Source of the DNA: Flavobacteriales bacterium
GTDB taxonomy: Bacteria > Bacteroidota > Bacteroidia > Flavobacteriales_F > PHOS-HE28
Length of the DNA: 64,000 nt
Direction: 5' to 3'
Assembly: GCA_016713865.1 (NCBI GenBank)
Contig: JADJOG010000045.1
Location: forward strand, 34,898 to 98,897
Part shown: positions 1-64,000 of the stretch, piece after piece
Position numbering within the stretch: position 1 is the stretch's first letter
How the letters are laid out: every line of letters begins with the position of its first letter
Made by a program: the position numbers and the translations under genes
Notes under the pieces: generated by a model
What the model was told of the DNA's origin: nothing
Database searches by the model: none
What the model saw: only the letters and a program-made list of their open reading frames with translations

Positions 1-47
1 CTACTAAGCGCTTGGTGCTTTCGAGGCTGCGGCTACCTTTACCCCGC

Positions 48-302
48 ATGGGCAGGTATGCACTCCTTTTCCTTCTGGCGCTCGGCGTCACGCTTCTGCC
101 AGTTGAAGCATGGGCGCAGGGCTGTGCCATGTGCAAGGCCGTAGCGCAAGGCGAAGGTGTTTTCGGTGGTGAGCAGGCCATTGGTCGCGGGCTCAACCGC
201 GGCATCCTCTTCTTGATGGCGGTTCCCTACCTGCTGCTCTTCCTGCTCTTCCGGAAGCGCATTGTGGGCTTCTTCAAGGAGTTCGCTGGAGCGCAGGGGT
301 GA
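48..302 (+). CDS. hypothetical small membrane protein (N-terminal signal/TM, C-terminal TM helix)
   Basis: ORF 12..302 with the likely ATG at 48 (MGRYALLFLLALGV...). Hydrophobic N- and C-terminal segments. No family recognised. Confidence 0.35.
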   Translation: MGRYALLFLLALGVTLLPVEAWAQGCAMCKAVAQGEGVFGGEQAIGRGLNRGILFLMAVPYLLLFLLFRKRIVGFFKEFAGAQG

Positions 303-309
303 TTCCTCT

Positions 310-645
310 TCATCGCGTCTCCCTCCGGAACACCAGCAAGGTGATCGAGATAGGATTCCGTTGAGCTCTCGAGCTCTGGATCATCGCGTATCCCTTGGCG
401 TGCATGGTGCCGATCAGCCGAGTGAAGGTCTGCTGATTCTGAAGCATGGTTGAGGCGATCGTGCCTGCACCAGCGAATGTGGCCCAATCCTGAAGGTCGA
501 TGCTCTCATGCTCACCGTTATCGTAAACGAGGTGGATGAAGGAGGCTCTCTTCATGCGCGATTCCATGATGCGCGCAGTGGCGTATTCCTGGGCCAATGC
601 CAGGAAGGAAAGCGAGGCTAGGATCAAGGTGAGGGCGTAACGCAT
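310..645 (-). CDS. hypothetical secreted protein
   Basis: ORF 310..696 with an internal ATG at 645 giving MRYALTLILASLSFLALAQE, a signal-peptide-like start. Confidence 0.4.
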   Translation of the reverse strand: MRYALTLILASLSFLALAQEYATARIMESRMKRASFIHLVYDNGEHESIDLQDWATFAGAGTIASTMLQNQQTFTRLIGTMHAKGYAMIQSSRAQRNPISITLLVFRRETR

Positions 646-714
646 GTTGCGGACGGTTTGCCCACAAGATAGTCCAGCACCTTGCGAGGCGATCATCTCG
701 ATTACTTTGTCGCG

Positions 715-2799
715 ATGAAACAGATTTCACTTCGTTTCGCAGCCGTGTTGCTGCTCCTGACTGCCGGTCGTATTGAATCGGCTACGGCCCAATCACGAGC
801 TCCGTTCACCTACCAGGACATGCTCATGCTCGACCGCATTAGCGGCCTGGCCGTGAACCCAGCGGGCACCATTGCGCTCTTCACCGTGCGCGCCACCGAC
901 ATGGAGAAGAACCGCGGCGTGAGCACATTGTGGATGAAGGATCTGGTTGATCCGAAGAAGCCCGAGGTGAAGGTGCCTGCGGGTGAGGGCGGCGCAGGGG
1001 ATGTTCAGTGGCTGGCGGATGGCAGTGCGTTCTACTTCCTCAGCGGTCGCGGCGAAGGCGGCACCAGCCAGGTTTGGAGGGCCGATGCGAAGGGCATGAC
1101 CGCCACGCAGGTGACTCGACTGCCGCTGGATGTGCAGGCTTACAACATTGCACCCGATGGCTCCGGTGTGGTGGTGGCGCTGTCCGTTTTCCCCGACTGC
1201 CCCACGCTCCCCTGCACCGCGGAGCGACTGGAAGGAGAACCCAAGGGGAAGGCCACCGGCCAGGTGTATGACCGCATCTTCATGCGCCACTGGGACACGT
1301 GGAAGGACGGCACGCGCAACCACCTCTACTACGTGTCGCTGAAGGAGGCCAACGCCCAGCCCGTGCCGCTGATGGCCGGCTTTGACGGCGACTGCCCCAC
1401 AATGCCCTTCGGCGGCAGCGAGGATTTCACGATGTCGAAGGATGGTCGCACGGTCTATTTCAGTGCACGCGTGGCAGGCAAGACCGAGCCTTGGAGCACC
1501 AACTTCGATCTCTACAGCGTGCCCGTGAGCGGCGGCGCCCCGAAGAATCTCACAGCCAGTAATCCTGCGTGGGATGCGCAGCCGGTGATCTCGCCGGATG
1601 GAACCAAGCTCGCCTACAAGGCCATGATGCGCCCCGGATACGAGGCCGATCGCTTCCAGCTGAAGGTGATGGACATCGCCACCGGGGCCGTCACCGACGT
1701 GGCGTCCACCTGGGACCGCAGTTCGAGCAGCCTCGCCTGGAGCCGCGATGGCAAGAGCCTGCTCGTTACCGCCGATGACATTGGCAAGCACCGCCTCTTC
1801 CGCATCGACGTCAAGACCAGCGCGGTCACGCCTCTGAGCACCGACGGCCACCTCGATGCCTTCGCGGAAACCCCCAAGGCCTTCGTGTTCCAGAAGAGCG
1901 GCTTGCACGGCCCAGCGCAGTTGTATGCGAGCGCGCCCAAAGCGAAGGCCATCGATCTAGGCGGAACAGCTCTCACGCAGGTGAATGCATCGCTCAAGGA
2001 GAAAGCCTTCGGCGCGTATGAGCAATTCAGCTTCCCCGGCTGGAACAACGAGACCGTTTACGGCTATGTGCTGAAGCCCGCCAACTACACCGAAGGGAAG
2101 AAGTACCCCGTGGCTTTCCTCATCCATGGTGGTCCGCAGGGCAGCTTCGGTGATGGTTGGAGCTACCGCTGGAACCCGCAGACCTACGCTGGGCAAGGCT
2201 ATGCGGTGGTGATGATCGACTTCCATGGCAGCACCGGCTACGGCCAGGCCTTCACCGATGCCATCAACGAGCACTGGGGCGACCGTCCGCTGGAGGATTT
2301 GCAGAAGGGTCTGGCCTTCGCGCTAGGCAAGTACCCCTTCCTCGATGGCGAGAACGTGGCGGCGCTCGGCGCGAGCTACGGCGGTTTCATGGTCAACTGG
2401 ATCGCCGGTGTATGGAACACGCCCTTCAAGGCGCTCGTGTCGCACTGTGGCATCTTCGATGCGCGTGCCATGGGCTACAGCACCGAGGAGCTCTGGTTCA
2501 CCGACTGGGAGAACGGCGGTAGCGTGTTCGCCAAACCCGCCAACTACGAGACCTTCAACCCGCTGCTGCACGCCGACAAATGGCGCGCTCCGATGCTCGT
2601 GATCCATGGCGACAAGGACTTCCGCGTGCCGCTCACTCAGGGCATCGGCAGCTTCACCGCTTGTCAGGCTAAGGGCATCGAGAGCAAGTACCTGCGCTTC
2701 CCCGACGAGAACCATTGGGTGCTGAAGCCGCAGAACTCCATGCAATGGCACCGCGAGGTATTCGGCTGGCTGGAGAAGCACATCGGCAAAGGGCGCTGA
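715..2799 (+). CDS. S9 family serine peptidase (prolyl oligopeptidase / acylaminoacyl-peptidase-like), secreted
   Basis: A 705-aa ORF with a signal peptide starting at the ATG at 715 (MKQISLRFAAVLLLL). The C-terminal alpha/beta-hydrolase region carries the G-x-S-x-G nucleophile motif (LGASYGGFM), and a beta-propeller-like N-terminal half is typical of S9 peptidases. Confidence 0.85.
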   Translation: MKQISLRFAAVLLLLTAGRIESATAQSRAPFTYQDMLMLDRISGLAVNPAGTIALFTVRATDMEKNRGVSTLWMKDLVDPKKPEVKVPAGEGGAGDVQWLADGSAFYFLSGRGEGGTSQVWRADAKGMTATQVTRLPLDVQAYNIAPDGSGVVVALSVFPDCPTLPCTAERLEGEPKGKATGQVYDRIFMRHWDTWKDGTRNHLYYVSLKEANAQPVPLMAGFDGDCPTMPFGGSEDFTMSKDGRTVYFSARVAGKTEPWSTNFDLYSVPVSGGAPKNLTASNPAWDAQPVISPDGTKLAYKAMMRPGYEADRFQLKVMDIATGAVTDVASTWDRSSSSLAWSRDGKSLLVTADDIGKHRLFRIDVKTSAVTPLSTDGHLDAFAETPKAFVFQKSGLHGPAQLYASAPKAKAIDLGGTALTQVNASLKEKAFGAYEQFSFPGWNNETVYGYVLKPANYTEGKKYPVAFLIHGGPQGSFGDGWSYRWNPQTYAGQGYAVVMIDFHGSTGYGQAFTDAINEHWGDRPLEDLQKGLAFALGKYPFLDGENVAALGASYGGFMVNWIAGVWNTPFKALVSHCGIFDARAMGYSTEELWFTDWENGGSVFAKPANYETFNPLLHADKWRAPMLVIHGDKDFRVPLTQGIGSFTACQAKGIESKYLRFPDENHWVLKPQNSMQWHREVFGWLEKHIGKGR

Positions 2800-2835
2800 C
2801 GATCACACTTCTATATTCGCCCCGCGTTCATTCCA

Positions 2836-2950
2836 TCGCTTATCCAGAAAGGCAGAGGGACTGGCCCTGTGAAGCCTTGGCAACCGTCCGGTGGTGATTC
2901 ATCGGGTAGGTGCTAAATCCAGCCCCGACTTCGTCGGGGAGAGATGAGCC
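2836..2950 (+). promoter_or_regulatory. SAM-I (S-box) riboswitch upstream of the metH homocysteine-binding module gene
   Basis: The sequence cgCTTATCCAGAAAGGCAGAGGGACTGGCCCTGTGAAGCCTTGGCAACC...GGTGCTAAATCCAGCC...GAGAGATGAGc matches the conserved SAM-I cores (AGAGGGA, GGCCC, GCAACC, GGUGCUAAAUCCAGC, GAGAGAU-AG closing P1). A GC-rich stem followed by a T-run (ggggctttttcattt) comes just before the ATG at 3050. Confidence 0.75.
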
Positions 2951-3049
2951 GCGATCAGGAAGCAAGTCCCGCAAGGGAACATTGATGCCTCATCCGGTCC
3001 CTCGGGTGGGGCTTTTTCATTTCTGGGAGCGAGGGGAGAACGGCGAAGC

Positions 3050-4051
3050 ATGAAAACGATCGAACAACTCGCCCAAGAGCGCATCCTCGTCCTCGACGGC
3101 GCCATGGGCACCATGATCCAGAAGCTCGGCCTCACCGAGGAGGACTTCCATCCGCCCGGCATGGAGGACCACAAGATCCTGCTGAAGGGCAACAACGAGC
3201 TGCTCTCGCTTTCGCGGCCCGATGCCATCCGCACCATCCACGAGCAATACCTCGCGGCCGGCGCCGACATCGTGGAGACGAACACCTTCTCCGCCACCAC
3301 CATCGCGCAGGCCGAGCACGAATGCAGCCACCTCGCGCGTGAGCTGAACCTCGCCTCCGTGCGCCTCGCCAAAGAAGCTTGCGCGAAGTACACCGCCATG
3401 GATCCGAGCAAACCGCGCTTCGTGGCCGGCGCCATCGGGCCCATGAACAAGACCGCCTCGCTCAGTCCCGATGTGAACGACCCCGGCTACCGCGCCGTCA
3501 CCTTCGATCAACTTGTTGCTGCATACAAAGAGCAGGTGGAGGCCATGCTCGATGCCGACGTGGACATCCTGCTGGTGGAGACCATCTTCGACACGCTCAA
3601 CGCCAAGGCCGCCTTCTTCGCCATCGACGAGGTATTCCGAGGGCAGGGCACGCGCGTGCCGCTCATGTGCAGCGTCACCATCACCGATGCCAGCGGGCGC
3701 ACCCTCAGCGGCCAGACCATCGAGGCCTTCCTCATCAGCATGCAGCATGTGCCGCTCTTCAGCATGGGCCTCAACTGCGCGCTGGGCGCGGCCCAGATGC
3801 GGCCCTACCTGGAGGTGATCGCCGAGCAGAGCCCCTGCCGCGTGAGCGTTTACCCCAACGCCGGCCTGCCCGACCAGATGGGCGAGTACCGCGAAACGCC
3901 CGAGGTCACCGCGCGTCTCGTGGGCGAGTTCATGGCCAACGGCTGGGTGAACGTGGTGGGCGGATGCTGCGGGACGACGCCGGAGCATATCGCGGCACTG
4001 GCGAAGGAGGCGGGGAAACATGCGCCGCGGACAACACCGGTGCTGGCATGA
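3050..4051 (+). CDS. metH: methionine synthase homocysteine-binding module (Hcy S-methyltransferase domain) as a separate gene
   Basis: MKTIEQLAQERILVLDGAMGTMIQ... aligns to the MetH N-terminal Hcy-binding barrel over its whole length. It ends ...PEHIAALAKEAGKHAPR, the usual Hcy-module boundary. Confidence 0.85.
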   Translation: MKTIEQLAQERILVLDGAMGTMIQKLGLTEEDFHPPGMEDHKILLKGNNELLSLSRPDAIRTIHEQYLAAGADIVETNTFSATTIAQAEHECSHLARELNLASVRLAKEACAKYTAMDPSKPRFVAGAIGPMNKTASLSPDVNDPGYRAVTFDQLVAAYKEQVEAMLDADVDILLVETIFDTLNAKAAFFAIDEVFRGQGTRVPLMCSVTITDASGRTLSGQTIEAFLISMQHVPLFSMGLNCALGAAQMRPYLEVIAEQSPCRVSVYPNAGLPDQMGEYRETPEVTARLVGEFMANGWVNVVGGCCGTTPEHIAALAKEAGKHAPRTTPVLA

Positions 4052-4196
4052 ACGCTTCTTTCTTGGGTTGTTTGGGCGTGCCCCCTCGCAAAGCCTTGGG
4101 GTCGCGCTTTCCGCTGTACTCCTCGCTCGTTCCTCGCTGCGGGGTGCCGCTCCAATCGCTCACGCAATTTCGGCTCTGACCTGAAGTGATCGTCAC

Positions 4197-4640
4197 ATGA
4201 AGAAGGGCACACACGAGAAGAGCATCAGTGAACTCGAAGGCTGGACTTGGACGGACCCAATTCCCTCCGCTGATGACTCGTCCGGTACCGTGCTCCGCTT
4301 CTACCGACTCCACCGAACGCCGATCAAGGATCTGGATCTCGGTGATCTGAGGTTTCTGATCGGTCAGAACGCCGCGTTGGAGCACCTCGTGCCCATGGCA
4401 TTGGATCAACTGAGGAAGAACCTGTTCGTCGAAACAGACTACTACCCTGGTGACCTTCTTCAAGCTCTGTTCTCGATCAACGACGAACCGAGTTATTGGA
4501 CCGCACATCCGGATCATCGCCAGATATTGATCCGACTTTACGAGGACAACATGAGACAAACTCCAACTGTGGAGATGTCCTCAGGTGACTTGAAGAAGAT
4601 CGAACGTGAGTATGAGAAGTTCAAAGCACAGTTAGTCTGA
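4197..4640 (+). CDS. hypothetical 147-aa protein, lower-GC insertion between the two metH genes
   Basis: Intact ORF at about 52% GC in a ~65% GC background. It sits exactly between the Hcy-module gene and the pterin/B12 module gene. No confident family match; a small acidic helical protein. Confidence 0.55.
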
Positions 4641-4641
4641 C

Positions 4642-7176
<2,535 letters not shown>

Positions 7177-7208
7177 ACCCCAATAGCCCTTTCCCGTATG
7201 AACGGGCC

Positions 7209-8450
7209 GTGAAATTGGCCCGCATTCTCTTCTTGCTGGTCGTTGCTGCTAGTGCGTTGCCCGCGCTGGCGCAGCGCACCGCCGCTCCGCTCACGCAGGA
7301 GAACGGCGATTGCATGGGCGCCATCTTCATCGCCGATTCGGTCTTACACCAGCCGCAGGCCGTGCGCGGTTTCGGCAACAAGCTCGAGATCAAGGAGAAC
7401 CCCAGCGACCACACCCAGTGGTTCGAGCGCGAGCATCACAGCACCTGGTACAAGTTCCGCAGCCCCGCCACCACCACGCTCAGCTTCAGCATCATCCCCG
7501 ACAACATCGAGGACGACATCGACTTCCTAGTTTTCGAGGGCGCCATACCCGGCATCTGCGACAAGATTATGGGCAAGCAGGTGCAGCCCATCCGCAGCAA
7601 CATCTCGCGCAACGACAAGAGCAACCGCTCCATCTGCGGCTTGCGCAAGGATGCCCCCGACAACTATGTGCGCAGCGGTGTGGGCAGCAGCTTCAGCCGC
7701 GCCATAGAGGTGAAGCAAGGCGACCTCTTCTATATCGCGATCGATTACCAAGACCGTCCAATCGCTGGTTACACGATCAAGTTCCACTACGACCCTCCGC
7801 CACCGCCGCCCGAGCCGGAGCCCGAGGAGGACAAGAAGAAGAAACAACAACTGCTGATCACCGTGGTGGATGGCAAGACCGGCAAACCCGTGGATGCCAA
7901 CCTCACCATCGATGGCATGCGCTTCAACGAAGTGGTGGAGGCCAAGGGCAAGAGCAGCTACCAGTTCGAGATGGACATGTACCGCAACCTGAAGATCGGC
8001 TGCGTGCGCCAAGGCTATATGTTCCAGACCGTGCGCGTGAAGGGCAGCACCGAGCCAGAAGTGAAGGTTGAGGTGAGGTTGAACCCAGTAGGCGCGGGCG
8101 AGCGCGTGGTGCTCGATGATATCCGCTTCGTGGGCAATGAGGACAAGGTGATGCGCCAGAGCGAGGCCAGCTTGCTGCTCCTATTGCGCTTCCTGCAACT
8201 CAATCCCAAGGTGCGCATCGAGATCGAGGGCCACGTGAACGGCCCCACCTTCAAGAACAAGAAGGAGTTCATCGACCTGAGCACATCGCGATCAAAGACC
8301 GTTTATGACTTCCTCGTGGTGAACGACGTGGAGCCGAACCGCCTATCCTACGTGGGCCTCGGTAACTCCCAGATGCTCTATCCCAGCCCGAAAAACAAGG
8401 AAGAGAGCGAGGCCAACCGCCGCGTAGAGATCAAGGTGCTGGGTAATTAG
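7209..8450 (+). CDS. OmpA family protein (signal peptide, N-terminal beta-rich domain, Pro/Glu/Lys linker, C-terminal OmpA-like peptidoglycan-binding domain)
   Basis: Signal peptide MKLARILFLLVVAASALPALAQ, a linker PPPPPPEPEPEEDKKKKQQ, and a C-terminal OmpA_C-like region (VVLDDIRFVGNEDKV...NRRVEIKVLGN). Confidence 0.8.
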   Translation: MKLARILFLLVVAASALPALAQRTAAPLTQENGDCMGAIFIADSVLHQPQAVRGFGNKLEIKENPSDHTQWFEREHHSTWYKFRSPATTTLSFSIIPDNIEDDIDFLVFEGAIPGICDKIMGKQVQPIRSNISRNDKSNRSICGLRKDAPDNYVRSGVGSSFSRAIEVKQGDLFYIAIDYQDRPIAGYTIKFHYDPPPPPPEPEPEEDKKKKQQLLITVVDGKTGKPVDANLTIDGMRFNEVVEAKGKSSYQFEMDMYRNLKIGCVRQGYMFQTVRVKGSTEPEVKVEVRLNPVGAGERVVLDDIRFVGNEDKVMRQSEASLLLLLRFLQLNPKVRIEIEGHVNGPTFKNKKEFIDLSTSRSKTVYDFLVVNDVEPNRLSYVGLGNSQMLYPSPKNKEESEANRRVEIKVLGN

Positions 8451-8642
8451 CGCTGGCGCAGTTGAGCCTTTTGCATTTTTAATTCTTCTCCGAAGTTTCC
8501 TTCCCATCCCTCACCATCCGTTCGCCCTTCCCGCCGCTCATCACAGCCCTCCTCCCAGGCTGAGGCTCCCCGGTACTTTTGGTCCGTTCCCGCATTCCCA
8601 GCGGGAGAACCGGAACATGAGAGCCTTCTTTTCCTCGCGGCC

Positions 8643-10034
8643 TTGCTTTGCGGAGCCACCGCCTTCGCCCAGCAAGCCTGGACCCTTGAGCAATGCGTGA
8701 AGCGCGCCGAGGAGCGCAGCTTGGCGGTGCTCAATGCCCAGCTCGATGCCGACCTGGCCGACAAGACCAAGGACCAAGGCTATTGGGCTTTGGCCCCCGA
8801 CCTGAACGGCGGCGCCACGCACGGTTACAACTACGGCCGTGTGATCGATCGCTTCACCAACACCTTCGCGAACGACCGGGTGCAGACGAACAACTTCTAC
8901 CTGAGCAGCACGCTGAGCTTGTTCGAGGGCTTCCGCAAGCAAGGGGTGATCAAGCGGAACGAGGTTGATGCGAAGGCCGCGCGTTTGGGCATTGAAGCTG
9001 CCCGCAATCAAGCGCGGCTCGAAACGGTGCAAGCCTTCCTCGATGTGGTGGCGCTGCGCGAACGCAAGGCCGCCGCTGAAGCACAAGCGGCAAGCACGCG
9101 CGAACAGATCGCGCGCACCGATGCTTTGGTTGAGGCGGGCCGTGTGGCGCGCGCCGATCTGCTCGCGATTGAATCGCAATTGGCACAAGAGGAATTCACC
9201 ATCGTGGATCTCGGCAACCAAGCCGATCAGCGCATGCTCGCTTTGGGCCGCGCACTTCAATTGGAGCCGCAAGAGATGCTCAGCTTCAACATCCAAGCAC
9301 CTGCCATCAGCGGGCTGCGCATCACGGAACCGACGGTCGATCCAAGTGAAGTGCTCGGGAACGTGCTGCGCACCAATCCCAGTTTCGCGCAGGCAGAGAC
9401 GCAGGTGGAAAGCGCCGAGAAAGGTATTGGGATCGCACGGGCGGGCAGTTTGCCCACGCTCGGCGTGAACGGCTCTCTCGGAACTGGATATAGCGGTCGC
9501 AACTTCCAGCAAGTGGGAGAGCCCATCCTCGGCAATCCGGTGGTCATCGGCAGTACGCTCGGTGGAGATCTGGTGTACGCGCCGACCTTCGATGTGAACA
9601 CCGAGCTCACACCGTTCGGCACCCAACTGGATCAGAACCTGAACCAGAGCATTCTCTTCCAACTCAACGTGCCGCTCTTCAATCAGAAGCAGAACCGCTT
9701 GGCCATCGACCGTGCGCGGGTGCAGCACGAGCGCGCGCGCAATAGCCTCACCGCTGTTCGCAATGACTTGCAGCGCAATGTGCTCGACGCCATTGTGGCG
9801 CAGCGCTCGGCCTACAAGCAGTTCCTGGCCGCGCAAAAGGCCGTGGATGCCGCAACACTCAACGAGGCCTACGCCACCGAGCGCTTCACGCAGGGCGTGA
9901 TCACCAGCATGGAGCTGGCCACCGTGAAGGCCACCGTGAACCGCTCACAGGCAGACCAGATCGCCGCCAAGTACCAGTACCTGATGGCGCAGAAGTACCT
10001 CGAGATCCTGCAAGGGATACCCGTTTCTTTGTAA
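8643..10034 (+). CDS. TolC family outer membrane efflux protein (start region frameshifted or TTG start)
   Basis: 463-aa ORF with TolC-like alpha-helical repeats. An ATG at 8617 is out of frame by one base; restoring a single A (atgaAgagc) would give MKSLLFLAALLCGATAFAQQ, a clean signal peptide. Confidence 0.75.
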   Translation: MLCGATAFAQQAWTLEQCVKRAEERSLAVLNAQLDADLADKTKDQGYWALAPDLNGGATHGYNYGRVIDRFTNTFANDRVQTNNFYLSSTLSLFEGFRKQGVIKRNEVDAKAARLGIEAARNQARLETVQAFLDVVALRERKAAAEAQAASTREQIARTDALVEAGRVARADLLAIESQLAQEEFTIVDLGNQADQRMLALGRALQLEPQEMLSFNIQAPAISGLRITEPTVDPSEVLGNVLRTNPSFAQAETQVESAEKGIGIARAGSLPTLGVNGSLGTGYSGRNFQQVGEPILGNPVVIGSTLGGDLVYAPTFDVNTELTPFGTQLDQNLNQSILFQLNVPLFNQKQNRLAIDRARVQHERARNSLTAVRNDLQRNVLDAIVAQRSAYKQFLAAQKAVDAATLNEAYATERFTQGVITSMELATVKATVNRSQADQIAAKYQYLMAQKYLEILQGIPVSL

Positions 10035-10036
10035 GC

Positions 10037-10708
10037 GTGCCGCTGATCCTCTGCATCGAGACCGCCACCAAGCTCTGCTCCGTTGCGCTTGGTCGCAACG
10101 GCGTGCTGCTCGCGGAACGCGACCTCGAAAGCGAGAAGCACATCCATGCGGAGAAGGTGAATGTCTTCATCGACGAGGTGCTGCGCGAAGCGGGTATCGC
10201 CATGAATGAACTGAATGCGGTCGCCGTGGGCATCGGCCCGGGCAGCTACACGGGGCTGCGCATCGGGCTCAGCGCTGCGAAGGGCCTTTGCTTCGCCCTA
10301 CGCATCCCCATCATCGGCATTGGCACCTTGGAAACGCTGGTGAGCGCGAGTGGCATCCGTGATGGTGTGCTCTTCCCTATGATCGATGCGCGGCGCATGG
10401 AGGTGTTCACGCAGCGCTACGCGGAAGGCATGGCAGGAGAAGAGCACCCGCTTGTGCTCGATGAGGCATGGGCGCAACAGGTCGGCGCATGTTCGGTCTT
10501 CGGCGATGGCGCCGACAAGGCTGAAGCGCTATGGATGAAGCACGTTGGCATCACGCATCTGCGCGATATCCGTCCGCATGCGCGCGCCATGGTTGCTTTG
10601 GCAGAGCAGCGATTGCTCGAAGGCCTGATCGATGACCTGGCCTACTTGGTGCCGCGCTATGGCAAGGAAGCCAAGGTGACGCAACCGAAGAAGGCGCAAC
10701 GACCTTGA
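10037..10708 (+). CDS. tsaB: tRNA threonylcarbamoyladenosine biosynthesis protein TsaB (YeaZ)
   Basis: MPLILCIETATKLCSVALG...GIGPGSYTGLRIGLSAAKG is the typical inactive-Kae1-like TsaB pattern; the start is a GTG. Confidence 0.8.
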   Translation: MPLILCIETATKLCSVALGRNGVLLAERDLESEKHIHAEKVNVFIDEVLREAGIAMNELNAVAVGIGPGSYTGLRIGLSAAKGLCFALRIPIIGIGTLETLVSASGIRDGVLFPMIDARRMEVFTQRYAEGMAGEEHPLVLDEAWAQQVGACSVFGDGADKAEALWMKHVGITHLRDIRPHARAMVALAEQRLLEGLIDDLAYLVPRYGKEAKVTQPKKAQRP

Positions 10709-10714
10709 ATGTCC

Positions 10715-11623
10715 TCACCGCCGCGTGGCTGTGAGCTTCAGCACGTGGATGTTGCCCGTCGCGAGGTCCTTCCGCAAGCGCGCCTTGGGCAGCATGGTAG
10801 CTTCTTCATACACGTATTCGTCGCGGCTCACCTGTTTATCACCGAGCCAATACTCGCCAGCGATCACATTGCCAGCCGAATCATACTGCCAGCGATGGTG
10901 GGTGATCCGCGATTGCGCCAGATCAGGCTGCTCCGTGCGTTCCGCGAGGCGCCCATTTTCATCGTAGCTGAAGTCGATGCGGCCACGGCGACGGCTCACG
11001 AGGTATTCATCCTCGATGCGGAGCAAGTAGCCCTGCCTGTTGCTGATGAATACCTGATTCCGGTACGGCAGTTCGAGGTTGTTCAGGAACGACTTGCGCA
11101 AGGTGGTGTCGTTCAGCTGCGTGTAGCGGTAGCGCTCTGCGCTGATCTCGATGGTGGCGCCGGGAACCAGCTCATACCGGTTGGTTCCGCGGTTCTCGAT
11201 GCGCTGGTACACCTCCCTCGTCACACGTCCGTGCTCATCGTGCTCCATGGCGAAGGCGAAATGCCCGCCGAGGTCGTTGCGCAAGCGGCGCATGGTGCGG
11301 CCCTGCGCATCGCGCTCGTAGGTCACGCTCGCCGTGTCGCGGCCGGTACCGGGCTGGCCATACGAGGTATTGCTGTACACCATGCGGCCATCGGCATCGA
11401 AGCGGAAGAGCAAGCGGTCGCGCTCGTTGCGCATGGGCTCGCCGTCACGCTTGACCATGCGCTCGCCCACGAAGCCGGCGATGCCGTTGCGCGCGATGAA
11501 GCGCTCATTGAACACCGGCACATCGGGATCATCCGTGCTGGGCAGAAGCAGCAAGGCCTGGCTCCTCGCGCTGGAAGCGAAGGCGAATGGAAGGAAGAGG
11601 AAGACGGAACGGGAGAGTCTCAT
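10715..11623 (-). CDS. secreted hypothetical protein with YD/RHS-repeat-like motifs
   Basis: Signal peptide [23 protein letters not shown] and repeated YDxxGR motifs ([39 protein letters not shown]). Confidence 0.55.
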
Positions 11624-13644
11624 CGCAATTGGGAGAGCGCTTCCTGCACGGTGGGCACCGGGAGATGGCAGCTCTTCTCAACGCAGACAAAGATCATGCT
11701 CCCTGGCAGCGATTTCTCCCGCAGCAGCGGCAGTTGCGAACGATTCAATGTGCCCACGAACAGCCGATTTGCGATGTGGTGCGGTGCGAATTCTTGCCGC
11801 AGTCGCAGGGCCTCGGGGCCGGTGATGGCGATCTCATGCAGCGGCCAAGCCATCGCCTGCGCGAGCTGGCCCCAATTGCTGAAGGCCATGGGCGCCGTGG
11901 CCAAGCGGGGCAGCATGCCCTCGAGCATGCGTTGCGCCATGTCCAGCAAGCGCGCATCGTCGTGCAGGGTGCCTAAGGCGAAGAGCCCGCGCGCCATGGC
12001 GGAGTTCGATGCGGGAATCACATTGTCCTCCAGCTCCATGGGCCGTGCGATCAGTGGCGCATCCAGATCGCTGGTGAAGTGGAAGAAGCCGGTACGCTCG
12101 TCGCGGAAGTGCCGGATGGCGTGCTCGGCGAGTGCGAGCGCCTCGTTGAGCCATCGTTCGTTGAAAGTGACACCGTAGAGCGCGGTCAGCGCCTCGATCA
12201 TGAAGGCGTGATCCTCCAAGTAGCCGTTGATGCTCGCGCGGCCATCCTTCCAACTGTGCCACAAGCCGCCGTTGGCTTGCCGGCAACTGGCGAGCAGATG
12301 CTCCATGCAACGCTCGGCGGAAGCAAGCCAGCGTTCTTCGCCGAAGATCTCATACGCATCGCAGAGACCGGTGATCATGAGTGCGTTCCAGCTCGTGAGG
12401 CATTTGTCGTCGAGGCCGGGACGCTCGCGTTCGTTGCGCGCTTGCAGCAGTCGTGAACGGATGGATGCGATCCGCTCGCCAAGCTCCGTCTCGCTGATGC
12501 CGAAGGCGCCGGCGAAGTCGGCATCGTGCATGCCGCGCCGCAGGATGTTGCGCCCATGCTCCCAAAGTGCCTGCCCGCCGATATCGTAGTAAGCTTTCGC
12601 GAGGTCGTAGTCTGCGCCAAGGGCATCCTGCAGCTCCGCTTCGGTCCACACGTAGAAGCGGCCCTCTTCACCCTCGGTGTCGGCGTCGAGCGCGCTGCAG
12701 AAGGCGCCTTCGGGCGTGGTCATCTCGCGGGCGATGAAATCGAGCGTGTGCTCCACCACCTCGCAGTAGAGCGGCTTCTTCAAGGCTTGGAATGCGGTGC
12801 TGTAAAGCGATACGAGCTGCGCATTGTCGTACAGCATCTTCTCGAAGTGCGGCACTTTCCAGAGCGCATCGGTGCTGTAACGCGCGAAGCCGCCGCCTAC
12901 TTGATCGAAGATGCCGCCCAGCGCCATGCGGTCGAGGGTGAGTTCCACATGCTGCATCACGGCCTGGTCGCTCGTGAGCGCCGCGTGCCGCAACAGCATC
13001 TGGTAGTTGTTCGGCATCGGGAACTTGGGCACTTTGTCCGGGCCGCCATGCTGCTGATCGAATCGCGGCACCCATTGCTCCACAATGCGCTCCACGGCGC
13101 GTTTCGCTTCGGCCAGTGGCGCCTGCTCTTCCGGCGCGATCATGGTGCTGGCCACGCCGCGCTGCAATTGCGTGGCCTGCCGCATCACGCGCTCGGGATC
13201 CTCAGCCCAGGTGCGGTGCAGGTCAACGAGCACGCGGCTCCACTGCGCCGGCGGGAAGTAGGTGCCGCCATAGACGGGCCGGCCATCGGGCAGGGCGAAG
13301 CAGTTCAAGGGCCAGCCGCCGCGACCGGTCATCAGTTGCACGGCCGTCATATAGACGTGGTCCACATCGGGCCGCTCCTCGCGATCCACCTTCACGCATA
13401 CATAGCGCTCGTTCATCAGCGCTGCGATAGCGTCATCCACGAAGCTCTCGCGTTCCATCACATGGCACCAATGGCAACTGCTGTAGCCGATGCTGATGAG
13501 CAGGAGCTTCTGCTCGTCGCGCGCCTTCGTGAAAGCCTCATCGCCCCACGGGAACCAATCCACCGGATTGTGCGCATGTTGGAGCAGGTATGGGCTGCTT
13601 TCCTTCGCGAGCCTGTTGGGCCGATTACTTTGTCCGTGCGCCAT
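11620..13644 (-). CDS. thioredoxin domain-containing protein (DUF255 / YyaL-like, N-acylglucosamine 2-epimerase-like fold)
   Basis: ...[52 protein letters not shown]... is the DUF255 thioredoxin signature, followed by a long six-hairpin-glycosidase-like region. The chosen start is the ATG at 13644 ([12 protein letters not shown]); the ORF track extends to 13689. Confidence 0.8.
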
Positions 13645-13768
13645 GGATGCTTCAAAGAAAACCGCTCTCGGGTTGACCGTGCGTGCCAAAGCGCATCGGG
13701 ATCAACCGCGCAACGTGGGATCGCACGTCCAGCCGCAGGTGCGCGACCGCCGCTGGCCGGGCACCCTC

Positions 13769-14227
13769 ATGGCCATCGGCGTTTTCGTTGGGCTGTTGAG
13801 CGCGCTCACCGTAGTGCCGTGGACGCTCATTGAGCACGGCCTGCTGCTGCGCTTCTTCATCGGCCTATGCTTCGTGGGCAATCTGCTGCCTTACGCGCGC
13901 TCCGGCCTGCGCATGGGCATGGAACGGCTCGAGTGGTTCCTGTTCAATCTGCTTGCGATCGGACCGTTGGTCACCTGCTCGCTCTTATGGGCGAACTTCA
14001 TCTTCCACGGACCGGTCGTCAGCGGCACGCATGCGGTTGTGACGATTGATGATCATGGCACCTACCTCACGTACAATTTCAGCGATGATTATCTCGCGGA
14101 GCATTGGATGGCGCGCAGCAATTACCGTGACTGGCCCGATGCGCACGGTCGCCGCTTGAACGTGAGTACCGCCACGGGCCTGCTCGGTTTCGAAGTTGTT
14201 GTGAAGAAGGTGCGCGCGACCGATTAA
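13769..14227 (+). CDS. hypothetical integral membrane protein
   Basis: ORF 13490..14227. The ATG at 13769 gives MAIGVFVGLLSALTVVPW..., which avoids the overlap with the divergent thioredoxin-protein gene. An alternative ATG at 13643 would share CCATGG with that gene start. Confidence 0.4.
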   Translation: MAIGVFVGLLSALTVVPWTLIEHGLLLRFFIGLCFVGNLLPYARSGLRMGMERLEWFLFNLLAIGPLVTCSLLWANFIFHGPVVSGTHAVVTIDDHGTYLTYNFSDDYLAEHWMARSNYRDWPDAHGRRLNVSTATGLLGFEVVVKKVRATD

Positions 14228-14239
14228 TGGCGAGCGCAA

Positions 14240-14698
14240 CTATTGGTCGTTGAAGTCGATCACTTGCTCCAGCTCGAAGGGGAATCGCTTCTTGAGGGCG
14301 CCGTTGCGGCCGGCAATCGTGCCCTTGGCGCCCACTTTCACTTTCCCGCTCAGCGCGCTGGTGATCAGCATGATCATAACCGGTCCACCTTGCAGGTCGG
14401 CGTGCAGGTAAACGGGATAGACCTGCGCCTGCTTTCGCTCGAGCACCAAGGCTGAATCGAGCACGCCCTTGCCGATGAACTTGTCGTTGAGGAAGAGGTC
14501 CACGTCAGGTTCTGCCACTTCGATCCGGAAGCCGTTCGGATTATCGATCCGTGCATCCACCCGAATGGCTACTGCCTTTTGGGTCAGGCTGATCAGCTCA
14601 ACGTTGGTGATGTCGGTGAGCTCCACTTCCTTGAACGGCGAGCATGCTGCGAACGTGAGCGCGAGCAATGCGATCGATGCTTGCTTCTTCATGCGCAT
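14240..14698 (-). CDS. LEA14-like lipoprotein (Late embryogenesis abundant type-2 / WHy-like domain)
   Basis: Lipoprotein signal MRMKKQASIALLALTFAACS, followed by a ~130-aa beta domain resembling LEA_2/WHy proteins. Confidence 0.55.
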   Translation of the reverse strand: MRMKKQASIALLALTFAACSPFKEVELTDITNVELISLTQKAVAIRVDARIDNPNGFRIEVAEPDVDLFLNDKFIGKGVLDSALVLERKQAQVYPVYLHADLQGGPVMIMLITSALSGKVKVGAKGTIAGRNGALKKRFPFELEQVIDFNDQ

Positions 14699-14785
14699 GG
14701 CTTTGCCATTTCAGTGCCAACTCCCTGATCCAAGTTCGTAGTTGGCACGATGCAGTAAGCTTGTAATCCGCTTACTGCCAACTGA

Positions 14786-16159
14786 TTATCGCCTCCCGGT
14801 CGCAGCGAAATGCTGGAAGAAGCGAGGGATGGTGCGGATGCCTTGGAAGTAGTTGAATACGCCGTACTTCTCGTTGGGGCTGTGGATGTTGTCGCTGTCC
14901 AAGCCGAAGCCGAACAGAACGGTCTTGAGCCCCAGTTCAGCTTCGAAGAGCGCAACTATGGGGATGCTGCCGCCGCCGCGAGTGGGGATGGGCTTCTTGC
15001 AGAAGGTCTCCTCCATGGCTTTGCTCGCCGCGAGGTAAGCAGGGCTGTCAATCGGTGTAACGGCCGCTTCGCCACCATGGTGCGGGCGCACTTCCACTTT
15101 CACGCCCGGAGGCGCGATTTTCTCGAAGTGATTCTTGAAGAGCTTGGTGATGGCGTCGCTCTTCTGGTTGGGCACCAGGCGCATGCTGAGCTTCGCGAAG
15201 GCCTTCGAGGGAAGCACGGTCTTGGCGCCCTCGCCGATGTATCCGGCCCAGATGCCGTTCACATCGAGGGTCGGGCGGATGCTGCTGCGCTCCTCGCTGG
15301 TGTAGCCCTTCTCGCCGCGCACAGCTTCGATGTTGAGGTCTTTCTTGTACTCCTCTTCGTTGAATGGCGCCTCGGCCAAAGCCTTGCGTTCAGCAGCACT
15401 CAACTCTTGAACCGCATCATAGAAGCCTGGGATGGTGATGCGGCGGTCGGCGTCGTGCAGGCTGGCGATCATTTCGCAGAGCGCGTTGATCGGGTTGGCC
15501 ACGGCGCCGCCATAAACGCCGCTGTGCAGGTCGCGGTTGGGACCGGTCACTTCCACCTCCACGTAACTGAGCCCGCGCAGGCCGGTGTTGATGCTCGGGC
15601 AATCGTTGGCGATCATGGCCGTGTCGCTGATCAGCACCACATCGGCTTTTAAACGATCCTTGTTGGCTGCCACGAAGAGGCCGAGATTGTCGCTTCCCAC
15701 TTCCTCTTCGCCCTCGATCATCACCTTCACATTGCAGGGCAGACCGCCACTCTTCATCATGGCCTCGATGGCCTTCACGTGCATGTAGAACTGGCCTTTG
15801 TCGTCGGCGCTGCCGCGAGCGTAAATGAGGTCATCCTTGATCACCGGGTCGAAGGGGCCGCTATGCCAGAGCTCGAGCGGGTCGGGCGGCTGCACATCGT
15901 AATGGCCATAGACCAGCACGGTGGGCTTGGCGGGGTCCACAATCTTCTCGCCGTACACGATCGGGTGGCCTTTGGTGGGGCACACTTCAACCTTCTCCAA
16001 GCCAGCCTCAACCATGCGCTGCTTCACGGCATCGGCGCAGCGTGCCACATCGCTTTTGTATTTGGGGTCGGCGCTCACGCTAGGGATGCGCAGCAGGTCG
16101 AGCAACTCGTTGAGGAAGCGGTCCTTATGGGCGTCGATGTAGGCGTCGGTGGCGTTCAC
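14786..16159 (-). CDS. M20 family dipeptidase (ArgE/DapE/ACY1/CPG2/YscS family)
   Basis: Full-length similarity to M20 dipeptidases (HYDVQPP, GSADDKGQ, EGEEEVGS metal-binding motifs). The start is the GTG at 16159, giving MNATDAYIDAHKDRF; the longer ORF to 16315 has no family support. Confidence 0.85.
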   Translation of the reverse strand: MNATDAYIDAHKDRFLNELLDLLRIPSVSADPKYKSDVARCADAVKQRMVEAGLEKVEVCPTKGHPIVYGEKIVDPAKPTVLVYGHYDVQPPDPLELWHSGPFDPVIKDDLIYARGSADDKGQFYMHVKAIEAMMKSGGLPCNVKVMIEGEEEVGSDNLGLFVAANKDRLKADVVLISDTAMIANDCPSINTGLRGLSYVEVEVTGPNRDLHSGVYGGAVANPINALCEMIASLHDADRRITIPGFYDAVQELSAAERKALAEAPFNEEEYKKDLNIEAVRGEKGYTSEERSSIRPTLDVNGIWAGYIGEGAKTVLPSKAFAKLSMRLVPNQKSDAITKLFKNHFEKIAPPGVKVEVRPHHGGEAAVTPIDSPAYLAASKAMEETFCKKPIPTRGGGSIPIVALFEAELGLKTVLFGFGLDSDNIHSPNEKYGVFNYFQGIRTIPRFFQHFAATGRR

Positions 16160-16439
16160 GAGCAGGTGGTTTTTATAGCCGCCGAATATAGGTGCAGTGC
16201 GCTGGGCAACCTTGGATGGGGGGATGCGGTCTTCGATTGGCGCCGAAGACCTATTTTTCAACGCGTTTCGGCACTCCATGATGCCACTACGGCGGCTTGT
16301 TTGCTTGGCCTCCATGCCTCCGCGGTCGCGGTGTTTCGGTCAACTGGCGGTGACCACCAGCCAGTCACCCCTGGTAGATGGTGCAGAATGTCCTTTCGGG
16401 AACGGGGTTTCAGCGACGAATATCACCTAAACACCTGAC

Positions 16440-18821
16440 CCTGGTGCCCGAATGGCCATTCACCGCGACCAACTCGAACCTGGGATTGGACGCAGGCGTG
16501 ATTCTTTAGTGGGCTTGGGCTCGATGCGGGGAGGATTCAGCATCCGGAACCTGGTGAGCAATGGCTTCGATTTCTTGCCGAACACCATTGGCGATGCTGA
16601 TTTGCCGCCATTTCCGGTTTCGATGTTTATGATAAGGCCGTGCTTGAGTTCGATTTCATTCCAACAGGCGATACGCTGCGATTCAGATACGTTTTCGGCA
16701 GTGAAGAGTATCCGAATTACACCTGCGGTTCGGTAAATGATGTTTTCGGTTTCTTCTTGAGTGGCCGGGCATCAGTGGGCCATTCCAGAACAATGCAATG
16801 AACCTCGCATTGGTCCCCGGCACGAAACATCCCCATCTGCATCAACACGGTTAATTCAGGGGTGGCAAGCCGGATTTGACGATACGAATTGCTTCAAGCC
16901 GATCCGAATTGGCAAGCGAACAGCATTTACTTCGTTGATAATGCCGGTCAAAGCGGCGGCACCGTGACCTACGATGGCATGACGGTGGTGCTCACCGCTT
17001 TCGCACTGGTGCAATGTGGGACACAGTACCACATCAAAATCGCTATCGGGGATGGCACTGATCCGGTTCTCGATAGCGGCGTTTTCTTGAAGGCAGGCTC
17101 CTTCGCCAGCACCGGCCAAGTGATTCCCTGCCCTTGCACAGGATACCGGTGATTATAGGGAACACGATGCTCGAAGGCTGCAATCCGGTTGAGCTGAGCT
17201 TCACGCGCTTGGGCGATACCACCACGGTCGATACCGTGGACATCACGGTTTCCGGCACCTCAACCCCGGGAGTCGACTACAGCATCATATTCCCCGAGTC
17301 AGCTCATTTATCCCCGTTGGCATTGAGACAATCGTCTTCACCTTCGATGTGCCCATCGACGCCGACGGCCCTGAGACCATCGTATTCACCATCCAACAGC
17401 TCGTTGAATGCGCCGGACAGGTGATTCAGACCGAGTTCACCTTCAACATCGACAGCCCGCCTCCATTAGTAGTTCAATCGAACAACATCAACGGCGTGTG
17501 TGGCCAAACGCACCTGCTTGCACCCAGTGTGAGCGGGGGCATGGGCCAGTACACATATGCTTGGAGCACAGGACAAACCACGTCATCGATAAGCGTCAAC
17601 CCTGCTGTAACCACCACCTACTCCGTCACTGTAACCGATGTGTGCGGTATCGCGCCAATCACGGTCGATTTCACCGTGACCCTTCCGGTGTATTTGCCGC
17701 TTACGCTGAATGTCACAAACGATACGCTGATTAACTGCTTAGGTACTGGGCCGATCTCAGCGTTCGGGGTAACTGGCGGCAACAATGTGTACCTGTACCA
17801 ATGGACCTTGAACGGAGCAGTGGTTGGCAATACAGCAACGATCAATGTGCCGGCAGCCTCGCCGCCCCTCACTTATGTGGTCACGGTCACCGAAGGTTGC
17901 GGCAGCAGCATCCAGGACAGTGTGGTGGTTGGCACGGTGCCATTGGATCCGATCGTAATCTCAACAGACGGTGATCAGACGCCGATCTGCACTGGAGATA
18001 CGGTCACGCTCACGATTACAGGCATCACGGGTGGCAATGGCGTTTATTCATGGCGCTGGTATGATCCGGATGGACTTCTCGTGGGCAATGGCTGGACGAT
18101 CGATGTGCCGGTGCTTGGAAATCAACCATACACCATCGATGCCATTGACCAATGCGGCAACACGGGCAGCACGGTCGTGAGCGCATTGTTGCCGATCTAC
18201 GCGCCCTTCACGCTCGACCTTGGCGACGACAAGCTCCTTTGCGCCGGCGACAGCACCACTATCCATGCGCTTGTGACAGGAGGCAGTGGTTTCTACCACA
18301 TCCTTTGGGCGGGCCCCGATAGTCTCACAGACCCGCTGTACTGGGTGAAGCCGGATGATGAGACCACCTATTCCGTGATGGTGCGCGACCAATGCGGCGA
18401 GGAATTGACCGACGCGATCACCATCGAGGTGGAGCACATCCACATCGACATCCTCGTGAACAATCTGGGCCAAGATGATTGGTACCTGCAGGCCCAGACG
18501 TTGCCGTACGCGCGCACTTGGATCTGGGACATGGGCGATGGCACACGCTACCGGTATGATGAGGTACGGCACAGCTACCTCGACCTCGATGAGCACCTGG
18601 TGCGCCTGAAGATCGTGACCCCAAACGGATGCTTGGCTGAGGATTCCGTGCTGATCCGCCCTCCTGCGCACATCTACTTCCCGAACGCCTTCACCCCCGA
18701 TGGCGATGGCCGCAACGATCTGTTCGGCCCAGCAGGGCATTACATCGATAAGTTCGGCATGACGATATTCGACCGCTGGGGCCAGGTGGTGTTCACCACT
18801 GAAGATGTGAATATCCAATGA
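16440..18821 (+). pseudogene. T9SS type-B cargo protein, paralog of the next gene, with a decayed N-terminal region
   Basis: 16440..17350 translates in at least four frames to a recognisable copy of the N-terminal domain of the 18969 protein (KAVLEFDF..RFRYVFGSEEYP..ADPNWQANSIYFVDNAGQSGGTVTYDGMTVVLTA..QCGTQYHIKIAIGDGTD..DSGVFLKAGSF), interrupted by stops. 17349..18821 is an intact 490-aa ORF ending in the gliding-motility C-terminal domain ([16 protein letters not shown]...DRWGQVVF). Confidence 0.6.
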
Positions 18822-18968
18822 GATGGCTCCGTGAACGGAAGCGGCGAAGCGATGACAGGTGTGTACGTTTACCGCTACTTCGCAGAAGGCCATTACTTCC
18901 CACCCGTTGACGGCGTTGGGCATGTTACATTGATCAGGGGCAGCCAGGATTAGAAAACAACAAGAGCA

Positions 18969-21191
18969 ATGAAGACTCGAATCATCGTGACGGGGGCGGC
19001 GGGCATATTGCTGGGCGCGGCACAGGCTCAATTGGCGATCGATCAAAGCCTCACTCCCACGCAGCTCGTGCAGAATGTGCTGCTGGGATCCGGCGTCACT
19101 GTGAGCAATGTGAGCTTCAATGGGGTTCTGAACCCTGCGACTGCGCAGCCTGGCAGCGGATCCTTCACGGCCACGGGAAGCAATCTCGGGCTCTCGGCAG
19201 GCGTGCTGCTCACAAGCGGCGAGGTGCAGCAGGTGGCAGGGGCAGCCTCTTATTTCGCGAGCGGCTTCAACAGCACAGGTAGTGACCCTGACCTCGCGAT
19301 ACTGGCCAATCAGACCATCAACGACCGTGCGGTGCTCGAATTCGACTTCGTGCCCGTTGGCGACACGGTGAAGTTCCGCTACGTGTTCGGTTCTGAGGAA
19401 TACCCGGAGTATGTATGCACCACTTTCAATGATGCGTTCGGGTTCTTTCTCAGTGGCCCCGGCATAGCGGGCCCGTTCCAGAATGGCGCAATCAATATAG
19501 CCCGCGTACCGAATTCGAACATCCCGATCGCGATCAATACGGTGAACCCCGGCACTCCGGGCTCCTCTGGCGGTCAGGCATCCGTGTGCGCCGCGGCCGA
19601 TCCCAACTGGCAGAGCAATAGCCAGTACTATGTGAACAACGGTGCAGGGGCTAGCGTGTGCTACGATGGCTTCACCGTGGTGCTCACGGCGCGGCATCCG
19701 GTGCAATGCGGCCAGACCTATCACATCAAGATGGCCATTGGCGATGGCTCGGACAGCTCGTTCGATAGTGGTGTGTTCCTCGAGGCCGGTAGCTTCACCA
19801 GCACACCGTTCGTTCCATCGCTCACTCCGGGTCCGGGCATCATTGGCAACAATACGATCCAAGAGAGCTGCTACCCGGTAACGATCAATTTCTCGCAGAC
19901 CGGTGCTGCGAGCGACACAAGCGTAGTCTATATCGTGGTCGGAGGCACGGCAACGCCCGGTGTCGATTACGTGCCTGCATTCCCCGATTCGCTGGTTTTC
20001 TACCCAGGCGATACCATGATCACGTTCGTCTTCACGGTGCCTATCGATGCAGATGGCACCGAGACCATCGAACTCACGCTGATCTCTGAATCGCCTTGCG
20101 CGGGAGTCACAATAACGAACACGTTCATCTTCAACATCATCCAATCGCCGCAACTGGTGATCGTAGGCAATACCCAAGTGATCCCTTGCGGAGGATCAGC
20201 CACTCTCACGCCAACGGTATCCGGTGGCTATCCGCCATACACCATCAGCTGGCCAGGCGGGTTGACAGGGCCGAGCATCACGGTTTCACCATTGGACAAC
20301 ACGGTGTATACCGCAACCGTGACCGATGATTGCGGAACAACTGCTGTCGCGCAGTTCTTCGTTGAGCTCGACCCCTTGCCACCGATCAACATGAGCATCA
20401 TCGGGCCTAGTACGGTCATGGAGGCCTGCGATCGATCCGCAGTGAACATCATCCGGCCGCAAGGCGTGCCGGGCGATGTGACCATCACATTCTCATTCAC
20501 CGGCAATGCCACGCCCGGCCAGGATTTCCAGTGGCCCGCCAGCGCCTTGATACCTGATGGCGTGCTGAACATCACCTTGCCCTTCGAACCGGGAGAGGAT
20601 GGCATCGCAGACGATGGCGAGACGACCACCATTACTGCCACGTTCACCGACGATTGCGGCCGCACGACTTCTGCAAGTGTCACATTCACCATCATCGATG
20701 CGCCTTTCCTGGGCGTGGAAACGGGCGACTTCGTTGTGGAGTGCCAGCCCGATAGCATGCTGCTGGTTGCTCAGGGAATCGGCGGAGTTGGCAACCTCAG
20801 CTATTCGTGGTCGAATGGTACGGCCGGTCCTGCCACCTACGTGACGATACAGATTCCGGGCACCTATACGGTGACGGTCACCGACGAATGTGGTCGCACC
20901 GCCCAGGACATCGCGCAAGTGATCACCATCTGCGATGTGGTTATCCCGAACGTGATCACGCCCAACGGCGACGGCAGCAACGATCGCTTCGAGATTGAAG
21001 GCATCCTGTACGTGAGCAACACCGTGAAGATCTACAACCGTTGGGGCCAGGAAGTGTTCTTCTCGAAGAACTACAAGAACCAATGGGATGGTGACGATCT
21101 TCCGGATGGCACCTATTTCTACGAGGTGACCGTTTCCCGAAGGGAAGAGCCTTACACAGGTCATTTGACGATCCTGCGTAACGGCTGGTAG
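18969..21191 (+). CDS. T9SS type B sorting domain-containing secreted protein (N-terminal choice-of-anchor-L-like domain, Ig-like middle, C-terminal gliding motility-associated domain)
   Basis: Signal peptide MKTRIIVTGAAGILLGAAQA, an N-terminal domain with the VLEFDFVP...YVFGSEEYPEYV...DSGVFLEAGSF motifs, and a C-terminal TIGR04131-like domain (VIPNVITPNGDGSNDRFEI...IYNRWGQEVF...DGTYFYEV). Confidence 0.8.
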   Translation: MKTRIIVTGAAGILLGAAQAQLAIDQSLTPTQLVQNVLLGSGVTVSNVSFNGVLNPATAQPGSGSFTATGSNLGLSAGVLLTSGEVQQVAGAASYFASGFNSTGSDPDLAILANQTINDRAVLEFDFVPVGDTVKFRYVFGSEEYPEYVCTTFNDAFGFFLSGPGIAGPFQNGAINIARVPNSNIPIAINTVNPGTPGSSGGQASVCAAADPNWQSNSQYYVNNGAGASVCYDGFTVVLTARHPVQCGQTYHIKMAIGDGSDSSFDSGVFLEAGSFTSTPFVPSLTPGPGIIGNNTIQESCYPVTINFSQTGAASDTSVVYIVVGGTATPGVDYVPAFPDSLVFYPGDTMITFVFTVPIDADGTETIELTLISESPCAGVTITNTFIFNIIQSPQLVIVGNTQVIPCGGSATLTPTVSGGYPPYTISWPGGLTGPSITVSPLDNTVYTATVTDDCGTTAVAQFFVELDPLPPINMSIIGPSTVMEACDRSAVNIIRPQGVPGDVTITFSFTGNATPGQDFQWPASALIPDGVLNITLPFEPGEDGIADDGETTTITATFTDDCGRTTSASVTFTIIDAPFLGVETGDFVVECQPDSMLLVAQGIGGVGNLSYSWSNGTAGPATYVTIQIPGTYTVTVTDECGRTAQDIAQVITICDVVIPNVITPNGDGSNDRFEIEGILYVSNTVKIYNRWGQEVFFSKNYKNQWDGDDLPDGTYFYEVTVSRREEPYTGHLTILRNGW

Positions 21192-21310
21192 AGCTCGATC
21201 GTATTCGTGCTCAAGTCAGTTGCAATGGTTGTTCGCAGTGCCTGAGATTTCGTTGCGGGGTGCGTCTTCGCTGAAGTGAACCGTATGCCTATGGTGGGTG
21301 TTTCACCATT

Positions 21311-22000
21311 GTGTCAGATCCATTTCTTGTCATCGGCGGCACGCGAGGCATTGGCCGCAGTTTAGCCGAACAGCTCATCGCGAAAGGCAATTCGGTTATT
21401 ACGGTTGCCCGCTCCAATGGCGCTCCAGCTGGTGTGCTACGGCATATGCAGCGCGATATCCTTGCTGAAGGTTTGTCTTCCGAAGAACTGCCAGAAGCGC
21501 TGAGCGGTCTCGTTTACTGCCCCGGCAGCATCGACCTTAAGCCCCTGCGCTCGCTGATGGCCGATGATCTAAGAGCATCATTCGAGCTCAATGTGATCGC
21601 GGCCTTCAGCGCCATACAGGCTTGCGCAGAACGGCTGAGGAAGAATCCTGGCTCTGGTGTGGTGCTCTTCAGTACCGTTGCCGTTCAGCGGGGAATGGCC
21701 TTTCATGCTTCAGTTGCTTCCGCCAAAGGCGCCGTGGAAGGATTAACGCGCGCCTTGGCCGCGGAGCTAGCACCGAACGTGCGTGTGAACTGCATCGCAC
21801 CGAGCCTGACGCGCACTTCGCTCGCTGAGAAGCTCCTGAGCACGCCCGAACGCGAAGCGGCCAGTGTGGAACGTCACCCGCTTAAGCGTGTGGGCGAAGC
21901 GCAGGAGGTAGCGGCAATGGCGGCTTTCCTTTTGAGTGACAACGCACGCTGGATAACCGGACAAGTGATAGGAGTGGATGGCGGCATGAGCGCTATTTGA
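21311..22000 (+). CDS. SDR family oxidoreductase (short-chain dehydrogenase/reductase)
   Basis: GTG start; the Rossmann motif IGGTRGIGRS and the SDR catalytic region. Confidence 0.8.
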   Translation: MSDPFLVIGGTRGIGRSLAEQLIAKGNSVITVARSNGAPAGVLRHMQRDILAEGLSSEELPEALSGLVYCPGSIDLKPLRSLMADDLRASFELNVIAAFSAIQACAERLRKNPGSGVVLFSTVAVQRGMAFHASVASAKGAVEGLTRALAAELAPNVRVNCIAPSLTRTSLAEKLLSTPEREAASVERHPLKRVGEAQEVAAMAAFLLSDNARWITGQVIGVDGGMSAI

Positions 22001-22002
22001 TC

Positions 22003-22575
22003 ATGACGGAACACATTGGCATCGACTTCGGAGCACGTTATAGTGCTAACACCGCCCTGTGTCGCCGTGAGCGCGGCCTCTTCGTGTTCGAGCGGATCAA
22101 CAGGGGTGACGATGGCGATGAGTGGCTGGAGCAGCGTGTGCTTGAGCTGGCACCAAGAGCGGTATACATCGATGCACCGTTGAGTTTGCCAGGCGCCTAT
22201 TATGGGCGTGGCAGCGATCACTTCTACCGCGAGGCCGATCGGCTCGCGGGAGGCATGAGCCCCATGTTCCTCGGTGGGCTTACCGCGCGTGCTATCCGTT
22301 TGGCGGAGCGCTGGCGGAAATCCGGGATCGCCGTGCATGAGGCTTATCCCTCAGCCTTCATCCGACGCTCTTGGGAATTCCTTGAGCTATCCGCTGGCAA
22401 AGCGATTCCGAAGCAGGCGCTGCGCCTTATGGCTGGAATGTGCCTGCTTCCGCCGCCGGATCCGAAGGACCGCCACGAAGCGGATGCCTGGCTCTGTTGG
22501 GTGATCGGCCAGCGGCACATGCAAGGTGAAGCAAAGGAGCTAGGGCGCGCCGATGAAGGATTGATCCTCGCATGA
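22003..22575 (+). CDS. DUF429 domain-containing protein (predicted RNase H-like)
   Basis: [20 protein letters not shown]... is a typical DUF429 N-terminus. The ORF track has a TTG at 21997; the ATG at 22003 is preferred. Confidence 0.6.
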
Positions 22576-22576
22576 T

Positions 22577-22744
22577 ATGCCGCGTCACCGCACTCCCGCT
22601 CTGCGAGCATCGAAGACCTGCATGTCCTGCGGCCTTCCATTCCAATGGCGCAAGAAATGGGAGCGGGTCTGGGATGAAGTGAAGTACTGCAGCGACCGAT
22701 GCCGACAGCACAAGAGCCGCGCGCAGCGCATACTGTCCGCCTGA
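22577..22744 (+). CDS. DUF2256 domain-containing small protein
   Basis: A 55-aa ORF absent from the supplied track: [55 protein letters not shown]. Its CxxC...W.KKWE..W..VKYCS..CR pattern matches DUF2256, which is classically found beside FeS-BCP/CryPro photolyase genes. Confidence 0.65.
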
Positions 22745-24278
22745 TCCTGGGCGATCAACTCAATTCCGAGCATAGCTGGTTCCAGCATGCGAGCGGGGAT
22801 GTGCTGCATGTCATCATGGAGGTGCGGCAGGAAACTGACTATGCATGGCATCACATCCAGAAGGTGCTGGGCTTCTTCGGTGCGATGCGCCGTTACGCGG
22901 ATGAGCTGCGCGCTCAGGGCCATCGTGTGCTATACCTCTCGCTCGACGACGAGCGCAATACGCAATCCATCTCAGGGAATCTGACGTGGGTGATAGCGGC
23001 ATGTGGCGCGGAACGGTTCGGTTATCAATTGCCCGACGAGCATCGGCTGGATGAGCAGTTGAAGGCTTTCGCATCAGCATGCGGCTGCGTTGTGGAGTTG
23101 TCCGATACCGAGCACTTCATCATCGACCGTCATGAGCTCACCGCGCTTTTCAAAGGCAAGAAGCAATACCTGATGGAGCGTTTCTATCGCGTGATGCGCG
23201 AACGCACCGGTCTGCTCATGGATGGCACGCAACCGTCAGGCGGGCGCTGGAACTACGATGCGGAGAACCGAGGCCGGCCACCGAAGGGTCATCTGGCGCC
23301 GCCGCCGCTGCTCTTCCAGCACGACCTGAGCGGTATTGAAGCCATGGTGATGGCGCATGGCGTGACGTCCATCGGTACGGTGGAAGCCGCGCGCTTCTCC
23401 TGGCCAATTTCGCGCGCTGAAGGCCTGGAGCTGCTCACGTATTTCTGCGAGCACCTGCTGCCCCTCTTCGGCACCTATCAGGATGCGCTCATGCCCGGCC
23501 AATGGGCCTTGTACCATTCGCGCATCAGCTTCGCGATGAACGTGAAGATGATCGGCCCACTGGAGGTGTGCCGCGCCGTGGAAGCCGCGTGGCGTGCTGA
23601 TCCCAAGGGCATAAGCATCGCGCAGGCCGAGGGCTTCATTCGGCGATCATCGGTTGGCGCGAGTACATGCGCGGGGTGTATTGGGCACAGATGCCGCGCT
23701 TCGCTTCGCTCAACTTCTTCGGGCACGAACGTCCGTTGCCTTCGTGGTACTGGACCGGCGAAACGCGCATGGCCTGCTTGCGCGATGCGATCAAGGGTAG
23801 CCTCACCAACGCTTACGCGCACCACATCCAGCGCCTCATGGTCACCGGCAACTTCGCACTGCTCGCCGGCGTGCATCCCGACGAAGTCGATCAGTGGTAC
23901 CTCGGCATCTACATCGATGCGCTGGAATGGGTGGAGATCACCAATACGCGTGGCATGAGTCAGTTCGCCGATGGCGGCATCGTGGGCACGAAGCCTTATG
24001 TGAGCAGCGGCGCTTACCTGAATAAGATGGGCCACCACTGCGGTAGCTGCTATTACAAGGTGAGTGAGCGAACAGGTGAGCGTGCCTGTCCGTTCAATTC
24101 GTTGTACTGGCACTTCCTCGCGCGCAACCGTGCAAGGCTCGAAGCCCCGGATGCACGTCCAGGGCTGATGGCGCGCATGGCGATGCCCTTCCGCATCTGG
24201 GACGGCATGGCATCGCATGCGCGCGAGGAGCTGCTCACGAAGGGAGAAGAATTGCTGAAACGAATCGAAGAGCTATGA
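22699..24278 (+). CDS. cryptochrome/photolyase family protein of the FeS-BCP / CryPro type ((6-4) photolyase PhrB-like, COG3046), one frameshift
   Basis: The N-terminal part [11 protein letters not shown]... and the C-terminal part with the Fe-S cysteine cluster [27 protein letters not shown] are both present. A single A missing in cggcaGatc near 23655 explains the split between ORFs 22699..23958 and 23667..24278. Confidence 0.75.
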
Positions 24279-25549
24279 GCAGAGCGATCATCTGGTTCCG
24301 GAACGATTTGCGTTTGGCGGATAATCCCGCACTGATCGCGGCGCTGGCTGCGCATGATGAAGTGTTGCCGGTCTATGTGCTCGACCCGAGGCAGCATGGC
24401 CCATCGCCATTCGGTTTCGAGCGCAGCGGCCCGCATCGTCGGAAATTCTTGCATGAAGGTCTTGCAGACCTTGATGAGCAGTTGCTCGCCAAAGGCAGCG
24501 CGCTCCATGCTTTCGCGGGACAACCGGCGGATGTGCTTCGGCGAGTCGCGCGGATGTGGGATGCCTCATTCGTTTACACTCAAGGGCTGAACGCACGCGA
24601 GGAAGTGCTTCAGGAATTGGAGGTGTCGCGCGAACTGCCGCTTCTGCTGCATGGAGCGTCCACCATGCTGCTGCCAGGCGATCTGCCCTTCGGCCTGCGT
24701 GAGCTGCCCGAAGTCTTCACCGACTTCCGCAAAGCCGTGGAGAAAGGCAGCCCGGTGCGCGACACGCTTCCTGAACCAGTGAGCATTCCCACACCGCGCG
24801 AATGGCGTACCCGACCGCTCACGGTGGAGGAGCTCCCGATTGGCAAGCCTCGAATCGATCGCCGCGTCGTGCTCGATTTCCAAGGCGGGAGAGCTGCGGC
24901 ACTGGCGCGCTTGCGCCACTATTTATGGGATACCCGTGCCATCGCGTTTTACAAGGAGACGCGCAACGGGCTCATCGGAGCCGATTACAGCAGCAAGCTG
25001 AGCCCTTGGCTGGCATCGGGAGCGCTATCTCCACGCGAGGTCTTCCACGAGGTGAAGCGATTCGAGTCGATCCACGGCGGCAACGAGAGCACGTATTGGA
25101 TGATTTTCGAGCTGCTCTGGCGCGATTACTTCCAATTCATCGCGGCCAAGCACAAGAGCGCGCTGTTCGCCGCGGGCGGAATACGGGGCTCGGCGCTAAG
25201 GGGCAAGAAGGAGGTTGAGCTGTTTGAGCGATGGATCAATGGGCGGACCGGCCAGCCCTTCATCGATGCGAACATGCGCGAGCTTGCAGGAACCGGTTGG
25301 ATGAGCAATCGCGGCCGACAGTGCGTGGCAAGCTTCCTCGCGCACGACCTCGGGCTCGATTGGCGCATGGGTGCGTGGTGGTTCGAGCGCAAGCTCATCG
25401 ACTACGATCCGTGCAGCAACTGGGGCAACTGGCAATACGTGGCAGGCGTTGGCAACGATCCGCGCCAAGGCCGCCGCTTCGATCCCGAACGGCAAGCGAA
25501 CACTTATGATTCGGATGGTGCATTCACGCGGCTGTGGAATGCCGATTGA
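24275..25549 (+). CDS. DASH-family cryptochrome (Cry-DASH, photolyase/cryptochrome family)
   Basis: [20 protein letters not shown]...; the FAD-binding C-terminal motifs WREF/YF-like (LWRDYFQF) and GWMSNRGRQCVASFL. Confidence 0.85.
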   Translation: MSRAIIWFRNDLRLADNPALIAALAAHDEVLPVYVLDPRQHGPSPFGFERSGPHRRKFLHEGLADLDEQLLAKGSALHAFAGQPADVLRRVARMWDASFVYTQGLNAREEVLQELEVSRELPLLLHGASTMLLPGDLPFGLRELPEVFTDFRKAVEKGSPVRDTLPEPVSIPTPREWRTRPLTVEELPIGKPRIDRRVVLDFQGGRAAALARLRHYLWDTRAIAFYKETRNGLIGADYSSKLSPWLASGALSPREVFHEVKRFESIHGGNESTYWMIFELLWRDYFQFIAAKHKSALFAAGGIRGSALRGKKEVELFERWINGRTGQPFIDANMRELAGTGWMSNRGRQCVASFLAHDLGLDWRMGAWWFERKLIDYDPCSNWGNWQYVAGVGNDPRQGRRFDPERQANTYDSDGAFTRLWNAD

Positions 25550-25916
25550 GAAATGGATCAACGAACAAGGCAGCAGCAACTCCCAAAACGTACATCACCA
25601 GATCCATCGATTGGAAGGTGTCGCCCAGCAGCAGCTTCGCCCAAGTGGTGTGCGATAGACCGAGGTGATTGATCAACCCGGCTGCTTGCGCGCTTTCAAC
25701 CGCAAAGGCGAATAGCAGCGCACCGGTGGCCACGCGCTTCGCTGGCCAGCTGAAAAGCGCACGCACGCTGAAGTGCATCAGGCACACAACGAGCAGGTCG
25801 CCGAGATGGAAGCGGATGAAAGGCTGTCGAACATGAAAGGCGATGTACAGCTCGCCGCCGAGTAGCAGCAACGCCACAAGCGCATGCTTCGGGCTGAACC
25901 GAATTGGCAACTTCAC
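25524..25916 (-). CDS. small integral membrane protein (DUF2809-like)
   Basis: 130 aa with three to four predicted TM segments. It converges on, and overlaps by 26 nt, the Cry-DASH 3' end, and is 3' of the NuoF-like gene. Confidence 0.45.
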   Translation of the reverse strand: MKLPIRFSPKHALVALLLLGGELYIAFHVRQPFIRFHLGDLLVVCLMHFSVRALFSWPAKRVATGALLFAFAVESAQAAGLINHLGLSHTTWAKLLLGDTFQSMDLVMYVLGVAAALFVDPFLNRHSTAA

Positions 25917-27106
25917 GCGAAGTACTCGTCGAGCTCCGTGCGGAAATACTGCATGGCATTCTTCACACCCAGCGGAAGGCCGCCGCCCAACGCGCAGAGC
26001 GATCCGATCTCCATGGTCTCGATCAGGTCGTTGAAGAGCGCGCGATCGATCTTCTTGCCGTCCTGAGCGCTAAGGATGAGCTCCTTGCCGCGCGTGCTGC
26101 CGATGCGGCACGGGAAGCACTTGCCGCAGCTCTCCAGCGCGGTGAACTCGAAGAGGTGCTCGAGGTACTTCACCATGGGGAAGTCCTGCGGGATGCTGAG
26201 CACGCTCGCGTGGCCAAGCAGGAAACCCTCACGCTGGAAGCTCTCGAAGTCGATGCTGAGCGCGTTGATCTTCTGTAGCGGCACAATGCCGCCGAGCGGG
26301 CCGCCAATGTGCAGTGCTTTCGTAGGTCTCGCGAATCCGCCGCCGAGCTCATCGATCACCTTCGCGAGCGGGGTGCCGCACTCCACCTCATAGATGCCGG
26401 GACGTTTGAAGCCGCTGTCGAGGCACACGAGCTTGCTGCCGTTGCTCTTCTCGCTGCCAAGTTTGGCGAAGGCCGCCCCGCCGTTGGTGATCACCCAAGG
26501 CACGCACGCCAATGTCTCAACGTTGTTCACCACGGTTGGACGATTGAACAGGCCCTGCTGCGCGGGGTAGGGCGGCCTCGTGCGCACCTCGCCACGTTTG
26601 CCTTCGATGCTGTTCAGCAGCGCGGTCTCTTCGCCGCACACATAAGCGCCTGCGGCCTTGATCACTTTGAAGCGGTAGTTGAAGCCACTGCCCTTGATGT
26701 TGTTGCCGATCCAACCTTGTGCTTCCAGATCGCGCACGGCTTGCTTCACGATCTCCACCGCTTCGGGATACTCCGCGCGGATGTATAGCACACCCGTGTC
26801 GGCACCCACGCAATAGCCCGCGATCATCATTCCGAGCAGCACGCGGTGCGGGCGCTGTTCTAAGAGGTATCGATCACTGTACGCGGCGGGGTCGCCCTCG
26901 TCGGCGTTGCACACGATGTATTTGCGAGGCGTGCCATTGCCGGTTGTGTCTTCCGCGTTGCGACAAGCCTCCAGCTTGAAACCCATTGGGAAGCCCGCAC
27001 CTCCGCGTCCACGGATGGTCGCCACTTTTATTTCGTTCAGCACATCCGCGCTGTTGCTTTTCAGCACCTGCTCCCAAACGGCGTAGAATTCCTCCAATCG
27101 CGGCAT
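25913..27106 (-). CDS. NuoF-like NADH-binding flavoprotein (51-kDa subunit family, SLBB and 4Fe-4S domains)
   Basis: IRGRGGAGFPMGFK, the FMN/NADH-binding region, and the C-terminal ESCGKCFPCRIG 4Fe-4S motif. Confidence 0.8.
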   Translation of the reverse strand: MPRLEEFYAVWEQVLKSNSADVLNEIKVATIRGRGGAGFPMGFKLEACRNAEDTTGNGTPRKYIVCNADEGDPAAYSDRYLLEQRPHRVLLGMMIAGYCVGADTGVLYIRAEYPEAVEIVKQAVRDLEAQGWIGNNIKGSGFNYRFKVIKAAGAYVCGEETALLNSIEGKRGEVRTRPPYPAQQGLFNRPTVVNNVETLACVPWVITNGGAAFAKLGSEKSNGSKLVCLDSGFKRPGIYEVECGTPLAKVIDELGGGFARPTKALHIGGPLGGIVPLQKINALSIDFESFQREGFLLGHASVLSIPQDFPMVKYLEHLFEFTALESCGKCFPCRIGSTRGKELILSAQDGKKIDRALFNDLIETMEIGSLCALGGGLPLGVKNAMQYFRTELDEYFA

Positions 27107-27624
27107 CGGTGCGGTGAGGATGGGGAGGCCATGGAACTCGCGACATGGTAGGTGTCCATGTTGGGGAAGGAAGAGGCTGCACCAACCCCCAACCCCTCAA
27201 CCCTCAACCCACGACCAACAACTTCCGCTAATCGTTCAATCGCATCACCACTGAAATTCAATCCGCCCACATTGAACGCGCTGTTCTCGTGGCAGCGCCC
27301 CAAGCAGCACATGTGGCCGATCTCTTCCGGCTTGAAGTGCTTCGCCAGCGCGTGATGCACTTTGTCTTGTGTTCCCGCTACCAGGCAGGCGCTTCCGTTG
27401 CACACGTATGCCTTCTTGCCTTGGTTCTCCTTCTTCAGGAAATCATAGAAGGAGCTCGTGCCGTAGGTGATGGCCTCGCCGATGAGGAAGTCATCGGCAA
27501 TTTGCGTGAGCGCACGATCTTCTGGAGAGCCATCGATTGAGGCGGCTTTCTGCAGGCGTTCCCAAAGTGGATCCTCGAGTTCCTTGCCATCCCGGCCGGA
27601 AAGTGATGAGATGTTCTTCGACAT
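27061..27624 (-). CDS. NuoE-like thioredoxin-fold [2Fe-2S] protein, probably fused to or frameshifted into the NuoF-like gene
   Basis: The ATG at 27624 (MSKNISSLSGRDGK); the 2Fe-2S pattern YVCNGSACLVAG...CCLGRCHENSAF (C-x4-C...C-x3-C). The C-terminal Gly-rich linker is encoded by a G-run tract. The ORF overlaps the NuoF-like start by 45 nt in another frame. Confidence 0.65.
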   Translation of the reverse strand: MSKNISSLSGRDGKELEDPLWERLQKAASIDGSPEDRALTQIADDFLIGEAITYGTSSFYDFLKKENQGKKAYVCNGSACLVAGTQDKVHHALAKHFKPEEIGHMCCLGRCHENSAFNVGGLNFSGDAIERLAEVVGRGLRVEGLGVGAASSFPNMDTYHVASSMASPSSPHRCRDWRNSTPFGSRC

Positions 27625-27718
27625 GCGGTTCCAAGGTAGGGATGCGGTGGAATGCACGTGCATGAACGGATGAGCCGGGCTTAATGCCCGGCTCATCCGT
27701 TGAAGGAGATGCGTGCTG

Positions 27719-28696
27719 CTACCTCTTTGTCGGAGCGCGTTGTGGAGGCTGCGAGGGTGGTGCGGTCGGGCTGCTGCGCGAGGGCTTGGGGGCGGGCGCA
27801 GTGCGATGCGGAGATCGGTTAGGTGCGGTGCGCTCGGCCGGTTTCCGCTCGGGCTTGCCTGGGGTCCTCACGGGCGGCGTCGGCTGTTTACCGCGATCAA
27901 TGCCGGGTGCGCGATCATCCCTTTCCATCGGGCGGGTGCTCGGCGCACGCTGCGCGGGGCGCACATCGTTCCTGCGCTGCACCGTGCCCGACATGCTGCG
28001 ACGGTGCATGTAAACGCTGTTGGCGTGATTCACGCGGCAGAAGTGAACCGGCTGGTACCACCCCCAATAGGGTCGAGGGTAGCCCCACCACATGCTCCAG
28101 CCCCATGGGCGCCATGGGTTCCACCATCCGGGGTAGTAGCCCCAGTACCAGGGCGATGACCATTCCCACCAACCTGGTCCGTAGCACCACTGCACACAAG
28201 GCCACGCCCATACGTTCATCCAAACCGTGACCTGTGCAGCAGGACCGAGCGGTCCTCCTCGTTTCCCTTCTTGCTCTTTTATCGATTCCGAAGGCTCTAC
28301 GATGGTGTTCTCCGGGTAGAGCATGGCATCGCCAAGGATCTGAAGCGTAACCGTTGCTTCTGCGCCACGCTCCATCTGAATAGTGGCTATGTCCTGCTGG
28401 TCGTCCTTGCCGAATGCGGCTTGAAGCACCACTACGCGCGATTCAGCATCGGCGCTAGCGCGCACATGGATGAAATCGACTTCACCATTTCCGTCAAGGT
28501 CCAGATTGTTCACCCCATTGCCGGTGGCGTTAATGGACTTTTCGAAGGCATCGAGGTCCTTGCTCTGCCGGAAAAGCTCCAATGCGCCGCGAAGGCTGAA
28601 CTGATCACCGGCGAGTCCGGTGCTATCTGCTTGTTGCGGCGTGGCCACAGCGGCGAGGCCAGCGCTCATGCTGGCGAGGAGAAGGAGGGTCTTCAT
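27719..28696 (-). CDS. secreted hypothetical protein with a Trp/Gly/Tyr-rich aromatic region and a Pro/Arg-rich C-terminal tail
   Basis: Signal peptide MKTLLLLASMSAGLAAVA, the block VWMNVWAWPCVQWCYGPGWWEWSSPWYWGYYPGWWNPWRPWGWSMWWGYPRPYWGWY, then a low-complexity P/R/A/T tail. Confidence 0.6.
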   Translation of the reverse strand: MKTLLLLASMSAGLAAVATPQQADSTGLAGDQFSLRGALELFRQSKDLDAFEKSINATGNGVNNLDLDGNGEVDFIHVRASADAESRVVVLQAAFGKDDQQDIATIQMERGAEATVTLQILGDAMLYPENTIVEPSESIKEQEGKRGGPLGPAAQVTVWMNVWAWPCVQWCYGPGWWEWSSPWYWGYYPGWWNPWRPWGWSMWWGYPRPYWGWYQPVHFCRVNHANSVYMHRRSMSGTVQRRNDVRPAQRAPSTRPMERDDRAPGIDRGKQPTPPVRTPGKPERKPAERTAPNRSPHRTAPAPKPSRSSPTAPPSQPPQRAPTKR

Positions 28697-28729
28697 GGCA
28701 TTTGGTGTCAGGTTTCGCTTGAGCAATGA

Positions 28730-29560
28730 TCATACCGGCGACACCGCTTTGGTGAGCATTGGGCATCGAATTCGGCGAAGCACACGCTCCGTGGTGCTGC
28801 CACGAAGGGCGTCCAGGAAGCCGTCGTGCCCCTGCGTGGGCATCACGATCAAGTCGGGTTTCCATTCAAGAGCCGCGTGGAGGATGCCGTCCACCACCTC
28901 GCCTTCGCGTTGCACTAGGCTCCATTCCCAACCGGGTCGTTGCGGGGCATGGTCAATCACATGTCCAAAGTCATCCCCTCCGATGCTGAGGAGCATGAAT
29001 CGCGCATCATCCACCTTCAGCACCTCAGCGATCCATGACGCCAGTGCGATGGCTTCGCTTGGTGATGGAGTGCTGGCGATGGGCAGGAGGATGCGTTGCA
29101 TTCTCATGACGCCCGACGATGGATCGAAGAAGCCCTGTGCATTGCTGGGGACGATAAGCGTTGGCAAGTGTGCCTCCCGCATGAGCGGCTCAGCCACGCG
29201 GCGCCCGAGCCAATCCATGGCTTCATCGCGCTGGTGGGTGTGAAGCACCACGAGGTCGGCGCGGTGATCCTTGAGGTAGGCTAGGCAGGCTTGGAGCGGA
29301 TCGCCGCCTTCCAGGATCTTGCGCACGCCGATGCCCATGTCGCGCAGTTCCTTGGATCCGTGCGCTTCGGTGATCACGCCCCAGCGCTTCAACGTGCTCC
29401 GCACTTGTGGCAACTCTTGCACGGATGTTTCGGCGCTTGAGCCTACATGCATCAATGTAAGAGTGGCGGATGCCGCCACCGTTAGGCCTAGCGCATGATA
29501 GAATGCAGGCATGGCCTCTTCTTCCAGATTGGTGGGGTGGAAGATGCGTTTGATCTCCAT
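28730..29560 (-). CDS. universal stress protein family protein (tandem UspA domains)
   Basis: Two Usp-like halves (VVLHTHQRD...LIVP and DLIVMPTQGHDGFLDALRGSTTERVLRRIRCPML). Start chosen at MEIKRIF. Confidence 0.75.
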   Translation of the reverse strand: MEIKRIFHPTNLEEEAMPAFYHALGLTVAASATLTLMHVGSSAETSVQELPQVRSTLKRWGVITEAHGSKELRDMGIGVRKILEGGDPLQACLAYLKDHRADLVVLHTHQRDEAMDWLGRRVAEPLMREAHLPTLIVPSNAQGFFDPSSGVMRMQRILLPIASTPSPSEAIALASWIAEVLKVDDARFMLLSIGGDDFGHVIDHAPQRPGWEWSLVQREGEVVDGILHAALEWKPDLIVMPTQGHDGFLDALRGSTTERVLRRIRCPMLTKAVSPV

Positions 29561-29905
29561 TGGCTTGTGCATGCTGCTAAGGTTTGGTCGGCTTTCATGC
29601 GCTAAGGTGATGCCCGTCATTCAATCGGCAGAGTTGGATTCAAATGGCATGTCTTGCGGGGGAAGCACGAAGGGGATGGACGGTCGTGCGCTACACACGC
29701 GCGTGTTGACAAGTGCGCACCGCTGCGAACAGCATCCCAAGAATGCCCCGATACGTTTGCCCGGCACCCTACCTGAACGCGCGTGCGCTTCTGCGCCATG
29801 GTGCATCGGTGGCTCTCCACACCGGTCATCGGGGACTGAAGCGTCCATTGGAGAAGTCCTCCATTGGTTTCGAGCCGAGGGCGGTGCTCACAAGCCGTTC
29901 GGCAC

Positions 29906-32900
29906 ATGATGGAACATCGACCCCTTGCCCTGGTGAGCAGCGCATCGCGCTCAATCCTTTCCCGGTTCATTAAGCCTCTGATCGCGTCGCTGGCCGCATT
30001 GCTGCTTTGGCAAGGCGAAGCGCGCGCCACCCACGCCATGGGCGGCGAGCTCACCTATGCTGGCATCTATCGCGTGCGCCTGAATTTCTATCGCGACTGC
30101 AATGGTGTGGAGGCGCCAACGAATTGCAGCAACGGCCGGCAATTCCGGTTGCGCAGCACGGCATGCGGGAACATCACGCTTAATCCATGCTTCGGTCTGG
30201 ATGGCGTCGACGTGGTTACTCCGCTATGTTTCGGAGCAGCCGACCGCTGCACCAATTCCAGCGCGCAGTACGGAATCCAGCGGTACCGCTACAGCGCGGT
30301 AGTGAACCTGAGCGCCTACGCGGCATGCGGCAGCGACTGGGTGATCGATTGGGACCTATGCTGTCGCAACAACGCGATCACCTCGCTCAACAATCCCGGT
30401 TCGCGCAACTTGTACCTGTACGCTAATCTGCGCCAGACCGTAACACCCTGCAATAACTCACCTAGCTTCCTGAACACGCCCACCCCGTTCGCCTGCGTGG
30501 GCCAGCAAGTGAGCTATAACCACGGCTTCAACGATGTGGATGGCGATTCACTCTCCTTCTCCCTGGTTGGCGCTTTAGGCTCGAATGGCAGCGCGATCCC
30601 CTACAATGCAGGGTACTCGGCCACGCAGCCGGTGGTTACCAGCGGCGGCGCCAATGCTGTGCAGATCAACCCGGTGACGGGGACCATCACCTTCGTTCCC
30701 AGCATCCAGCAGTTCGCTGTGGTGACCGTGCGCGTGCGCGAGTTCCGCAACGGCGTGCAGATCGGCGAACTGCTCCGCGACGTTCAGTTCGCGATCATCG
30801 CTTGCAGCAACAGCCTGCCACAAGCCACCGGCGTGAATGGCACTGGCACCTATACCTATAATGTGTGCGCAGGGGAGACTTTCTGCTTCACCGTGAACAG
30901 CAGTGATGCCGATGCCGCGCAGGTTGTGACCATGGCTTGGAACAATGGTATTCCGGGCGCCACCTTCACGACAACTAACGCTCCGCGTCCCGTTGGCACG
31001 TTCTGCTGGACACCTGGTGTCGGCGACATCGGCCAGAATCTGTTCAGCGTGAATGTGCAGGACAATGCCTGCCCGCTGGTTGGCCAGAACAATTTCGGCT
31101 TCGCGGTTCAGGTTACGCCGCCTTTCACGCCTGCTAATGCTGGCCCGGATCAGAATGTATGCGGCGCAACAGCGACGCTTGCAGGGCTGTTGCCATGGCC
31201 CGTGCAAGGTACTTGGTCCGTCATTAACGGTACCGGCACCTTCGCCAATGCGAATAGCCCGACCACCACGGTGAGCGGGTTGAGCCCGGGCACGAACACC
31301 TTACGATGGACCGTGAACTATGGCACCTGCGGCACCACGAGCGACGATGTGGTGATCATGAGCTTCAACCCTGCGCAGCCCGTGGCGAACGCTGGCCCCA
31401 ACCAGAGCCTTTGCCTGCCCAGCACCAGCACCGCATTGGCGGCGAATACCGCAGCCGCACCCGCTACGGGCCAATGGACCTTGGTGAGTGGCACGGGCAG
31501 TTTCGTGAATGCGAACAGCCCAACGACTCAAGTGAACGGTCTCAGTGTAGGTGCCAATGTCTTCCGCTGGACCATCAATAACGGGCCCTGTGGCGCACCC
31601 ACGAGCAGCAATGTCACGGTTTTCGTTTTCAGCAACGTGCAGCCTGCGGCGAATGCAGGCCCAGACCAGCAATTGTGCGCGCCTACGACCAGTGCCACGC
31701 TAGCTGGTAACGGCGTCATATTCCCTGCAACCGGAACTTGGACGGTTGCGAATGGCACGGGCACCTTCGTGAATGCGAACAGCCCATCCACCCAAGTGAG
31801 CGGGCTCAGCATCGGGGTGAATACATTCCGATGGACCATCAGCAACGGCCCTTGCCTGCCACCTACCACGCAGGATGAAGTGAACGTGGTGGTCTTCAAC
31901 CCGGCCAGCCCCAACGCGAATGCCGGACCCAACCAGCAGGTGTGCAGCAGCAGCACAACGCTTGCGGGCAATGCGCCATTGGCGCCGGCCACGGGGACCT
32001 GGAGCGTGATCAGCGGCACCGGCACATTCGCCAATGCGAATAGCCCAACCACTTCGGTGAGCGGGCTCTCCTTCGGCAACAACGTTTTCCAATGGACCTT
32101 GAGCAATGGTCCTTGCGCCAACGGCATCACCAATTCGCAGGTGACCATCACGCGCTTCGATCCCAATACGCCCGCTGCCGATGCAGGACCCGACCAGGAG
32201 CTCTGCACGATAGGCGCCACCGGATTCGCATCGGCTACCATGGCGGCGAGCGCAGCATCTGCACCGGCAACCGGCTCGTGGAGCATCATCAGCGGTCCTG
32301 CGGGAGCATTGATCACCACGCCTTCGAGCGCTGCGACCACAATCACCAACCTCGCGGTAGGCACCCACACCTTCCGCTGGACGGTGAACAATGGCCCTTG
32401 CATTCCGCCGACCTCCACGGACGATGTGGTGATCCGCGTGTACGACCGTAACGCACCCGTTGCGAACGCTGGCCCCAACCAGAACCTGTGCGCGCCTGTT
32501 GCAAGCGTGACGCTCGCCGCCAACGCAGCAACGGCACCTGCGATCGGCACATGGACGCTGGTGAGCGGTCAAGGAGTATTCGCCAATGCCAACAGCCCAA
32601 CCACCACGGTAACGGGCATGGCGATCGGCACGAACGTTTACCGGTGGACCATCGTGAATGGCCCATGCCCCGGAGCTATCACGTCAAGCACGGTTACCAT
32701 CACGCTCTTCGATCCCTCTGTTGCGGCGGCCAATGCCGGTCCGGATCAATCGCTCTGCGGCGCCACAAGCACTGTTATGGCGGCCAACGCCGTTGCGGCG
32801 CCTGCCGTTGGCACATGGAGCGTGGTGAGCGGCACCGCCACCATCAGCAATCCGAATAGCGCCACCACCGCCATCACGGGGCTGGGTACGGGCAGCGTCA

Positions 32901-35900
32901 CCTTGCGCTGGACGATCAGCAACGGGCCTTGCGGAAGCACGAACGACGATGTGGTGATCCTGAATTTCGACCCGAACAATCCTGTCGCCAACGCTGGCCC
33001 GGATCAGGAGATCTGTGTTCCTGTTGCGCCGAACGTGGTGTTCATGGCGGGTAGCCCGGTCACCTTCCCTGCGGTAGGCACATGGAGCGTTGTAAGCGGT
33101 CCGCCCGGCGCGGCCATCGCGAATGTGAATAGCCCGACAACGCAGATCGGGAACCTCACGGTTGGAACCTATGTGTTCAGCTGGACGGTTGACAACGGTC
33201 CATGCCCGAGCGGTATCACGACAGACAACATGACGGTGCGCGTGTTCGACTTCGGCAATCCCGCAGCGGATGCAGGCCCGGACATCTCGCTGTGCACCAC
33301 TGATGGTACAGTGACCATGGCGGGCAGCAACCTGATCAGCCCGGCTACCGGCCAATGGACCTTGGTGAGCGGCACTGGTGTGATCACGAGCCCTGGCAGC
33401 CCCACCACGACAGTTATCGGCCTGCAAGTGGGCCAAAGCATTTTCCAATGGACCGTTAGCAACGGACCCTGCAGTGGTGTGACCACGGATCAGATGAGCA
33501 TCTTCATCTACGATCCGAACAACCCGAACGCGAGCGCTGGACCGAACCAGGCTTTCTGCACACCGATCACCAGCACCACTATGGCCGGCAGCGCGGTCAC
33601 ATTCCCCGCGCAAGGCACATGGTCGCAAAGCGGCGGACCAGCAGCCACGATCGCCAGCCCCAACAGCCCCACCACGGCGATCACGGGATTGCAAGTAGGC
33701 GTGAGCCAATTCACCTGGACAGTGAACAATGGCGTGTGCCCCAACGGTGTCACCAGCAGCAGCATGACCATTACGCTGGCCGATGGTGATGCGCAGGCCG
33801 CCGCTGCCGGACCCGACCAGAGCGTTTGCGGCACGAGCAGCAGCGTGTTGATGGCGGCCAATGCGCCCACGGGTGTAGCTACCGCTAGTTGGAGCGTGGT
33901 TGCAGGAACCGGTTTCTTCAGCAACATCAACAGCCCCACCGCCACGGTAACGGGGATGAGCATTGGCTTGAACACATTCCGTTGGAGCATCGACAATGGC
34001 GCGTGCGGCATCACATCGGATCTGGTCGACATCTATGTGTACGATCCGAACAACCCAGTCGCGAATGCAGGTGCGGACCAGCAGCTGTGCACGCCCACCA
34101 CGAGCACCACGCTCACGGGCAGCAATTTGATTTTCCCCGCAGTGGGCCAATGGACCTTGGTGAGCGGCAGCGGCACTATTGCCAACCCCACCAGCCCCAG
34201 CACGGGCGTGAGCGGCTTGAGCATCGGCGCGAACGTGTTCCAATGGCAGGTGAACAATGGCGCTTGCCCCAGCCCCATCACCACCGATCAGGTAACGGTG
34301 TTCGTTTACGATAACGATGCGGCCGCGGCGAATGCCGGACCCGATATCGATGTGTGCACACCCACTAACAGCGTGAGCATGGCTGCCAACAGTCCGGTTG
34401 GCGTAGCGGTTGGGACTTGGACGCTCACCGGCGGCGCGGGCGGCACGGTAACCAATCCGAACAACCCGAACACCACGATCACCAACCTGCCCGTGGGCAC
34501 GCATACCTACGCTTGGACCATCGTGAACGGCAACTGCGCCACTACCAGCGATGAAATGGTTATTCGTGTGTTCAGCGCGCTGAACCCGAACGCCAACGCG
34601 GGCAACGATCAGCAGCTCTGCTTGCCTGCCACCACCACGACGCTGCAAGGCAGCAACGTGATAAGCCCGGCAACCGGGACGTGGACGCTGGTGAGCGGAA
34701 GCGGCACGCCCACCAACCCGGCTAACCCGAACAGCTTCGTGATCGGCTTGGCCGTTGGCGAGAACGTGTTCCAGTGGAACGTGAGCAATGGCCCTTGCGC
34801 CAACTCGCTCACAACGGATCTGGTGAGCGTATTCCTCTTCGATGATCAGCAGCCGCCTGCAGATGCTGGCGCCGACATTGAGATCTGCACGCCTGAGAGC
34901 GAAGTGACGCTCAGCGGCAACGATGTGATCTTCCCGGCAGAGGGCTTCTGGTTCCAAGTGAGCGGCTTCGGCACCATCACCGATCCGAGCGATCCCAACA
35001 CCACAGTTACCGGTCTGCCTGTTGGCGAGCACATTTTCCGGTGGGAGATCAGCAATGGTCCTTGCGGCGTGACGAATGATGATGTCGCCGTGCGTGTGTA
35101 CGATGTGAACAATCCTGTCGCGGATGCAGGGGCCGGATCAGGAGCTCTGCTTGCCGCAGACCAGCACCACCATGGCAGGCAGCAGCTTGATCTTCCCTGC
35201 CACGGGCCTATGGACGCTCGTGAGCGGACAAGGATCCATCGGCAGCCCCGGTTCGCCCACTACGGATATCACCAACCTGGCCGTTGGCGAGAACGTGTTC
35301 CAGTGGACGGTATTCAATGGCCCATGCAACGAGCCCACTGTTGATGTGGTGAGCATCTTCGTATTCGACGACCAGCAGCTTGATGCAGATGCTGGCGCGG
35401 ATCAGAGCCTATGCACGCCAACGAACGTCACCACGCTGTTCGGCAATGCGCTCACCTTCCCCGCCACGGGCACATGGACCTTGGTGAGTGGGCAGGGCAC
35501 CATCACTGATCCCGCTTCGCCGGTCACCACGGTTACCGATCTCGGTGTAGGCATCAATGTGTTCCGCTGGACGATCAGTAACGGACCGTGCCCCAACGGC
35601 CTCACGCAGGATGATGTGACCATCTTCCTGTTCGACCTGAACAATCCGCCCGCGAACGCAGGTCCGGATCAAGAGCTCTGCACGCCGCAGACCAGCACCA
35701 ACCTCGCGGGCAATACGCCCACGGTGCCTGCTATCGGCACCTGGTCGCTGATCAGCGGGCAGGGCGATATCACTGATCCGAACGATCCGAACACGCTGGT
35801 GACGAACCTGGCCGTGGGTGAGAACATCTTCCAATGGATCTTCGACAACGGGCCTTGTGAGACCAGCGGCAGCAGCGATCTGGTGAGCATCTTCGTTTAT

Positions 35901-38900
35901 CTCGATGAGAATCCTCTCGCGAACGCAGGACCAGATCAAGAGCTCTGCACGCCGAACATCACCAGCACCTTCCTGCAGGGCAGCGCCGTCACTTTCCCTG
36001 CGGTGGGCACATGGACATTGGTGAGCGGCACGGGCACCATCGCTCAGCCGAACAACCCCAACACGCAGGTATTCGATCTGGAGATCGGTTCCAGCGTATT
36101 CGAGTGGTCGGTTGACAACGGGCCTTGCGCAAGCGGCATCACCACCGATCAAGTGCTCATCGAGATCTTCGATGAGAACAATCCGAGCGCGAATGCAGGC
36201 GCTGATCAGAACCTGTGCACCAGCGATGGAACAACGGCTCAGTTGAGCGCCAGCGCGGTCACCTCGCCCGCGATCGGCACATGGACCCTTGTGCAGGGCC
36301 AAGGCACCTTCACGGATCCTAACGACCCCAACACCACGCTCACCAACATGGGCGTTGGCGTGATCGTGCTCGAGTGGTCCGTTGACAACGGCGCCTGCCC
36401 CAACGGTCTCACCAGCGACCAGCTCATCATCAACCTGTTCGACGAGAACAATCCGGTGGCCGATGCGGGTCCGGATCAAGAGCTATGCACGCCCACCGGA
36501 ACAACGATCGCCACCAACCTGCAAGGCAGCGCGATCATTGTTCCGGCATCCGGCACATGGACCGTTGTGAGCAGCACTGGCATTGTCCTGAACCCGAATG
36601 ACCCGAGCAGCGCTGTGGTCGGCCTTGGTGTCGGCGAGCACATCTTCCAATGGAGCGTGTTCAATGGCCCCTGCGACCCAAGCAGCACCACCGACATCGT
36701 GACCATCCGTGTTTATGATGAGAACAACCTCGATTCCGATGCGGGCCCTGATCAGCAAGTATGCACGCCGCTCACCAGCGCGACCATGGCTGGCAGCCCC
36801 ATCATCTTCCCTGCTGTTGGAACATGGACGCTGATCAGCGGGCAAGGCGACATCGCCGACCCCAACGATCCGAACACGGACATCACCAACCTCGGCCTCG
36901 GGGTGAACGAGTTCCAGTGGGAAGTGTACAACGGCAGCTGCCCCAACAGCCTCACGAGCGACCTGGTGACCATCACCTTGTTCGATGCCCAAGCACCTGC
37001 GGCTGATGCCGGGCCCGATCAAGAGCTCTGCTTCCCGATGATGCAGCAACCATCACGGGTAATGCACCGGTTGGAGCCGCCGTTGGCACATGGACGATCG
37101 TGAGCGGGCCAGGCAACATCACCGATGCGGCCTCGCCAGTGACCACTGTGACCAACCTGCTCGTTGGCGAGACCATCGTGCGCTGGACCATCACCAGCGG
37201 CGTGTGCGTGACCACCGACGACGAGGTGAGCATCCGTGTGTACGACCCGAACAATCCGCCGGCTTTCGCGGGCCTCGATCAAGAGCTGTGCGTGCCGCAG
37301 GACAGCGTGTTCATGGCAGGCAGCTCGTTGATCTTCCCCGCGGTGGGCACATGGAGCGTGATCGCTGGTGCGGGCACGCCGGTGAATCCGAACGATCCGC
37401 TCACGCTGATCGAGCAGATCGCCATCGGTGTGAATACTTACCAGTGGAGCGTCTATAACGGTCCCTGCGGAAGCAGTCTCGATGAAGTGAGCATCACGCT
37501 CTACGATGACACCACTGCTGCGGCCAATGCTGGTCCGGATATCGAGCTGTGCCTTCCCATCACCGACACCTTCCTGCAGGGCGAGCAGCCACCTGCTCCG
37601 GCCGAAGGGACTTGGACCTTGATCGCGGGCACGGGCTTCATTGTGAATCCCAACGATCCCAACACGCAGGTCACCGGACTTTCGCAGGGAACCAACGTGT
37701 TCGTGTGGACCCTTGAATGGGACCCCTGCCCCAACAACGGCATACTCACCGATACGATGGAGGTGCGCGTGTACAACCCGAACGCGCCATTGGCCGATGC
37801 CGGTCCGGACCAAGCGCTCTGCGATGCAACCAGCACCACGATGGTGGGCAATGTGCCCGAGGTTCCCGGTGTTGGAACTTGGACTCAGGTGCTCGGCGCC
37901 CCTGCAACCATCGTATCGCCTAACGATGCCGCAACGGCGATCACCGGCCTAGGTGTTGGCAGCTATCAGTTCGTGTGGGAGATCTACAACGGCCTTTGCG
38001 GCTTCGGACCGCCTAGCCGCGACACCGTGCAGGTTGATATCTACGACGGCGACGCTCCTGCAGCGCAAGCCGGCAACGACATCAGCTGGTGCACGCCCAC
38101 CAACAGCGCCGTACTCGTGGCCAATGATCCGGTATTCCCTGCGGTTGGCACCTGGACCTCGCTCTCCGGAACCGGCACCATTGCCGACCCGAACGACCCG
38201 AATACGGCTGTATTCAACCTCGGAGTGGGCCAGCACGATTTCCTGTGGACTATCGACAACGGCCCTTGCGGCAGCAGCAGCGACCAGATCAGCGTGTTCA
38301 TCTACGACGGTGATCAGGCTGCAGCCAATGCAGGTCCCGATCAACAGTTGTGCACGCCCACGACGAGCTCGACCCTGGCCGGCAACAGCGTCACCTTCCC
38401 CGGAACGGGTCAATGGAGCGTGATCGCGGGCACGGGCGCATTCGCCGATGCGAGCAACCCCAATACGGGCGTCAGCGGCCTTAGCATCGGCACCAACACC
38501 TTCCGCTGGAGCATCACGAATGGTCCGTGCGGCGATACGCAGGACGATGTGACGATCACGGTGTACAACGATGCGCAACCATCGGCGAATGCCGGTGCGG
38601 ATCAGCAGCTGTGCACGCCAACGAGCAGCACCAACTTGCAAGGCAGCGCGGTGACCTTCCCGGCAACCGGCAACTGGGTGTTCGTGCAGGGCAGTGCTAC
38701 CCTCAGCAGCTCCAGGCAGTCCCAATGCAACACTCAGCGGTCTCACCGTTGGAACCTATGTGCTGCAATGGGTGGTCGATAACGGACCGTGCGGCACCAG
38801 CACCGACAACGTGACCATTGAGGTCTTCGACGGAACAGCGGCTCCGGCGGCGGCTGGTCCGGATCAATCGTATTGCACGCCCATCACGCAGCAAGTGAGC

Positions 38901-39641
38901 ATGCTCGCCAGCGCGGTTGCTGCACCCGGCGTGGGTACATGGTCAATCGTAAGCGGCTCTGCAACCATCGCGCAGGACACCGATCCCTTCACTGTGATCA
39001 CCAACCTGGGCCTTGGGGCCAACGTGTTCCAATGGACCGTTGACAATGGCGCATGCGGCACCACCAGCGATCAGATCACGATCATGGTGTACGACCACAC
39101 CGTGCCTGCGGCGAATGCCGGTCCGAGCCAGCAGTTCTGCCAGGATGTGAGCACCACGACCCTCGGCGCAGTGCCCGCCACCAGCACCGCGAGCGGAAGC
39201 TGGAGCCTGTTGAGCGGCAGCGGCAACATTGAGCAGCCCGGCAACCCGAACAGCGCGGTCAACGGCCTTGCGCTTGGCTACAACGTGTTCCTGTGGACGC
39301 TGAACAACGGCGACTGCGGCACCACCACCGATACGATGACGGTGTATATCAAGGACTGCCTCACGATCAAGATCCCCGATGCCTTCTCACCCAACGGCGA
39401 TGGCACCAACGACGAGTTCGTGATCACCAACATCGAGAGCTATCCGAACAACACCTTCCAGGTATTCAACCGCTGGGGCAACAAGGTGTACGAGGCATCG
39501 CCTTACACCAACAAGTGGGACGGCACCAGCCAGTTCGGATCGGCATTCAAGGAAGGACTGCCGGAGAGCACCTACTACTACATCCTGGACCTCGGCAACG
39601 GCAGCGATGCCTACACCGGATTCATCTACCTGCGACGCTAA
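29906..39641 (+). CDS. giant cell-surface adhesin (SprB-like organisation) of ~3240 aa with about 32 tandem ~85-aa repeats and a C-terminal T9SS type B (gliding motility-associated) sorting domain, carrying 3 single-base frameshifts
   Basis: Signal peptide (IKPLIASLAALLLWQGEARA), a Cys-rich N-terminal domain, and repeats of consensus NAGPDQxLCxPxTSxTLAGN..FPAxGTWTLVSGxGTxxNPNSPTTxVTGLxVGxNVFxWTVxNGPC...TTDxVTIxVFD. The C-terminus is IPDAFSPNGDGTNDEFVI...VFNRWGNKVY...STYYYIL. Four ORF-track pieces (29864..35344, 35124..37103, 37100..38782, 38694..39641) are contiguous in homology, with 1-nt indels near 35128, about 37045 and about 38705. Confidence 0.75.
31120..39350 (+). repeat. in-frame tandem array of ~255-nt (about 85-aa) coding repeats inside the giant adhesin gene
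   Basis: The NAGPDQ / GTW(T/S)(L/V)VSG / NGPC landmarks recur at a period of about 255 nt. The copies differ at the nucleotide level by roughly 30-50%. Confidence 0.7.
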
Positions 39642-39684
39642 ATCATGCACGGGTGCGCGGTAACGTGCTCCAACAGATACACCG

Positions 39685-40620
39685 ATGAAGATGAGAACCG
39701 CCAAACGATGGATCGGCAGCGCGCTGGGGATGCTCCTGGGCACCGTGCTCCTGGCCCAGCAGGACCCGCAGTTCACCCAGTACATGTTCAACATGCTGGC
39801 GCTGAACCCGGCCTACGCTGGAAGCAGCGACCGCATCAGCTTGAAGGCGCTGAGCCGCCACCAATGGGTGGGCTTCGAGGGCGCGCCCACCACGCAGACG
39901 CTCACCATACACAGCCCGGTATTCAACGAGAGCTTCGCGCTGGGCGGCACCATCATGCGCGATGCGCACGGACCCATCACGCAATACACCTTCATGGTCG
40001 ATGCGGCCTATCGCATCTTCATGGGTGATCAGAAGCTCGCCTTCGGCCTCAAAGGCGGCCTCAACCTCTTCCAAGGGAAGTTCGCCGAGCTGAATCCGCA
40101 GACCGCGGGCGATCAAGTGTTCCAGCAGAACGTGAACTCGAAGCTCGATCCGCAATTCGGCTTCGGCATGATGTGGTACAGCGACCGCCACTATTTGGGC
40201 CTGAGCACTCCGAAGCTCCTGCGGACGGAATTCTTCAAGGAAGACTCCCTCGCCTTCGTGAGCTCGCCAGGGCAGCGCCCGCACTATTTCCTCACCGGCG
40301 GCTACGTGTTCGATCTCGGTCTCTACCACAAGTTCAAGCCCACCTTCCTCCTGAAAGCCGTGCAGGGCGCGCCCATGAGCTTCGACCTGAGCGCGAACGT
40401 GCTCTTCTATGAGAAGTTCTGGCTCGGCGCCATGTATCGTCACAAGGACAGCGTGGGCCTGATGGCGCAATACCACATCACCGACGATTTCACCGCGGGC
40501 TATGCCTACGACATCACGCTCTCGCCGCTGCGCAACTATAGCGGCGGCAGCCACGAGATCATGCTCGGGTATGAGTTCGGCAAGCGCGCCAAAGGAATCC
40601 GTTCACCACGCTACTTCTGA
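39685..40620 (+). CDS. PorP/SprF family type IX secretion system membrane protein
   Basis: The signal peptide then QQDPQFTQYMFNMLALNPAYAGS is the hallmark PorP/SprF N-terminus, and the ~310-aa beta-barrel size fits. It lies immediately 3' of the type-B CTD adhesin, as sprF does in the sprB operon. Confidence 0.8.
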   Translation: MKMRTAKRWIGSALGMLLGTVLLAQQDPQFTQYMFNMLALNPAYAGSSDRISLKALSRHQWVGFEGAPTTQTLTIHSPVFNESFALGGTIMRDAHGPITQYTFMVDAAYRIFMGDQKLAFGLKGGLNLFQGKFAELNPQTAGDQVFQQNVNSKLDPQFGFGMMWYSDRHYLGLSTPKLLRTEFFKEDSLAFVSSPGQRPHYFLTGGYVFDLGLYHKFKPTFLLKAVQGAPMSFDLSANVLFYEKFWLGAMYRHKDSVGLMAQYHITDDFTAGYAYDITLSPLRNYSGGSHEIMLGYEFGKRAKGIRSPRYF

Positions 40621-40622
40621 TC

Positions 40623-42800
40623 ATGAAGCAACGCATCCACATCCGGCTCGCCCTACTTGTACTGGCACTGGTGGCCGCACCAGCGCTGCGCGCGCAGAAG
40701 CTGCAGCAGCGCATGGCCGACCGTTACGCCGACGTTTTCGACTACAGCAGGGTGGCCGCCATATATGAGGACCTTGATGGCAAAGGCAAGAGCGACGCGG
40801 CCAGCCTGCGCCGTTTGGCTTTGGCTTACCGCAAGCTCGGCAACGCCCCCGCTGCTGAAGGCGCCTATCGCCGATTGATGATCACGCCCGGCCGCAATGC
40901 CGATGACATCCTCAACTTCGCTGATCAGCTGCGCGCCAATGGCAAGTACGGTGAAGCACTGGAGCAATATGCCATCTATGCGAAGGAGCGTCCGGACGAT
41001 ATGCGGGCACAAGGCTACCTGCGCAGTGAGAACCTCTTTTATAGGTTGAAGCGCGACAGCACCAGCGCTACCATCCGCCAACTCCCCATCAATAGCGCGG
41101 ATGCCGATCTGGGCGCTACCGTGATGGAGGAGCTGCTTGTCTTCAGCAGCGCGCGCGGCGATGGCGCCGGCGGCCGCCGCATGTACGCTTGGGACGATCA
41201 GCCCTTCCTGAACCTGCACACGGCGCTGCTGAAAGGGGAGACCGCTGAAGACCCGATCGTGATGCGCAATGATGTGAACAGCCGCTACCACGATGGCATC
41301 GCCAGCTTCGATTCACTGGCCAAGCGCATGTACTTCACCCGCAACCAGTATTACTACGGAGAGGTGAAGCGGAGCGAGCGCGGCGAGCTCAATCTGGGCA
41401 TCTACTTCACCGACGTTGTGAACGGCGAGTTCGGCCAGCTCGAATGGAGCAACCTCGTGCCCTTCGAGCATAACGATGAGAACTTCAGCACCGGTCATCC
41501 GCGCGTGAGCCCCGATGGCCGCCGACTCTATTTCGTGAGCGACCGTCCCGGCGGGATCGGCGGCACCGACATCTGGTTCTGCGACAACCTCGGCAACCAA
41601 TGGGGCGTGCCGCAGAATCTCGGCCCCAAGGTGAATACGCCGGGCGATGAGCTGCATCCGTACATCGCCGCGAACAACACGCTCTACTTCGCCAGCACGG
41701 GCCATCCGGGCCTCGGCGGTCTCGACCTCTTCTACACGCGCATCGGCGTGAACGGCCCGGGCAACGTGTTCAACATGGGCTATCCCATGAGCACGCGCTT
41801 CAATGATCACGGCCTACTGCTCATCAACGACAGCACGGGCTTCTTCAGCAGCGATCGAGCCGGCGGCCAAGGCAGCGACGACATCTATGGCTGCACCATC
41901 AGGCCGCCCATGATCCACCTCGCGGGCATCGTGATCGACAAGAACACACGCGAGCCCATCGAGGGCGCCACCATCCTGCTCAAGGATGAGAAGGGCCAGC
42001 ATGTGAAGCGCGCGCAGCTCGAGACCCTCGCTGGCGGCAAGTTCCGCATGGAGGCCGAGTACCACGAGAAGTACCTGCTGGTGGCCACGGCCAGCGGCTA
42101 CTACCAGACCGAGCTGGCGATCAGCACCAACGAGGATCCGCTGGAGGATATCGTGGTGGAAATGGTGAAGTACGACTATGCCGCCGAGGGCACCGTGTTC
42201 GACGGCGAGACGAATGCTCCGTTGGCCGGGGCCACCGTGGTGCTCACCGATGCCAAGGGCGAAGAAGTCGGCCGCGTGACCACCGATGCCACCGGCACTT
42301 ACCACTTCCCCTTGCTGAAGGACAGCGACTACAAATTGCAGGCGGAGAAGGATGGCTACTTCAAGCAGAGCGCTCGCATAACGACCAAGGGCAAGCCCAG
42401 CGCGATCATCGTGACGGATTTCCGCCTCTTCCCGCTGAAGGTGGATCAAGTGGTGCGCCTGGAGAACATCTTCTACGACTACAATAAGTCGAACATCAGG
42501 CCCGATGCAGCGGTGGAACTGGATAAGCTGGTTCAGACGCTCAACGACAACCCGACGGTTCGCATTGAGCTGAGCAGCCACACCGATTGCCGCGGCAAGG
42601 ACGCATACAACCTGAACCTCTCCGAGAAACGCGCGAAGAGCGCCGTGGAATACTTGATCAGCCAAGGCATCGCGAAGGGCCGCTTGGTGAGCAAGGGCTA
42701 CGGCGAGAGCAAGCCGAGCGAGACCTGCGTTTGCGAGAAGTGCAGCGAGGATCAGCACCAGAACAACCGTCGCACCGAGTTCAAGGTGCTGAGCAAATAG
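40623..42800 (+). CDS. PorE-like outer-membrane protein (TPR, TolB-like beta-propeller, carboxypeptidase-regulatory-like domain and OmpA_C domain)
   Basis: Signal peptide, TPR helices (AYRKLGNAPAAEGAYRRL), WD40/TolB-like repeats (DGRRLYFVSDRPGGIGGTDIWF, LYFASTGHPGLGGLDLFY), a carboxypeptidase-regulatory-like beta domain (AGIVIDKNTREPIEGATILL), and a C-terminal OmpA domain (ELSSHTDCRGKDAYNLNLSEKRAKSAVEYL...NRRTEFKVL). Confidence 0.75.
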   Translation: MKQRIHIRLALLVLALVAAPALRAQKLQQRMADRYADVFDYSRVAAIYEDLDGKGKSDAASLRRLALAYRKLGNAPAAEGAYRRLMITPGRNADDILNFADQLRANGKYGEALEQYAIYAKERPDDMRAQGYLRSENLFYRLKRDSTSATIRQLPINSADADLGATVMEELLVFSSARGDGAGGRRMYAWDDQPFLNLHTALLKGETAEDPIVMRNDVNSRYHDGIASFDSLAKRMYFTRNQYYYGEVKRSERGELNLGIYFTDVVNGEFGQLEWSNLVPFEHNDENFSTGHPRVSPDGRRLYFVSDRPGGIGGTDIWFCDNLGNQWGVPQNLGPKVNTPGDELHPYIAANNTLYFASTGHPGLGGLDLFYTRIGVNGPGNVFNMGYPMSTRFNDHGLLLINDSTGFFSSDRAGGQGSDDIYGCTIRPPMIHLAGIVIDKNTREPIEGATILLKDEKGQHVKRAQLETLAGGKFRMEAEYHEKYLLVATASGYYQTELAISTNEDPLEDIVVEMVKYDYAAEGTVFDGETNAPLAGATVVLTDAKGEEVGRVTTDATGTYHFPLLKDSDYKLQAEKDGYFKQSARITTKGKPSAIIVTDFRLFPLKVDQVVRLENIFYDYNKSNIRPDAAVELDKLVQTLNDNPTVRIELSSHTDCRGKDAYNLNLSEKRAKSAVEYLISQGIAKGRLVSKGYGESKPSETCVCEKCSEDQHQNNRRTEFKVLSK

Positions 42801-42916
42801 CCTTCACCGTTATGGTCCGGGGTTAGGGGACCAAAGGGGGACGGACGGGTTGAGGCGTAAGCCGAGGCCCGTTCGTCGTTTTCAGGAGGTAGCGAAAGAT
42901 CCGCCTCGAAAAGATG

Positions 42917-43951
42917 CTACGCCCAAACTGGCGATCCCTCGGAGCAATTCCTGCACATCTCGATGCTGCTTCGTGAATGAAGCAGCGAGCGGCGGAACGT
43001 GTTGTAGGCATCGCTGCGCCACAGCTCGTTGAAACCATGCGTGCGCAGATCGCCAAGCACATGGTGCGCGTCCTTGTCGAAGCAGCAAGGGACCACGCGG
43101 CCATCCCAAGTGATCACGCAACTGTGCCACATCTTCCAGCAATTGTCCTCCAATCTGCTCTTCACTTCCCACACGCCCTGCGCATTGCGGCGGTAGCGCG
43201 CGTACTTGTCCTGCACGGGTATGAGCGGATGATCGTCCTTGGGGTCGTAGATCTGCGCGGTCTTCAGCCATAGCTCATCCACGCCCAGTTCGCGCCAGTT
43301 TGCGCGCCTCGGAATCTGGTGCTCGTTGGGTTTCACCACCAGGAACTGGAACACCACATGCGGCGTGCGGCTCTTCAGCCTGCGCTTCCACGCCACGATC
43401 CTGCGCGTGCCCTCGATCACTTTGGCGAGCTCGCCTTCGCGGCGGTACTGCTCGTAGGTCTCCTGTGTTGTGCCATCGAGCGAGATGATGAGTCGCGATA
43501 GGCCGCTGCGCACGGTGGCTTCGGCGCTGGCGTCGTCGATGAAGTGCGCATTGGTGCTGGTGGCGGTGTAGAGGCCGCGGTCGTGGGCATGCCGCACCAT
43601 GTCGAGGAAGCGCGGGTTGATGTAGGGCTCACCCTGGAAATAGAAGGTGAGGGCCCAGAGGTCGGGCGCCAGCTCATCGATCACGCGCGTGAAGAGCTCC
43701 TGTTTCAGGTTGCCGGTGGGGCGTGTGAAGCTGCGCAGACCGCTCGGGCATTCGGGGCAGCGCAGGTTGCAGGCCGTGGTGGGCTCGAAGCTGATGCTGA
43801 AGGGCATGCCGCCGATGCGCGGCTCCTTGCTCCGCTTGGCACGTTGGAAGCTGGTCCATAAGGCGGCGGCGTTGCGCAGGCGGCGCGGCGTGGCGTACCG
43901 GCTCCATTCGTAGGCATCACGCGCGCGTGCAAGCATCTGTCTAGGCCCCAT
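42917..43951 (-). CDS. radical SAM/SPASM domain protein
   Basis: FEPTTACNLRCPECPSG (CxxxCxxC) and a C-terminal Cys-rich SPASM-like region (CWKMWHSCVITWDGRVVPCCFDKD...CRNCSEG). The start is uncertain between the ATGs at 43951 and 43936. Confidence 0.7.
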   Translation of the reverse strand: MGPRQMLARARDAYEWSRYATPRRLRNAAALWTSFQRAKRSKEPRIGGMPFSISFEPTTACNLRCPECPSGLRSFTRPTGNLKQELFTRVIDELAPDLWALTFYFQGEPYINPRFLDMVRHAHDRGLYTATSTNAHFIDDASAEATVRSGLSRLIISLDGTTQETYEQYRREGELAKVIEGTRRIVAWKRRLKSRTPHVVFQFLVVKPNEHQIPRRANWRELGVDELWLKTAQIYDPKDDHPLIPVQDKYARYRRNAQGVWEVKSRLEDNCWKMWHSCVITWDGRVVPCCFDKDAHHVLGDLRTHGFNELWRSDAYNTFRRSLLHSRSSIEMCRNCSEGSPVWA

Positions 43952-44131
43952 GGGCTGGTGGGGCAAGGTATAGGCGGTGCGCCTCCAGCCTTTGCATTGA
44001 TCACATCCGTTCGTGGTGCAGGGCGCCTCTTTATCGACCAAACATCGACTGCCCGGGTCAACGGTCCACACGACTCGGGGGCATTCGTGCATTCATCCGC
44101 GAACACGCATCTTTAGCCTTTCACATCATCC

Positions 44132-45383
44132 ATGATCGCGTCCCGGACTTTGCTGAGTGCCCGAGCATTCGTCCTTTTCGTGTTGCTGTGCGGCTCGGTC
44201 CCTTCGATGCACGCTCAGCCATACACCGTCAAGGCGGTTTACGATTCGCTCGACACGCGCCACGACTTGAAGCGGCCCTTGATCGAGCGTTACTTCATCA
44301 CAAGCAATCATCACTGGGCCTGTTTCAATCGGGGACTGATCGCTGAGGCGAGGATCACCTCCAAGGAAGAGCTTGAGCTGGCTGAGCAGCTCGGCATCGA
44401 TAGTCTGCTCGCGACCGCCTCGCACCATGTGGGCGATGCCTTCAACGGGTCGGCGGATGCGGCTTTGCAGTTGAAGTATTTCTATCAAGGCCTGGAGTAT
44501 GCGCAACGCTCCGGCATTCCGAACTATATCGGCACCGCGCAGAAGCAGATCGCCACCGTACGCCTATGCCCGTTCCTATTACATGTTGGGATCAGCATAC
44601 GCGGCGAAGCGCGAACGCCAGCTGGCCGATGTCCATTTCGCACGCGCGATCGAGGTGGCGGATTCCTTCCAGGTGATGATCCCGCTCTTTGGTTCCTTGT
44701 TGGGCCGGGGCCAGATGCAATTGGAGGCGGGCGACATCCCCGCTGCCATTGCTGACGGTAGGCGTGCCTTGCTCGTGAGCAGCAACGGGGGCAACCTCGA
44801 AGGCTTGGTGGGTGCATCAGACCTCTTGCGCCGATCCTTCAAGGCGCTTGGGGAAACCGACAGCGCGTACCACTACTTCGAGCTGCGCGTGATGTACGCC
44901 GACAGCCTGATCAACGCCACCAACCTGAACAAGCTGCAGAACATGGCTTTCGCGCAGGAGCTGAAAGAGCGCGAGGTGGCTAAGGCGAAAGAGGATGAAC
45001 AGGCGACCCGCTCCCGCAACATCCAGTTCGGGATCATCGCCCTCATTGTGATCACCCTCGGCATTTTCCTGCTCGTGCTCAGCCGCACCGCTATTGTAGG
45101 TGCGAGGACCATCAAGAACCTCTCGCTCATCGCGCTGCTGCTCTTCTTCGAGTTCATCAACCTGCTGGTGCATCCGTTCCTCGGCGAACTGACGCACCAC
45201 TCACCGCTGCTCCTGCTGTTGTGCATGGCGGCAATCGCCGGTTTGCTCATTCCGCTGCACCATCGCATGGAGCACTGGATCACCAACATGCTCGTGAGTA
45301 AGAACAACCGCGTGCGGTTGGAGGCGGCAAGGAGGACGATCGAGGAATTGGAATCGCGAACGGAAGAGCGCCCAACGAACTAG
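44132..45383 (+). pseudogene. paralog A of the TPR-like membrane protein family, with an internal deletion/frameshift
   Basis: The N-terminus resembles paralog E (YDSLDTRHD...), and the C-terminal TM module is intact. About 85 aa are missing relative to E, with a frame change near 44560-44600, so the track splits it into ORFs 44132..44755 and 44499..45383. Confidence 0.55.
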
Positions 45384-45386
45384 CGC

Positions 45387-46826
45387 ATGCAAGCCACAAG
45401 GGACCGAATGAAGTCACTGCGGATCGGGCTGGTCGCCGTCATGCTCGGCATGTTGCCGTCGGTGGGCCACGCTCAATTCGTTATCGCCCAATTGGACACG
45501 CTCGATGTGCGGCATGACAAGTCGCAGTCCATAGACGTCCGCCTCGAAGCAGCAAAGGACCACGCCATCGCTTGTTTGTACGCCGGGCGCGCCGAAGAAC
45601 TGCGGAGCACAGCACTGTTCATGCTGGATCTGGTGCCCGAAGCGAAGGAGGACTCGACGCTGGGCCAGACCTACCTGATGGTGAGCTACTCGTGCAAAGA
45701 GAGTGACCCCGGCAAGGGCCTGGAATACATGCACAAGGGGCTGGAGCATGCGGAGCGGAGCGCGATGCCCGGCCTGATCGGCTGGGTGGAGAAGGAGATC
45801 GGCGTCTTGTACAAACAGATGGGGCAGTTCCGCGAAGCGATCAACTGGATGAAGCGTGCAGAGGGGCATGTGAAGGGCTGGGTGGAAGTGAACCGCACGC
45901 ATTGCCATTTGAGCGAGGCGTATGCAGCCATCGGCCTGTTGGACTCTGCCATGTTCCATGCGCAGGCGTCCAACATCATTACCTCCGCGGCGATGGATCC
46001 ATACGGCTACGCCCGTTCGCAGCTGGTGCTGGGCAAAGCCTACACTGCCAAGAATGAGTTGGACATGGCCGAGCTCTTCTTCCGGAAGGCGATCGCCGTT
46101 TGCGATTCGTTCGGCGTGGTGCGGGTGATGCCTGTTGCGCTAGTGGGTGCGGCCCATGTGCGGCTTTCCGCCGGCGACCCTAACACTGCGGTCGGTCTTG
46201 GCCAGCGTGCCCTGGCTGTTGCCGAGCGCTCGGAGAACCTGCCCTCCTCCATCGAGGCCACTCACCTGTTGGAACGAGCCTATCACGCCGCAGGCAAGCC
46301 AGACAGCGCTTACCTCATCCTGAAACTGCATGCCACCTTGCAGGACAGCCTGGTGAGCGCCGAGAAGCTGAGCAAGGTGGAGAACATGCGCTTCGGCCAG
46401 CAGTTGAAAGCCAAGGAAGAGGAACAAGCGCGCATAGAGGCCGAGCAGGAACGCTCCCGCAACATCCAGTTCGGGATCATCGCGCTCATCGTCATTACGC
46501 TCGGCATCTTCCTGCTCATCTTCAGTCGCACGGCGGTTGTTGGCGCCAAGGCCATCAAGAACCTCTCGCTCATCGCGCTGCTGCTCTTCTTCGAGTTCAT
46601 CAACCTGTTGGTGCATCCGTTCCTTGGAGAACTTACACATCACTCGCCGATCCTCATGTTGCTGTGCATGGCCGCGATCGCCGGGCTGCTGATCCCGCTG
46701 CACCACCGCATGGAGAAGCTGATCACCAACATGCTTGTATCGAAGAACAACCGCGTGCGCTTGGAAGCGGCGCGGAAGACGATCGAGGAGTTGGAGGGAA
46801 GTCGCGGAGAAACGAACGCAAGCTGA
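45387..46826 (+). CDS. paralog B of the TPR-like triple-TM membrane protein family
   Basis: Signal peptide, TPR-like helical repeats, a coiled-coil (EKLSKVENMRFGQQLKAKEEEQARIEAE), then the conserved module RSRNIQFGIIALIVITLGIFLL..AIKNLSLIALLLFFEFINLLVHPFL..LLCMAAIAGLLIPLHHRME..NMLVSKNNRVRLEAARKTIEELE. Confidence 0.7.
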   Translation: MQATRDRMKSLRIGLVAVMLGMLPSVGHAQFVIAQLDTLDVRHDKSQSIDVRLEAAKDHAIACLYAGRAEELRSTALFMLDLVPEAKEDSTLGQTYLMVSYSCKESDPGKGLEYMHKGLEHAERSAMPGLIGWVEKEIGVLYKQMGQFREAINWMKRAEGHVKGWVEVNRTHCHLSEAYAAIGLLDSAMFHAQASNIITSAAMDPYGYARSQLVLGKAYTAKNELDMAELFFRKAIAVCDSFGVVRVMPVALVGAAHVRLSAGDPNTAVGLGQRALAVAERSENLPSSIEATHLLERAYHAAGKPDSAYLILKLHATLQDSLVSAEKLSKVENMRFGQQLKAKEEEQARIEAEQERSRNIQFGIIALIVITLGIFLLIFSRTAVVGAKAIKNLSLIALLLFFEFINLLVHPFLGELTHHSPILMLLCMAAIAGLLIPLHHRMEKLITNMLVSKNNRVRLEAARKTIEELEGSRGETNAS

Positions 46827-46831
46827 TCGCC

Positions 46832-48307
46832 ATGAATGCAAGGAAACTTCAGCAACGAACCGTATCCATGGTGTTCAGACCACTCGTTCTGCTAATCGGC
46901 ATCGGTTGTATAGGACAACTGCGCGCCCAACCGCTCGACACGCTCTTTGTCAGGCTGCGCGGCCTGCCGGTCGATTCACTGGAAGCACGCGAGCGGGCAG
47001 CGACCGACCCCCGGATGAAGATGGTTGCCATCAACAGGCTTACCGGTCAGTACGCTTTTCTCGGTCGCACGGAGGACTGCATGAAGGCAGCGATGCGCGG
47101 ACTTGAGTTGGCAGAAACGACCAAGAACGACACGCTGCTCGCCCTGGCCCACTTCGGTATCGGAGTGGCGTTCACCAGGCTCAGCGATGTGAACGGGGCG
47201 CTGAGGCACTTCAACATCGCCTTCGATGGCTACCAGCAGATCGGGGACAGCATGCGCATGAGCCTGACCTGCAAGGAGACCGCGATCGTGTACCAGCAGG
47301 TCGGGGATATCGATGGCACCTTGCGCTACATGCGGAAGGCACAGGCCTATGGCTTGGGTCAAGGGATCCACGGGCGTTCGATGACGATCCTGGCAAGGTG
47401 CCACATGGATCGCGGCGATCTGGACTCCGCGCTCTACTATGCCCGCCTGGCTGATGTCATGAAGGCGCCCGGCACGGATCCGTACGGCTACGCCGGCTAC
47501 AAGCTCATCATGGCTAATGTGCATGCTGCGCGTGGTGAGGGCGATGTGGCCGAACCCTACTACAAGAGAGCATTGGCGGTGGCGGATTCAGCTAGAACGC
47601 TGGATGCGCTGATAGGTGGTTCGGCCGGGTATGCGAAGCTGCTCATTGGCCAGGGGCGCGCTGCTGAGGCGCTTGACTGGGCGCGCAAGGGATTCTCGGC
47701 CACCGACGAAGTGCGGCTGCCAGTTCTCATGATCAAGTCCACCACGGCCTTGTCGGAAGCCTTTGCCGCGAATGGCATGACTGATAGCGCGCTGGTGTAT
47801 TCTCGGATCGCTCATGCCTGGCGCGATTCGCTCACGGCCTTGCAGAACAGGAGCCAGCTTCAGAACCAGTTGTTCACGCAGGAACTGAAGGACCGTGAGG
47901 ATGCGAAGGCCCGCGAGGAAGCCAAAGAAGAACGCTCCCGCAACATCCAGTTCGGCATCATTGCGCTCATCGTCATCACGCTCGGGATCTTCCTGTTGGT
48001 CTTCAGCCGCACAGCGGTGGTTGGAGCCAAGGCGATCAAAAACCTCTCGCTCATCGCGCTGCTGCTCTTCTTCGAGTTCATCAACCTGCTGGTGCATCCG
48101 TTCCTCGGTGAACTGACGCACCACTCACCGCTGCTTCTGCTGCTCTGCATGGCCGCCATCGCAGGCTTGCTTATTCCGCTCCATCACCGCATGGAGCACT
48201 GGATCACCAACATGCTCGTGAGCAAGAACAACCGGGTGCGGTTGGAAGCGGCGCGGAAGACGATAGAAGAACTGGAGGCGAGGCCAAATAACACCAATCC
48301 GAGCTGA
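46832..48307 (+). CDS. paralog C of the TPR-like triple-TM membrane protein family
   Basis: The ATG at 46832 gives MNARKLQQRTVSMVFRPLVLLIGIGCIGQLRAQP; the same architecture and the conserved C-terminal module. Confidence 0.7.
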   Translation: MNARKLQQRTVSMVFRPLVLLIGIGCIGQLRAQPLDTLFVRLRGLPVDSLEARERAATDPRMKMVAINRLTGQYAFLGRTEDCMKAAMRGLELAETTKNDTLLALAHFGIGVAFTRLSDVNGALRHFNIAFDGYQQIGDSMRMSLTCKETAIVYQQVGDIDGTLRYMRKAQAYGLGQGIHGRSMTILARCHMDRGDLDSALYYARLADVMKAPGTDPYGYAGYKLIMANVHAARGEGDVAEPYYKRALAVADSARTLDALIGGSAGYAKLLIGQGRAAEALDWARKGFSATDEVRLPVLMIKSTTALSEAFAANGMTDSALVYSRIAHAWRDSLTALQNRSQLQNQLFTQELKDREDAKAREEAKEERSRNIQFGIIALIVITLGIFLLVFSRTAVVGAKAIKNLSLIALLLFFEFINLLVHPFLGELTHHSPLLLLLCMAAIAGLLIPLHHRMEHWITNMLVSKNNRVRLEAARKTIEELEARPNNTNPS

Positions 48308-49785
48308 TGGGAATGATGAGGAGTACCCTTCAAGAACGATCGGTCAGGAGACTGTTCATGCTGTTCTGCGCGGTTGTCAACATGACCGCCATCGGGCGCT
48401 TGCATGCCCAGCCGTTCGATACGCTCGTCGCCCGGATCAGTGACCTTCCAGTGGACACCTTGATCATCCGCGAGAAGGCCACGGAAGATCCCCGCATGAA
48501 GGTCGCGTTGCTCGCACGGCTGGCCGTGAAACTCCTCTACGTCAATCGTCAGGATGAATGCATGTCCACCGCGCTCCGGATGTTCGAGATAGCGGGACCG
48601 ACCGGTAACGATACACTTATCGGAAGGGCGCAGCTATCCATCGGGTTCTCCTTCGTGATCGCCAATGAGGTGAACGGCGCATTGAAGCACTTCAACCTTG
48701 CGCTCGATCACTTTACGAGCGCGCGTGATAGCATCTGGATGGGTGCGACCTGCAAGGAGCTCGCCGTGCTCTATCAACGTGTGGGCGACAACGATGGTGC
48801 CATGCGCTACATGCGCAAAGCGCTGGCTTTTGGCATGCCCCCTGGGATACGTTCGCGAGGGCTGTCAACAATAGCCCGGGTCTTCATGGACCGAGGCGAA
48901 CTCGATTCCGCGCTCTACTACACCAAGCAAGTGGAAATGGTCAATACGCCCGGCGAGGACCCTTGGACCTACGCCTTTTCCAACGGTGCGCTTGCAGCGG
49001 TTTATGCCGCCCGGCATGAGGCCGATCTAGCCGAACTGCATTTCAAGCGCGCGATCGCCGCCGCGGATTCCTTCCAACTGCCGCTTCCCCTTGTTCAGTT
49101 CGCCGCGGGGTATTCTTCCTTGCTCTTGGAGCAGGGCCGCACAGCGGAGGCGCAAGCCATTGCGCAGTTGGGTTTCCGCTCTGCGAATGGGGTTCGCAAT
49201 CCGAACATCCTGGAGAAAGCCGCTGAAGCCTTGGCGGATGCGTTCAAGGCGGACGGCTTGGCCGATAGCGCATTCTACTACGCGAAGTTGTGCATCGCCT
49301 ACCGCGACAGTGTGATCGCCACACAGAACCGCAGTCAGCTGAAGACCCAGCTCTTCGCGCAGCAGCTCAAGGACATGGAGGATGCGAAGTTGCGAGCGGA
49401 GAAAGTTGCCGCCCGTTCCCGCAACATCCAGTTCGGCATCATCACGCTCATCGTCATCACGCTGGGGATCTTCCTGCTTGTGCTCAGCCGCACGGCTTTG
49501 GTAGGCGCTCGAGCCATCAAGAACCTCTCGCTCATCGCGCTGCTCTTGTTCTTCGAGTTCATCAATCTACTGGTGCATCCGTTCCTTGATCGCATCACCG
49601 ACCACTCACCGATCCTGACGCTGTTGTGTATGGCTGCCATCGCAGGTTTGCTGATCCCGCTGCACCACCGCATGGAGAAGCTGATAACCAACATGCTGGT
49701 GAGCAAGAACAACCGGGTAAGGTTGGAGGCGGCGAGAAGGACGATAGAGGAGTTGGAATCAACCAACGCAAAGTCAGAAGGATGA
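48307..49785 (+). CDS. paralog D of the TPR-like triple-TM membrane protein family
   Basis: Its start overlaps the paralog C stop (TGATG); the conserved C-terminal module is present. Confidence 0.7.
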   Translation: MGMMRSTLQERSVRRLFMLFCAVVNMTAIGRLHAQPFDTLVARISDLPVDTLIIREKATEDPRMKVALLARLAVKLLYVNRQDECMSTALRMFEIAGPTGNDTLIGRAQLSIGFSFVIANEVNGALKHFNLALDHFTSARDSIWMGATCKELAVLYQRVGDNDGAMRYMRKALAFGMPPGIRSRGLSTIARVFMDRGELDSALYYTKQVEMVNTPGEDPWTYAFSNGALAAVYAARHEADLAELHFKRAIAAADSFQLPLPLVQFAAGYSSLLLEQGRTAEAQAIAQLGFRSANGVRNPNILEKAAEALADAFKADGLADSAFYYAKLCIAYRDSVIATQNRSQLKTQLFAQQLKDMEDAKLRAEKVAARSRNIQFGIITLIVITLGIFLLVLSRTALVGARAIKNLSLIALLLFFEFINLLVHPFLDRITDHSPILTLLCMAAIAGLLIPLHHRMEKLITNMLVSKNNRVRLEAARRTIEELESTNAKSEG

Positions 49786-51215
49786 AGCTCTTTCAGATGA
49801 TCCGGGCTCTGATGCTCGTGCTCACTTTGTTGATACGAGGAGAAGTCGGTGCTCAGAAACTCGGCATCGAGTCACGATACGATTCTCTCGACACCCGGCA
49901 CGACATGTCACGCCCGATGCTCGAGCGATTCTGGATCACGGTGAACCATGCTTGGGCGTGTTACTACAGAGGTGAACGGACGGCCTCAACACGGGCTGGC
50001 ATGGATGCACTTGGATTGGCCGATTCCCTTGGCGTGGATACCCTGGGAGCTGAAGCGTATCTGGTCCTTGGCAATTCGACCGGTGGATCCGCCGACCCCG
50101 AGGTCGCGATGAAGCACTTTTACCGGGCACGCGCCCTTGCCGAGAAGGCAGGCAGCCGGGAGTATTCAGGTGTGGCGGACAAGGAGATCGGCGTTGTATA
50201 CAGGCTGATGGAGGACTATCCACGTAGTCTTGAGCTGCTGAAGAAGGCGATTGTGAACGTGCGCTCGATGCTGGAGGTGAACCGCACCTACTGTCAATTG
50301 AGCGACACCTATCGTTTCATGGGTCAGGCCGACTCGGCCCTGTACTACGCCCATCGATCGAACACCATCCGGGAGCCTGAGGAGGATCCCTATGGCTATG
50401 CGCGATCCTACTACACCTTGGGTGCGGCCTATGCGGCCAAGGGCGACCGCGTTCTTGCCGAGGTGCATTTCACGCGTGCGATCGAAGTGGCGGATTCCTT
50501 TGAAGTGGTGATACCGCTGATCCAAGCCCTCGGGGGGCGAGGGCGTATGCGCCTGGAGATCCAGGATCTCCCCGGAGCCATCACCGACGGGCGGCGGGCC
50601 CTGGCGGTTAGCCTTGCCTTCGGTCATTTAAGCTTGACGGCCAGGTCTGCTGATCTCTTGCGTGCGGCCTACAAGGCGCAGGGTCGCCTGGATAGTGCCT
50701 TTCATTACTCGGAGATGAAAGCGCTGTTCAACGACAGCCTGAAGACCACCGGGAACATGATCAAGCTTCAGAATATGACCTTCGAGCAGGACCTTAAAGA
50801 GCGGGAGGAGGCTAGGCTCCTGGAAGTAGCCGCCACAGAACGCTCCCGCAACCTCCAGTTCGGCATCATCGCCCTCATTGTGCTCACGCTGGGCATCTTC
50901 CTGTTGGTGTTCAGTCGCACAGCGGTGGTGGGAGCCAAGGCCATCAAGAACCTCTCGCTCATCGCGCTGTTGTTGTTCTTCGAGTTCATCAACCTGCTGG
51001 TGCATCCGTTCCTTGATCGCATCACCAACCACTCGCCGATCCTGATGCTGTTGTGTATGGCTACCATCGCAGGTTTGCTGATCCCGCTGCACCACCGCAT
51101 GGAGAAGCTGATCACCAACATGCTCGTGAGTAAGAACAACCGGGTAAGGTTGGAAGCGGCAAGAAGGACGATCGAGGAGTTGGAGGGAGCAGGAAAGACG
51201 GATCCTGTGGGTTAG
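49782..51215 (+). CDS. paralog E of the TPR-like triple-TM membrane protein family
   Basis: The ATG at 49782 overlaps the paralog D stop (ATGA). It begins MKLFQMIRALMLVLTLLIRGEVGAQ, and the conserved C-terminal module is present. Confidence 0.7.
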   Translation: MKLFQMIRALMLVLTLLIRGEVGAQKLGIESRYDSLDTRHDMSRPMLERFWITVNHAWACYYRGERTASTRAGMDALGLADSLGVDTLGAEAYLVLGNSTGGSADPEVAMKHFYRARALAEKAGSREYSGVADKEIGVVYRLMEDYPRSLELLKKAIVNVRSMLEVNRTYCQLSDTYRFMGQADSALYYAHRSNTIREPEEDPYGYARSYYTLGAAYAAKGDRVLAEVHFTRAIEVADSFEVVIPLIQALGGRGRMRLEIQDLPGAITDGRRALAVSLAFGHLSLTARSADLLRAAYKAQGRLDSAFHYSEMKALFNDSLKTTGNMIKLQNMTFEQDLKEREEARLLEVAATERSRNLQFGIIALIVLTLGIFLLVFSRTAVVGAKAIKNLSLIALLLFFEFINLLVHPFLDRITNHSPILMLLCMATIAGLLIPLHHRMEKLITNMLVSKNNRVRLEAARRTIEELEGAGKTDPVG

Positions 51216-51616
51216 GCCCGCTTCAGCTCCTTCATCGCCGCCTTGATGAAGCCTTCTTTGTCCATCTTCACCTCCTTCAGCATGGCCTTGCGGTCGGCGG
51301 GGATCGGGAAGTACTTCTCCGCCCAGAGGTTGATCTCGATCATGATGGGAAGCAGGTCCACACCCATCGGGGTCAGCTTGTACAGCACCTTGGCCTTGCT
51401 GTCCGGGTGGTCCAGTTTCTCTATCAGCCCGCTCTGCTCCAATAGCTGCAACCGTGCGGCGAGGATGTTGGTGGCGATACCCTCGGGCGCTTTCAGGAGT
51501 TCGCCGTAGGTGAGCTGCTTCGCGAGGAACAGGTCACGGATGATCAATAGGGACCACTTGTCCCCCCAGATGTCCAGGGAGCGGCTCACAGGGCAGTCGG
51601 AACGCAGGGTCTTCAT
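51212..51616 (-). CDS. HxlR family transcriptional regulator (winged helix, DUF24)
   Basis: CPVSRSLDIWGDKWSLLIIRDL...GELLKAPEGIATNILAARLQLLEQSGLIEK is the HxlR signature. It is divergent from an MDR quinone oxidoreductase, a common pairing. Confidence 0.8.
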   Translation of the reverse strand: MKTLRSDCPVSRSLDIWGDKWSLLIIRDLFLAKQLTYGELLKAPEGIATNILAARLQLLEQSGLIEKLDHPDSKAKVLYKLTPMGVDLLPIMIEINLWAEKYFPIPADRKAMLKEVKMDKEGFIKAAMKELKRA

Positions 51617-51726
51617 CGGCTCGAAGTATCGATGGCGAAGATAGTACTTGCAAAGAGCAAGTAAAGCAGTACGTTTGCGCTTGCAAAAGACAAGTGACAT
51701 TCCGACGAACCATCGAACAAGGAACC

Positions 51727-52728
51727 ATGAAGGCTTACATCATCGACAAATACAAGAGCGCCGACGGCGGGCGCATCGCCGATATGCCGGAACCCGAACT
51801 GCGGCCCGGAGATGTACTGGTGAAGGTCCACGCAGCTGGCCTGAACGTGCTGGACTCGAAGATCAGGACCGGCGAGTTCAAGCTCATGCTGCCTTACCGG
51901 TTCCCGCTGATCATGGGCAACGATGTGGCCGGCGTGGTGGTGAAGGTGGGGGCCATGGCGAAGCGGTTCAAGGTCGGTGATGAAGTGTACGCGCGGCCGG
52001 ACAAGGACAGGATCGGCACGTTCGCCGAGTTCATCGCCATGGACGAGGCCGATGTCGCTTTGAAACCGAAGTCGCTCACCATGGAAGAAGCGGCGTCCAT
52101 TCCGTTGGTCGGCTTAACGGCCTGGCAAGCACTGGTGGAAATGGCCAACGTGAAGAAGGGACAGAAGGTCTTCATCCAAGCGGGCTCGGGTGGCGTGGGC
52201 ACCTTCGCGATCCAACTGGCCAAACACCTGGGTGCAACCGTGGCCACTACCGCCAGTGCAGCGAATGCCGCGTTGGTCAAGAGCCTCGGCGCCGATGTGG
52301 TGATCGACTACAAGACGCAAGACTTCGAGACCACCCTGCGCGACTACGACGTGGTGCTGAACAGCCAGGACGGAAAGACACTGGAGAAGTCGCTGCGCAT
52401 CCTCAAGCCGGGCGGGAAGCTTATCTCCATCACAGGCCCACCCGATGCCGCGTTCGCGAAGGAGCTTGGTGCGCCTTGGTATGTGGAGTTGCTCATGAGC
52501 GCGCTGAGCGCAGGCGTGCGGAAGAAGGCGAAGCGTTTGAAGGTCGGCTACCGATTCCTCTTCATGAAGGCGAGTGGTGCCCAGCTGGAGCGGATAACTG
52601 CGCTCATCGATGCCGGCACCATCCGGCCGGTCATGGACAAGGTGTTCCCGTTTGCGGAGACCAAGGAAGCACTGGCCTACATCGAGACGGGTCGTGCGAA
52701 AGGGAAGGTGGTGGTGAAGGTGCAGTAG
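51727..52728 (+). CDS. NADPH:quinone oxidoreductase / zinc-type alcohol dehydrogenase-like (MDR superfamily)
   Basis: MKAYIIDKYK...VLVKVHAAGLNVLDSKIRTG...GSGGVGTFAIQLAKHLGATV, the MDR Rossmann motif. Confidence 0.8.
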   Translation: MKAYIIDKYKSADGGRIADMPEPELRPGDVLVKVHAAGLNVLDSKIRTGEFKLMLPYRFPLIMGNDVAGVVVKVGAMAKRFKVGDEVYARPDKDRIGTFAEFIAMDEADVALKPKSLTMEEAASIPLVGLTAWQALVEMANVKKGQKVFIQAGSGGVGTFAIQLAKHLGATVATTASAANAALVKSLGADVVIDYKTQDFETTLRDYDVVLNSQDGKTLEKSLRILKPGGKLISITGPPDAAFAKELGAPWYVELLMSALSAGVRKKAKRLKVGYRFLFMKASGAQLERITALIDAGTIRPVMDKVFPFAETKEALAYIETGRAKGKVVVKVQ

Positions 52729-52758
52729 ACAACAGCAAGCAGCACAACACGATGCACA

Positions 52759-53610
52759 ATGGACACGCGATCACACACCACCTACGCCACCGTCCCAACG
52801 CAGTTCATCACTGCTGCCAACGGGGTCAAATTCGCTTACCGCAGGCAAGGCGAGCGACAAGCCGTACCCATCATTTACTTCAATCACCTCACCGCCAACC
52901 TGGACAACTGCGATCCGCGCGTCATGGATGGCTTGGCCGCCAAGCATGAGATCATCTCCTTCGACTATCGCGGCGTGGGATCCACCTCGGGCACCGATGC
53001 AACGTCCATTCAGGACATGGCCAAGGACAGCCTCGCTTTCATCAAGGCGTTGGGCTACACACAAGTGGACATCATCAGCTTCTCCATGGGCGGCTTCATC
53101 GCGCAGGAACTGATGGAAATGGAACCGACATTGGTGCGAAGGATCGTGCTCGCCGGCACCGGCCCACGCGGCGGTAAAGGAATCAGCGATGTCGTGGGCC
53201 TTACCTATTGGGACATCGTCAAGGGCCTTTTCACCTTTCGCGATCCCAAGTTCTATTTGTTCTTCACCACCACGACGAACGGAAAGAAAGCGGCGCGCAA
53301 CTTCCTCGCTCGCTTGAAAGAGCGCACCAAGGACCTCGACATTCCTGTTGGTGTCCGATCGCTGCGCGCACAACTCAACGCGATCCGCACGTGGGGACAC
53401 GAACAGCCCGCCGATCTCTCCGTGTTCAAGCTGCCGGTGCTCGTCATCAACGGCGACAACGACCGCATGGTGCCCACACCGAACTCGTACGACATGGCGA
53501 AGCGCTTCCCGAACGCTAAGCTCCACATCTATGAAGAGGCCGCGCATGGCGCCGTGTTCCAGCACCATGAGGATTTCGTGAAGCGGGCTTTGGGGTTCTT
53601 CGCTGCCTGA
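52759..53610 (+). CDS. alpha/beta fold hydrolase
   Basis: An IISFSMGGFIAQ nucleophile elbow (G-x-S-x-G) and a C-terminal GDNDRMVP...H pattern. Confidence 0.75.
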   Translation: MDTRSHTTYATVPTQFITAANGVKFAYRRQGERQAVPIIYFNHLTANLDNCDPRVMDGLAAKHEIISFDYRGVGSTSGTDATSIQDMAKDSLAFIKALGYTQVDIISFSMGGFIAQELMEMEPTLVRRIVLAGTGPRGGKGISDVVGLTYWDIVKGLFTFRDPKFYLFFTTTTNGKKAARNFLARLKERTKDLDIPVGVRSLRAQLNAIRTWGHEQPADLSVFKLPVLVINGDNDRMVPTPNSYDMAKRFPNAKLHIYEEAAHGAVFQHHEDFVKRALGFFAA

Positions 53611-53643
53611 AGCGATTAAAGAAACGGTTAGGGCGTTACTGGT

Positions 53644-54432
53644 CTAGGCGGCCACCCCAACAACACTCACCATCGCCGCCTTCGCCGCATCCACAGCCAG
53701 CTCCGCGCTAGCGAGGTTTTGCGAAGCGATGGCAGGGTTCTTCGCATCCAGCAGCACGCTGATCATCAACGTCCCCTGCTTCGCTTGCACCGTGAACCGC
53801 CTCGGGTGCGCTCCATCAGTATTGCAAGTGTGAATGAACCGGCAGGCTTCACCGTCGGATCTCGAATCCCGTCTCCGTCGATACTGTGTCAACCATTGGC
53901 GCAAGGCGATCCGATCCGTCCGGGTAAAGACGGTGTCAACTCCCAATTCGCCCAACTCACCGGTATTCATCGAAACAACGAGCGTGTCGTTGGTCTCCAC
54001 CAGAAAGGCGCTGCGTTCATACACGCCGCCGTGGTGGTCGTTCTCGGCAAGGGAGAACCAATGGGGCAGCTTCGAGCATCCATCGAAGAGGGTGAGCGTT
54101 AGATACCGCACCGCATGGTCGCACTCGGGAGAACTGTTCAGGACAAGGAGCCCCAAGCGAGATTCCCTTATCAAGATCTTGCCTATGACCCACGCAGAAT
54201 CACTTTCCGTCATTCTCCTGTCGTGAAGGGCTTGGAAACCTTCCGCATCCAAGCTGATCCAATTCGGATCAATCGTCTTTTCAACGTAGTTCAGGTCGAA
54301 CTGGCGTTCCGTTATCACAGGAGCGCTTCCAATGACCTCGCACAGATCAGAAGGGGATGAGGGCAGGCGAGGATAACCAAGTTGACTCAGCACGAGCGGC
54401 ACACAGGTCAACAAGGTCAGGGAGGGCTTCAT
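53644..54432 (-). CDS. hypothetical secreted/lipoprotein whose 3' end is a diverged copy of the mfd 3' end
   Basis: Signal peptide MKPSLTLLTCVPLVLS. Its last ~100 nt are homologous to the last ~90 nt of mfd: both contain caccatcgccgccttcgc and gcacgctgatc...gtcccc, and the proteins share a C-terminal ...AKAAM(V/E)SVVGV..AA tail. Confidence 0.45.
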   Translation of the reverse strand: MKPSLTLLTCVPLVLSQLGYPRLPSSPSDLCEVIGSAPVITERQFDLNYVEKTIDPNWISLDAEGFQALHDRRMTESDSAWVIGKILIRESRLGLLVLNSSPECDHAVRYLTLTLFDGCSKLPHWFSLAENDHHGGVYERSAFLVETNDTLVVSMNTGELGELGVDTVFTRTDRIALRQWLTQYRRRRDSRSDGEACRFIHTCNTDGAHPRRFTVQAKQGTLMISVLLDAKNPAIASQNLASAELAVDAAKAAMVSVVGVAA

Positions 54433-54477
54433 GCCAATTGGTTCAGGTGTTGGTTGAACGATCTACGGACCAAGTTC

Positions 54478-57400
54478 TTATGCTGCAACGTTCACCCCCA
54501 CAACGGATTCCATCGCCGCCTTCGCACCCTGAACGTTCTTCACATCCTGCACGCTGATCCGCAAAGTCCCCGCCTTCTCGTACACCTTGAAGCGTCGTGG
54601 TTGCGCTTGCACGGCGCGAAGTACTGCGTTGAAGCCATCGCCCTCGAAGAACGGGTGCTTTTGATCCGCGATGAAGGTGCCGATGAGCGTGCCCTTCTTC
54701 AGCACCATCTTCTCCAGGCCCATGCGTTGCCCCAGCCAGCGCAGGCGGATGCCTTCGAGCAGTTCGTTCACCAGCGGTGGGATCGGGCCGAATCGGTCGG
54801 TGACCTCCGTGGTGAACTTCTGCAGTTCCGCTTCGTCCTTGATGTCGTCCAGCCTGCGGTAGAGCGCAAGGCGTTCGGCGGTCTCGCTCACGTAGCTGTT
54901 GGGAATCAGCATGGTGAGATCGGTCTCGATGATGCAGTCGTCGCTCTGGTCGCGGCGTGATCCGCGGGCGAGTGCGTGGCTGCCTTCCTGGGCATCGTCG
55001 AAGAGGTCCTTAAAGTGCTGGTCCTTCAATTCGCGCACGGCCTCCTCCAGGATCTTGTGGTAGGTCTCGAAGCCGATGTCGTTGATGAAGCCGCTCTGCT
55101 CCGCGCCGAGCAGATCGCCCGCACCGCGGATGTCGAGGTCTTTCATCGCGATGTGGATGCCGCTGCCCAGGTCGCTGAACTGCTCGATGGCTTGCAGGCG
55201 TTTGCGGCTGAGGTCGGGGAGCAGGTGCGGGCTCGGCGCGAGCAGGTAGCAGTAGGCCTTTTTGTTGCTGCGCCCCACGCGACCGCGCAATTGGTGCAGA
55301 TCGCTCAGACCGAAGTTCTGTGCCTCGTTCACGATGATCGTGTTGGCGTTCGGGATGTCGAGGCCGTTCTCCACGATGGTGGTGCAGACGAGAATGTCGG
55401 TGTTGCCTTCGATGAAGTCCATCATCACTTCCTCCAACTTGTGGCCTTCCAGTTGACCATGACCAACGCCCACGCGAGAACCGGGTACGAGCTTCCGGAT
55501 CATGTCGGCGATGAACTCGATGTTCTTCACCTTGTCGTGCAGGAAGTACACCTGGCCGCCGCGTGAGAGTTCATACTCGATCGCACCGCGTATCGTCACT
55601 TCATCGTACGGCTGCAACATCGTGCTCACCGGATACCGGTTCGGCGGCGGCGTGCTGATAATGCTCAGGTCACGCGCGCCCATGAGGCTGAATTGCAAGG
55701 TGCGCGGAATCGGTGTGGCGGTCAGTGTCAGCGTGTCCACCGTCGCGCGCAACGTCTTCAATTTGTCCTTCACGTTCACGCCGAACTTCTGCTCTTCGTC
55801 GATGATCAGCAGGCCGAGGTCCTTGTACACAACATCCTTGCTCACCAAGCGGTGTGTGCCGATGAGGATATCGATCTTTCCTTCCTTCAGGTCCTTGAGG
55901 ATCTGCGTCTGCTGCGCGCTGCTGCGAAAACGGTTGATGTAGTCCACGCGCACGGGTAGCCCTTTCATGCGGGCCGAGAAGCTCTTCCAGTGCTGCAACG
56001 CGAGGATCGTGGTTGGCACGAGCACTGCTGCCTGCTTGCCATCGCACACCGCTTTGAACGCGGCACGTATCGCCACTTCCGTCTTTCCGAAACCGACATC
56101 GCCGCAGACCAGTCGATCCATCGGCGTGCTCTTCTCCATGTCGCGCTTCACGTCCTGCGTGGCCTTCAGCTGGTCGGGTGTGTCTTCGTAGATGAAGCTC
56201 GCCTCGAGTTCGTGCTGCAGGTAGTTGTCCGGCTGGAACGCGAAGCCCGGTTTGCTTTTGCGTTGCGCGTACAGCTTAATCAGGTCGAAGGCGAGCGCCT
56301 TCACCTTGGCCTTGGTCTTCTCCTTCAGGTTCTTCCACGCGGGCGTGCCGAGCTTGCTGATGTTCGGTGCCTTGCCGCTTTCCTCGCCGCTGTACTTGCT
56401 CACGCGGTGCAGACTGTGGATGCCCACGTATAGGATGTCGTTGTCGCGGTACTTCAGGCGGATGGCTTCTTGCATGGAGCCGCCCGCGTCGATGGTCTCC
56501 AATCCGCTGAAGACACCGATGCCATGGTCGATGTGTACCACCAGGTCGCCGGGCTTCAGTTGCGTGAGCTCCTTCAGCGTGAGCGCCTGCGAGTTCTTGC
56601 GGAAACCCTCTTTCAACCGATAGCGGTGGTAGCGCTCGAATATCTGGTGGTCGGTGTACAGTGCCAGCTTCAGCTCGGGGTCGATGAAGCCTTCGTGCAG
56701 ATCAAGAACAAGAGGCGTGAAGGCCACCTCATGCTCCATATCATTGAAGATCGTGTAGAGCCGTTCGCTCTGCTTCGCGCTGTTGCAGGCGATCAGGTTG
56801 GTGTAGCCCGCGTTCTGCTTGTTGTGCAGGTCGCCGCTGAGGACCTTGAACTCTTTGGCGAACGTTGGTTGCGGCCTCTGCTGGAAGTCAACGATTACAG
56901 AGGATTGCTGATTCGCTGATTCCTGATTCGCGCTGCGGAGGAAGACCTTGCGGAAGCCGAGTGTGCTCTTGATCGATTCCGTGTCGGTCGCAAGCAATTC
57001 GCTTGGCGTTGGATGTTTGTCCTTCTCCGAGAGCTTCTCATACACCTCGTTCAACAACTTCAACTGCTTCGTTGCTGCATCGCCGATGGCTTGCAGATCG
57101 CGCAGCCAGATCACCGCATCCTCCGGCAGTTGCGCGAAGAAGTTCTGTTGGCGCGCGGCATCCTCATCCTGCAGGTCAGGCACGATTACAGCTTCCGCAA
57201 GGAACTCCACGGTCAATTGGTCCTGCGGATCGAAGCGGCGCACGCTCTCCACGTTGTCGCCGAACAACTCGATGCGGTAGGGCTTGTCGCTGCCGTAACT
57301 GAACACGTCCACGATACCGCCGCGGATGCTGTACTGCCCCGGCTCGTACACGAACTCCACGCGGCTGAAGCCCGTTTCCTCCAACCACTCTTGCAGCGTG

Positions 57401-57891
57401 TCGATGGGCAGCTCCTCGTGGCGCTTCACCGTGAGCGTGTTGCTCTTCATCTCCTCCTGGCCCATCACGAGCGGCACCAGCGCTTCCGGGTAGGTGACGA
57501 GTATGAGCCGCTCCGGCTTCTTCATCAGCGCTTCCAGGACTTCCGTGCGGCTCATACGCTCGCCGTCGTGATGGCCTTCTGGGTCGTAAGGCGAACGGGA
57601 AGGAGCGGGGAAGAAGAAGGTGTCCTCATCCTTCGCCTTGCGACTCTCCTTGTCCTTCCCGCGAAGCGCTTCGAGGTCGTTAAGGAAGTAGGCGGCCTCC
57701 TCGCGGTCAGTGAGCACGAACACATGCACGCCGCCCATCCGCTCCATCACGGATGCGGCAATGAGCGCCTGCGCCGAACCGATGGTGCCGGCGATCTGCA
57801 CGCGGGCAGCTTTTTCGCGTAAGCCTTCAGCCACGCGGGCTATGCGGGCATCGGAGCGGTAGAGGGAGAGGAGGTCGGGGAGGGATGTCAC
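54478..57891 (-). CDS. mfd: transcription-repair coupling factor Mfd
   Basis: Full-length Mfd: the UvrB-homology N-terminus, a CarD/TRCF RNA polymerase-interacting domain, DEAD/H helicase motifs (GDVGFGKTEVAIRAAF, DEEQKFG, and HQLRGRVGRS in the helicase C-terminal domain), and a TRCF C-terminus. The start is the GTG at 57891 (MTSLPDLLSLYRSD). Confidence 0.85.
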   Translation of the reverse strand: MTSLPDLLSLYRSDARIARVAEGLREKAARVQIAGTIGSAQALIAASVMERMGGVHVFVLTDREEAAYFLNDLEALRGKDKESRKAKDEDTFFFPAPSRSPYDPEGHHDGERMSRTEVLEALMKKPERLILVTYPEALVPLVMGQEEMKSNTLTVKRHEELPIDTLQEWLEETGFSRVEFVYEPGQYSIRGGIVDVFSYGSDKPYRIELFGDNVESVRRFDPQDQLTVEFLAEAVIVPDLQDEDAARQQNFFAQLPEDAVIWLRDLQAIGDAATKQLKLLNEVYEKLSEKDKHPTPSELLATDTESIKSTLGFRKVFLRSANQESANQQSSVIVDFQQRPQPTFAKEFKVLSGDLHNKQNAGYTNLIACNSAKQSERLYTIFNDMEHEVAFTPLVLDLHEGFIDPELKLALYTDHQIFERYHRYRLKEGFRKNSQALTLKELTQLKPGDLVVHIDHGIGVFSGLETIDAGGSMQEAIRLKYRDNDILYVGIHSLHRVSKYSGEESGKAPNISKLGTPAWKNLKEKTKAKVKALAFDLIKLYAQRKSKPGFAFQPDNYLQHELEASFIYEDTPDQLKATQDVKRDMEKSTPMDRLVCGDVGFGKTEVAIRAAFKAVCDGKQAAVLVPTTILALQHWKSFSARMKGLPVRVDYINRFRSSAQQTQILKDLKEGKIDILIGTHRLVSKDVVYKDLGLLIIDEEQKFGVNVKDKLKTLRATVDTLTLTATPIPRTLQFSLMGARDLSIISTPPPNRYPVSTMLQPYDEVTIRGAIEYELSRGGQVYFLHDKVKNIEFIADMIRKLVPGSRVGVGHGQLEGHKLEEVMMDFIEGNTDILVCTTIVENGLDIPNANTIIVNEAQNFGLSDLHQLRGRVGRSNKKAYCYLLAPSPHLLPDLSRKRLQAIEQFSDLGSGIHIAMKDLDIRGAGDLLGAEQSGFINDIGFETYHKILEEAVRELKDQHFKDLFDDAQEGSHALARGSRRDQSDDCIIETDLTMLIPNSYVSETAERLALYRRLDDIKDEAELQKFTTEVTDRFGPIPPLVNELLEGIRLRWLGQRMGLEKMVLKKGTLIGTFIADQKHPFFEGDGFNAVLRAVQAQPRRFKVYEKAGTLRISVQDVKNVQGAKAAMESVVGVNVAA

Positions 57892-57931
57892 TGTGCCGGT
57901 GTGGTTATGCGTTGACAGCAAGGGCAAGTGT

Positions 57932-58792
57932 TTAATTGGCTGGAGGGGCGACCCAGTCCCATATCCCTCTCTTATGATTGAATGTCCAGTGCACAGCTTT
58001 TGTAAAGTTCTGGCTGGGGTTTGTGCAACGTATTTCCAACCCTCGGCCCAAGGCAAGTGCGTCCTGTCTTTTTGCTCTATCGTTCAAGCGACGCTGGTGC
58101 CGAAGCAACTCATTGTAGAAGAGAACGACTCGATGGAAGATCTCTTCCCACCAGGGATATCGTTCTTGAGTGTGGGGTGCGTGTCTCTTCGGGTCATAGT
58201 TCGTGAAGCCGATGCTGTTGTCTGTTATGTAGAACTGACTGTGAGCGACGGCATTACGCACTTGAGACCGATATATGCTCTTCAAGAGGTTGTAGTACTT
58301 GGGACATGTTGACTGAAGCGGGTCACGTATCTGAAGTCTGATTAGTTCTTGTCTAGAATCGTCGGGGCCAATTGTGTACTGCCAATTGAATGGCTGGCCT
58401 AAAGCAAGCTGGGTATAGTGGTAGAGCTTCTTCAGAATGCGATCTGCTTCCCAGAACCTCAGATAAACCATCATCTCGAACTGAATTGTCTGCCGAATTG
58501 CCTTTGCGACGTCGGGGTCCTTCTCCGCTTTATCGAATGTCTCCTTTCGCGACTCGTTTGCTAAGAAGGCCTTTCGATACATGTCGTAGAACTCGTATTG
58601 GGTGTGCTCTGCTTCATGATCCCAACCACCCAGTCCAGGGCCGAATCCGTTGTCGATTTCAGTGAATTGCCCGATTTCTGTCAACAAGAGATCCTGAGGG
58701 TGATCTAAGTTCCGATAGATGGTCTGAAACAGTTCGGCGACGGCCTCTTCCACCTCCGGTCGAAGCCTTTCGAGAATTTCTTCGAATAGCAT
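57932..58792 (-). CDS. hypothetical protein with a canonical HEPN-type R-N-x3-H motif (candidate defence/abortive-infection RNase), in a low-GC islet
   Basis: 286 aa at about 50% GC in a ~65% GC background. It carries the motif SQVRNAVAHSQFYI (R-N-x-x-x-H), is largely alpha-helical, and has no signal peptide. Confidence 0.45.
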   Translation of the reverse strand: MLFEEILERLRPEVEEAVAELFQTIYRNLDHPQDLLLTEIGQFTEIDNGFGPGLGGWDHEAEHTQYEFYDMYRKAFLANESRKETFDKAEKDPDVAKAIRQTIQFEMMVYLRFWEADRILKKLYHYTQLALGQPFNWQYTIGPDDSRQELIRLQIRDPLQSTCPKYYNLLKSIYRSQVRNAVAHSQFYITDNSIGFTNYDPKRHAPHTQERYPWWEEIFHRVVLFYNELLRHQRRLNDRAKRQDALALGRGLEIRCTNPSQNFTKAVHWTFNHKRGIWDWVAPPAN

Positions 58793-58920
58793 GTTTCGGT
58801 GATATGGTCACACAAACGCCCGAAACCCGGTGCCGCACATCGCGGGCATCGGGTTCGGGTGGTCAAATGTACCGTCATGGGTTCGCTCAGTATGTAGCTT
58901 TTGTCGTATAGCTTTCCGAC

Positions 58921-59490
58921 ATGGGGTACGCCTTTTCTCACTCATGGGCAATGACGCGACGTTCTTGTATGCAGGGCGATCGTTTGGAAGGATTTCTACT
59001 GCATGAGTTCTTCGTTCAGCACTTACCCTATCGCCTGTCTCAATTGCTCGCATTGAGGAGGTGGGAGGAAGAGCGCCGACAATTAATTCCCTGCGCACAA
59101 CATCGACGCTTTGCTCCTGCACACGTCGAGGCCACTGCTCTGATGGCTAGAGCTTTCCTTAATCTTCTCGGAGTGTCCTACGCTCCGAACTCCAATCAAT
59201 TGGTCACGACCAGGTTTAAGGATGATGATTTACGCGCTACCGACTTGGGTGGCAGAATGGTTGACCTCAATAGCTTGAATGAGGCTGACCAGGATATCCT
59301 GAAACGTGTCTTGTATCAAGCGAATAAGGCGACCGCCCACATCACTTTCGGCGATTACATGATGGACGGTTGGCAGTGTCTTCCCCGTGGAGTCGATATT
59401 GTCTACGAGTTGCTCCGAACACATCTGTATGAACCCGCCGGCTACCCGATGCTGGAGGTGTGGAAGAATCCTGAAGAGGAAGTGGGGTAA
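58921..59490 (+). CDS. hypothetical protein divergent from the HEPN-motif gene, with a degenerate copy of the same motif
   Basis: 189 aa at about 50% GC. QANKATAHITF parallels QVRNAVAHSQF of the neighbouring protein, with R-N replaced by N-K. It is flanked by ~27-bp imperfect direct repeats. Confidence 0.35.
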   Translation: MGYAFSHSWAMTRRSCMQGDRLEGFLLHEFFVQHLPYRLSQLLALRRWEEERRQLIPCAQHRRFAPAHVEATALMARAFLNLLGVSYAPNSNQLVTTRFKDDDLRATDLGGRMVDLNSLNEADQDILKRVLYQANKATAHITFGDYMMDGWQCLPRGVDIVYELLRTHLYEPAGYPMLEVWKNPEEEVG

Positions 59491-59601
59491 TTCCCTGCTC
59501 ACGTTTCCCGCGTCGAGGTGCCTCGTTTCTTGCTGCACATTGAGCCCAACGCCGCGCATTCCGGGCATCGGGTTCGGGAACGGGTGCGAAGCTACGTGTA
59601 G

Positions 59602-61824
59602 CTATTCCTTGATCAGCCGTGCGCTTTCCATTGCTGTCGTGGAAGCGATCTGAACGATGTAGATGCCAGGAGGAAGGTTGCTGATATCGATGTGCGCCAC
59701 ACCCGCCACCTGCGCGCCACGGACGATACGACCCTGTGCATCGAAGATGGTGAGCCTGGCGGGTGCAGGGTCCGTGCGTTCGATGCGCACGTTATCCGTG
59801 GCCGGATTCGGGAAGATGCGTGTGCCCGATGTTGGCGCGGCAGTTAGTCCCGTGACGATGACTTGGATCGGTGCCGATGGCGCCGATACGCAACCAGGCC
59901 CTTCGGTAACGACCACATGGTAGTTGCCCGGTGCGATGGCCTCCAAGCACAGGTTGTTTCCATCAGGAATGGGTTCGCCGTTAAGGAACCATTGCACAGT
60001 GCCGAAGGTGTGGGTGCAGAGGTAGGAGCCGACCTGCTGGATCGCTGGCACGAACGCCATTTGTGGGCAGCCGATCTGCGCCCGGAAAATGTCGCCGTCG
60101 TTCGCAGCACCGATCAATGTGCCATCCACGAAGGCCGCATCGCTGAAGGACGAATTCAGAACTTCGGAGATGAAGTTGTTCTCCCAGCTTATTCCACCAT
60201 CCACGCTGCGCACGGTCTGCCCGGATGATGCGACCGCATAGCCTGTATCGGCATCGGTGAAGAAGATGGCCCGTGTCGATTGTGGCGTTCCACTCATGAT
60301 CGTCCATGTTTGCCCGCCATCCGTGGTTCTATGAAGTCCTGTCCATCCGCGCTCTTCATCCAGGAAGAAGACCGTGACCTGTCCTGCACTCACCAATGGC
60401 CCAAGGTCGGCCCAGGTGATCCCCGCATCCGTTGTTTTGTACAAGCTGGTTCCTTCGCCCACGGCGTATCCGGTGGTTTCCGTCGGGAAGTACATGTCGT
60501 ACGGGTTGCCAGCCGGTGTGTAGGTCCAGCTGCTGCCACCGTTGGTGGTCCGATAGAACCCGCCGTTCAAATTGCCGCCTGCCACGATATAGGTGGTGGG
60601 CGAGAAGGAATGCGTGCAGCGGATCACCACTTGCGGCCGTGATCCAGCAGGTCCATTCTGAACAGTTGCAAAGAAATCGCCGGTATGCGCATTCACTCCT
60701 TGGCCACCACCCGATGAACCAGCGCCATCGGACCTGAGATGCACACCGAGACCAATCACATCCGATGCGGCCCAGTGCCTTCCGCCATCGATCGTTCGCA
60801 CGCCTTCCGTGCTGCCGGCAACAACCCCGATCTGATCATTCGCGAAGCTCATTTTAGTCAAGCCGTTCGGAGTGCCCACGTGTACGATGCTCCACGTTGC
60901 ACCCATATCCTGCGAACGGTAAACGATCCCGGAAGCACCCATGAGCCCGACGCCCGCCGGTGTGAAACTGAGCGAATGCCGTTCGCGATTGTCGGAGGTT
61001 TGCACCGTCCAAGTGGCTCCACCATCGGTGCTGCGAATGATGCGGCTCAATGCACCACAGGCGATCAACGTGTTGCCTTGTACTTCAAGGTCGTTCATGG
61101 TGGATGTGGTCGGAGAATTGATCAAGGACCAGGTGTCGCCACCATTCACGGTGCGCAGGATCACGCCCACCGCGCCCACTCCGATCCCATTCATGGCATC
61201 CCAGAAATGGAGGTCCTTGATGTTCACCAGTTGCGGAGTGGGCAATTGCTCCCATGTGCTTCCGCCATCAGTGCTGCGCAGGATGTACTGTGCGGCCACT
61301 GCGAAGCCGAGTTGATCATCCACGAAGAAGAAGCGTTCGAGCTGAGAGGTGATGCCGCTGTTCTGCAAGGACCATGTAAAGCCCGCATCCTCGGTGCGAA
61401 AGATCTTTCCGGTGGAAGTTCCAGCGAATCCAAGCGTGTCGTTCACGAAATGGATCGCGGTGCAATTGCCGATCGACACACCGATGATCGTCACAAGGGG
61501 CAGGAAGCTATCAAAGCCATCGATGGTGCGATAGATTTTGCCATTGTTCGCAGCGATCACCCCGCGTTGTGCGTCCCACATCCACAAAGCCCGAGGCATG
61601 CCACCAGTGCCCAGGTTATTCGCCTTGCGCTCCCAATGCATGCCGCCGTCACGCGTGGAAAAGATGCCGCCGTGCAGGTCATCGATCATGAAGCCTGTCA
61701 CCGGGTCGATCATTTTCATGTCTCCCAGACGGTCATCATCCCGAATGGGTGTGACCAAGTGCCATTGCTGGGCGTTGGCAACGGATCCGGACAAGAGGAG
61801 AAGGAGGGTTAGCGCGTGCTTCAT
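59602..61824 (-). CDS. BNR/Asp-box repeat protein (sortilin/Ycf48-like beta-propellers) with a T9SS type A C-terminal sorting domain
   Basis: The ATG at 61824 (MKHALTLLLLLSGSVANAQQ); repeated S/T-x-D-G-G-x-T-W boxes (STDGGSTW, TVNGGDTW, STDGGATW, TIDGGRHW, TTNGGSSW, TTDGGQTW, SVDGGISW); and the C-terminus IFPNPATDNVRIER...LTIFDAQGRIV...LPPGIYIVQI, which is TIGR04183-like. Confidence 0.75.
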   Translation of the reverse strand: MKHALTLLLLLSGSVANAQQWHLVTPIRDDDRLGDMKMIDPVTGFMIDDLHGGIFSTRDGGMHWERKANNLGTGGMPRALWMWDAQRGVIAANNGKIYRTIDGFDSFLPLVTIIGVSIGNCTAIHFVNDTLGFAGTSTGKIFRTEDAGFTWSLQNSGITSQLERFFFVDDQLGFAVAAQYILRSTDGGSTWEQLPTPQLVNIKDLHFWDAMNGIGVGAVGVILRTVNGGDTWSLINSPTTSTMNDLEVQGNTLIACGALSRIIRSTDGGATWTVQTSDNRERHSLSFTPAGVGLMGASGIVYRSQDMGATWSIVHVGTPNGLTKMSFANDQIGVVAGSTEGVRTIDGGRHWAASDVIGLGVHLRSDGAGSSGGGQGVNAHTGDFFATVQNGPAGSRPQVVIRCTHSFSPTTYIVAGGNLNGGFYRTTNGGSSWTYTPAGNPYDMYFPTETTGYAVGEGTSLYKTTDAGITWADLGPLVSAGQVTVFFLDEERGWTGLHRTTDGGQTWTIMSGTPQSTRAIFFTDADTGYAVASSGQTVRSVDGGISWENNFISEVLNSSFSDAAFVDGTLIGAANDGDIFRAQIGCPQMAFVPAIQQVGSYLCTHTFGTVQWFLNGEPIPDGNNLCLEAIAPGNYHVVVTEGPGCVSAPSAPIQVIVTGLTAAPTSGTRIFPNPATDNVRIERTDPAPARLTIFDAQGRIVRGAQVAGVAHIDISNLPPGIYIVQIASTTAMESARLIKE

Positions 61825-61877
61825 CGTGATGGATCGCGAAGTTGGGCCGATTCGGTACAACTCGGAAAGGCTTGGGT

Positions 61878-62207
61878 TCATTCCGCCTGCCACTCGAAGA
61901 CCCACTCCGTCCGCACCCACTTCTCGCCGGGCTTGGCGAAGGGCAGCGGTTGTTGGAAGGTGGACATGAGTTCCTCCCATTCCTGCACGCGCGGAGGCAG
62001 CGATGCCCCGCCACCATCCGTTGCGGCTCCGGTGCTGCTCTCCACGATCATGAATAGCCTGTTGCCTGCGCGATGGATGCTGCATTGCGTGATCCCGCTC
62101 GCGCGCAGATGGTCCAGCACCTCGGGCCACACGTTGCGGTGCCAGCGCTCGTACTCAGCGATCAACGCGGGGTCGTCCTTCAGGTCGAGGGCGTAGCAGG
62201 TGGTCAT
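61878..62207 (-). CDS. rhaM: L-rhamnose mutarotase
   Basis: 109 aa: MTTCYALDLKDDPALIAEYERWHRNVWPEVLDHLRASGITQCSIHRAGNRLFMIVE... is the typical RhaM pattern. The ORF-track 5' extension to 62738 is unsupported. Its start overlaps the fucP stop (ATGA). Confidence 0.8.
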   Translation of the reverse strand: MTTCYALDLKDDPALIAEYERWHRNVWPEVLDHLRASGITQCSIHRAGNRLFMIVESSTGAATDGGGASLPPRVQEWEELMSTFQQPLPFAKPGEKWVRTEWVFEWQAE

Positions 62208-63421
62208 GCGGATTCGACTTTTCGAGCGAAGATCAGCACGACTACGAAGCAGGCCTGCGGCGCGAGGTAGGCGAGCTGGATGCCGCTGCTGTCGCTTATG
62301 GCTCCCATGATCGGTGGAACAACTGCCCCGCCTACGATACTCATCACCAGCAATGAGCTGCCCAGCTTGGTGTCGCGTCCCAGTCCCGCGATGCTCAGCG
62401 AGAAGATCGTGGGGAACATGATGCTCATGAAGAGCTCCACGCCGAGCAATGCGCCCACGGCGATATAGCCACCTGCGGCGACCGCTATTGCGATGAGAAC
62501 AAGGTTCGCCACGGCGCACCATGCAAGGAGCCGCGCGGCAGTTATCCATTTCATCAACGCCGTTCCGATGAACCTGCCGGCCATGAAGAGCAGCAAGCCG
62601 ATGCTGAGCATGTAAGCCGCGTCCTTCTCGCCAACTCCGGCGACTTGTCCCGAGAACCGGATGAAGAAGCTGGCCACGCCCACCTGTGCGCCCACGTAGC
62701 AGAACTGCGCCACCACGCCGAGCCGCAATCTGCGCCAAGCAAGTGGATCACGATCCGTTGCGCCATCGTTCTCCTCCTTGATCTCCGGCAAGCGCACCAG
62801 CAGGAAGAGCAACGCGGCAAGCAGCACGATACCGCCGATGACCAAATAGGGCATGCGCACAGCAAGCGCCTCAGTGGTGAACCAGGCTTCAATGGCCTGC
62901 GGATCCATTGTGGCCATCTGCTCATCGGTGAGCGATGCGCCACTGAGGATGAAACGCCCGCCGAACCATGCTGCCAAGGCGGCGCCCAGTCCATTGAAGG
63001 CCTGCGCGAAATTCAAGCGACGCGGCGCGGTGGTCGGATCGCCCAGCACGCTGATGTACGGGTTGGCCGCCGTCTCCAGGAAGGTGAGCCCGCTGGCGAT
63101 CACGAAGAGCGCGCCCAGGAAGAAGGGATACGATTGCTGTGTGGCGGCAGGCCAGAAGAGGAAGGCGCCCGTGGCGAAGAGCAGCAAGCCGCCCACGATG
63201 CCCATGCGGTAGCCGAAGCGTTTCATCAGCGCACCGGCGGGCAATGCCATCACGAAGTAGGCGATGAAGAAGGCGCTGTCCACGAGCGCGCTGCGCATGT
63301 CGTTCAGATGAAGCGCCTTGCGCAGGTGAGGGATGAGGATGGGGTTGAGGTTGTGCGCCAGGGCCCAGAGGAAGAAGAGGCCCGTGACGAGGACAATGGC
63401 GATGCGAGATCCCTGTTGCAT
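62204..63421 (-). CDS. fucP: L-fucose:H+ symporter permease (MFS, FucP family)
   Basis: 405 aa with 12 predicted TM segments and the FucP-like N-terminus (LFFLWALAHNLNPILIPHLRKALHLNDMRSALVDSAFFIAYF). Confidence 0.85.
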   Translation of the reverse strand: MQQGSRIAIVLVTGLFFLWALAHNLNPILIPHLRKALHLNDMRSALVDSAFFIAYFVMALPAGALMKRFGYRMGIVGGLLLFATGAFLFWPAATQQSYPFFLGALFVIASGLTFLETAANPYISVLGDPTTAPRRLNFAQAFNGLGAALAAWFGGRFILSGASLTDEQMATMDPQAIEAWFTTEALAVRMPYLVIGGIVLLAALLFLLVRLPEIKEENDGATDRDPLAWRRLRLGVVAQFCYVGAQVGVASFFIRFSGQVAGVGEKDAAYMLSIGLLLFMAGRFIGTALMKWITAARLLAWCAVANLVLIAIAVAAGGYIAVGALLGVELFMSIMFPTIFSLSIAGLGRDTKLGSSLLVMSIVGGAVVPPIMGAISDSSGIQLAYLAPQACFVVVLIFARKVESA

Positions 63422-63423
63422 GG

Positions 63424-64000
63424 TCAGAGGTCTCCCCGGCGTATCGTGAGTTGCATCGCTTCATCCAACGGCTCTTCTCGAACTAGCACGAGATATCCCC
63501 CGCCTCCAGCGCCGCTCAACTTCCAACCGAGTGCATTCGGTGCGTGCTTGGTTATCGTCGCGCGGATGCCATCATCCACCATGCTCGGGAACATCGCCAC
63601 CTGCGCGTCGAAGGACCGGCGGAAGGCATTGCCGAACGCGACGATATCCTTCGCCATGATCGCATGCCAGCAATCGGCGGCGGCAGAGGCGAGGGCTTTC
63701 GCACCAGCTGCATCGATGCTCGTAGCGGACAGCACATTGAAGCCTTCCTGACTTGGACCGAGCGGGACGAGATGCAAGTGCTTCTCGATGAAGTTGAGCA
63801 CGTCGTCATCCAGCACGCTCTCGATCCTTGTGGGCCAATACCCGCCCTCGTAGTGCAGTCTGTTCAAGCCGGGAAACACGATGCCGATGCTGTCCTGCGA
63901 GCCGCTCACTTCCACGGTGCCGGGCGGATTCTCGTAGCTGAAGAGGATGCGAGCCTGCTGCTCGCGGTCGCCATCAGGCAGGTGCGTGCGCCAGAGTTCG
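63424..64000 (-). CDS. GHMP-family sugar kinase, partial (the N-terminus lies beyond the window end)
   Basis: The C-terminal GHMP motif GWKLSGAGGGGYLVLV. The reading frame is open to position 64000. Confidence 0.55.
   Translation of the reverse strand, partial: ELWRTHLPDGDREQQARILFSYENPPGTVEVSGSQDSIGIVFPGLNRLHYEGGYWPTRIESVLDDDVLNFIEKHLHLVPLGPSQEGFNVLSATSIDAAGAKALASAAADCWHAIMAKDIVAFGNAFRRSFDAQVAMFPSMVDDGIRATITKHAPNALGWKLSGAGGGGYLVLVREEPLDEAMQLTIRRGDL

Follow-up and report, generated by a model that had tools for sequence, protein, structure and literature searches.

A CdiI_3-family immunity-type gene without an adjacent toxin, located inside a split metH operon of a Flavobacteriales genome

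The closest described relative of the gene discussed here is the immunity protein CdiI of Escherichia coli UPEC536. The structure PDB 5J5V is a ternary complex of CysK, the CdiA-CT tRNase toxin, and the all-helical immunity protein (PMC9086364). The UPEC536 toxin is the only characterized member of the Ntox28 family, and its immunity protein directly coordinates residues of the toxin active site (PMC9086364). Zhang et al. (2012) listed Ntox28 for Actinobacteria, Proteobacteria, and Firmicutes, and not for Bacteroidetes. A second point of comparison is the orphan immunity gene, or acquired interbacterial defense (AID) gene, a concept documented for gut Bacteroidales (PMC12247911; PMC11901371).

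Here, we describe a member of the same immunity family as UPEC536 CdiI in a 64,000-nt stretch of a Flavobacteriales genome (contig JADJOG010000045.1 of assembly GCA_016713865.1), which we refer to as “the window.” The gene occupies positions 4197–4640 of the plus strand, between two parts of a split methionine synthase gene, metH. Taken by itself, the gene is one more orphan of a large immunity family, and that family is known; it is the position inside a riboswitch-controlled housekeeping operon that is unusual. We discuss the evidence for the gene and its family, its likely mode of expression, the history of the metH junction, and the explanations that might account for the arrangement.

The ORF and its family

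In the window, the homocysteine S-methyltransferase (Hcy) module of metH is a separate plus-strand gene of 333 aa (module 1, positions 3050–4051; Pfam S-methyl_trans at 3050–4048, 328 bits). The pterin, B12, and AdoMet-activation modules (modules 2–4) follow on the same strand at positions 4642–7176, where Pfam matches to Pterin_bind, B12-binding_2, B12-binding, and Met_synt_B12 are spread over four frame segments, the frame being broken in the window (see below). The gap between the two genes (positions 4052–4641) is 590 nt long and comprises a 145-nt spacer, a 444-nt ORF with an ATG start that encodes 147 aa, and 1 nt. The ORF has a GC content of 51.8% (55, 36, and 64% at the first, second, and third codon positions), as against 65.3% for the Hcy gene (GC3 88%) and 61.9% for the first pterin segment (positions 4642–5187; GC3 85%). 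It is among the GC-poorest 1.9% of 444-nt segments of the 64-kb stretch (mean 60.0%, standard deviation 3.0%). A preliminary description, made from the letters of the DNA, had reported a 590-nt gap between the two metH genes and a 147-aa ORF of ~52% GC between flanks of ~65%. The size of the gap proved exact, Pfam agrees on both flanks, and the measured contrast is 51.8% against 62–65% (GC3 64% against 85–88%). The same description saw no signal peptide, and direct reading of the N-terminus likewise finds no hydrophobic stretch.

Low GC content is common to all orthologs in this slot, at 47–53% versus 55–65% for their flanks, i.e., 7–14 points lower. The deficit is due as much to amino acid composition (GC1 and GC2) as to codon choice. 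Because it is stable across orthologs and partly reflects amino acid composition, low GC is by itself weak evidence of recent transfer.

Several observations indicate that the ORF is genuine. An initial search with the protein returned 15 homologs at 65–83% identity and one at 32%, and nearly all of the close homologs with a named source come from Flavobacteriales metagenome-assembled genomes (MAGs). Pairwise dN/dS among four orthologs is 0.09–0.20 at dS values between 0.46 and about 1.9, a level of constraint similar to, or stricter than, that of the adjacent OmpA-like and TolC-like genes. An alignment of 17 homologs has 23 invariant columns, including the motifs DLRFL-GQ and YPGDLL, and both the start codon and the length are also kept. 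No frameshifted copies were seen among the orthologs. Since there are 15 close homologs, dN/dS is 0.09–0.20, and length and start are conserved, we regard the ORF as a gene rather than a chance reading frame. Two minus-strand ORFs over the same region (positions 3930–4559 and 3850–4212) have no Pfam match and were taken as shadows. The database entry for the window protein reads “hypothetical protein,” from a “Flavobacteriales bacterium” MAG. An ORF identical to it also occurs in the data sets ERR1356722 and ERR1352925.

The preliminary description found no recognizable family for the product, and this has to be revised. Pfam CdiI_3 (PF18616, “CDI immunity proteins”) matches with 73.3 bits against a cut-off of 28 (E = 1.6e-20), residues 26–109 of the product aligning with profile positions 12–93 of 95, and all 16 close homologs have the same precomputed Pfam match. 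Searched against the PDB as a single sequence with phmmer, the product finds chain C of 5J5V, “Immunity protein CdiI” (E = 8.1e-5); a profile built from 17 homologs has the same chain as its sole significant match (E = 7.3e-9). An AlphaFold2 model that used 16 homologs is all-alpha, with eight helices (pLDDT 75.7, pTM 0.63). A Foldseek comparison of such a model had been proposed at the outset: against the PDB, the only matches of high probability (1.00) are chains F and C of 5j5v, but the superposition itself is weak (E about 0.01, TM 0.40–0.47, rmsd about 7 Å). On sequence grounds, then, we consider membership in the CdiI_3 family secure. The earlier guess of a polymorphic-toxin immunity protein, offered as speculation, gains support from the strong CdiI_3 match, the similarity to the solved UPEC536 protein, and the weak fold match. 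At ~23% identity to the solved CdiI, and with so weak a structural match, the homology gives no basis for predicting toxin specificity.

An exhaustive HMM search shows the family to be large: at E ≤ 1e-3, it collected 2258 representative clusters. Among the best 150 of these clusters, most members are stand-alone proteins of 130–150 aa. Variants include a few tandem duplications and one fusion to SUKH-1/SMI1_KNR4, another immunity superfamily. NCBIfam has no match for the product, although NCBI calls its relatives [quoted passage not shown] The PADLOC models of anti-phage defense match neither the ORF nor five proteins that occupy the same slot in relatives (E ≤ 0.01), and no match was found among phage records.

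Operon context and expression

A SAM (S-box) riboswitch aptamer heads the metH operon at positions 2837–2950 of the plus strand (Rfam RF00162; 88.4 bits versus a gathering threshold of 44.4, E = 1e-19). It lies 100 nt upstream of the Hcy gene, and the same element is present in 10 of 11 relatives scanned. Just upstream of the riboswitch, at position 2812, is the sole Bacteroidetes-type −7 box on the plus strand between positions 2700 and 4700, TATATTCG, which has one mismatch to TAnnTTTG. There is thus no box of this type between the riboswitch and the CdiI_3 gene, and a scan of positions 3900–4900 for sigma-70-type promoters found none. A weak hairpin on the minus strand, no better than expected by chance, is the only site that resembles a terminator.

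The stop codon of the CdiI_3 gene and the start codon of the metH pterin gene form the sequence TGA-C-ATG, with 1 nt between them, and a stop-N-ATG junction is also found in three relatives (L004, L007, and L103). In basal lineages (see below), the CdiI_3 ORF starts 12–14 nt past the Hcy stop codon. From the riboswitch, the lack of a recognizable internal promoter, and the TGA-C-ATG geometry, we infer that, most likely, the gene shares the riboswitch-controlled transcript of metH and its translation is coupled to that of the gene downstream. The operon would then read, in order, SAM riboswitch, metH Hcy module, CdiI_3, and metH pterin/B12/activation modules, with CdiI_3 borrowing the transcription of the operon and being coupled in translation to its downstream neighbor. 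An immunity gene that is shut off by high SAM would be an odd design, unless basal read-through is enough or there is an unrecognized promoter.

The downstream metH gene is not intact in the window. Relative to intact orthologs (902–959 aa; 912 aa in L007), it has one additional nucleotide near position 5178 and another near 5827, and it lacks one nucleotide near 7086. In addition, 148 nt are deleted near 6183, which costs the B12-binding domain ~49 codons at its end; the Pfam B12-binding match ends at position 90 of 121. Frameshifts in the same gene occur in three other MAGs (L004, L005, and L013), and the S9 peptidase gene is split in L005 and L006. Because other MAGs show these metH frameshifts and split S9 peptidases, assembly error is the likelier cause of the frame breaks, and a true metH pseudogene in the window is the lesser possibility.

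The metH junction and its occupants

Orthologs with 65–83% identity lie between the S-methyl_trans and pterin/B12 genes in at least six related Flavobacteriales lineages: L004 and L005 (GCA_041391865 and GCA_020635715), L006 (GCA_019638115), L007 and L008 (GCA_016712535 and a JGI contig), and the more divergent L101/L102 and L103/L104. Presence is variable, since the corresponding gap in L009–L022 has no CdiI_3 gene, and neither does the metH gap in any of 80 further loci from a scan with the Hcy protein, one genome per species. The closest split loci that lack CdiI_3 (85–94% Hcy identity) have gaps of 200–860 nt with quite different ORFs, to which we refer, as to CdiI_3 itself, as cargo. These ORFs encode a 163-aa multi-pass membrane protein (L009 and L011), a secreted protein of 224–241 aa (L010 and L016) or 168 aa (L022), a lipoprotein-like product (L020), and a 101-aa product (L014); a related JGI contig (L089) has an uncharacterized ORF, also of 101 aa, at this junction. 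In L013, the slot is almost empty. Pfam and NCBIfam have no match for the alternative cargo proteins of the sister species.

The nearest outgroup, L017–L019 (77–80% Hcy identity), has a single uninterrupted metH frame over the insertion point. Its protein sequence ...HAPRPIKTIA-DPIPEFSGLE... is continuous where that of the window reads ...APRTTPVLA* and the insert follows. In rough neighbor-joining trees of the Hcy and pterin segments, L103 and L101, the most divergent of the CdiI_3 bearers, are the first to branch off, and in the crown CdiI_3 bearers are mixed with bearers of other cargo. The window is nearest to L007 for OmpA and TolC, and farthest from L007 for Hcy and CdiI_3, a conflict that is consistent with recombination around the metH locus. 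A paralog with 46% identity occupies another slot, after the S9 peptidase gene.

The preliminary description read the ORF as a horizontal acquisition and proposed comparing metH synteny among relatives. That comparison shows a slot that holds CdiI_3, other cargo, or nothing, and an outgroup metH that is fused. A foreign insert is supported by the unsplit outgroup gene and by the sister species with other cargo or none; the recency that the description implied is not. Acquisition cannot have been recent because the gene has the same slot in at least six lineages, at 65–83% identity and under purifying selection, with the two deepest branches included. The simplest history places the arrival of CdiI_3 at the base of the clade, together with the split of metH or shortly after it, followed by vertical inheritance and, later, by replacement or loss in several lineages.

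The same boundary is interrupted far outside this clade. Among 79 scored loci (i.e., those of the 80 scan loci, the CdiI_3-bearing contigs, and the window in which both halves were found), metH is fused in 31 and split in 48. Spacers in the split loci range from 19 nt to 1.4 kb, and many Bacteroidota have a split metH with a spacer of 19–160 nt and no middle gene. In distant Bacteroidota, longer spacers at this junction hold 23S-rRNA-intervening-sequence (four-helix-bundle) proteins (L035, L041, L044, L045, L052, and L055) or GxxExxY/PDDEXK_3 proteins (L048 and L050), assignments made by sequence reading, with Pfam confirmation for L035 and L048. Other long-spacer occupants are a response-regulator receiver, a QueF-like protein, and OmpA-family proteins, the last recognized by sequence alone. 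From the split loci and the varied occupants of their spacers, it follows that the Hcy|pterin boundary tolerates interruption and collects small genes. The 23S-IVS and GxxExxY/PDDEXK_3 cargo genes are like the window gene in being small, lower in GC than their flanks, on the metH strand, and at the same junction; they differ in belonging to unrelated protein families, whereas the window gene belongs to an immunity family.

Between the Hcy stop codon and the cargo gene is a conserved element of ~100 nt (positions 4073–4179, assigned to the minus strand), present in one copy in the window. It starts with TGGGCGTGCCCC, followed by GCGCTTTCCGCT and a variable hairpin, and ends with CCGCT-CAATCGCTCACGC. 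The element is near-identical in every cargo-bearing crown-group relative, regardless of the cargo (spacers of 145–257 nt), and was not found in the basal CdiI_3 loci L101 and L103. Positions 4096–4179 of the minus strand match the Rfam family Flavo-1 (RF01705) at 28.9–29.3 bits, below the gathering threshold of 42 (E = 0.0016), with the Flavo-1 core GAUUG-AGCGG...AGCGGAAAGCG matched on that strand; none of 11 related loci has a Flavo-1 match at the gathering threshold. Flavo-1 is a computationally inferred motif whose matches in F. psychrophilum occur in either orientation, many of them outside transcribed regions (PMC9723704; PMC2864571). The 145-nt spacer folds no better than shuffled sequence (z = 0.17), and RNAalifold finds almost no covariation in the element. 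Because there is neither excess folding energy nor appreciable covariation, we do not claim that the element is a structured RNA, and we would describe its relationship to Flavo-1 as a resemblance only. An integron-like cassette was also considered and rejected: the conserved element lies 5′ and not 3′ of the ORF, the 3′ end of the ORF is 1 nt from the metH start codon, and there is no integrase nearby.

As a tentative proposal, the Hcy|pterin junction may be a recurrent landing and exchange site across Bacteroidota. CdiI_3 would have been its first occupant in this clade, and possibly the insertion that split metH; it would later have been swapped together with the Flavo-1-like element, and an immunity function would thus have come under a SAM riboswitch.

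Explanations for the arrangement and comparison with known systems

We consider it reasonably probable, with room for doubt, that the ORF at positions 4197–4640 is an orphan immunity gene riding in the metH operon; the immunity activity of its product and the identity of the toxin are what we infer. A cytoplasmic, all-helical CdiI_3 protein would neutralize a related toxin by stoichiometric binding, much as CdiI of UPEC536, the one solved member, binds the Ntox28 tRNase domain of CdiA and blocks its active site. The toxin might come from competing bacteria or from the cell's own genome, at an unlinked locus. The gene would be cargo at the metH junction, which is unsplit in the nearest outgroup. 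Within the clade, CdiI_3 fills this junction in the deepest lineages and in several of the crown, and the remaining lineages have another small gene there or none.

The surroundings of the gene agree with an orphan state. It is not downstream of a cdiA- or rhs-type toxin end; the metH Hcy module lies 5′ of it, and the metH pterin/B12 module lies 3′. At six loci, the genes called within 8 kb on either side of CdiI_3 include those for cytochrome oxidase, S9 peptidase, MetH, OmpA, TolC, and TsaB, with no integrase or transposase gene in the same range. Of the window ORFs, the ten that are largest or most atypical have no toxin domain; they encode peptidases, type IX secretion substrates with PKD or CHU_C domains, Mfd, a BNR-repeat protein, and a small RHS-repeat protein. 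The toxin itself was sought with the Ntox28 domain (PF15605) of UPEC536, identical to residues 132–228 of 5J5V_B, as a query. With tblastn, this query had no match in the window, nor in related loci totaling 1.08 Mb. In a large protein database, the same query returned close enterobacterial relatives only, a result that does not establish the absence of a Bacteroidota toxin because the search relies on shared 5-residue words.

Orphan status is the rule for CdiI_3 in the other Bacteroidota contexts examined (L089, L092, L094, and L096): there is no recognized toxin gene beside it, several of the neighbors being unannotated. Elsewhere, the Aureibacter plasmid pAT1 has a copy with an RHS core fragment 1.1 kb upstream of it, and a Streptomyces plasmid has one with an SMI1/KNR4 gene ~4 kb away and transposase genes, of the IS5 family and others, 3–5 kb to either side. 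A link between the metH context and the dependence of the UPEC536 toxin on CysK and sulfur metabolism was dropped as a coincidence, as other CdiI_3 members have no such context.

One alternative is that the protein serves as immunity partner to a toxin that its own genome encodes at another locus, such as an Rhs-type or type IX-secreted polymorphic toxin, the two genes now being unlinked. The RHS-repeat protein of the window (positions 10715–11623), ~6 kb downstream of the CdiI_3 gene, fits such a history, as do its counterpart in L007 and the RHS core fragment near the Aureibacter copy; moreover, inspection covered 64 kb of the genome. However, this RHS-repeat protein is 301 aa long and lacks a toxin domain, no Ntox28-like sequence turned up in the window or in related loci, and the four other Bacteroidota copies have no recognized toxin beside them. 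Sister species that lack CdiI_3 are a further difficulty, since its loss would be lethal if the self-toxin were conserved. We consider this explanation unlikely.

A second alternative, which we rate somewhat lower still, is domestication, i.e., that a protein with the CdiI_3 fold has taken on a function connected with methionine synthase or with methionine/SAM limitation, such as aiding association of the MetH halves, and has lost its immunity function. That the gene has stayed in a tight operon since the base of the clade could indeed mean a MetH-linked role. The gene is the middle one of a SAM-riboswitch operon and has been kept under purifying selection since the deepest branches of the clade; most lineages have coupling geometry downstream, and the basal ones also have it upstream (12–14 nt upstream, 1 nt downstream); and the metH split in this clade coincides with the presence of CdiI_3. 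Yet sister species with 88–94% Hcy identity have unrelated cargo or nothing at all between intact metH halves, and the many split metH genes of other Bacteroidota with 19–160-nt spacers manage without a middle gene. Other CdiI_3 members, moreover, are found in unrelated contexts, and the 46%-identical paralog sits in a different slot, after the S9 peptidase gene.

Least likely of all is a functionless hitchhiker, the remnant of a cassette that is kept only because its removal would damage the operon: no partner toxin is known, and the slot accepts many inserts as well as the near-empty state in L013, but a dN/dS of 0.09–0.20 even though synonymous sites are close to saturated in several pairs, the upkeep of length, start codon, and family motifs in 16 homologs, and the lack of frameshifted copies all speak against it.

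If the gene is an orphan immunity gene, as we favor, a single immunity-type gene can become fixed in an essential, riboswitch-regulated biosynthetic operon and persist there under selection through speciation. The metH domain boundary, where splitting is tolerated and which has repeatedly been host to CdiI_3, 23S-IVS four-helix-bundle proteins, GxxExxY nucleases, and others, would offer a compact natural setting in which to follow the entry and turnover of cargo genes in essential operons. It also carries a warning for annotation, in that a “split metH” often conceals a middle gene.

Compared with CdiI of UPEC536 (PDB 5J5V/5J43), the window protein is homologous by both the HMM and the PDB profile search, all-helical in its predicted model, and similar in length (147 aa versus 138 aa for 5J5V_C), with the motifs E/D-DL...I-QN...L-P..L..L...EYY-G-L..AL in common. 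It differs in its low identity (~23%), in having neither a cdiBAI locus nor an adjacent toxin, and in its setting, a biosynthetic operon of a Flavobacteriales host.

The comparison with Bacteroidales orphan immunity/AID genes is closer in some respects. Like them, the window gene is a toxin-less immunity gene in Bacteroidota, with atypical composition and variable presence among close relatives. AID clusters comprise several genes arrayed on a mobile element, and some include recombinases. In contrast to these mobile-element arrays of gut Bacteroidales, the window gene is single, has no recombinase or mobile-element gene nearby, is fixed in a housekeeping operon, and has been inherited vertically through much of its clade.

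Variable gene content and gene-tree conflict around metH

The small-gene content of the metH gap between the gene for module 1 (Hcy) and the gene for modules 2–4 (pterin) varies among Bacteroidota (L009–L022, L024, L032–L055 and L083, each a compared metH locus). In close relatives, the gap holds genes for a membrane protein (163 aa) or secreted proteins (168–241 aa), or else an ORF of 101 aa. In distant relatives, 23S-IVS four-helix-bundle proteins or GxxExxY/PDDEXK_3 are encoded there; others of these have a response-regulator receiver or a QueF-like protein, and some have putative OmpA-family proteins, assigned by sequence alone. Across 79 loci, metH is split in 48 and fused in 31.

The stretch from the S9 peptidase gene to the riboswitch of the metH operon forms a second variable slot, which is empty in the window. 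Its contents in relatives were located in L004 (5915–6373), L089 (6001–6423), L021 (3932–4210), L005 (5832–6348), L006 (5800–6316) and L101 (967–1507). Some relatives have a paralogue of the window’s immunity-type CdiI_3 gene in this slot, with 46–56% identity to it, and others have a pair resembling a PIN-domain toxin-antitoxin system.

When the window is compared with L004, L006 and L007, gene trees conflict over positions 3050–10034. L007 is the nearest to the window for OmpA (87%) and TolC (89%), and the most distant for Hcy (88%) and CdiI_3 (71%), which suggests a recombination breakpoint in or close to metH.

State of the downstream metH gene

The reading frame of the pterin/B12/activation metH gene (4642–7176) is broken by insertions of 1 nt at ~5178 and ~5827, a 148-nt deletion at ~6183, and the loss of 1 nt at ~7086, all of these indels falling outside long homopolymers. 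Because similar frameshifts occur in this gene in other MAGs, assembly error is suggested as the cause of the breaks; conceivably, the gene is instead a pseudogene.

Other features of the window

Further GC-poor stretches, with 48–54% GC in 444-nt windows, are found at 16311–17845, 20871–21515, 49441–49985, 54031–54615 and 57801–59665. The last of these has the lowest GC content and contains a 189-aa ORF (58921–59490) with no Pfam match. At 29864–39262, an adhesin region of very large size with PKD repeats (K319L-like) shows up as two plus-strand ORFs, of 1826 and 560 aa, and the stretch separating them is packed with minus-strand shadow ORFs of high GC3. This region is probably a single giant gene broken by frameshifts or assembly errors.

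Regulatory and repeat elements of the metH operon

The first element of the metH operon is a SAM riboswitch (2837–2950; RF00162, 88 bits), preceded by a Bacteroidetes-type, −7-like box at 2812; among 11 relatives scanned, 10 have the riboswitch conserved 5′ of their Hcy gene. Directly 3′ of the Hcy stop codon is a conserved element of ~100 nt (4073–4179; minus-strand match at 4096–4179). It is present in a single copy in the window and is common to all crown-group (later-branching) relatives, whichever small gene lies downstream. The element scored 28.9 bits against Flavo-1 (RF01705), below the threshold of 42, and no support for covariation within it was found.

The spacers of relatives hold differing palindromic or tandem repeat elements at the Hcy/pterin junction: GCAACGACGCGAC-type hairpins ~70–150 nt past the Hcy stop codon in L006, L010 and L013; CGCAGAGGCGCAGAGAGCGCAGAGG-type hairpins in L020 and L022; CTGATTGCTAATTGC hairpins in L004 and L016; and, in L055 (6971–7325), a tandem repeat coding for “WTMDNG”. 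These repeats resemble REP or MITE elements and seem to build up at the metH junction.

Follow-up and report, generated by a model that had tools for sequence, protein, structure and literature searches.

A fused NuoE/NuoF-like gene of a Flavobacteriales bacterium as a candidate diaphorase subunit of an NAD-linked formate dehydrogenase

Two neighbouring NuoE-like and NuoF-like open reading frames (ORFs) on the minus strand of a 64 kb stretch of Flavobacteriales DNA (the window, i.e. the whole stretch that was analysed) are, judged from sequence comparison, one gene, here termed NuoEF. Its predicted product is the diaphorase (beta) subunit, in the fused FdsG/FdsB-type (Fdh1B-like) form, of a soluble Mo/W formate dehydrogenase that is linked to NAD. 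This assignment was made because fdhA follows the gene in 50 relatives, with FdhD and formate-THF ligase genes often upstream. The data as a whole are probably best explained by a single formate dehydrogenase diaphorase gene that is split by an indel, that owes its Usp and Trp-rich neighbours to rearrangement and whose fdhA partner presumably lies elsewhere.

Five consecutive minus-strand ORFs, encoding a tandem Usp protein, a Trp-rich secreted protein of no known family, the NuoE-like and NuoF-like parts and a DUF2809 protein, were present between positions 25524 and 29620 in the ORF listing of the window (Table 1). Domains were called at Pfam gathering scores and equivalogs at NCBIfam cut-offs. 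The cluster holds four genes rather than five because the NuoE-like and NuoF-like ORFs belong to the same gene. An earlier note on this DNA had described five minus-strand genes with gaps of 4 nt or less, or overlaps, converging on a photolyase cluster. The strand and the convergence (on a Cry-DASH-type photolyase gene) were confirmed, but the tight packing was not: using start codons supported by homologues, the Usp gene and the Trp-rich gene are separated by about 33 nt and the Trp-rich gene and NuoEF by 94 nt, and the sole overlap is that of NuoEF and the DUF2809 gene (4 nt, GTGA). The 64 kb window yielded no catalytic gene of complex I, a hydrogenase or a formate dehydrogenase, and no fdhD (Pfam, about 45 ORFs; tblastn with FdhA). 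The absence of NuoG and membrane-arm partners remarked on in the note thus held for the window and extended to every related locus.

Table 1. Features of the NuoEF locus (window coordinates).
Feature	Position	Strand	Remarks
Cry-DASH-type photolyase gene	24275-25549	+	Cluster converges on it
DUF2809 ('Skillet' lipocone family) small membrane protein	25524-25916	-	GTG start overlaps NuoEF stop codon by 4 nt
Fused NuoE-like/NuoF-like gene (NuoEF)	25913-27624	-	569 aa after frame correction
C-run (CCCC on minus strand)	27122-27125	-	One base missing versus relatives (DNA alignments, protein comparison)
Perfect hairpin, 16 bp stem, 5 nt loop	27665-27701	-	In the 94 nt spacer between Trp-rich stop codon and NuoEF start codon
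Trp-rich secreted protein	27719-28696	-	Signal peptide, folded N-domain, W/Y/P-rich middle, basic Pro-rich tail
Tandem universal stress protein, two Usp domains	28730-29572	-	About 280 aa; maximal ORF to 29620

Without correction, NuoEF is read as two overlapping ORFs (27061-27696 and 25913-27106). DNA alignments across the C-run (GGCCTC-CCCATCC) were made with L005-L009, L021, L025, L026, L031, L033, L041, L053, L059 and L064, and each of these relatives carries one base more than the window, which shows a 1 nt gap in every alignment. When the missing base was restored a single ORF (27624-25913) was obtained, which settles in the affirmative the question whether the two pieces join after correction of the poly-C tract. 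The break falls in the inter-domain linker (between …SSMAS and PILTAPMP…), and the homologous proteins continue uninterrupted across it (…SMA(S/N)PILTAPMP…). Of the 120 top-ranking homologues, almost all are fused into one chain of 558-614 aa with PF01257, PF01512 and PF10589, and most of the few that are shorter or longer come from short contigs. To judge from its sequence surroundings, the split is most likely an assembly indel artefact, since the window shows many indel errors. Its MetH gene changes frame from piece to piece (1, 2, 0, then 2), the Pfam matches of the pieces following on from one another (Pterin_bind, 1-164; 164-244 plus B12-binding_2; B12-binding; Met_synt_B12), its DPRP photolyase gene has a 1 nt gap at about 23644 and its giant adhesin gene is spread over several frames. 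The low dN/dS of NuoEF, given below, likewise favours an artefact.

The corrected polypeptide carries a NuoE-like [2Fe-2S] domain followed by NuoF-like FMN/NADH, SLBB and [4Fe-4S] domains. 2Fe-2S_thioredx scored 28.9 bits (gathering score 24.8) and Complex1_51K and NADH_4Fe-4S scored 149 and 66.7 bits; these families and PF00582 in the Usp protein, which the earlier note had expected, were all above the Pfam gathering scores, the SLBB match being below (23.1 versus 27). The motifs VCNGSAC, CLGRC, GRGGAGFP, CNADEGDP, ESCGKCFPC and SLCALG are kept in the window's NuoEF, which is one of the 76 orthologues compared, and in 75-76 of these overall, and the conserved elements comprise the four 2Fe-2S cysteines, the GRGGAGFP FMN loop, the CNADEGDP NAD(H) motif and the ESCGKCxPC…C 4Fe-4S motif. 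The NCBIfam equivalog cut-offs were missed for NuoF (TIGR01959, 360 versus 558.65; NF010120, 276 versus 389; NF008436, 261 versus 749), NuoE (23-27 versus 141-142) and HoxE (NF005747, 29-33 bits versus 224). In the PDB search the best-scoring solved structures included HoxF, HydB and Nqo1, and the NuoE-like half gave only weak matches to solved NuoE, FdsG and HydC chains (E = 0.02-0.9), which counts against the formate dehydrogenase assignment. MeFDH1-beta was not among the 60 PDB matches listed.

MeFDH1-beta is described as a diaphorase in which FdsG-like and FdsB-like parts are joined and which holds FMN, [4Fe-4S] and [2Fe-2S]; its alpha partner (~950 aa) has a NuoG-like Fe-S domain at the N-terminus as well as a bis-MGD domain (PMC10869683). 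NuoEF has the same NuoE/FdsG-like and NuoF/FdsB-like fusion as this Fdh1B subunit of MeFDH1 (the tungsten, NAD-dependent enzyme of Methylorubrum (Methylobacterium) extorquens AM1; PDB entries 7E5Z and 7VW6), a likeness in described architecture; the two-gene alpha/beta arrangement is likewise that of the relatives of the window gene. The two differ in taxon (Alphaproteobacteria versus Bacteroidota) and in the alpha gene, which is not adjacent in the window's lineage; the metal of the enzyme to which NuoEF would belong may be Mo or W. The NuoF-like half can be aligned from end to end with FdsB of FdsABG(D) (Rhodobacter capsulatus, Cupriavidus necator; PDB entries 6TG9/6TGA and 6VW7; E about 1e-94) and has its cofactor motifs in common with it, and NuoEF relatives too are associated with FdhD and with alpha subunits of the FdsA type. 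FdsG and FdsB are separate chains, however, the NuoE-like half is very divergent from FdsG (E = 0.13) and no FdsD-like gene was noticed with NuoEF. NuoE and NuoF of complex I (Nqo2 and Nqo1) share their folds and their FMN, [4Fe-4S] and [2Fe-2S] motifs with NuoEF, which differs from them in its fusion, its NuoF scores below cut-off and its occurrence in a nuo operon at none of 95 loci. Diaphorases of the HoxF/HydB/StnB type, from NAD-linked hydrogenases and transhydrogenases, provided the top solved-structure matches (8OH5_B, 1.7e-100; 8A6T_B), but their extra N- and C-terminal ferredoxin domains are absent from NuoEF, and no hydrogenase genes lie near it. NuoEF was tied to formate dehydrogenase rather than to hydrogenase because the gene context points there.

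In the 50 linked loci, which come from Cyclobacteriaceae, Roseivirga, Ekhidna, Saprospiraceae, Vicingaceae, Salibacteraceae, Aureivirga and uncultured Flavobacteriales and so span the Bacteroidota, fdhA (~930-990 aa) is found downstream of NuoEF, 0-9.2 kb away and in the same orientation. It contains Fer2_4, Fer4_Nqo3, Molybdop_Fe4S4, Molybdopterin and Molydop_binding (Pfam) and scores 779 bits against TIGR01591 (formate dehydrogenase alpha; cut-off 666). Besides FdhD and formate-THF ligase, 5-formyl-THF cyclo-ligase is a frequent neighbour. The window's NuoEF nests within the tree of these fdhA-linked orthologues, and no nuo or hydrogenase genes adjoined NuoEF orthologues in the related loci examined. 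The earlier proposal of a soluble NAD(P)H-dependent diaphorase of the hydrogenase or formate dehydrogenase kind was accordingly supported for formate dehydrogenase, as an NADH-dependent module, and failed for hydrogenase, on HoxE score and gene context alike. The position of the E/F proteins outside the canonical nuo operon was upheld by the widely missed NuoF cut-offs and the lack of nuo genes in related loci.

In the window's own lineage the link to fdhA is broken. fdhA was absent within 10 kb at about 20 loci falling into two groups of the NuoEF tree, group B (the lineage of the window, with its nearest relatives) and group A (a second group of uncultured Flavobacteriales). As the 64 kb window has none either, the partner by which the enzyme is defined was not seen for this organism, which counts against the assignment. 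The dN/dS of the window's NuoEF was 0.06-0.13 against the nearest 17 loci and reached up to 0.17 among the 40 listed; the median was 0.10 in loci without linked fdhA versus 0.14 in the fdhA-linked relatives. 200 alignment columns are at least 95% conserved in the fdhA-linked orthologues, and of these none was changed in group B and one in group A. Because selection is unrelaxed, these values suggest that the window's NuoEF still serves its original function, together with an alpha subunit whose gene would lie elsewhere.

Alternatively, groups A and B may have lost fdhA and kept the fused NuoE/F protein for another NADH:acceptor role or a new partner, which is possible but appears distinctly less probable. 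The recurrent absence of fdhA, within 10 kb at these loci and throughout the 64 kb window, would fit such a loss, as would the opposite-strand genes that flank NuoEF in most of the ~20 loci and make it monocistronic, the persistence of strong purifying selection, and the search yields: more than 120 clusters at at least 83% identity for NuoEF and about 60 Flavobacteriales-type clusters for fdhA. The conserved columns, however, show no visible release from an alpha-subunit interface. Moreover, the same family includes stand-alone fdhA loci with no NuoEF inside 8 kb (L090-L092), and insertions of 7-9 kb between NuoEF and fdhA occur (L014, L088/L089), so that unlinked yet functional NuoEF/fdhA pairs are plausible.

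The frameshift could also be genuine and NuoEF could be decaying after the loss of its catalytic partner, which we consider unlikely. Besides the missing fdhA, this is favoured by an independent 7 nt deletion that destroys the FMN loop of NuoEF in L064, the closest syntenic relative of the window; that deletion could represent real decay in a small lineage. Comparison of the window with L064 nevertheless gave a dN/dS of 0.058 at a dS of 0.58, i.e. no accumulated decay. No further stops or indels occur over 1.7 kb, every other group B copy is intact, and indels are also found in genes that are implausible as all dead (at least three in MetH, one in DPRP). The break itself lies in a linker with a conserved in-frame ATG just downstream; even with a real frameshift, separate NuoE-like and NuoF-like chains could still assemble, as FdsG and FdsB do.

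The earlier note had read the cluster as a five-gene stress-type operon, in which the Usp protein, the Trp-rich protein, an NAD(P)H diaphorase and a membrane protein would act together. The Usp protein matched PF00582 (102 bits over two stretches) and reached 21 bits against NCBIfam UspE (cut-off 227), and on these scores is classed as a tandem Usp and not as UspE itself; the Usp homologues that adjoin Trp-rich genes measure 278-279 aa. The Trp-rich ORF had no Pfam or NCBIfam match, and none of its 217 homologues across Bacteroidota has a Pfam domain. Its N-domain contains an invariant NNLDLDxxGxxD loop (alignment A1), its AlphaFold2 model is confident only at about residues 30-135 and the predicted fold had no PDB match. 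Joint action of the five ORFs would be in keeping with their common strand and short spacers and with the proximity of the Usp/Trp-rich pair to NuoEF in L064, but is very improbable. The pair lies upstream of NuoEF in that one locus of the 84 related loci, where a divergent (minus-strand) S9 peptidase gene separates them, and the arrangement is absent from the other 83. The pair is kept without NuoEF, beside a giant adhesin gene, in L085/L086, and in one genome the two genes, close together, sit on another contig than NuoEF (L087 versus L011). The coupling of the diaphorase to these two proteins was therefore given up together with the operon: the Usp gene and the Trp-rich gene form a pair of their own that rearrangement has set beside NuoEF, and the cluster is a lineage-specific, chance juxtaposition of separate units.

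A strong hairpin in the 94 nt spacer also speaks against a common operon. RNA folding gave -49.7 kcal/mol (z = -7.13; 0/200 shuffles as good), and the hairpin has no second copy in the window and occurs at none of the 84 related loci. No U-tract follows it and the T-tract terminator scan made no call there; it is likely to be a transcript boundary or stabiliser. At the other end of NuoEF, the DUF2809 protein scored 69.7 bits against PF10990 (cut-off 29.3), and the ExxQ motif expected in helix 3 of this 'Skillet' lipocone membrane protein family (PMC12419801) is visible as AVESAQA. DUF2809 follows NuoEF with the same overlap only in L005 and L007 among the 84 related loci. NuoEF probably forms a transcription unit of its own and is possibly co-translated with the overlapping DUF2809 gene.

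That NuoEF is a displaced complex I N-module or the HoxEF diaphorase of a bidirectional hydrogenase is extremely improbable, despite its NuoE-like and NuoF-like Pfam domains and the presence of HoxF, HydB and Nqo1 among its best PDB matches, as its NuoF and HoxE scores are far under the equivalog cut-offs, its orthologues adjoin fdhA and never nuo or hydrogenase genes, and no such genes lie in the window.

For the preferred formate dehydrogenase subunit, a formate:NAD+ oxidoreductase role of the predicted alpha-beta complex would follow from the known family. Formate would be oxidized at the Mo/W-bis-MGD centre of the alpha subunit, which in this lineage is presumably encoded elsewhere, fdhA no longer adjoining NuoEF, and the electrons would enter the Fe-S chain of that subunit. 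From there they would pass to the [4Fe-4S] cluster and the FMN of the NuoF-like half, which would also bind NAD(H), and reduce NAD+; the [2Fe-2S] cluster of the NuoE-like half would lie off this pathway. The reverse reaction would also be possible.

It is doubtful, though conceivable, that a whole clade of sludge- and freshwater-type uncultured Flavobacteriales has lost fdhA while keeping an unchanged, monocistronic NuoE/NuoF diaphorase under strong purifying selection. If this were true, the protein would have an undescribed role, either as a stand-alone NADH:acceptor oxidoreductase or as an electron-input module for another partner, and in the sub-lineage of the window the DUF2809 membrane protein, which is translationally coupled to it, might fill that place.

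The NuoE-like and NuoF-like ORFs on the minus strand of the window are a single gene (NuoEF), an ordinary formate dehydrogenase diaphorase gene that was most likely split by an assembly indel and was put beside unrelated genes by rearrangement. ORF listing over 22-34 kb gave five minus-strand ORFs in succession. They are convergent with a photolyase cluster consisting of an SDR gene, a 192-aa ORF with no Pfam match, DUF2256, a DPRP-type photolyase and a Cry-DASH-type photolyase. The SLBB match of the NuoF-like ORF was under the gathering score (23.1 versus 27). Against NCBIfam, this ORF scored well under all NuoF equivalog cut-offs (e.g. 361 versus 559 bits) and the NuoE-like ORF well under those for NuoE, HoxE and FdsG. 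About 45 further window ORFs were scanned with Pfam (peptidases, MetH, OmpA, TolC-like and TPR proteins, T9SS adhesins, a radical-SAM/SPASM enzyme, Mfd, an MFS transporter and others) and contained no complex I, hydrogenase or formate dehydrogenase catalytic gene. Given the Pfam assignments and this null result, the descriptive part of the earlier note stands, including its five minus-strand ORFs; the genes, however, number four and are packed more loosely than was stated there.

Features of the window (positions in nucleotides)
Feature	Position	Strand	Description
MetH gene	4636-7153	+	B12-dependent methionine synthase, four frame pieces
DPRP-type photolyase gene	22699-24278	+	two overlapping ORFs
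DUF2809 ORF	25524-25916	-	Pfam DUF2809
NuoF-like ORF	25913-27106	-	Pfam Complex1_51K, SLBB, NADH_4Fe-4S
NuoE-like ORF	27061-27696	-	Pfam 2Fe-2S_thioredx, 28.9 bits, just over the cut-off of 24.8
NuoEF, one base inserted	25913-27624	-	569 aa, start MSKNISSL at 27624, stop at 25913
C-run with one-base gap	27122-27125		GGCCTC-CCCATCC
Spacer hairpin	27665-27701		16-bp stem, 5-nt loop
Trp-rich ORF	27719-28726	-	no Pfam match; gene 27719-28696
Usp ORF	28730-29620	-	two Usp domains, 102 bits (Pfam)
K319L-like PKD-repeat adhesin	29864-42800	+	ORFs 29864-35344, 35124-37103, 37100-38782 and onwards
OmpA/CarboxypepD_reg protein	40623-42800		after the adhesin ORFs

The best 120 homologues of the NuoF-like ORF were nearly all 558-614 aa long, most with PF01257 plus PF01512 and PF10589; the few outside this range mostly sit on short contigs. 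Homologues are unbroken across the split (…NMD(A/T)YH(V/A)(G/A)(T/S)SMA(N/S)PIL(T/M)A(P/T)MP(S/R)L(A/E)EFY…), where …SSMASP and PILTAPMPRLEEFY lie in two successive frames of the window. DNA alignments placed a one-base gap in the C-run relative to 14 of 14 relatives. Insertion of one base joined the two pieces into one ORF with a homologue-supported start, which confirmed the poly-C frameshift suspected in the earlier note.

Related loci (numbered with the prefix L) were obtained from one-genome-per-species contigs (80 loci), with more added by exact-protein look-up; neighbouring genes were clustered and the result was refined by tblastn. A 930-990-aa gene lies 3′ of NuoEF on the same strand in 50 loci, usually at 0-3 kb and at most at 9.2 kb. 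These loci span Cyclobacteriaceae, Roseivirga, Ekhidna, Saprospiraceae, Vicingaceae, Salibacteraceae, Aureivirga marina and many uncultured Flavobacteriales. This gene has Fer2_4, Fer4_Nqo3, Molybdop_Fe4S4, Molybdopterin and Molydop_binding domains and a CARVCHSP active-site stretch; with TIGR01591 (formate dehydrogenase subunit alpha), whose cut-off is 666 bits, it scored 779 bits. The soluble NAD(P)H diaphorase proposed in the earlier note is therefore of the formate dehydrogenase type. The alpha gene (fdhA) was seen by tblastn in L014, L023-L025, L027, L029, L031, L034, L040 and L046-L048, among others. The genes that recur near NuoEF in relatives encode FdhD (PF02634), formate-tetrahydrofolate ligase, DUF7009 and 5-formyl-THF cyclo-ligase. 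The DUF7009 gene (120 aa) lies between fdhD and NuoEF, at about 9.0-10.0 kb, in L061, L063, L066, L070, L071 and L073, which are Roseivirga and Cyclobacteriaceae formate dehydrogenase clusters with formate-THF ligase upstream; a role for DUF7009 as an accessory protein of formate dehydrogenase is possible.

In 75-76 of 76 orthologues, the window copy included, the fused protein keeps all its cofactor motifs. The best solved structures for the NuoF half were HoxF, HydB, NfnB and FdsB chains (E = 1e-100 to 1e-91), with complex I Nqo1 and NuoF ranking lower (1e-85 to 1e-66); the NuoE half is divergent from solved structures. NuoEF together with the alpha gene of its relatives has the same architecture as MeFDH1, the NAD-linked formate dehydrogenase of Methylorubrum extorquens, whose beta subunit is a fused FdsG+FdsB-like diaphorase (PMC10869683). 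By analogy, NAD(H) would exchange electrons at the FMN, and the [4Fe-4S] cluster would carry them to and from the Fe-S chain and Mo/W-bis-MGD centre of the alpha subunit. This mechanism is taken from what is known for the family.

In the window, tblastn over the 25.9 kb downstream and the 36 kb upstream of NuoEF found no fdhA. Loci lacking fdhA in flanks of about 10 kb (tblastn) form two groups in the neighbour-joining tree of NuoEF: group A (L001, L013, L015, L017-L020, L022 and L049) and group B (the window, L002-L011 in part, and L053). This lack speaks for an orphan diaphorase, i.e. NuoEF kept after loss of fdhA. Selection on NuoEF in the two groups is not relaxed: the median dN/dS was 0.10, versus 0.14 in fdhA-linked Flavobacteriales. 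Of 200 columns conserved at ≥95% in 50 fdhA-linked orthologues, none was changed in group B and one in group A, which argues against an orphan. So does the existence in the family of insertions between NuoEF and fdhA, of 7 kb in L088/L089 and 9.2 kb in L014, and of stand-alone fdhA genes, with no NuoEF within 8 kb, in L090 (8001-10865), L091 and L092. The latter have DUF5694, a LytTR/His-kinase pair and OmpA as neighbours, and show that in this family the alpha gene need not be linked to the beta gene; the FdhA proteins of L090 and L092 fall among fdhA-linked lineages in the FdhA phylogeny. We consider loss of fdhA unlikely and, from the growing insertions, the stand-alone fdhA genes and the unrelaxed selection, favour relocation of fdhA with the partnership retained.

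Accession proximity linked the two genes in one genome (NuoEF MBK9274808, FdhA MBK9274811) and tied no group A or B genome to any fdhA. Contigs of 4.48, 3.43, 1.93 and 0.74 Mb were not shared between the NuoEF and FdhA match lists, a weak comparison of representatives only with 15 members listed per cluster. The contig of protein P0129 (187,657 bp) was considered as that of L006 (187,561 bp) and rejected; it is a different contig and carries a linked pair. Two distinct NuoEF proteins, P0460 and P0074, are encoded on contigs of 189 and 304 kb but differ by only 436 in accession number (MBK7084958 and MBK7084522), and may represent one MAG with two copies or two strains binned together. Upstream synteny of NuoEF is kept in uncultured Flavobacteriales (L001-L004, L009-L011, L015, L017, L089 and L093), whether fdhA is adjacent or not, in the order multihaem cytochrome (~650 aa), MOSC protein, Vut_1 transporter, GNAT acetyltransferase, divergent dihaem cytochrome c (~328 aa), NuoEF.

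The nature of the split was judged from the window as a whole. The housekeeping gene MetH occupies frames 1 (Pterin_bind positions 1-164), 2 (Pterin_bind 164-244 and B12-binding_2), 0 (B12-binding) and 2 again (Met_synt_B12, E = 1e-114). At least three frameshifts thus fall within 2.5 kb, and the window assembly has frequent single-base indels. The DPRP-type photolyase gene has an uncompensated 1-nt gap near 23644 relative to L064, outside any homopolymer. The very large adhesin gene is in at least 5-6 ORFs in different frames, which are probably one or two genes broken by the same indel errors. NuoEF itself shows no further stops or indels beyond the C-run gap in alignments and translation; dN/dS values with relatives lie at 0.06-0.13 in the nearest 17 loci (0.058 at dS 0.58 for the nearest neighbour) and reach at most 0.17 in the 40 loci listed. 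Taken together, the indel-rich window, the low dN/dS and the intact remainder strongly favour an assembly artefact over a genuine frameshift. With its break in a linker ahead of a conserved ATG, the gene could in principle have undergone fission into functional NuoE and NuoF, but the error rate of the window makes this explanation superfluous. Other 'split' or 'frameshifted' genes in the window are suspect. L064, the closest syntenic relative (an Illumina co-assembly), has a different, 7-nt deletion in NuoEF (L064:10001-11700, after ~10660) that takes out part of the FMN-binding loop (GFPMG|FKLEA); either genuine decay or a fault of assembly may lie behind it, which calls for some caution.

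The 'stress-type operon' of the earlier note did not hold. By tblastn in 84 loci, Usp and the Trp-rich gene were found upstream of NuoEF in L064 only, and DUF2809 downstream in L005 and L007 only. In L064 a minus-strand S9 peptidase gene separates the Trp-rich gene from NuoEF and there is no DUF2809. Assembly GCA_016721005.1 has the Trp-rich and Usp genes on contig JADKJM010000019 (L087) but NuoEF on contig JADKJM010000016 (L011). The 94-nt spacer from the Trp-rich stop codon to the NuoEF start codon contains a perfect hairpin (-49.7 kcal/mol, z = -7.1) with no U-tract. It was ruled out as a repeated element, since neither the window nor the 84 loci hold a further copy. Scans for sigma-70 promoters and T-tract terminators, with models that may not suit Bacteroidota, gave nothing useful. 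Tight coupling was seen only between NuoEF and DUF2809, where the GTG start overlaps the NuoEF stop codon (GTGA) in three close genomes. The DUF2809 protein has an ExxQ motif (AVESAQA), as in the 'Skillet' lipocone families, which are predicted to transfer lipid or isoprenoid head groups in the cell envelope (PMC12419801).

The Usp/Trp-rich pair also occurs elsewhere on its own. In L085/L086 a 279-aa Usp gene is followed by the Trp-rich gene (5001-6035) beside a giant PKD/CHU_C adhesin gene, with no NuoEF near; the pair adjoins a giant adhesin gene in the window likewise. Given its rarity beside NuoEF, its occurrence alone and the spacer hairpin, the cluster is a mosaic of units in the order adhesin, Usp with Trp-rich gene, hairpin, NuoEF with DUF2809, and convergent photolyase cluster. 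The Trp-rich family has at least 217 clusters across Bacteroidota and no Pfam or NCBIfam model; its gene usually adjoins the genes for a tandem Usp and a giant T9SS adhesin. Its alignment shows an invariant NNLDLDxxGxxD loop, VNVWxWP, SPWYWGYYPxWWRPWRP and a basic Pro-rich tail. AlphaFold2 was confident for the N-domain alone, and Foldseek gave no fold match in the PDB.

A false lead is thereby removed, the locus being neither a new stress operon nor an enigmatic free-standing complex I fragment. The Trp-rich family, widespread in Bacteroidota, paired with Usp and without a database domain, is still uncharacterised. In two Flavobacteriales groups the beta gene has either parted from fdhA or outlived it under unrelaxed selection, which raises the question of re-use of the module.

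Follow-up and report, generated by a model that had tools for sequence, protein, structure and literature searches.

The locus examined here raises the question of whether its giant adhesin is moved over the cell surface or held in place, and whether the broken reading frame of its gene is real. Three genes lie on the + strand of a Flavobacteriales contig in the order type B cargo adhesin, PorP/SprF and PorE-like tether (Table 1); the window, i.e. the whole stretch of DNA analysed, covers 64,000 nucleotides. We propose, with a probability of about 0.7, that this triad encodes a T9SS type B cargo together with its private anchoring pair, giving a static, wall-tethered adhesin, and that the frameshifts are most likely assembly errors. 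The observations made here concern gene order, spacers, protein families, domains, and the conservation of peptidoglycan-contacting residues and of the triad in relatives.

Table 1 Features of the triad in the window; residue numbers refer to the respective protein.
Feature	Position	Strand	Evidence or remark
Putative -7 promoter box TACGTTTG	29752..29759	+	matches TAnnTTTG, 147 nt 5' of first ATG; weak lead
Giant type B T9SS cargo (adhesin) gene	29906..39641	+	PF22352 and PF13585 matches; interrupted by three single-base indels; 3244 aa when repaired
Putative signal peptide region	29906..30028	+	residues 1-41, ...LLLWQGEARA/TH; read from the sequence, without a predictor
Adhesin head, three beta-sandwich (Ig/cadherin-like) domains	30029..31138	+	AF2 model
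Stalk, 31 contiguous ~88-aa repeats (K319L-like PKD domains)	31139..39368	+	PF22352, E 1.6e-85
Frameshift site 1	35129..35132	+	GGGG here, GGG in independent assembly L001
Frameshift site 2	37034..37036	+	CCC here, CCCC in independent assembly L001
Frameshift site 3	38715..38716	+	GG here, G in independent assemblies L001 and L003
Type B C-terminal sorting domain (CTD)	39369..39641	+	last 90 aa and stop codon
PorP/SprF-family outer-membrane beta-barrel protein, 311 aa	39685..40620	+	TIGR03519, PF11751
PorE-like periplasmic tether, 725 aa	40623..42800	+	PD40, CarboxypepD_reg x2, OmpA, weak TPR matches
Tether signal peptide	residues 1-24	+	
Tether TPR-like helices	residues 41-144 (40743-41054)	+	AF2 model
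Tether beta-propeller	residues 149-426 (41067-41900)	+	AF2 model, PD40
Tether CRD 1	residues 430-514 (41910-42164)	+	AF2 sandwich, CarboxypepD_reg
Tether CRD 2	residues 519-602 (42177-42428)	+	AF2 sandwich, CarboxypepD_reg
Tether OmpA_C-like peptidoglycan-binding domain	residues 610-724 (42450-42794)	+	OmpA match, AF2 model

The adhesin stop codon (TAA, 39639-39641) and the PorP start codon (ATG, 39685) are 43 nt apart, while only 2 nt separate the PorP stop codon (TGA, 40618-40620) from the ATG of the PorE-like gene (40623). A preliminary description of this DNA had given the same gene order and the same 2 nt, both of which hold, but counted 44 nt for the first spacer. On both flanks the triad is bordered by genes of the opposite strand: Usp (28730-29620) and radical SAM/SPASM (42917-44092). 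The -7 consensus of Bacteroidota promoters, TAnnTTTG, is matched 4 times in the window, below the 8.2 matches expected by chance; one match precedes the adhesin gene.

The adhesin had been described as a single ORF of ~3240 aa, but its span of 9736 nt is not a multiple of 3. It consists of four ORFs in frames 2, 0, 2 and 0 (29864-35344, 35124-37103, 37100-38782 and 38694-39641), broken by three single-base indels; subtracting one G at the first site, adding one C at the second and subtracting one G at the third restores a stop-free frame. Independent assemblies with 98.8-99.6% identity have an unbroken frame and depart from the window at just these sites. Compared with L001 (98.8% identical), the three frameshift sites are the sole indels in the adhesin, whose ORF in L001 is unbroken over 2968 aa; because the frame is intact in so similar a sequence, its break in the window is probably an assembly artefact. 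The overlap with L003 spans only the third site, where it agrees with L001.

Assembly error is made likelier still by metH, a housekeeping gene of the same window that is also frame-broken: its frame switches at least four times, including once within the Pterin_bind domain. Other long genes of the window, such as mfd (1192 aa), are intact, hence the errors are not uniform. This unevenness, with three frame-breaking indels inside one 9.7-kb gene and both downstream genes spared, would suit a true pseudogene, in which real mutations in the strain leave the operon to yield only PorP and the PorE-like protein. We nevertheless consider a pseudogene improbable: all three indels are private to this assembly, two being one-base changes in G or C runs of 3-4 nt and the third a G versus GG; neither the coding signal (GC3 0.73-0.77) nor repeat conservation diminishes past each shift; and orthologs in other species are intact and colinear. 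Judged from these sequences, the three frameshifts most probably reflect homopolymer indel errors in the assembly.

Once repaired, the adhesin begins with a putative signal peptide, continues with three Ig/cadherin-like head domains and 31 K319L-type PKD repeats, and ends in a type B CTD. By eye, its N terminus contains a hydrophobic segment, PLIASLAALLLW, followed by ARA/TH; the exact start codon is uncertain and may be either the ATG at 29906 or an in-frame GTG nine codons further 3'. A Pfam search of the head matched no family. The best PDB matches of its AF2 model (pLDDT 94.4, pTM 0.90) are protocadherin EC1-4 and the Ig domains of Dscam/contactin, and its 166 homologs are carried on cargos with varied stalks and either CTD type. 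In the stalk, a self-built HMM delineates 31 contiguous units (residues 412-3154) with a mean pairwise identity of 48%; the repeat number is constant across the clade. The extreme C terminus of the adhesin frame aligns with the full length of both TIGR04131 (60.7 bits, cut-off 35; profile 1-85 of 85, residues 225-315 of the last ORF) and PF13585 (CHU_C; 104.8 bits, cut-off 27; profile 1-86 of 86), bearing out the type B CTD noticed in the preliminary description. Elsewhere in the window, 17349-18821 and 18969-21191 also encode type B cargos, and 59602-62130 encodes one of type A.

The PorP/SprF-family gene that had been placed directly 3' of the adhesin is confirmed as well. Its product scores 271.8 bits against TIGR03519 (cut-off 90.55; profile 12-292 of 292) and 274.5 bits against PF11751 (cut-off 22.3), and is identical in assemblies L001-L003. 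We predict that it serves the adhesin as its cognate shuttle and anchor.

For the third gene, the preliminary description had recognised a succession of TPR, beta-propeller, carboxypeptidase regulatory-like domain (CRD) and OmpA as the architecture of PorE. Pfam matches and an AF2 model (pLDDT 80.8) agree: the propeller and the CRD, both marked out beforehand for structure prediction, are present, and a second CRD sandwich stands beside the first. The nearest solved relative of the OmpA domain is 6TOP, PorE's own C-terminal domain (E 5.9e-33, 43% identity), the second-ranked OmpA-like domain following at 6e-19. Residues D655, N663 and R670 of the tether align with Asp576, Asn584 and Arg591, which contact peptidoglycan in PorE (PMC7192894), and are invariant in 33 homologs. 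At full length, however, the tether scores below the curated cut-off for PorE (NF052230, T9SS_PorE; 387.1 bits, cut-off 600) and also below that of its best-scoring NCBIfam model (NF053607, CHU_0125; 440.7 bits, cut-off 620); an identical protein is named 'carboxypeptidase regulatory-like domain-containing protein' by NCBI. The signal peptide of the tether is of the SPI type and lacks a lipobox cysteine; those of all 33 homologs end in ...A/QKL, and no cysteine is conserved. Lacking a lipoprotein cysteine, the tether would therefore depend on PorP alone for its association with the outer membrane. Across >120 clusters it retains 61-90% identity, with lengths confined to 717-747 aa.

The triad recurs with cargo orthologs of 3250 and 3254 aa that are colinear with the repaired adhesin, and in a third MAG, where the cargo is divided into pieces of 813 + 2459 aa; all three loci have different downstream flanks. 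We surveyed Flavobacteriales, Chitinophagales, Sphingobacteriales and Cytophagales with scan patterns tuned to this tether subfamily, so that further paralogs of these genomes would go unseen: among usable species-representative loci bearing the PorE-like gene, PorP lies directly upstream in 68/74 and the full triad is found in 64/74. The cargo evolves at about the rate of the tether. Coupling of cargo, PorP and PorE-like genes, less commonly described according to the preliminary description, is both common and already published.

The closest published counterpart is Fjoh_3952/Fjoh_3951/Fjoh_3950 of Flavobacterium johnsoniae, described with the same order of cargo with type B CTD, PorP/SprF-like and PorE-like genes (PMC12618676; PMC9143113). 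Five or six operons of this kind are reported in F. johnsoniae (five according to PMC12618676), and the cargo of the present one behaves statically (PMC12618676); for nonmobile type B cargos, anchoring through PorP-PorE-like complexes has been proposed (PMC9143113). By analogy, a static, wall-anchored adhesin would be expected here as well, a prediction drawn from a single F. johnsoniae cargo put to the test and from a postulate in the literature. The present locus differs in its cargo of ~3244 aa, with 31 K319L-type PKD repeats and a head outside Pfam families, in its tether, which has a pair of CRD sandwiches and lacks a lipoprotein cysteine, and in its host, from an uncultured Flavobacteriales clade with ~60% G+C.

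The same three protein types form the PorE (PG1058)-PorP-PG1035 complex shown in Porphyromonas gingivalis, where we take their genes to be located apart from one another. PG1058 forms a common transcript with pg1056 and pg1057, and shares with the tether the order TPR, five-blade-type propeller, CRD and OmpA_C (PMC5053529). PMC12773672 counts PorE among the T9SS components essential for gingipain secretion. PG1058, at ~670 aa, contains a single CRD and is predicted to be a lipoprotein, whereas the 725-aa tether contains two and has a signal peptide of the SPI type; longer CRD regions in homologs were already noted by Heath et al. (PMC5053529). TPR, PD40 and OmpA_C are also common to Cytophaga hutchinsonii CHU_0125, an OmpA-like outer membrane integrity protein, yet the second CRD adds ~85 aa to the tether relative to the 639-position profile. 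The available text of PMC5891637 treats CHU_0125 as a Pal-like envelope protein and mentions neither a cargo nor a PorP neighbour. Of mild interest at the present locus are the fixed repeat number, the second CRD, the tether without lipoprotein cysteine and the head without Pfam family.

Could the giant protein instead be a mobile adhesin driven by the gliding motor, like F. johnsoniae SprB? A giant repetitive protein bearing a type B CTD, directly followed by a PorP/SprF gene, does reproduce the sprB-sprF arrangement (PMC12618676), and the preliminary description had suggested a sprB/sprF-like gliding or adhesion locus. However, SprB repeats (PF13573) are absent, PF22352 and PF13585 being the only families matched in the four adhesin ORFs, and upstream, where sprCDBF would have sprC/sprD, an opposite-strand Usp gene is found instead. 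Here PorP is followed by a PorE-like gene, whereas published mobile cargos, including sprB/sprF, come without one (PMC9143113, PMC12618676) and it is the static Fjoh_3952 that has a PorE-like partner (PMC12618676). Nor is this uncultured clade known to glide. We hold a gliding locus to be very improbable. Less remote, though still unlikely, is a general role, in which PorP and the PorE-like protein are essential T9SS parts of the clade, and the adhesin a co-located, PG1035-like passenger. The strong conservation of the tether points this way, as do the single occurrence of each clade MAG among the best 80 loci and the single PorE-PorP pair of P. gingivalis, which serves secretion broadly and also binds that species' sole type B cargo. 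Against it stand the tether's score below the curated PorE cut-off, the 2-13 PorE homologs held by many Bacteroidota (PMC5053529) and the several cargo-linked PorE homologs of F. johnsoniae (PMC12618676). The subfamily-specific scan patterns would also miss paralogs in the genomes, and tight translational coupling to one cargo, with similar rates in cargo and tether, fits a dedicated module.

The dedicated attachment complex envisaged in the preliminary description thus remains the best reading of this adhesion locus, a three-gene operon of an ordinary type already known from Bacteroidota. From homologous systems in P. gingivalis and F. johnsoniae we infer that its proteins contact one another, that it depends on T9SS and that the adhesin is static, not mobile; among the ORFs of the window that were screened, no core T9SS gene (gldKLMN, sprA) came up. 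Following export of the giant adhesin by Sec, the PorP/SprF-like barrel would recognise its CTD at the T9SS translocon, extract the cargo and hold it at the cell surface. The PorE-like protein would bind the periplasmic face of PorP via its TPR and propeller domains, and peptidoglycan via its OmpA_C-like domain. The long fibril would thereby be fixed to the cell wall, serving as a static adhesin that is not moved along the gliding track.

Three co-oriented genes on the + strand occupy 29.9-42.8 kb of the window, between opposite-strand genes of the Usp family (28730-29620) and of the radical SAM/SPASM type (42917-44092). They encode a giant adhesin with a type B C-terminal sorting domain (CTD) of the T9SS, a PorP/SprF-family protein and a PorE-like protein, called here the tether. 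Read from the DNA, the adhesin and PorP genes are separated by 43 nt (PorP ATG at 39685), and the PorP and PorE-like genes by 2 nt (ATG at 40623). For these last two genes, ORFs, profile scores and junctions all bear out the coordinates and domain calls of the preliminary description. Scans for sigma-70 promoters and intrinsic terminators, around and inside the operon, returned nothing above chance; a single TAnnTTTG box upstream is a weak promoter lead.

Features of the triad and of other T9SS cargos in the window; residue numbers refer to the repaired adhesin or to the tether
Feature	Position	Strand	Description
PKD/SprB-repeat-like ORF, truncated type B	17349-18821	+	490 aa; CHU_C ends at profile position 46/86
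Choice-of-anchor L protein, type B CTD	18969-21191	+	740 aa; NF038133 233 bits, TIGR04131 52 bits
Adhesin ORFs, alternating frames	29864-35344, 35124-37103, 37100-38782, 38694-39641	+	PF22352 K319L-like PKD repeats in all four
Adhesin, signal-peptide-like N-terminus	residues 1-41
Adhesin head	30029-31138	+	367 aa, three beta-sandwich domains
Adhesin stalk	residues 412-3154		31 contiguous repeats of ~88 aa, mean pairwise identity 48%
Adhesin type B CTD	last 90 aa
Frameshift site 1	35129-35132	+	GGGG in window, GGG in L001
Frameshift site 2	37034-37036	+	CCC in window, CCCC in L001
Frameshift site 3	38715-38716	+	GG in window, G in L001
Adhesin stop codon	39639-39641	+	TAA, from DNA
PorP/SprF-family protein	39685-40620	+	311 aa, clean ORF; TIGR03519 271.8 bits (cut-off 90.55), PF11751 274.5 bits
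PorP stop codon	40618-40620	+	TGA, from DNA
PorE-like protein (tether)	40623-42800	+	725 aa, clean ORF; weak TPR, PD40 repeats, two CarboxypepD_reg stretches, OmpA domain
Tether, TPR-like paired helices	residues 41-144		AF2 model
Tether, beta-propeller	residues 149-426		AF2 model; Foldseek matches: propellers of acylaminoacyl peptidase, prolyl oligopeptidase and GH43 enzymes
Tether, two prealbumin/CRD-type sandwiches	residues 430-514, 519-602		AF2 model
Tether, OmpA_C-like domain	residues 610-724		AF2 model
BNR/sortilin-type protein, type A CTD (PF18962)	59602-62130	-	842 aa

The adhesin had been described as one reading frame, which does not hold: the interval 29906..39641 counts 9736 nt, not a multiple of three, and is divided among four ORFs. 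The type B CTD is confined to the last of these (TIGR04131 60.7 bits, PF13585 104.8 bits). In three-frame translation the repeat pattern runs on across every ORF junction in the adjacent frame. Three independent metagenome contigs, L001-L003, encode an identical PorE-like protein in DNA 98.8-99.6% identical to the window. The part of the adhesin gene contained in L001, 8907 nt, reads through without a break, and within the adhesin it departs from the window by indels only at the three frameshift sites, one base at each. Once these are corrected, a stop-free adhesin of 3244 aa is obtained.

The metH region (2948-7173, +) contains at least four frame switches: the S-methyl_trans domain (2948-4048) is unbroken, Pterin_bind is divided over two frames (4636-5187 and 5081-6085), and the B12-binding and activation parts sit in still other frames. 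This mosaic indicates either a locally high assembly indel error rate or a decayed gene. Because the frame is open in L001 and metH is frame-broken as well, the adhesin breaks are most likely homopolymer indel errors of the GCA_016713865.1 assembly; a pseudogene private to this strain is the minority alternative. Phase variation is rejected as an explanation, since a slipped-strand switch is at odds with three separate breaks in runs as short as 2-4 bases. In this assembly the adhesin is thus best flagged as frameshifted, most likely through homopolymer errors, rather than annotated as four genes.

Other irregularities are scattered over the window. The radical SAM/SPASM gene (-) is one CG unit short at 43290 (CGCG vs CGCGCG in L001-L003) and one G short at 43310 (GG vs GGG in the same contigs); the two indels, private to the window assembly, sum to -3 nt and shift seven codons locally before the frame is regained. 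A DPRP-family (photolyase-related) ORF in the interval 22699-25549 (+) overlaps the same-strand ORF 23601-24278 by ~350 nt in a different frame, which may be another frameshift, and is followed by a photolyase gene. Within a series of paralogous TPR-protein genes (44499-51215, +), the ORFs 48307-49785 and 49626-51215 also overlap in different frames, again possibly through a frameshift. From 44559 on, L001 and L002, otherwise 99% identical, fall to ~81% identity with the window, and L003 keeps 100% identity after a ~190-nt insertion missing from the window; these changes suggest recombination or misassembly among the TPR paralogs.

The source genome very likely has a T9SS, judging by the other T9SS cargos encoded in the window; core T9SS genes are absent among the screened window ORFs. 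The truncated 490-aa ORF lies just upstream of the choice-of-anchor L gene, and no PorP/SprF gene follows either of them. Both are therefore 'orphan' type B cargos, which would need a shuttle encoded elsewhere. A type A CTD on the BNR/sortilin-type protein, besides these type B CTDs, means that the genome encodes both cargo classes. A 428-aa OmpA-family protein (7164-8447, +), directly upstream of a TolC-like outer-membrane protein (8466-10031, +), is a peptidoglycan-binding envelope protein unrelated to the triad.

We modelled the tether with AF2 from a 33-sequence alignment (pLDDT 80.8). The propeller and carboxypeptidase-regulatory-like domain (CRD) previously assigned to it both survive structure prediction; their loss, named beforehand as the outcome that would count against the assignment, was not seen. 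Its OmpA domain is nearest to 6TOP, PorE's C-terminal domain (E 5.9e-33 vs 6e-19 for the next OmpA-like chain; 43% identity). The peptidoglycan-contacting residues of PorE, Asp576, Asn584 and Arg591 (PMC7192894), have their counterparts in D655, N663 and R670, invariant in the alignment. Unlike P. gingivalis PorE (PG1058), the tether has a second CRD, which makes it ~85 aa longer than the 648-position PorE and 639-position CHU_0125 profiles, and an SPI-type signal peptide ending ...A/QKL; a lipobox cysteine occurs in 0 of 33 homologs. Its scores also fall short of the two curated cut-offs (PorE, 387 vs 600; CHU_0125, 441 vs 620). With these three differences the protein is PorE-like and, by NCBI's own criterion, not PorE; its sub-cut-off scores leave either name unwarranted.

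The adhesin head matches no Pfam family. Its 166 homologs are found on cargos with SprB-repeat, PKD or K319L-PKD stalks and with CTDs of either type A or type B, and some stand alone as ~475-aa proteins made of a head and a type A CTD (e.g. P0200, P0205-P0207). The head is thus a recurrent module on many Bacteroidota T9SS cargos. The AF2 model of the head is very confident (pLDDT 94.4, pTM 0.90); its three beta-sandwich domains are matched best in the PDB by protocadherin EC1-4 and Ig domains of Dscam or contactin. These are generic adhesion folds, with no enzyme fold among them. Conserved, Pfam-less and present on many T9SS cargos, the 367-aa head could merit a family definition.

The tether is represented by more than 120 cluster representatives of 61-90% identity, all 717-747 aa long; those with a named source are Flavobacteriales MAGs. 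The triad is present in three MAG contigs, with cargos of 3250 aa, 3254 aa and 813 + 2459 aa (split), and the genes downstream of it differ among all three. One carrier of the triad is a 2.4-Mb contig of GCA_016712535.1, a near-complete relative. Over ~3000 aa the cargo is colinear with orthologs at 81, 77, 66, 55, 53 and 51% identity with 4-47 gaps, so the repeat number (31) is fixed in the clade and the cargo changes at about the same slow pace as the tether.

Species-representative genomes were scanned with subfamily-specific patterns and the best 80 loci taken; these also reach into Chitinophagales, Sphingobacteriales, Cytophagales (Pontibacter, Spirosoma, Fibrella, Rudanella) and other groups, at identities of 30-39%. 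Among the 74 of these loci with enough upstream DNA, a PorP/SprF homolog directly precedes the PorE-like gene in 68, and in 64 the triad is complete, a type B CTD terminating just ahead of PorP; at many of the 74 the cargo ORF spans the entire 9-kb flank. Three distant loci (L054, L057, L070; at ~14.6-16.0 kb within each) have no detectable type B CTD before the PorP preceding the PorE-like gene, and hold a further CTD-PorP pair and another PorE-like ORF within the same locus, which looks like a tandem or rearranged triad variant. The cargo/PorP-like/PorE-like operon class is widespread across Bacteroidota orders.

That class is known. A PorE-PorP-PG1035 complex was isolated from P. gingivalis (Gorasia et al. 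2022, PMC9143113). Its authors postulate PorP-like proteins as the sole partners of mobile type B cargos and, for nonmobile cargos, an additional link to the cell wall through PorP-PorE-like complexes. Type B cargos, whose CTD motifs A-E (five) are given in a figure, require a shuttle encoded immediately downstream, and F. johnsoniae has five cargo/SprF-like/PorE-homolog operons (Communications Biology 2025, PMC12618676). Heath et al. 2016 (PMC5053529) counted 424 PG1058 homologs, in some cases 2-13 per species, some with longer CRD regions. A dedicated attachment complex, as proposed in the preliminary description, is therefore the right idea but not a new one.

The label of sprB/sprF-like gliding, offered alongside, is the less likely half: the adhesin has no SprB repeats, the locus has no sprC or sprD, and a PorE-like partner is present. 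In F. johnsoniae, six porP-like genes adjoin porE-like genes and sprB/sprF do not, according to Kulkarni et al. 2019 as relayed second-hand in PMC9143113 (and PMC12618676); the window locus differs from sprB/sprF in having such a partner. It should not count as evidence of gliding motility.

A bolder reading treats the triad as a lineage-wide, length-constrained surface structure of this Flavobacteriales clade (uncultured, high G+C) and not as an interchangeable adhesin cassette. The 31-repeat register, kept with 4-47 gaps in 3000 aa across identities of 81% to 51%, argues for it, as do the slow evolution of the cargo and a tether whose lipid anchor is lost and which has acquired a second CRD. 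We consider it unlikely, at roughly 15%. Such a structure could be a fibril of fixed length, rooted in the cell wall, that serves a structural or spacing purpose; the PorP/PorE pair of the triad might at the same time be the only, essential T9SS PorP/PorE of the clade. Altogether, the locus belongs to a known, widespread and published operon type of type B cargo, PorP-like and PorE-like proteins, and only its fixed 31-repeat length in the clade, double CRD, non-lipoprotein tether and Pfam-less head are mildly unusual. It is one more well-conserved example of that class, with little weight beyond annotation.

What the first reader, a model, noticed from the sequence alone, without database searches (positions are those of the whole stretch)
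44132..51215. Tandem array of five to six paralogous TPR-like, triple-TM membrane proteins with overlapping start/stop codons, a candidate uncharacterised sensory/signalling system
Six consecutive plus-strand genes of about 480-550 aa share one architecture. Each has a signal peptide, a ~330-aa periplasmic alpha-helical TPR-like domain that is divergent between copies, a charged coiled-coil (QLKxxEEAKxRxE), three transmembrane helices, and a ~40-aa cytoplasmic helix (NMLVSKNNRVRLEAARRTIEELE).

Stops and starts overlap (TGATG at 48305-48309, ATGA at 49782-49785), implying a translationally coupled operon. There is no kinase, GGDEF or other output domain, so how a signal would be transduced is not evident. 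The conserved His/Glu-containing TM3 segment (PLHHRME) may be functional. I could not place the family in any characterised group. The multiplicity and the pattern of divergent sensor domain on a constant membrane module resemble diversified receptor families.
Basis: partly seen in the sequence, partly recalled or inferred. Interest (0 to 1): 0.8.

Follow-up and report, generated by a model that had tools for sequence, protein, structure and literature searches.

The report
Kinase-less periplasmic TPR membrane protein array
Five back-to-back genes (one broken) in a Bacteroidota genome encode an unannotated family of inner-membrane proteins with a variable periplasmic TPR domain and a near-identical three-helix membrane module; they look like sensors without a known output, but their function is untested.

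Summary
There are five tandem genes, not six. Four are intact (477-492 aa). The first is a pseudogene with a 182-nt frameshifting internal deletion. Each intact protein has a signal peptide ending A|Q, a TPR superhelix, a charged stalk helix, three TM helices and a short cytoplasmic helix.

The C-terminal 115-residue module matches no Pfam, NCBIfam or PDB entry. The family is nevertheless large: 2133 clusters at 50% identity, found in high-GC Flavobacteriales MAGs and Chitinophagaceae. It almost always has the same architecture and often sits in tandem arrays of 1-7 genes.

No cytoplasmic output domain was found on any relative. No neighbouring gene is conserved across clades.

New result: the TPR domains form stable orthologous groups, while the module is homogenised within each array. 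A quartet test switches sharply at the module boundary, and module dN/dS is 0.05-0.15. The TPR region gives weak, far sub-threshold matches to the FimS sensor kinase model in all members tested. One variant carries a two-component-type beta-propeller and follows Hpt and response-regulator genes.

Best reading (about 0.4): a repertoire of kinase-less periplasmic receptors that share one constant transmission module. A non-signalling scaffold role remains a serious rival.

The parts
44132..45383 (+). g1: pseudogene of the family (orthogroup A-like). The N-terminal piece runs in frame from 44132. The C-terminal piece runs in the frame of ORF 44499-45383. An internal deletion of about 63 codons shifts the frame near 44556-44560.
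   Evidence: The two ORFs overlap in different frames. tblastn with the g2 N-domain matches residues 1-141 at 44132-44560 and residues 205-348 at 44556-45005. Sequence read. A public annotation calls only the last 235 aa: P0015, named IPJ85_15210 by its source, reads as identical to this ORF by eye.
45387..46826 (+). g2: intact gene, 479 aa, orthogroup C.
- Signal peptide: residues 1-29 (45387-45473).
- TPR superhelix: about residues 49-301 (45531-46289).
- Stalk helix: about residues 305-356.
- TM1: about 357-379. TM2: about 392-412. TM3: about 421-438.
- Cytoplasmic tail: 439-479.
   Evidence: ORF. Pfam TPR_12 at 1.2e-15. AF2 model with mean pLDDT 81.3 and its helix map. Foldseek matches to LGN/Pins and Rap TPR domains. 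Hydropathy and loop charges. Orthologues at 64-93% identity in many MAGs. Orthogroup label.
46832..48307 (+). g3: intact gene, 491 aa from ATG 46832 (MNARK...), orthogroup B. Signal peptide residues 1-32. The start lies 5 nt after the g2 stop.
   Evidence: The 547-aa ORF from GTG 46664 overlaps g2 and is not the likely start.
48307..49785 (+). g4: intact gene, 492 aa, orthogroup D. Signal peptide residues 1-34. The start codon overlaps the g3 stop (TGATG).
49782..51215 (+). g5: intact gene, 477 aa from ATG 49782 (MKLFQM...), orthogroup A. Signal peptide residues 1-23. The start overlaps the g4 stop (ATGA). The stop abuts the convergent HxlR-family gene at 51212-51700 (-).
45009..45353 (+). Constant module copy 1 (in pseudogene g1), 115 codons from RSRN to EELE.
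   Evidence: tblastn 1.4e-67, 91% identity to the g2 module.
46452..46796 (+). Constant module copy 2 (g2): pre-TM1 R-x-x-N-x-Q, TM1, TM2 with FEF-x-N-L and HP, a short periplasmic loop ending in the HSP motif at the start of TM3, TM3 ending P-L-H-H-R-x-E, then the basic/acidic tail helix.
   Evidence: Module-only AF2 model, pLDDT 84.6, three long helices.
47933..48277 (+). Constant module copy 3 (g3).
   Evidence: tblastn 7e-71, 96% identity.
49414..49758 (+). Constant module copy 4 (g4).
   Evidence: tblastn 2.7e-66, 90% identity.
50841..51185 (+). Constant module copy 5 (g5).
   Evidence: tblastn 4.3e-68, 92% identity.

Best explanation
The array encodes a repertoire of kinase-less transmembrane receptors, or co-sensors, of the inner membrane.

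**Proposed mechanism**
1. Each protein is exported by a cleaved Sec signal peptide.
2. A TPR superhelix of about 7-8 repeats sits in the periplasm. It differs between paralogues (orthogroups A-D) and probably binds a different peptide, protein or small ligand in each.
3. A single continuous helix runs from the last TPR repeat, through a charged stalk, into TM1. This couples the TPR domain rigidly to a constant module made of three TM helices and a cytoplasmic helix of about 30 residues.
4. The module is the common transmission element. It contacts a shared, unlinked partner, or the modules of the other paralogues. Candidate contact surfaces are the conserved polar residues in and at the edges of the membrane (E and N in TM2, H-P and H-S-P at the periplasmic face, H-H-R-x-E at the cytoplasmic face) and the invariant tail.

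**Shown:** the architecture, the fold class of the periplasmic domain, the strong constraint and concerted evolution of the module, the stable orthogroups, and the absence of any fused output domain.

**Inferred:** topology, ligand binding, signalling, and the existence of a partner.
For: 1. **Periplasmic TPR domain.**
   - All five copies have signal peptides ending A|Q. So do 194 of 215 relatives.
   - K+R counts are 3 in loop 1, 0 in loop 2 and 8 in the tail.
   - The AF2 TPR superhelix resembles the peptide-binding LGN/Pins and Rap receptor TPR domains.
2. **Weak likeness to a bona fide sensor.**
   - All 34 of 34 members tested hit the NCBIfam FimS sensor-kinase model, best E 1.2e-11. The scores (19-36 bits for the window proteins) are far below the 600-bit cut-off.
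   - In g2 and in the g1 remnant the best stretch runs colinearly over the last TPR, the stalk and TM1 (FimS positions 286-390). In g3-g5 it lies inside the TPR region, so much of the similarity may be generic TPR.
   - FimS has 8 periplasmic TPRs, and mutations in them change its output (PMC11053733).
3. **The module behaves like a constant signalling domain.**
   - Module dN/dS is 0.05-0.15 and dS 0.36-0.81. N-domain dS is 1.4-2.4.
   - A sliding quartet test gives 244-247 of 247 quartets for orthology upstream of the module. Inside it, 131-153 group by array against 47-65 for orthology, with the switch at the module start.
4. **Repertoire-like behaviour.** Arrays hold 1-7 copies, with partial and truncated copies (some at contig ends or in long-read assemblies). 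Recurring orthogroups appear in varying order.
5. **The module accepts another sensor type.** P0367 carries a Reg_prop beta-propeller, the sensor repeat of two-component proteins, plus about 3 visually TPR-like repeats ahead of the module (Pfam calls only Reg_prop there). It lies 13 nt after Hpt and Response_reg/GerE genes in two contigs.
6. **Fixed architecture.** This holds across the best 150 of 2133 clusters.
Against: - No output domain was found in any relative. Of 42 relatives of 569 aa or more, the best 41 carry the module (the 42nd is marginal, E 8.6e-4). Their extra length is N-terminal, or they are fusions of two tandem genes.
- The cytoplasmic part is only about 35-40 residues.
- No kinase, regulator or other gene is conserved next to the family across clades.
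- The Hpt/response-regulator linkage rests on one cluster in two closely related short contigs.
- The FimS, SusR and BT3442 hits are far below the curated cut-offs and may reflect generic TPR similarity.
- Concerted evolution would equally result if the modules pack against each other or dock onto a non-signalling machine.
- There are no expression, localisation or phenotype data for any member.
Confidence: 0.4

Rival explanations
1. Non-signalling periplasmic scaffolds or adaptors. The TPR domains would recruit different periplasmic client proteins. Known TPR adaptors and chaperones of this kind include NlpI/Prc, LbcA/CtpA, CcmI and PorW/SprE-type lipoproteins. The constant 3-TM module would merely dock all paralogues onto one conserved inner-membrane machine.
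For: - TPR domains are classic protein-protein interaction scaffolds, and the structural matches are to scaffold proteins such as LGN and APC subunits.
- There are weak NCBIfam hits to PorW/SprE, PilW, BatC and GltE.
- There is no output domain and no linked regulator.
- The concerted evolution of the module fits docking to one shared machine just as well.
Against: - A plain anchor or docking helix rarely needs 87-96% identity over 115 residues, including invariant intramembrane E/N/H residues and an invariant cytoplasmic helix.
- The FimS model is the NCBIfam model matched by the most members (34 of 34), ahead of any scaffold family.
- The Reg_prop variant sits in an Hpt/response-regulator operon.
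- No machine-encoding gene is conserved nearby.
Confidence: 0.3
2. The module is itself the effector. Homo- or hetero-oligomers of the 3-TM modules would form an ion-, proton- or metal-conducting or metal-binding bundle, with the periplasmic TPR domain gating its state. This would be a ligand-gated channel-like or energy-coupling device. Translational coupling would serve to co-produce the subunits.
For: - Polar residues lie at both membrane faces and mid-membrane: E and N in TM2, H-P and H-S-P on the periplasmic side, and H-H-R-x-E on the cytoplasmic side (nearly all invariant or nearly invariant).
- Start and stop codons overlap.
- Within-array homogenisation would keep the subunits compatible.
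Against: - Many genomes carry a single copy, and copy number varies from 1 to 7, so a fixed hetero-oligomer is unlikely.
- There is no sequence match to any transporter family.
- No oligomer model could be computed here.
Confidence: 0.12
3. Decaying remnants of TPR-type sensor histidine kinases that lost their kinase and no longer function.
For: There is weak sub-threshold similarity to the FimS model. Truncated copies and partial modules occur in arrays, including g1 here.
Against: - Four of the five copies are intact.
- The module is under strong purifying selection, dN/dS 0.05-0.15.
- Orthogroups are conserved across many genomes at 58-93% identity.
- The best 150 of 2133 clusters share one architecture.
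- TM2, TM3 and the tail are not kinase leftovers. They match nothing in kinases.
Confidence: 0.03

Closest known systems
FimS of Porphyromonas gingivalis and similar Bacteroidota sensor histidine kinases with a periplasmic TPR domain (NCBIfam NF053520)
   Same: - An N-terminal hydrophobic segment, about 8 periplasmic TPR repeats over about 330 aa, then a helix leading into a TM segment (PMC11053733).
- All 34 members tested give sub-threshold hits to this model. In g2 and the g1 remnant the best stretch runs colinearly over last TPR, stalk and TM1.
   Different: - There is no HisKA or HATPase domain. Two further TM helices and a 30-40 aa helix take its place.
- Scores are 19-36 bits for the window proteins against a cut-off of 600.
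- The N-terminus here looks like a cleaved signal peptide rather than a TM anchor.
SusR-family glycan-utilisation regulators of Bacteroides (NCBIfam NF058541)
   Same: From my own knowledge: membrane-spanning one-component sensors of Bacteroidota with an extracytoplasmic sensing part. Three of 34 members give weak hits.
   Different: SusR carries a cytoplasmic DNA-binding output. None is present here, and the hits are far below threshold.
RRNPP-type and LGN/Pins-type TPR superhelices (Rap, NprR, AimR; LGN)
   Same: Same fold class for the periplasmic domain. Foldseek E-values run from about 1e-8 to 1e-5, and the matched proteins bind extended peptides in the superhelix groove.
   Different: Those proteins are cytoplasmic and soluble. 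Identity is only 13-19%, so this is similarity of fold, not of family.
Methyl-accepting chemotaxis proteins and other receptor repertoires with variable sensor and constant signalling domains
   Same: The logic is the same: divergent periplasmic sensors on a highly conserved transmission part, with variable copy number.
   Different: There is no HAMP or MCP signal domain. The constant part here is almost entirely within the membrane. This is an analogy only.
Membrane- or lipid-anchored periplasmic TPR adaptors (NlpI, LbcA, CcmI, PorW/SprE, BatC)
   Same: A periplasmic TPR domain tethered to a membrane. There are weak hits to PorW/SprE and BatC models.
   Different: Those proteins use a lipid anchor or 1-2 plain TM helices. 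None has this conserved 3-TM module, and all hits are below threshold.

Membership tests
Pfam TPR clan (TPR_12, TPR_1, TPR_2, TPR_8) | Repeats scoring above the Pfam gathering threshold | tested here: met
   TPR_12 scores 57.9 bits (g2), 55.0 (g5) and 32.5 (g3) against a cut-off of 30.1. g4 scores 28.5, just below. The AF2 model shows stacked helix pairs, and Foldseek matches TPR superhelices.
FimS-type sensor histidine kinase (NF053520) | Periplasmic multi-TPR sensor between an N-terminal hydrophobic segment and a TM helix | tested here: met
   FimS architecture taken from PMC11053733.
FimS-type sensor histidine kinase (NF053520) | Cytoplasmic HisKA/HATPase_c kinase core, and a score above the 600-bit cut-off | tested here: not met
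   No kinase domain appears in Pfam or NCBIfam scans. The window proteins score 18.8-35.6 bits; best E among 34 members is 1.2e-11.
BT3442 family (NF053779) | Score above the 940-bit equivalog cut-off | tested here: not met
   41.7 bits, over the TPR region only. BT_3442 is described only as a TPR-containing multidomain protein (PMC2954219).
SusR family regulator (NF058541) | Cytoplasmic DNA-binding output domain and an above-threshold match | tested here: not met
   Three of 34 members hit weakly (best 4.6e-5). No HTH domain is found.
Any curated family for the C-terminal 3-TM module (Pfam-A, NCBIfam, PADLOC, PDB sequences, PDB folds) | A significant sequence or fold match to the module | tested here: not met
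   - Pfam gives only sub-threshold compositional hits. DUF2207_C hits 28 of 32 members, best E 0.0018, at about 14 bits (for the window module) against a cut-off of 33.
- NCBIfam gives none.
- PDB sequences: best E 0.19.
- PADLOC matches TPR models only.
Two-component or phosphorelay system | A kinase, receiver or Hpt domain in the protein or encoded in the same operon | tested here: inconclusive
   None occurs in the proteins or in the window array. None was seen next to the family gene in the other loci examined. In Flavihumibacter petaseus a hybrid kinase and a receiver-cyclase gene lie about 2-6 kb upstream, beyond a divergent gene. One divergent variant (P0367) directly follows Hpt and Response_reg/GerE genes in two contigs.
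Inner-membrane protein with N-out topology | A cleaved signal peptide and three TM helices, with the periplasmic domain demonstrated experimentally | not testable with these tools
   Only sequence features are available: A|Q sites, hydropathy and positive-inside charges. No SignalP, DeepTMHMM or reporter fusions could be run.

The most novel reading that the evidence does not exclude
This is a previously undescribed class of bacterial transmembrane receptor, confined so far to Bacteroidota. Interchangeable periplasmic sensors (TPR superhelix, or beta-propeller plus TPR) would signal through a self-contained 3-TM/short-helix module with no enzymatic output domain. The module would gate its own oligomeric state, or engage a yet unknown shared partner. 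Intra-array gene conversion would keep the module uniform within each genome.
Probability: 0.3. Interest if true: 0.7.

Novelty: new variant of a known kind. Interest (0 to 1): 0.45.

Why it matters
Bacteroidota dominate many gut, soil and wastewater communities, yet how they sense the periplasm is known for only a few systems (hybrid two-component systems, SusR-like regulators, ECF/anti-sigma pairs, FimS).

This family has more than 2000 sequence clusters. It has no annotation beyond 'TPR repeat protein' and carries a membrane module absent from the curated libraries searched here.

If the proteins are receptors, they define a signal-transmission route that needs no kinase, cyclase or DNA-binding domain. 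The tandem arrays would then be ligand-specificity repertoires.

The sharp boundary between orthologous sensor domains and a concertedly evolving constant module is also a clean bacterial example of mosaic evolution within a gene family. It gives a testable prediction: all paralogues in a genome must fit one common partner, or each other.

If the proteins turn out to be scaffolds, the finding is still a useful family definition, but an ordinary one.

Tried and rejected
- **Library scans of the module.** Pfam, NCBIfam and PADLOC scans of the window proteins (Pfam also on 32 diverse modules) found nothing above threshold.
- **Gene neighbourhood.**
  - I clustered ORFs from 74 related loci and inspected eight further loci with precomputed Pfam hits.
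  - The TonB-dependent receptor upstream (identified by eye, not scanned) and mfd downstream reflect clade-level synteny among the Flavobacteriales MAGs only.
  - The Chitinophagaceae neighbours are unrelated enzymes or unannotated: a SnoaL-like protein and an acyltransferase by Pfam; an aminopeptidase, an amidohydrolase and a serine hydrolase by eye.
  - No partner is conserved across clades.
- **Recent duplication or conversion as the sole cause of module identity.** Rejected. There are 22-38 synonymous codon differences per 115 codons. Conversion nevertheless operates on a longer timescale.
- **BT3442 lead.** The one paper describes it only as an uncharacterised TPR protein next to MACPF genes.
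- **Literature search on architecture terms.** Nothing relevant.
- **Promoter and terminator scan.** Nothing informative. The terminator-like hits on the minus strand are a palindrome created by the codons for NNRVRL.
- **bZIP-like or H-box-like reading of the tail and the HH motif.** Checked by eye; the spacing does not fit. Dropped.
- **Defence-system reading.** No support from PADLOC.

Full report
**1. What is in the window**

ORF listing and a tblastn search with the conserved C-terminal module show five plus-strand copies between 44132 and 51215, not six. No other clear copy was found in the 64-kb window; the only other hit was marginal (E 0.004).

- Four genes are intact:
  - g2: 45387-46826, 479 aa.
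  - g3: 46832-48307, 491 aa from the ATG that precedes its signal peptide.
  - g4: 48307-49785, 492 aa.
  - g5: 49782-51215, 477 aa.
- The 529- and 547-aa ORFs start at upstream GTG codons inside the preceding gene.
- g1 (44132-45383) is a pseudogene.
  - Its N-terminal 141 residues and its C-terminal ~275 residues lie in different frames.
  - The equivalent of residues ~142-204 is missing.
  - It is 1252 nt long, against 1434 nt for its closest paralogue g5.
- A public annotation of the same sequence calls only the last 235 aa. This is P0015, named IPJ85_15210 from a 'Flavobacteriales bacterium' MAG by its source; it reads as identical to the g1 ORF by eye.
The other two junctions are gaps of 3 and 5 nt.

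**2. Architecture**

- *Signal peptide.* Every copy starts with a basic n-region, a hydrophobic h-region and a small-x-A|Q site. Among 215 full-length relatives, 207 have the hydrophobic N-terminus. Of these, 194 have a small residue followed by Q at the expected distance. From my own knowledge, this is the pattern described for signal-peptidase-I substrates in Bacteroidota.
- *TPR domain.* Pfam finds only TPR families, in residues ~50-310. The AF2 model of g2 has mean pLDDT 81.3, with values mostly above 90 across much of the TPR domain. It shows about 15 stacked helices. Foldseek matches peptide-binding TPR superhelices (LGN/Pins, Rap receptors) at E from about 1e-8 to 1e-5.
- *Stalk and membrane part.* One continuous helix spans residues 305-382, covering the last repeat, an E/K/R-rich stalk and TM1. 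TM2, TM3 and a terminal helix follow. A module-only model has pLDDT 84.6 and three long helices, with TM3 and the tail forming one helix.
- *Topology.* K+R counts are 3 in the TM1-TM2 loop, 0 in the TM2-TM3 loop and 8 in the tail. This fits an N-out topology. The topology is inferred, not shown.

**3. Divergent sensor, constant module**

- N-terminal domains are 26-47% identical between paralogues.
- The 115-residue module differs at only 5-15 non-synonymous codons, but at 22-38 synonymous codons.
- NG86 estimates for the module are dN 0.03-0.09, dS 0.36-0.81 and dN/dS 0.05-0.15. N-domain dS is 1.4-2.4.
- The module is therefore under strong purifying selection and is not a very recent copy. 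It is still several-fold less diverged at silent sites than the rest of the gene.

**4. The family elsewhere**

- A profile of the module, searched against 1.84 billion representative proteins, finds 2133 clusters at E<=1e-3 and 527 at E<=1e-30. Most of the best 150 are 440-500 aa; the rest are shorter, apparently partial, or up to 595 aa. In nearly all the module sits at the C-terminus.
- In species-representative genomes, 287 stretches were confirmed. The best 74 loci are high-GC 'Flavobacteriales bacterium' MAGs and Chitinophagaceae (Ferruginibacter, Sediminibacterium, Segetibacter, Lacibacter). A few carry broader or doubtful bin labels. One contig is labelled Bordetella and is presumably mis-binned.
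- Cultured hosts include Flavihumibacter petaseus and F. solisilvae.
- Source annotations read only 'hypothetical protein' or 'tetratricopeptide repeat protein'.
- Tandem arrays are common. They hold 1-7 copies spaced about 1.37-1.57 kb apart, and partial or truncated copies occur often.
- Family-wide conserved features are:
  - R-x-x-N-x-Q before TM1.
  - S-[RH] after TM1.
  - F-E-F-x-N-L ... H-P in TM2.
  - H-S-P at the start of TM3.
  - P-x-H-H-x-x-E at the end of TM3.
  - K-N-x-x-x-R-L-x-x-A-[KR]-x-x-I-x-x-L-E in the tail.

**5. Mosaic evolution (new result)**

- In the Flavobacteriales clade, the N-domains fall into recurrent orthogroups A-D (>=58% identity across genomes).
- The window reads [pseudo-A] C B D A. 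Other genomes read A C B D H, C B D, C A B D, C D B A A and so on.
- Module nucleotide identity carries no orthogroup signal:
  - same orthogroup, different locus: 0.828;
  - different orthogroup, different locus: 0.831;
  - different orthogroup, same array: 0.882.
- A quartet test used two genomes and two orthogroups per quartet, 247 quartets from 34 loci. Over the whole module, 168 quartets group by array, 50 by orthology and 20 cross.
- Slid along the gene in 40-codon windows:
  - every window from -160 to 0 codons gives 244-247 of 247 for orthology;
  - the window -20..+20 gives 202 orthology and 28 by array;
  - all windows inside the module give 131-153 by array and 47-65 orthology.
- The switch sits at the stalk/TM1 boundary. 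Together with the lower module dS, this indicates recurrent intra-array gene conversion confined to the module.
- Caveat: genome-specific codon bias could contribute to the within-array signal. It cannot explain the sharp boundary.

**6. Search for an output or a partner**

- No kinase, cyclase, HTH or other domain is present.
- To reach long relatives, I queried the 5.8-billion-protein collection with nine concatenated diverse modules. Only 42 proteins of 569 aa or more matched; the last was marginal (E 8.6e-4).
  - Nearly all are 569-624 aa with longer TPR N-termini.
  - Two (906 and 943 aa) score double and appear to be fusions of two tandem genes.
  - One, P0367 (624 aa), has a signal peptide, a Reg_prop beta-propeller (2.7e-11), about three TPR-like repeats judged by eye, and then the stalk and module.
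  - None has a cytoplasmic extension.
- P0367 lies 13 nt downstream of a Response_reg/GerE regulator gene, which follows an Hpt gene. This arrangement occurs in two contigs. No other locus shows it.
- Neighbourhoods of the ordinary members are heterogeneous.
  - In the Flavobacteriales MAGs the array usually lies between a TonB-receptor cluster and mfd. This is clade-level synteny.
  - In this window, mfd is at 54478-58056 on the minus strand. The upstream genes are a divergent radical-SAM/SPASM gene and a T9SS cargo/PorP/OmpA cluster.
- The module matches nothing curated.

**7. Link to known sensors**

- All 34 of 34 aligned members give sub-threshold hits to the NCBIfam model of the P. gingivalis kinase FimS, best E 1.2e-11.
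- In g2 and in the g1 remnant the best stretch covers last TPR, stalk and TM1 against FimS positions 286-390. In g3-g5 it lies inside the TPR region.
- FimS has eight periplasmic TPRs between two TM segments. Single substitutions in those TPRs abolish or raise its output (PMC11053733).
- The periplasmic half of the present family is therefore laid out like the sensor half of a proven sensor kinase, and may be distantly related to it. The kinase-defining half is absent, so the family is not a member (membership test: not met).

**8. Interpretation**

- *Best reading (confidence about 0.4).* These are kinase-less periplasmic receptors or co-sensors. The constant 3-TM/tail module is the shared transmission element. 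Conversion plus purifying selection keeps it uniform, because every paralogue must fit the same partner or the other paralogues.
- *Main rival (about 0.3).* They are a non-signalling scaffold or adaptor family docked on a common membrane machine.
- *Lesser rival (about 0.12).* The oligomerised module is itself an ion- or metal-handling effector.
- *Decayed kinase remnants.* Contradicted by the selection data.
- *Overall.* The finding is a genuine, unannotated and fairly widespread family with an unusual evolutionary signature. Its function remains open, so interest is moderate (0.45), not high.

Noticed in passing
window 29864-39641 (+): Four consecutive, partly overlapping ORFs lie in alternating frames: 29864-35344, 35124-37103, 37100-38782 and 38694-39641. 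All carry K319L-like PKD domains. Only the last has a CHU_C type IX secretion signal. This looks like either one giant (>3000 aa) T9SS adhesin broken by frameshifts (assembly errors or decay) or a set of stacked genes.
   Followed up: no
window 39685-42800 (+): A PorP/SprF gene is followed 2 nt later by an OmpA-family gene with PD40 and CarboxypepD_reg domains. Both sit directly after the PKD/CHU_C cargo, forming a cargo-plus-PorP/SprF cluster. This cluster is not linked to the TPR array in the related genomes examined, where other genes lie upstream.
   Followed up: partly
window 45305-45320, 48229-48244, 49710-49725, 51137-51152: The codons for N-N-R-V-R-L in the module tail form a perfect 6-bp-arm (5-bp in two copies) palindrome (CAACCG....CGGTTG). 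The terminator scan flags it on the minus strand in four of the five copies. It is probably a by-product of the conserved peptide, but it is a conserved hairpin inside the conversion tract.
   Followed up: no
L048, L051, L056, L063-L066, L070 (Chitinophagaceae loci): A second unannotated family (cluster c10) has about 250 aa, an N-terminal TM helix and no Pfam match. It also forms tandem arrays of 2-3 genes close to the TPR-module genes in eight loci.
   Followed up: partly
L079 468-3401 and L080 792-3725: An operon-like run of an Hpt-domain protein, a Response_reg/GerE regulator and a Reg_prop-TPR-module protein (P0367), with no histidine kinase visible on these short contigs.
   Followed up: partly
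P0329 (943 aa) and P0330 (906 aa): These are proteins with double module scores. P0329 has TPR blocks in both halves and TM-type hits in the middle, so two adjacent family genes appear fused into one ORF. The cause could be real read-through fusion or frameshift errors.
   Followed up: no
L068: A 5-kb contig carrying a typical Chitinophagaceae-type family member is deposited in a MAG labelled Bordetella parapertussis. This is most likely a binning error.
   Followed up: no
window 44126-51139, minus strand: Long antisense ORFs of 120-230 aa overlap the array, and some are 'conserved' across loci (clusters c6, c9). They are mirror images of the conserved coding strand in high-GC DNA, not genes. 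They misled a simple longest-ORF gene caller.
   Followed up: yes
L075, L077, L083: A PAD_porph (agmatine deiminase-like) gene lies within 0.1-4 kb of the family gene in three Chitinophagales loci, with a CN_hydrolase gene beside it in two of them. This may be plain synteny.
   Followed up: no
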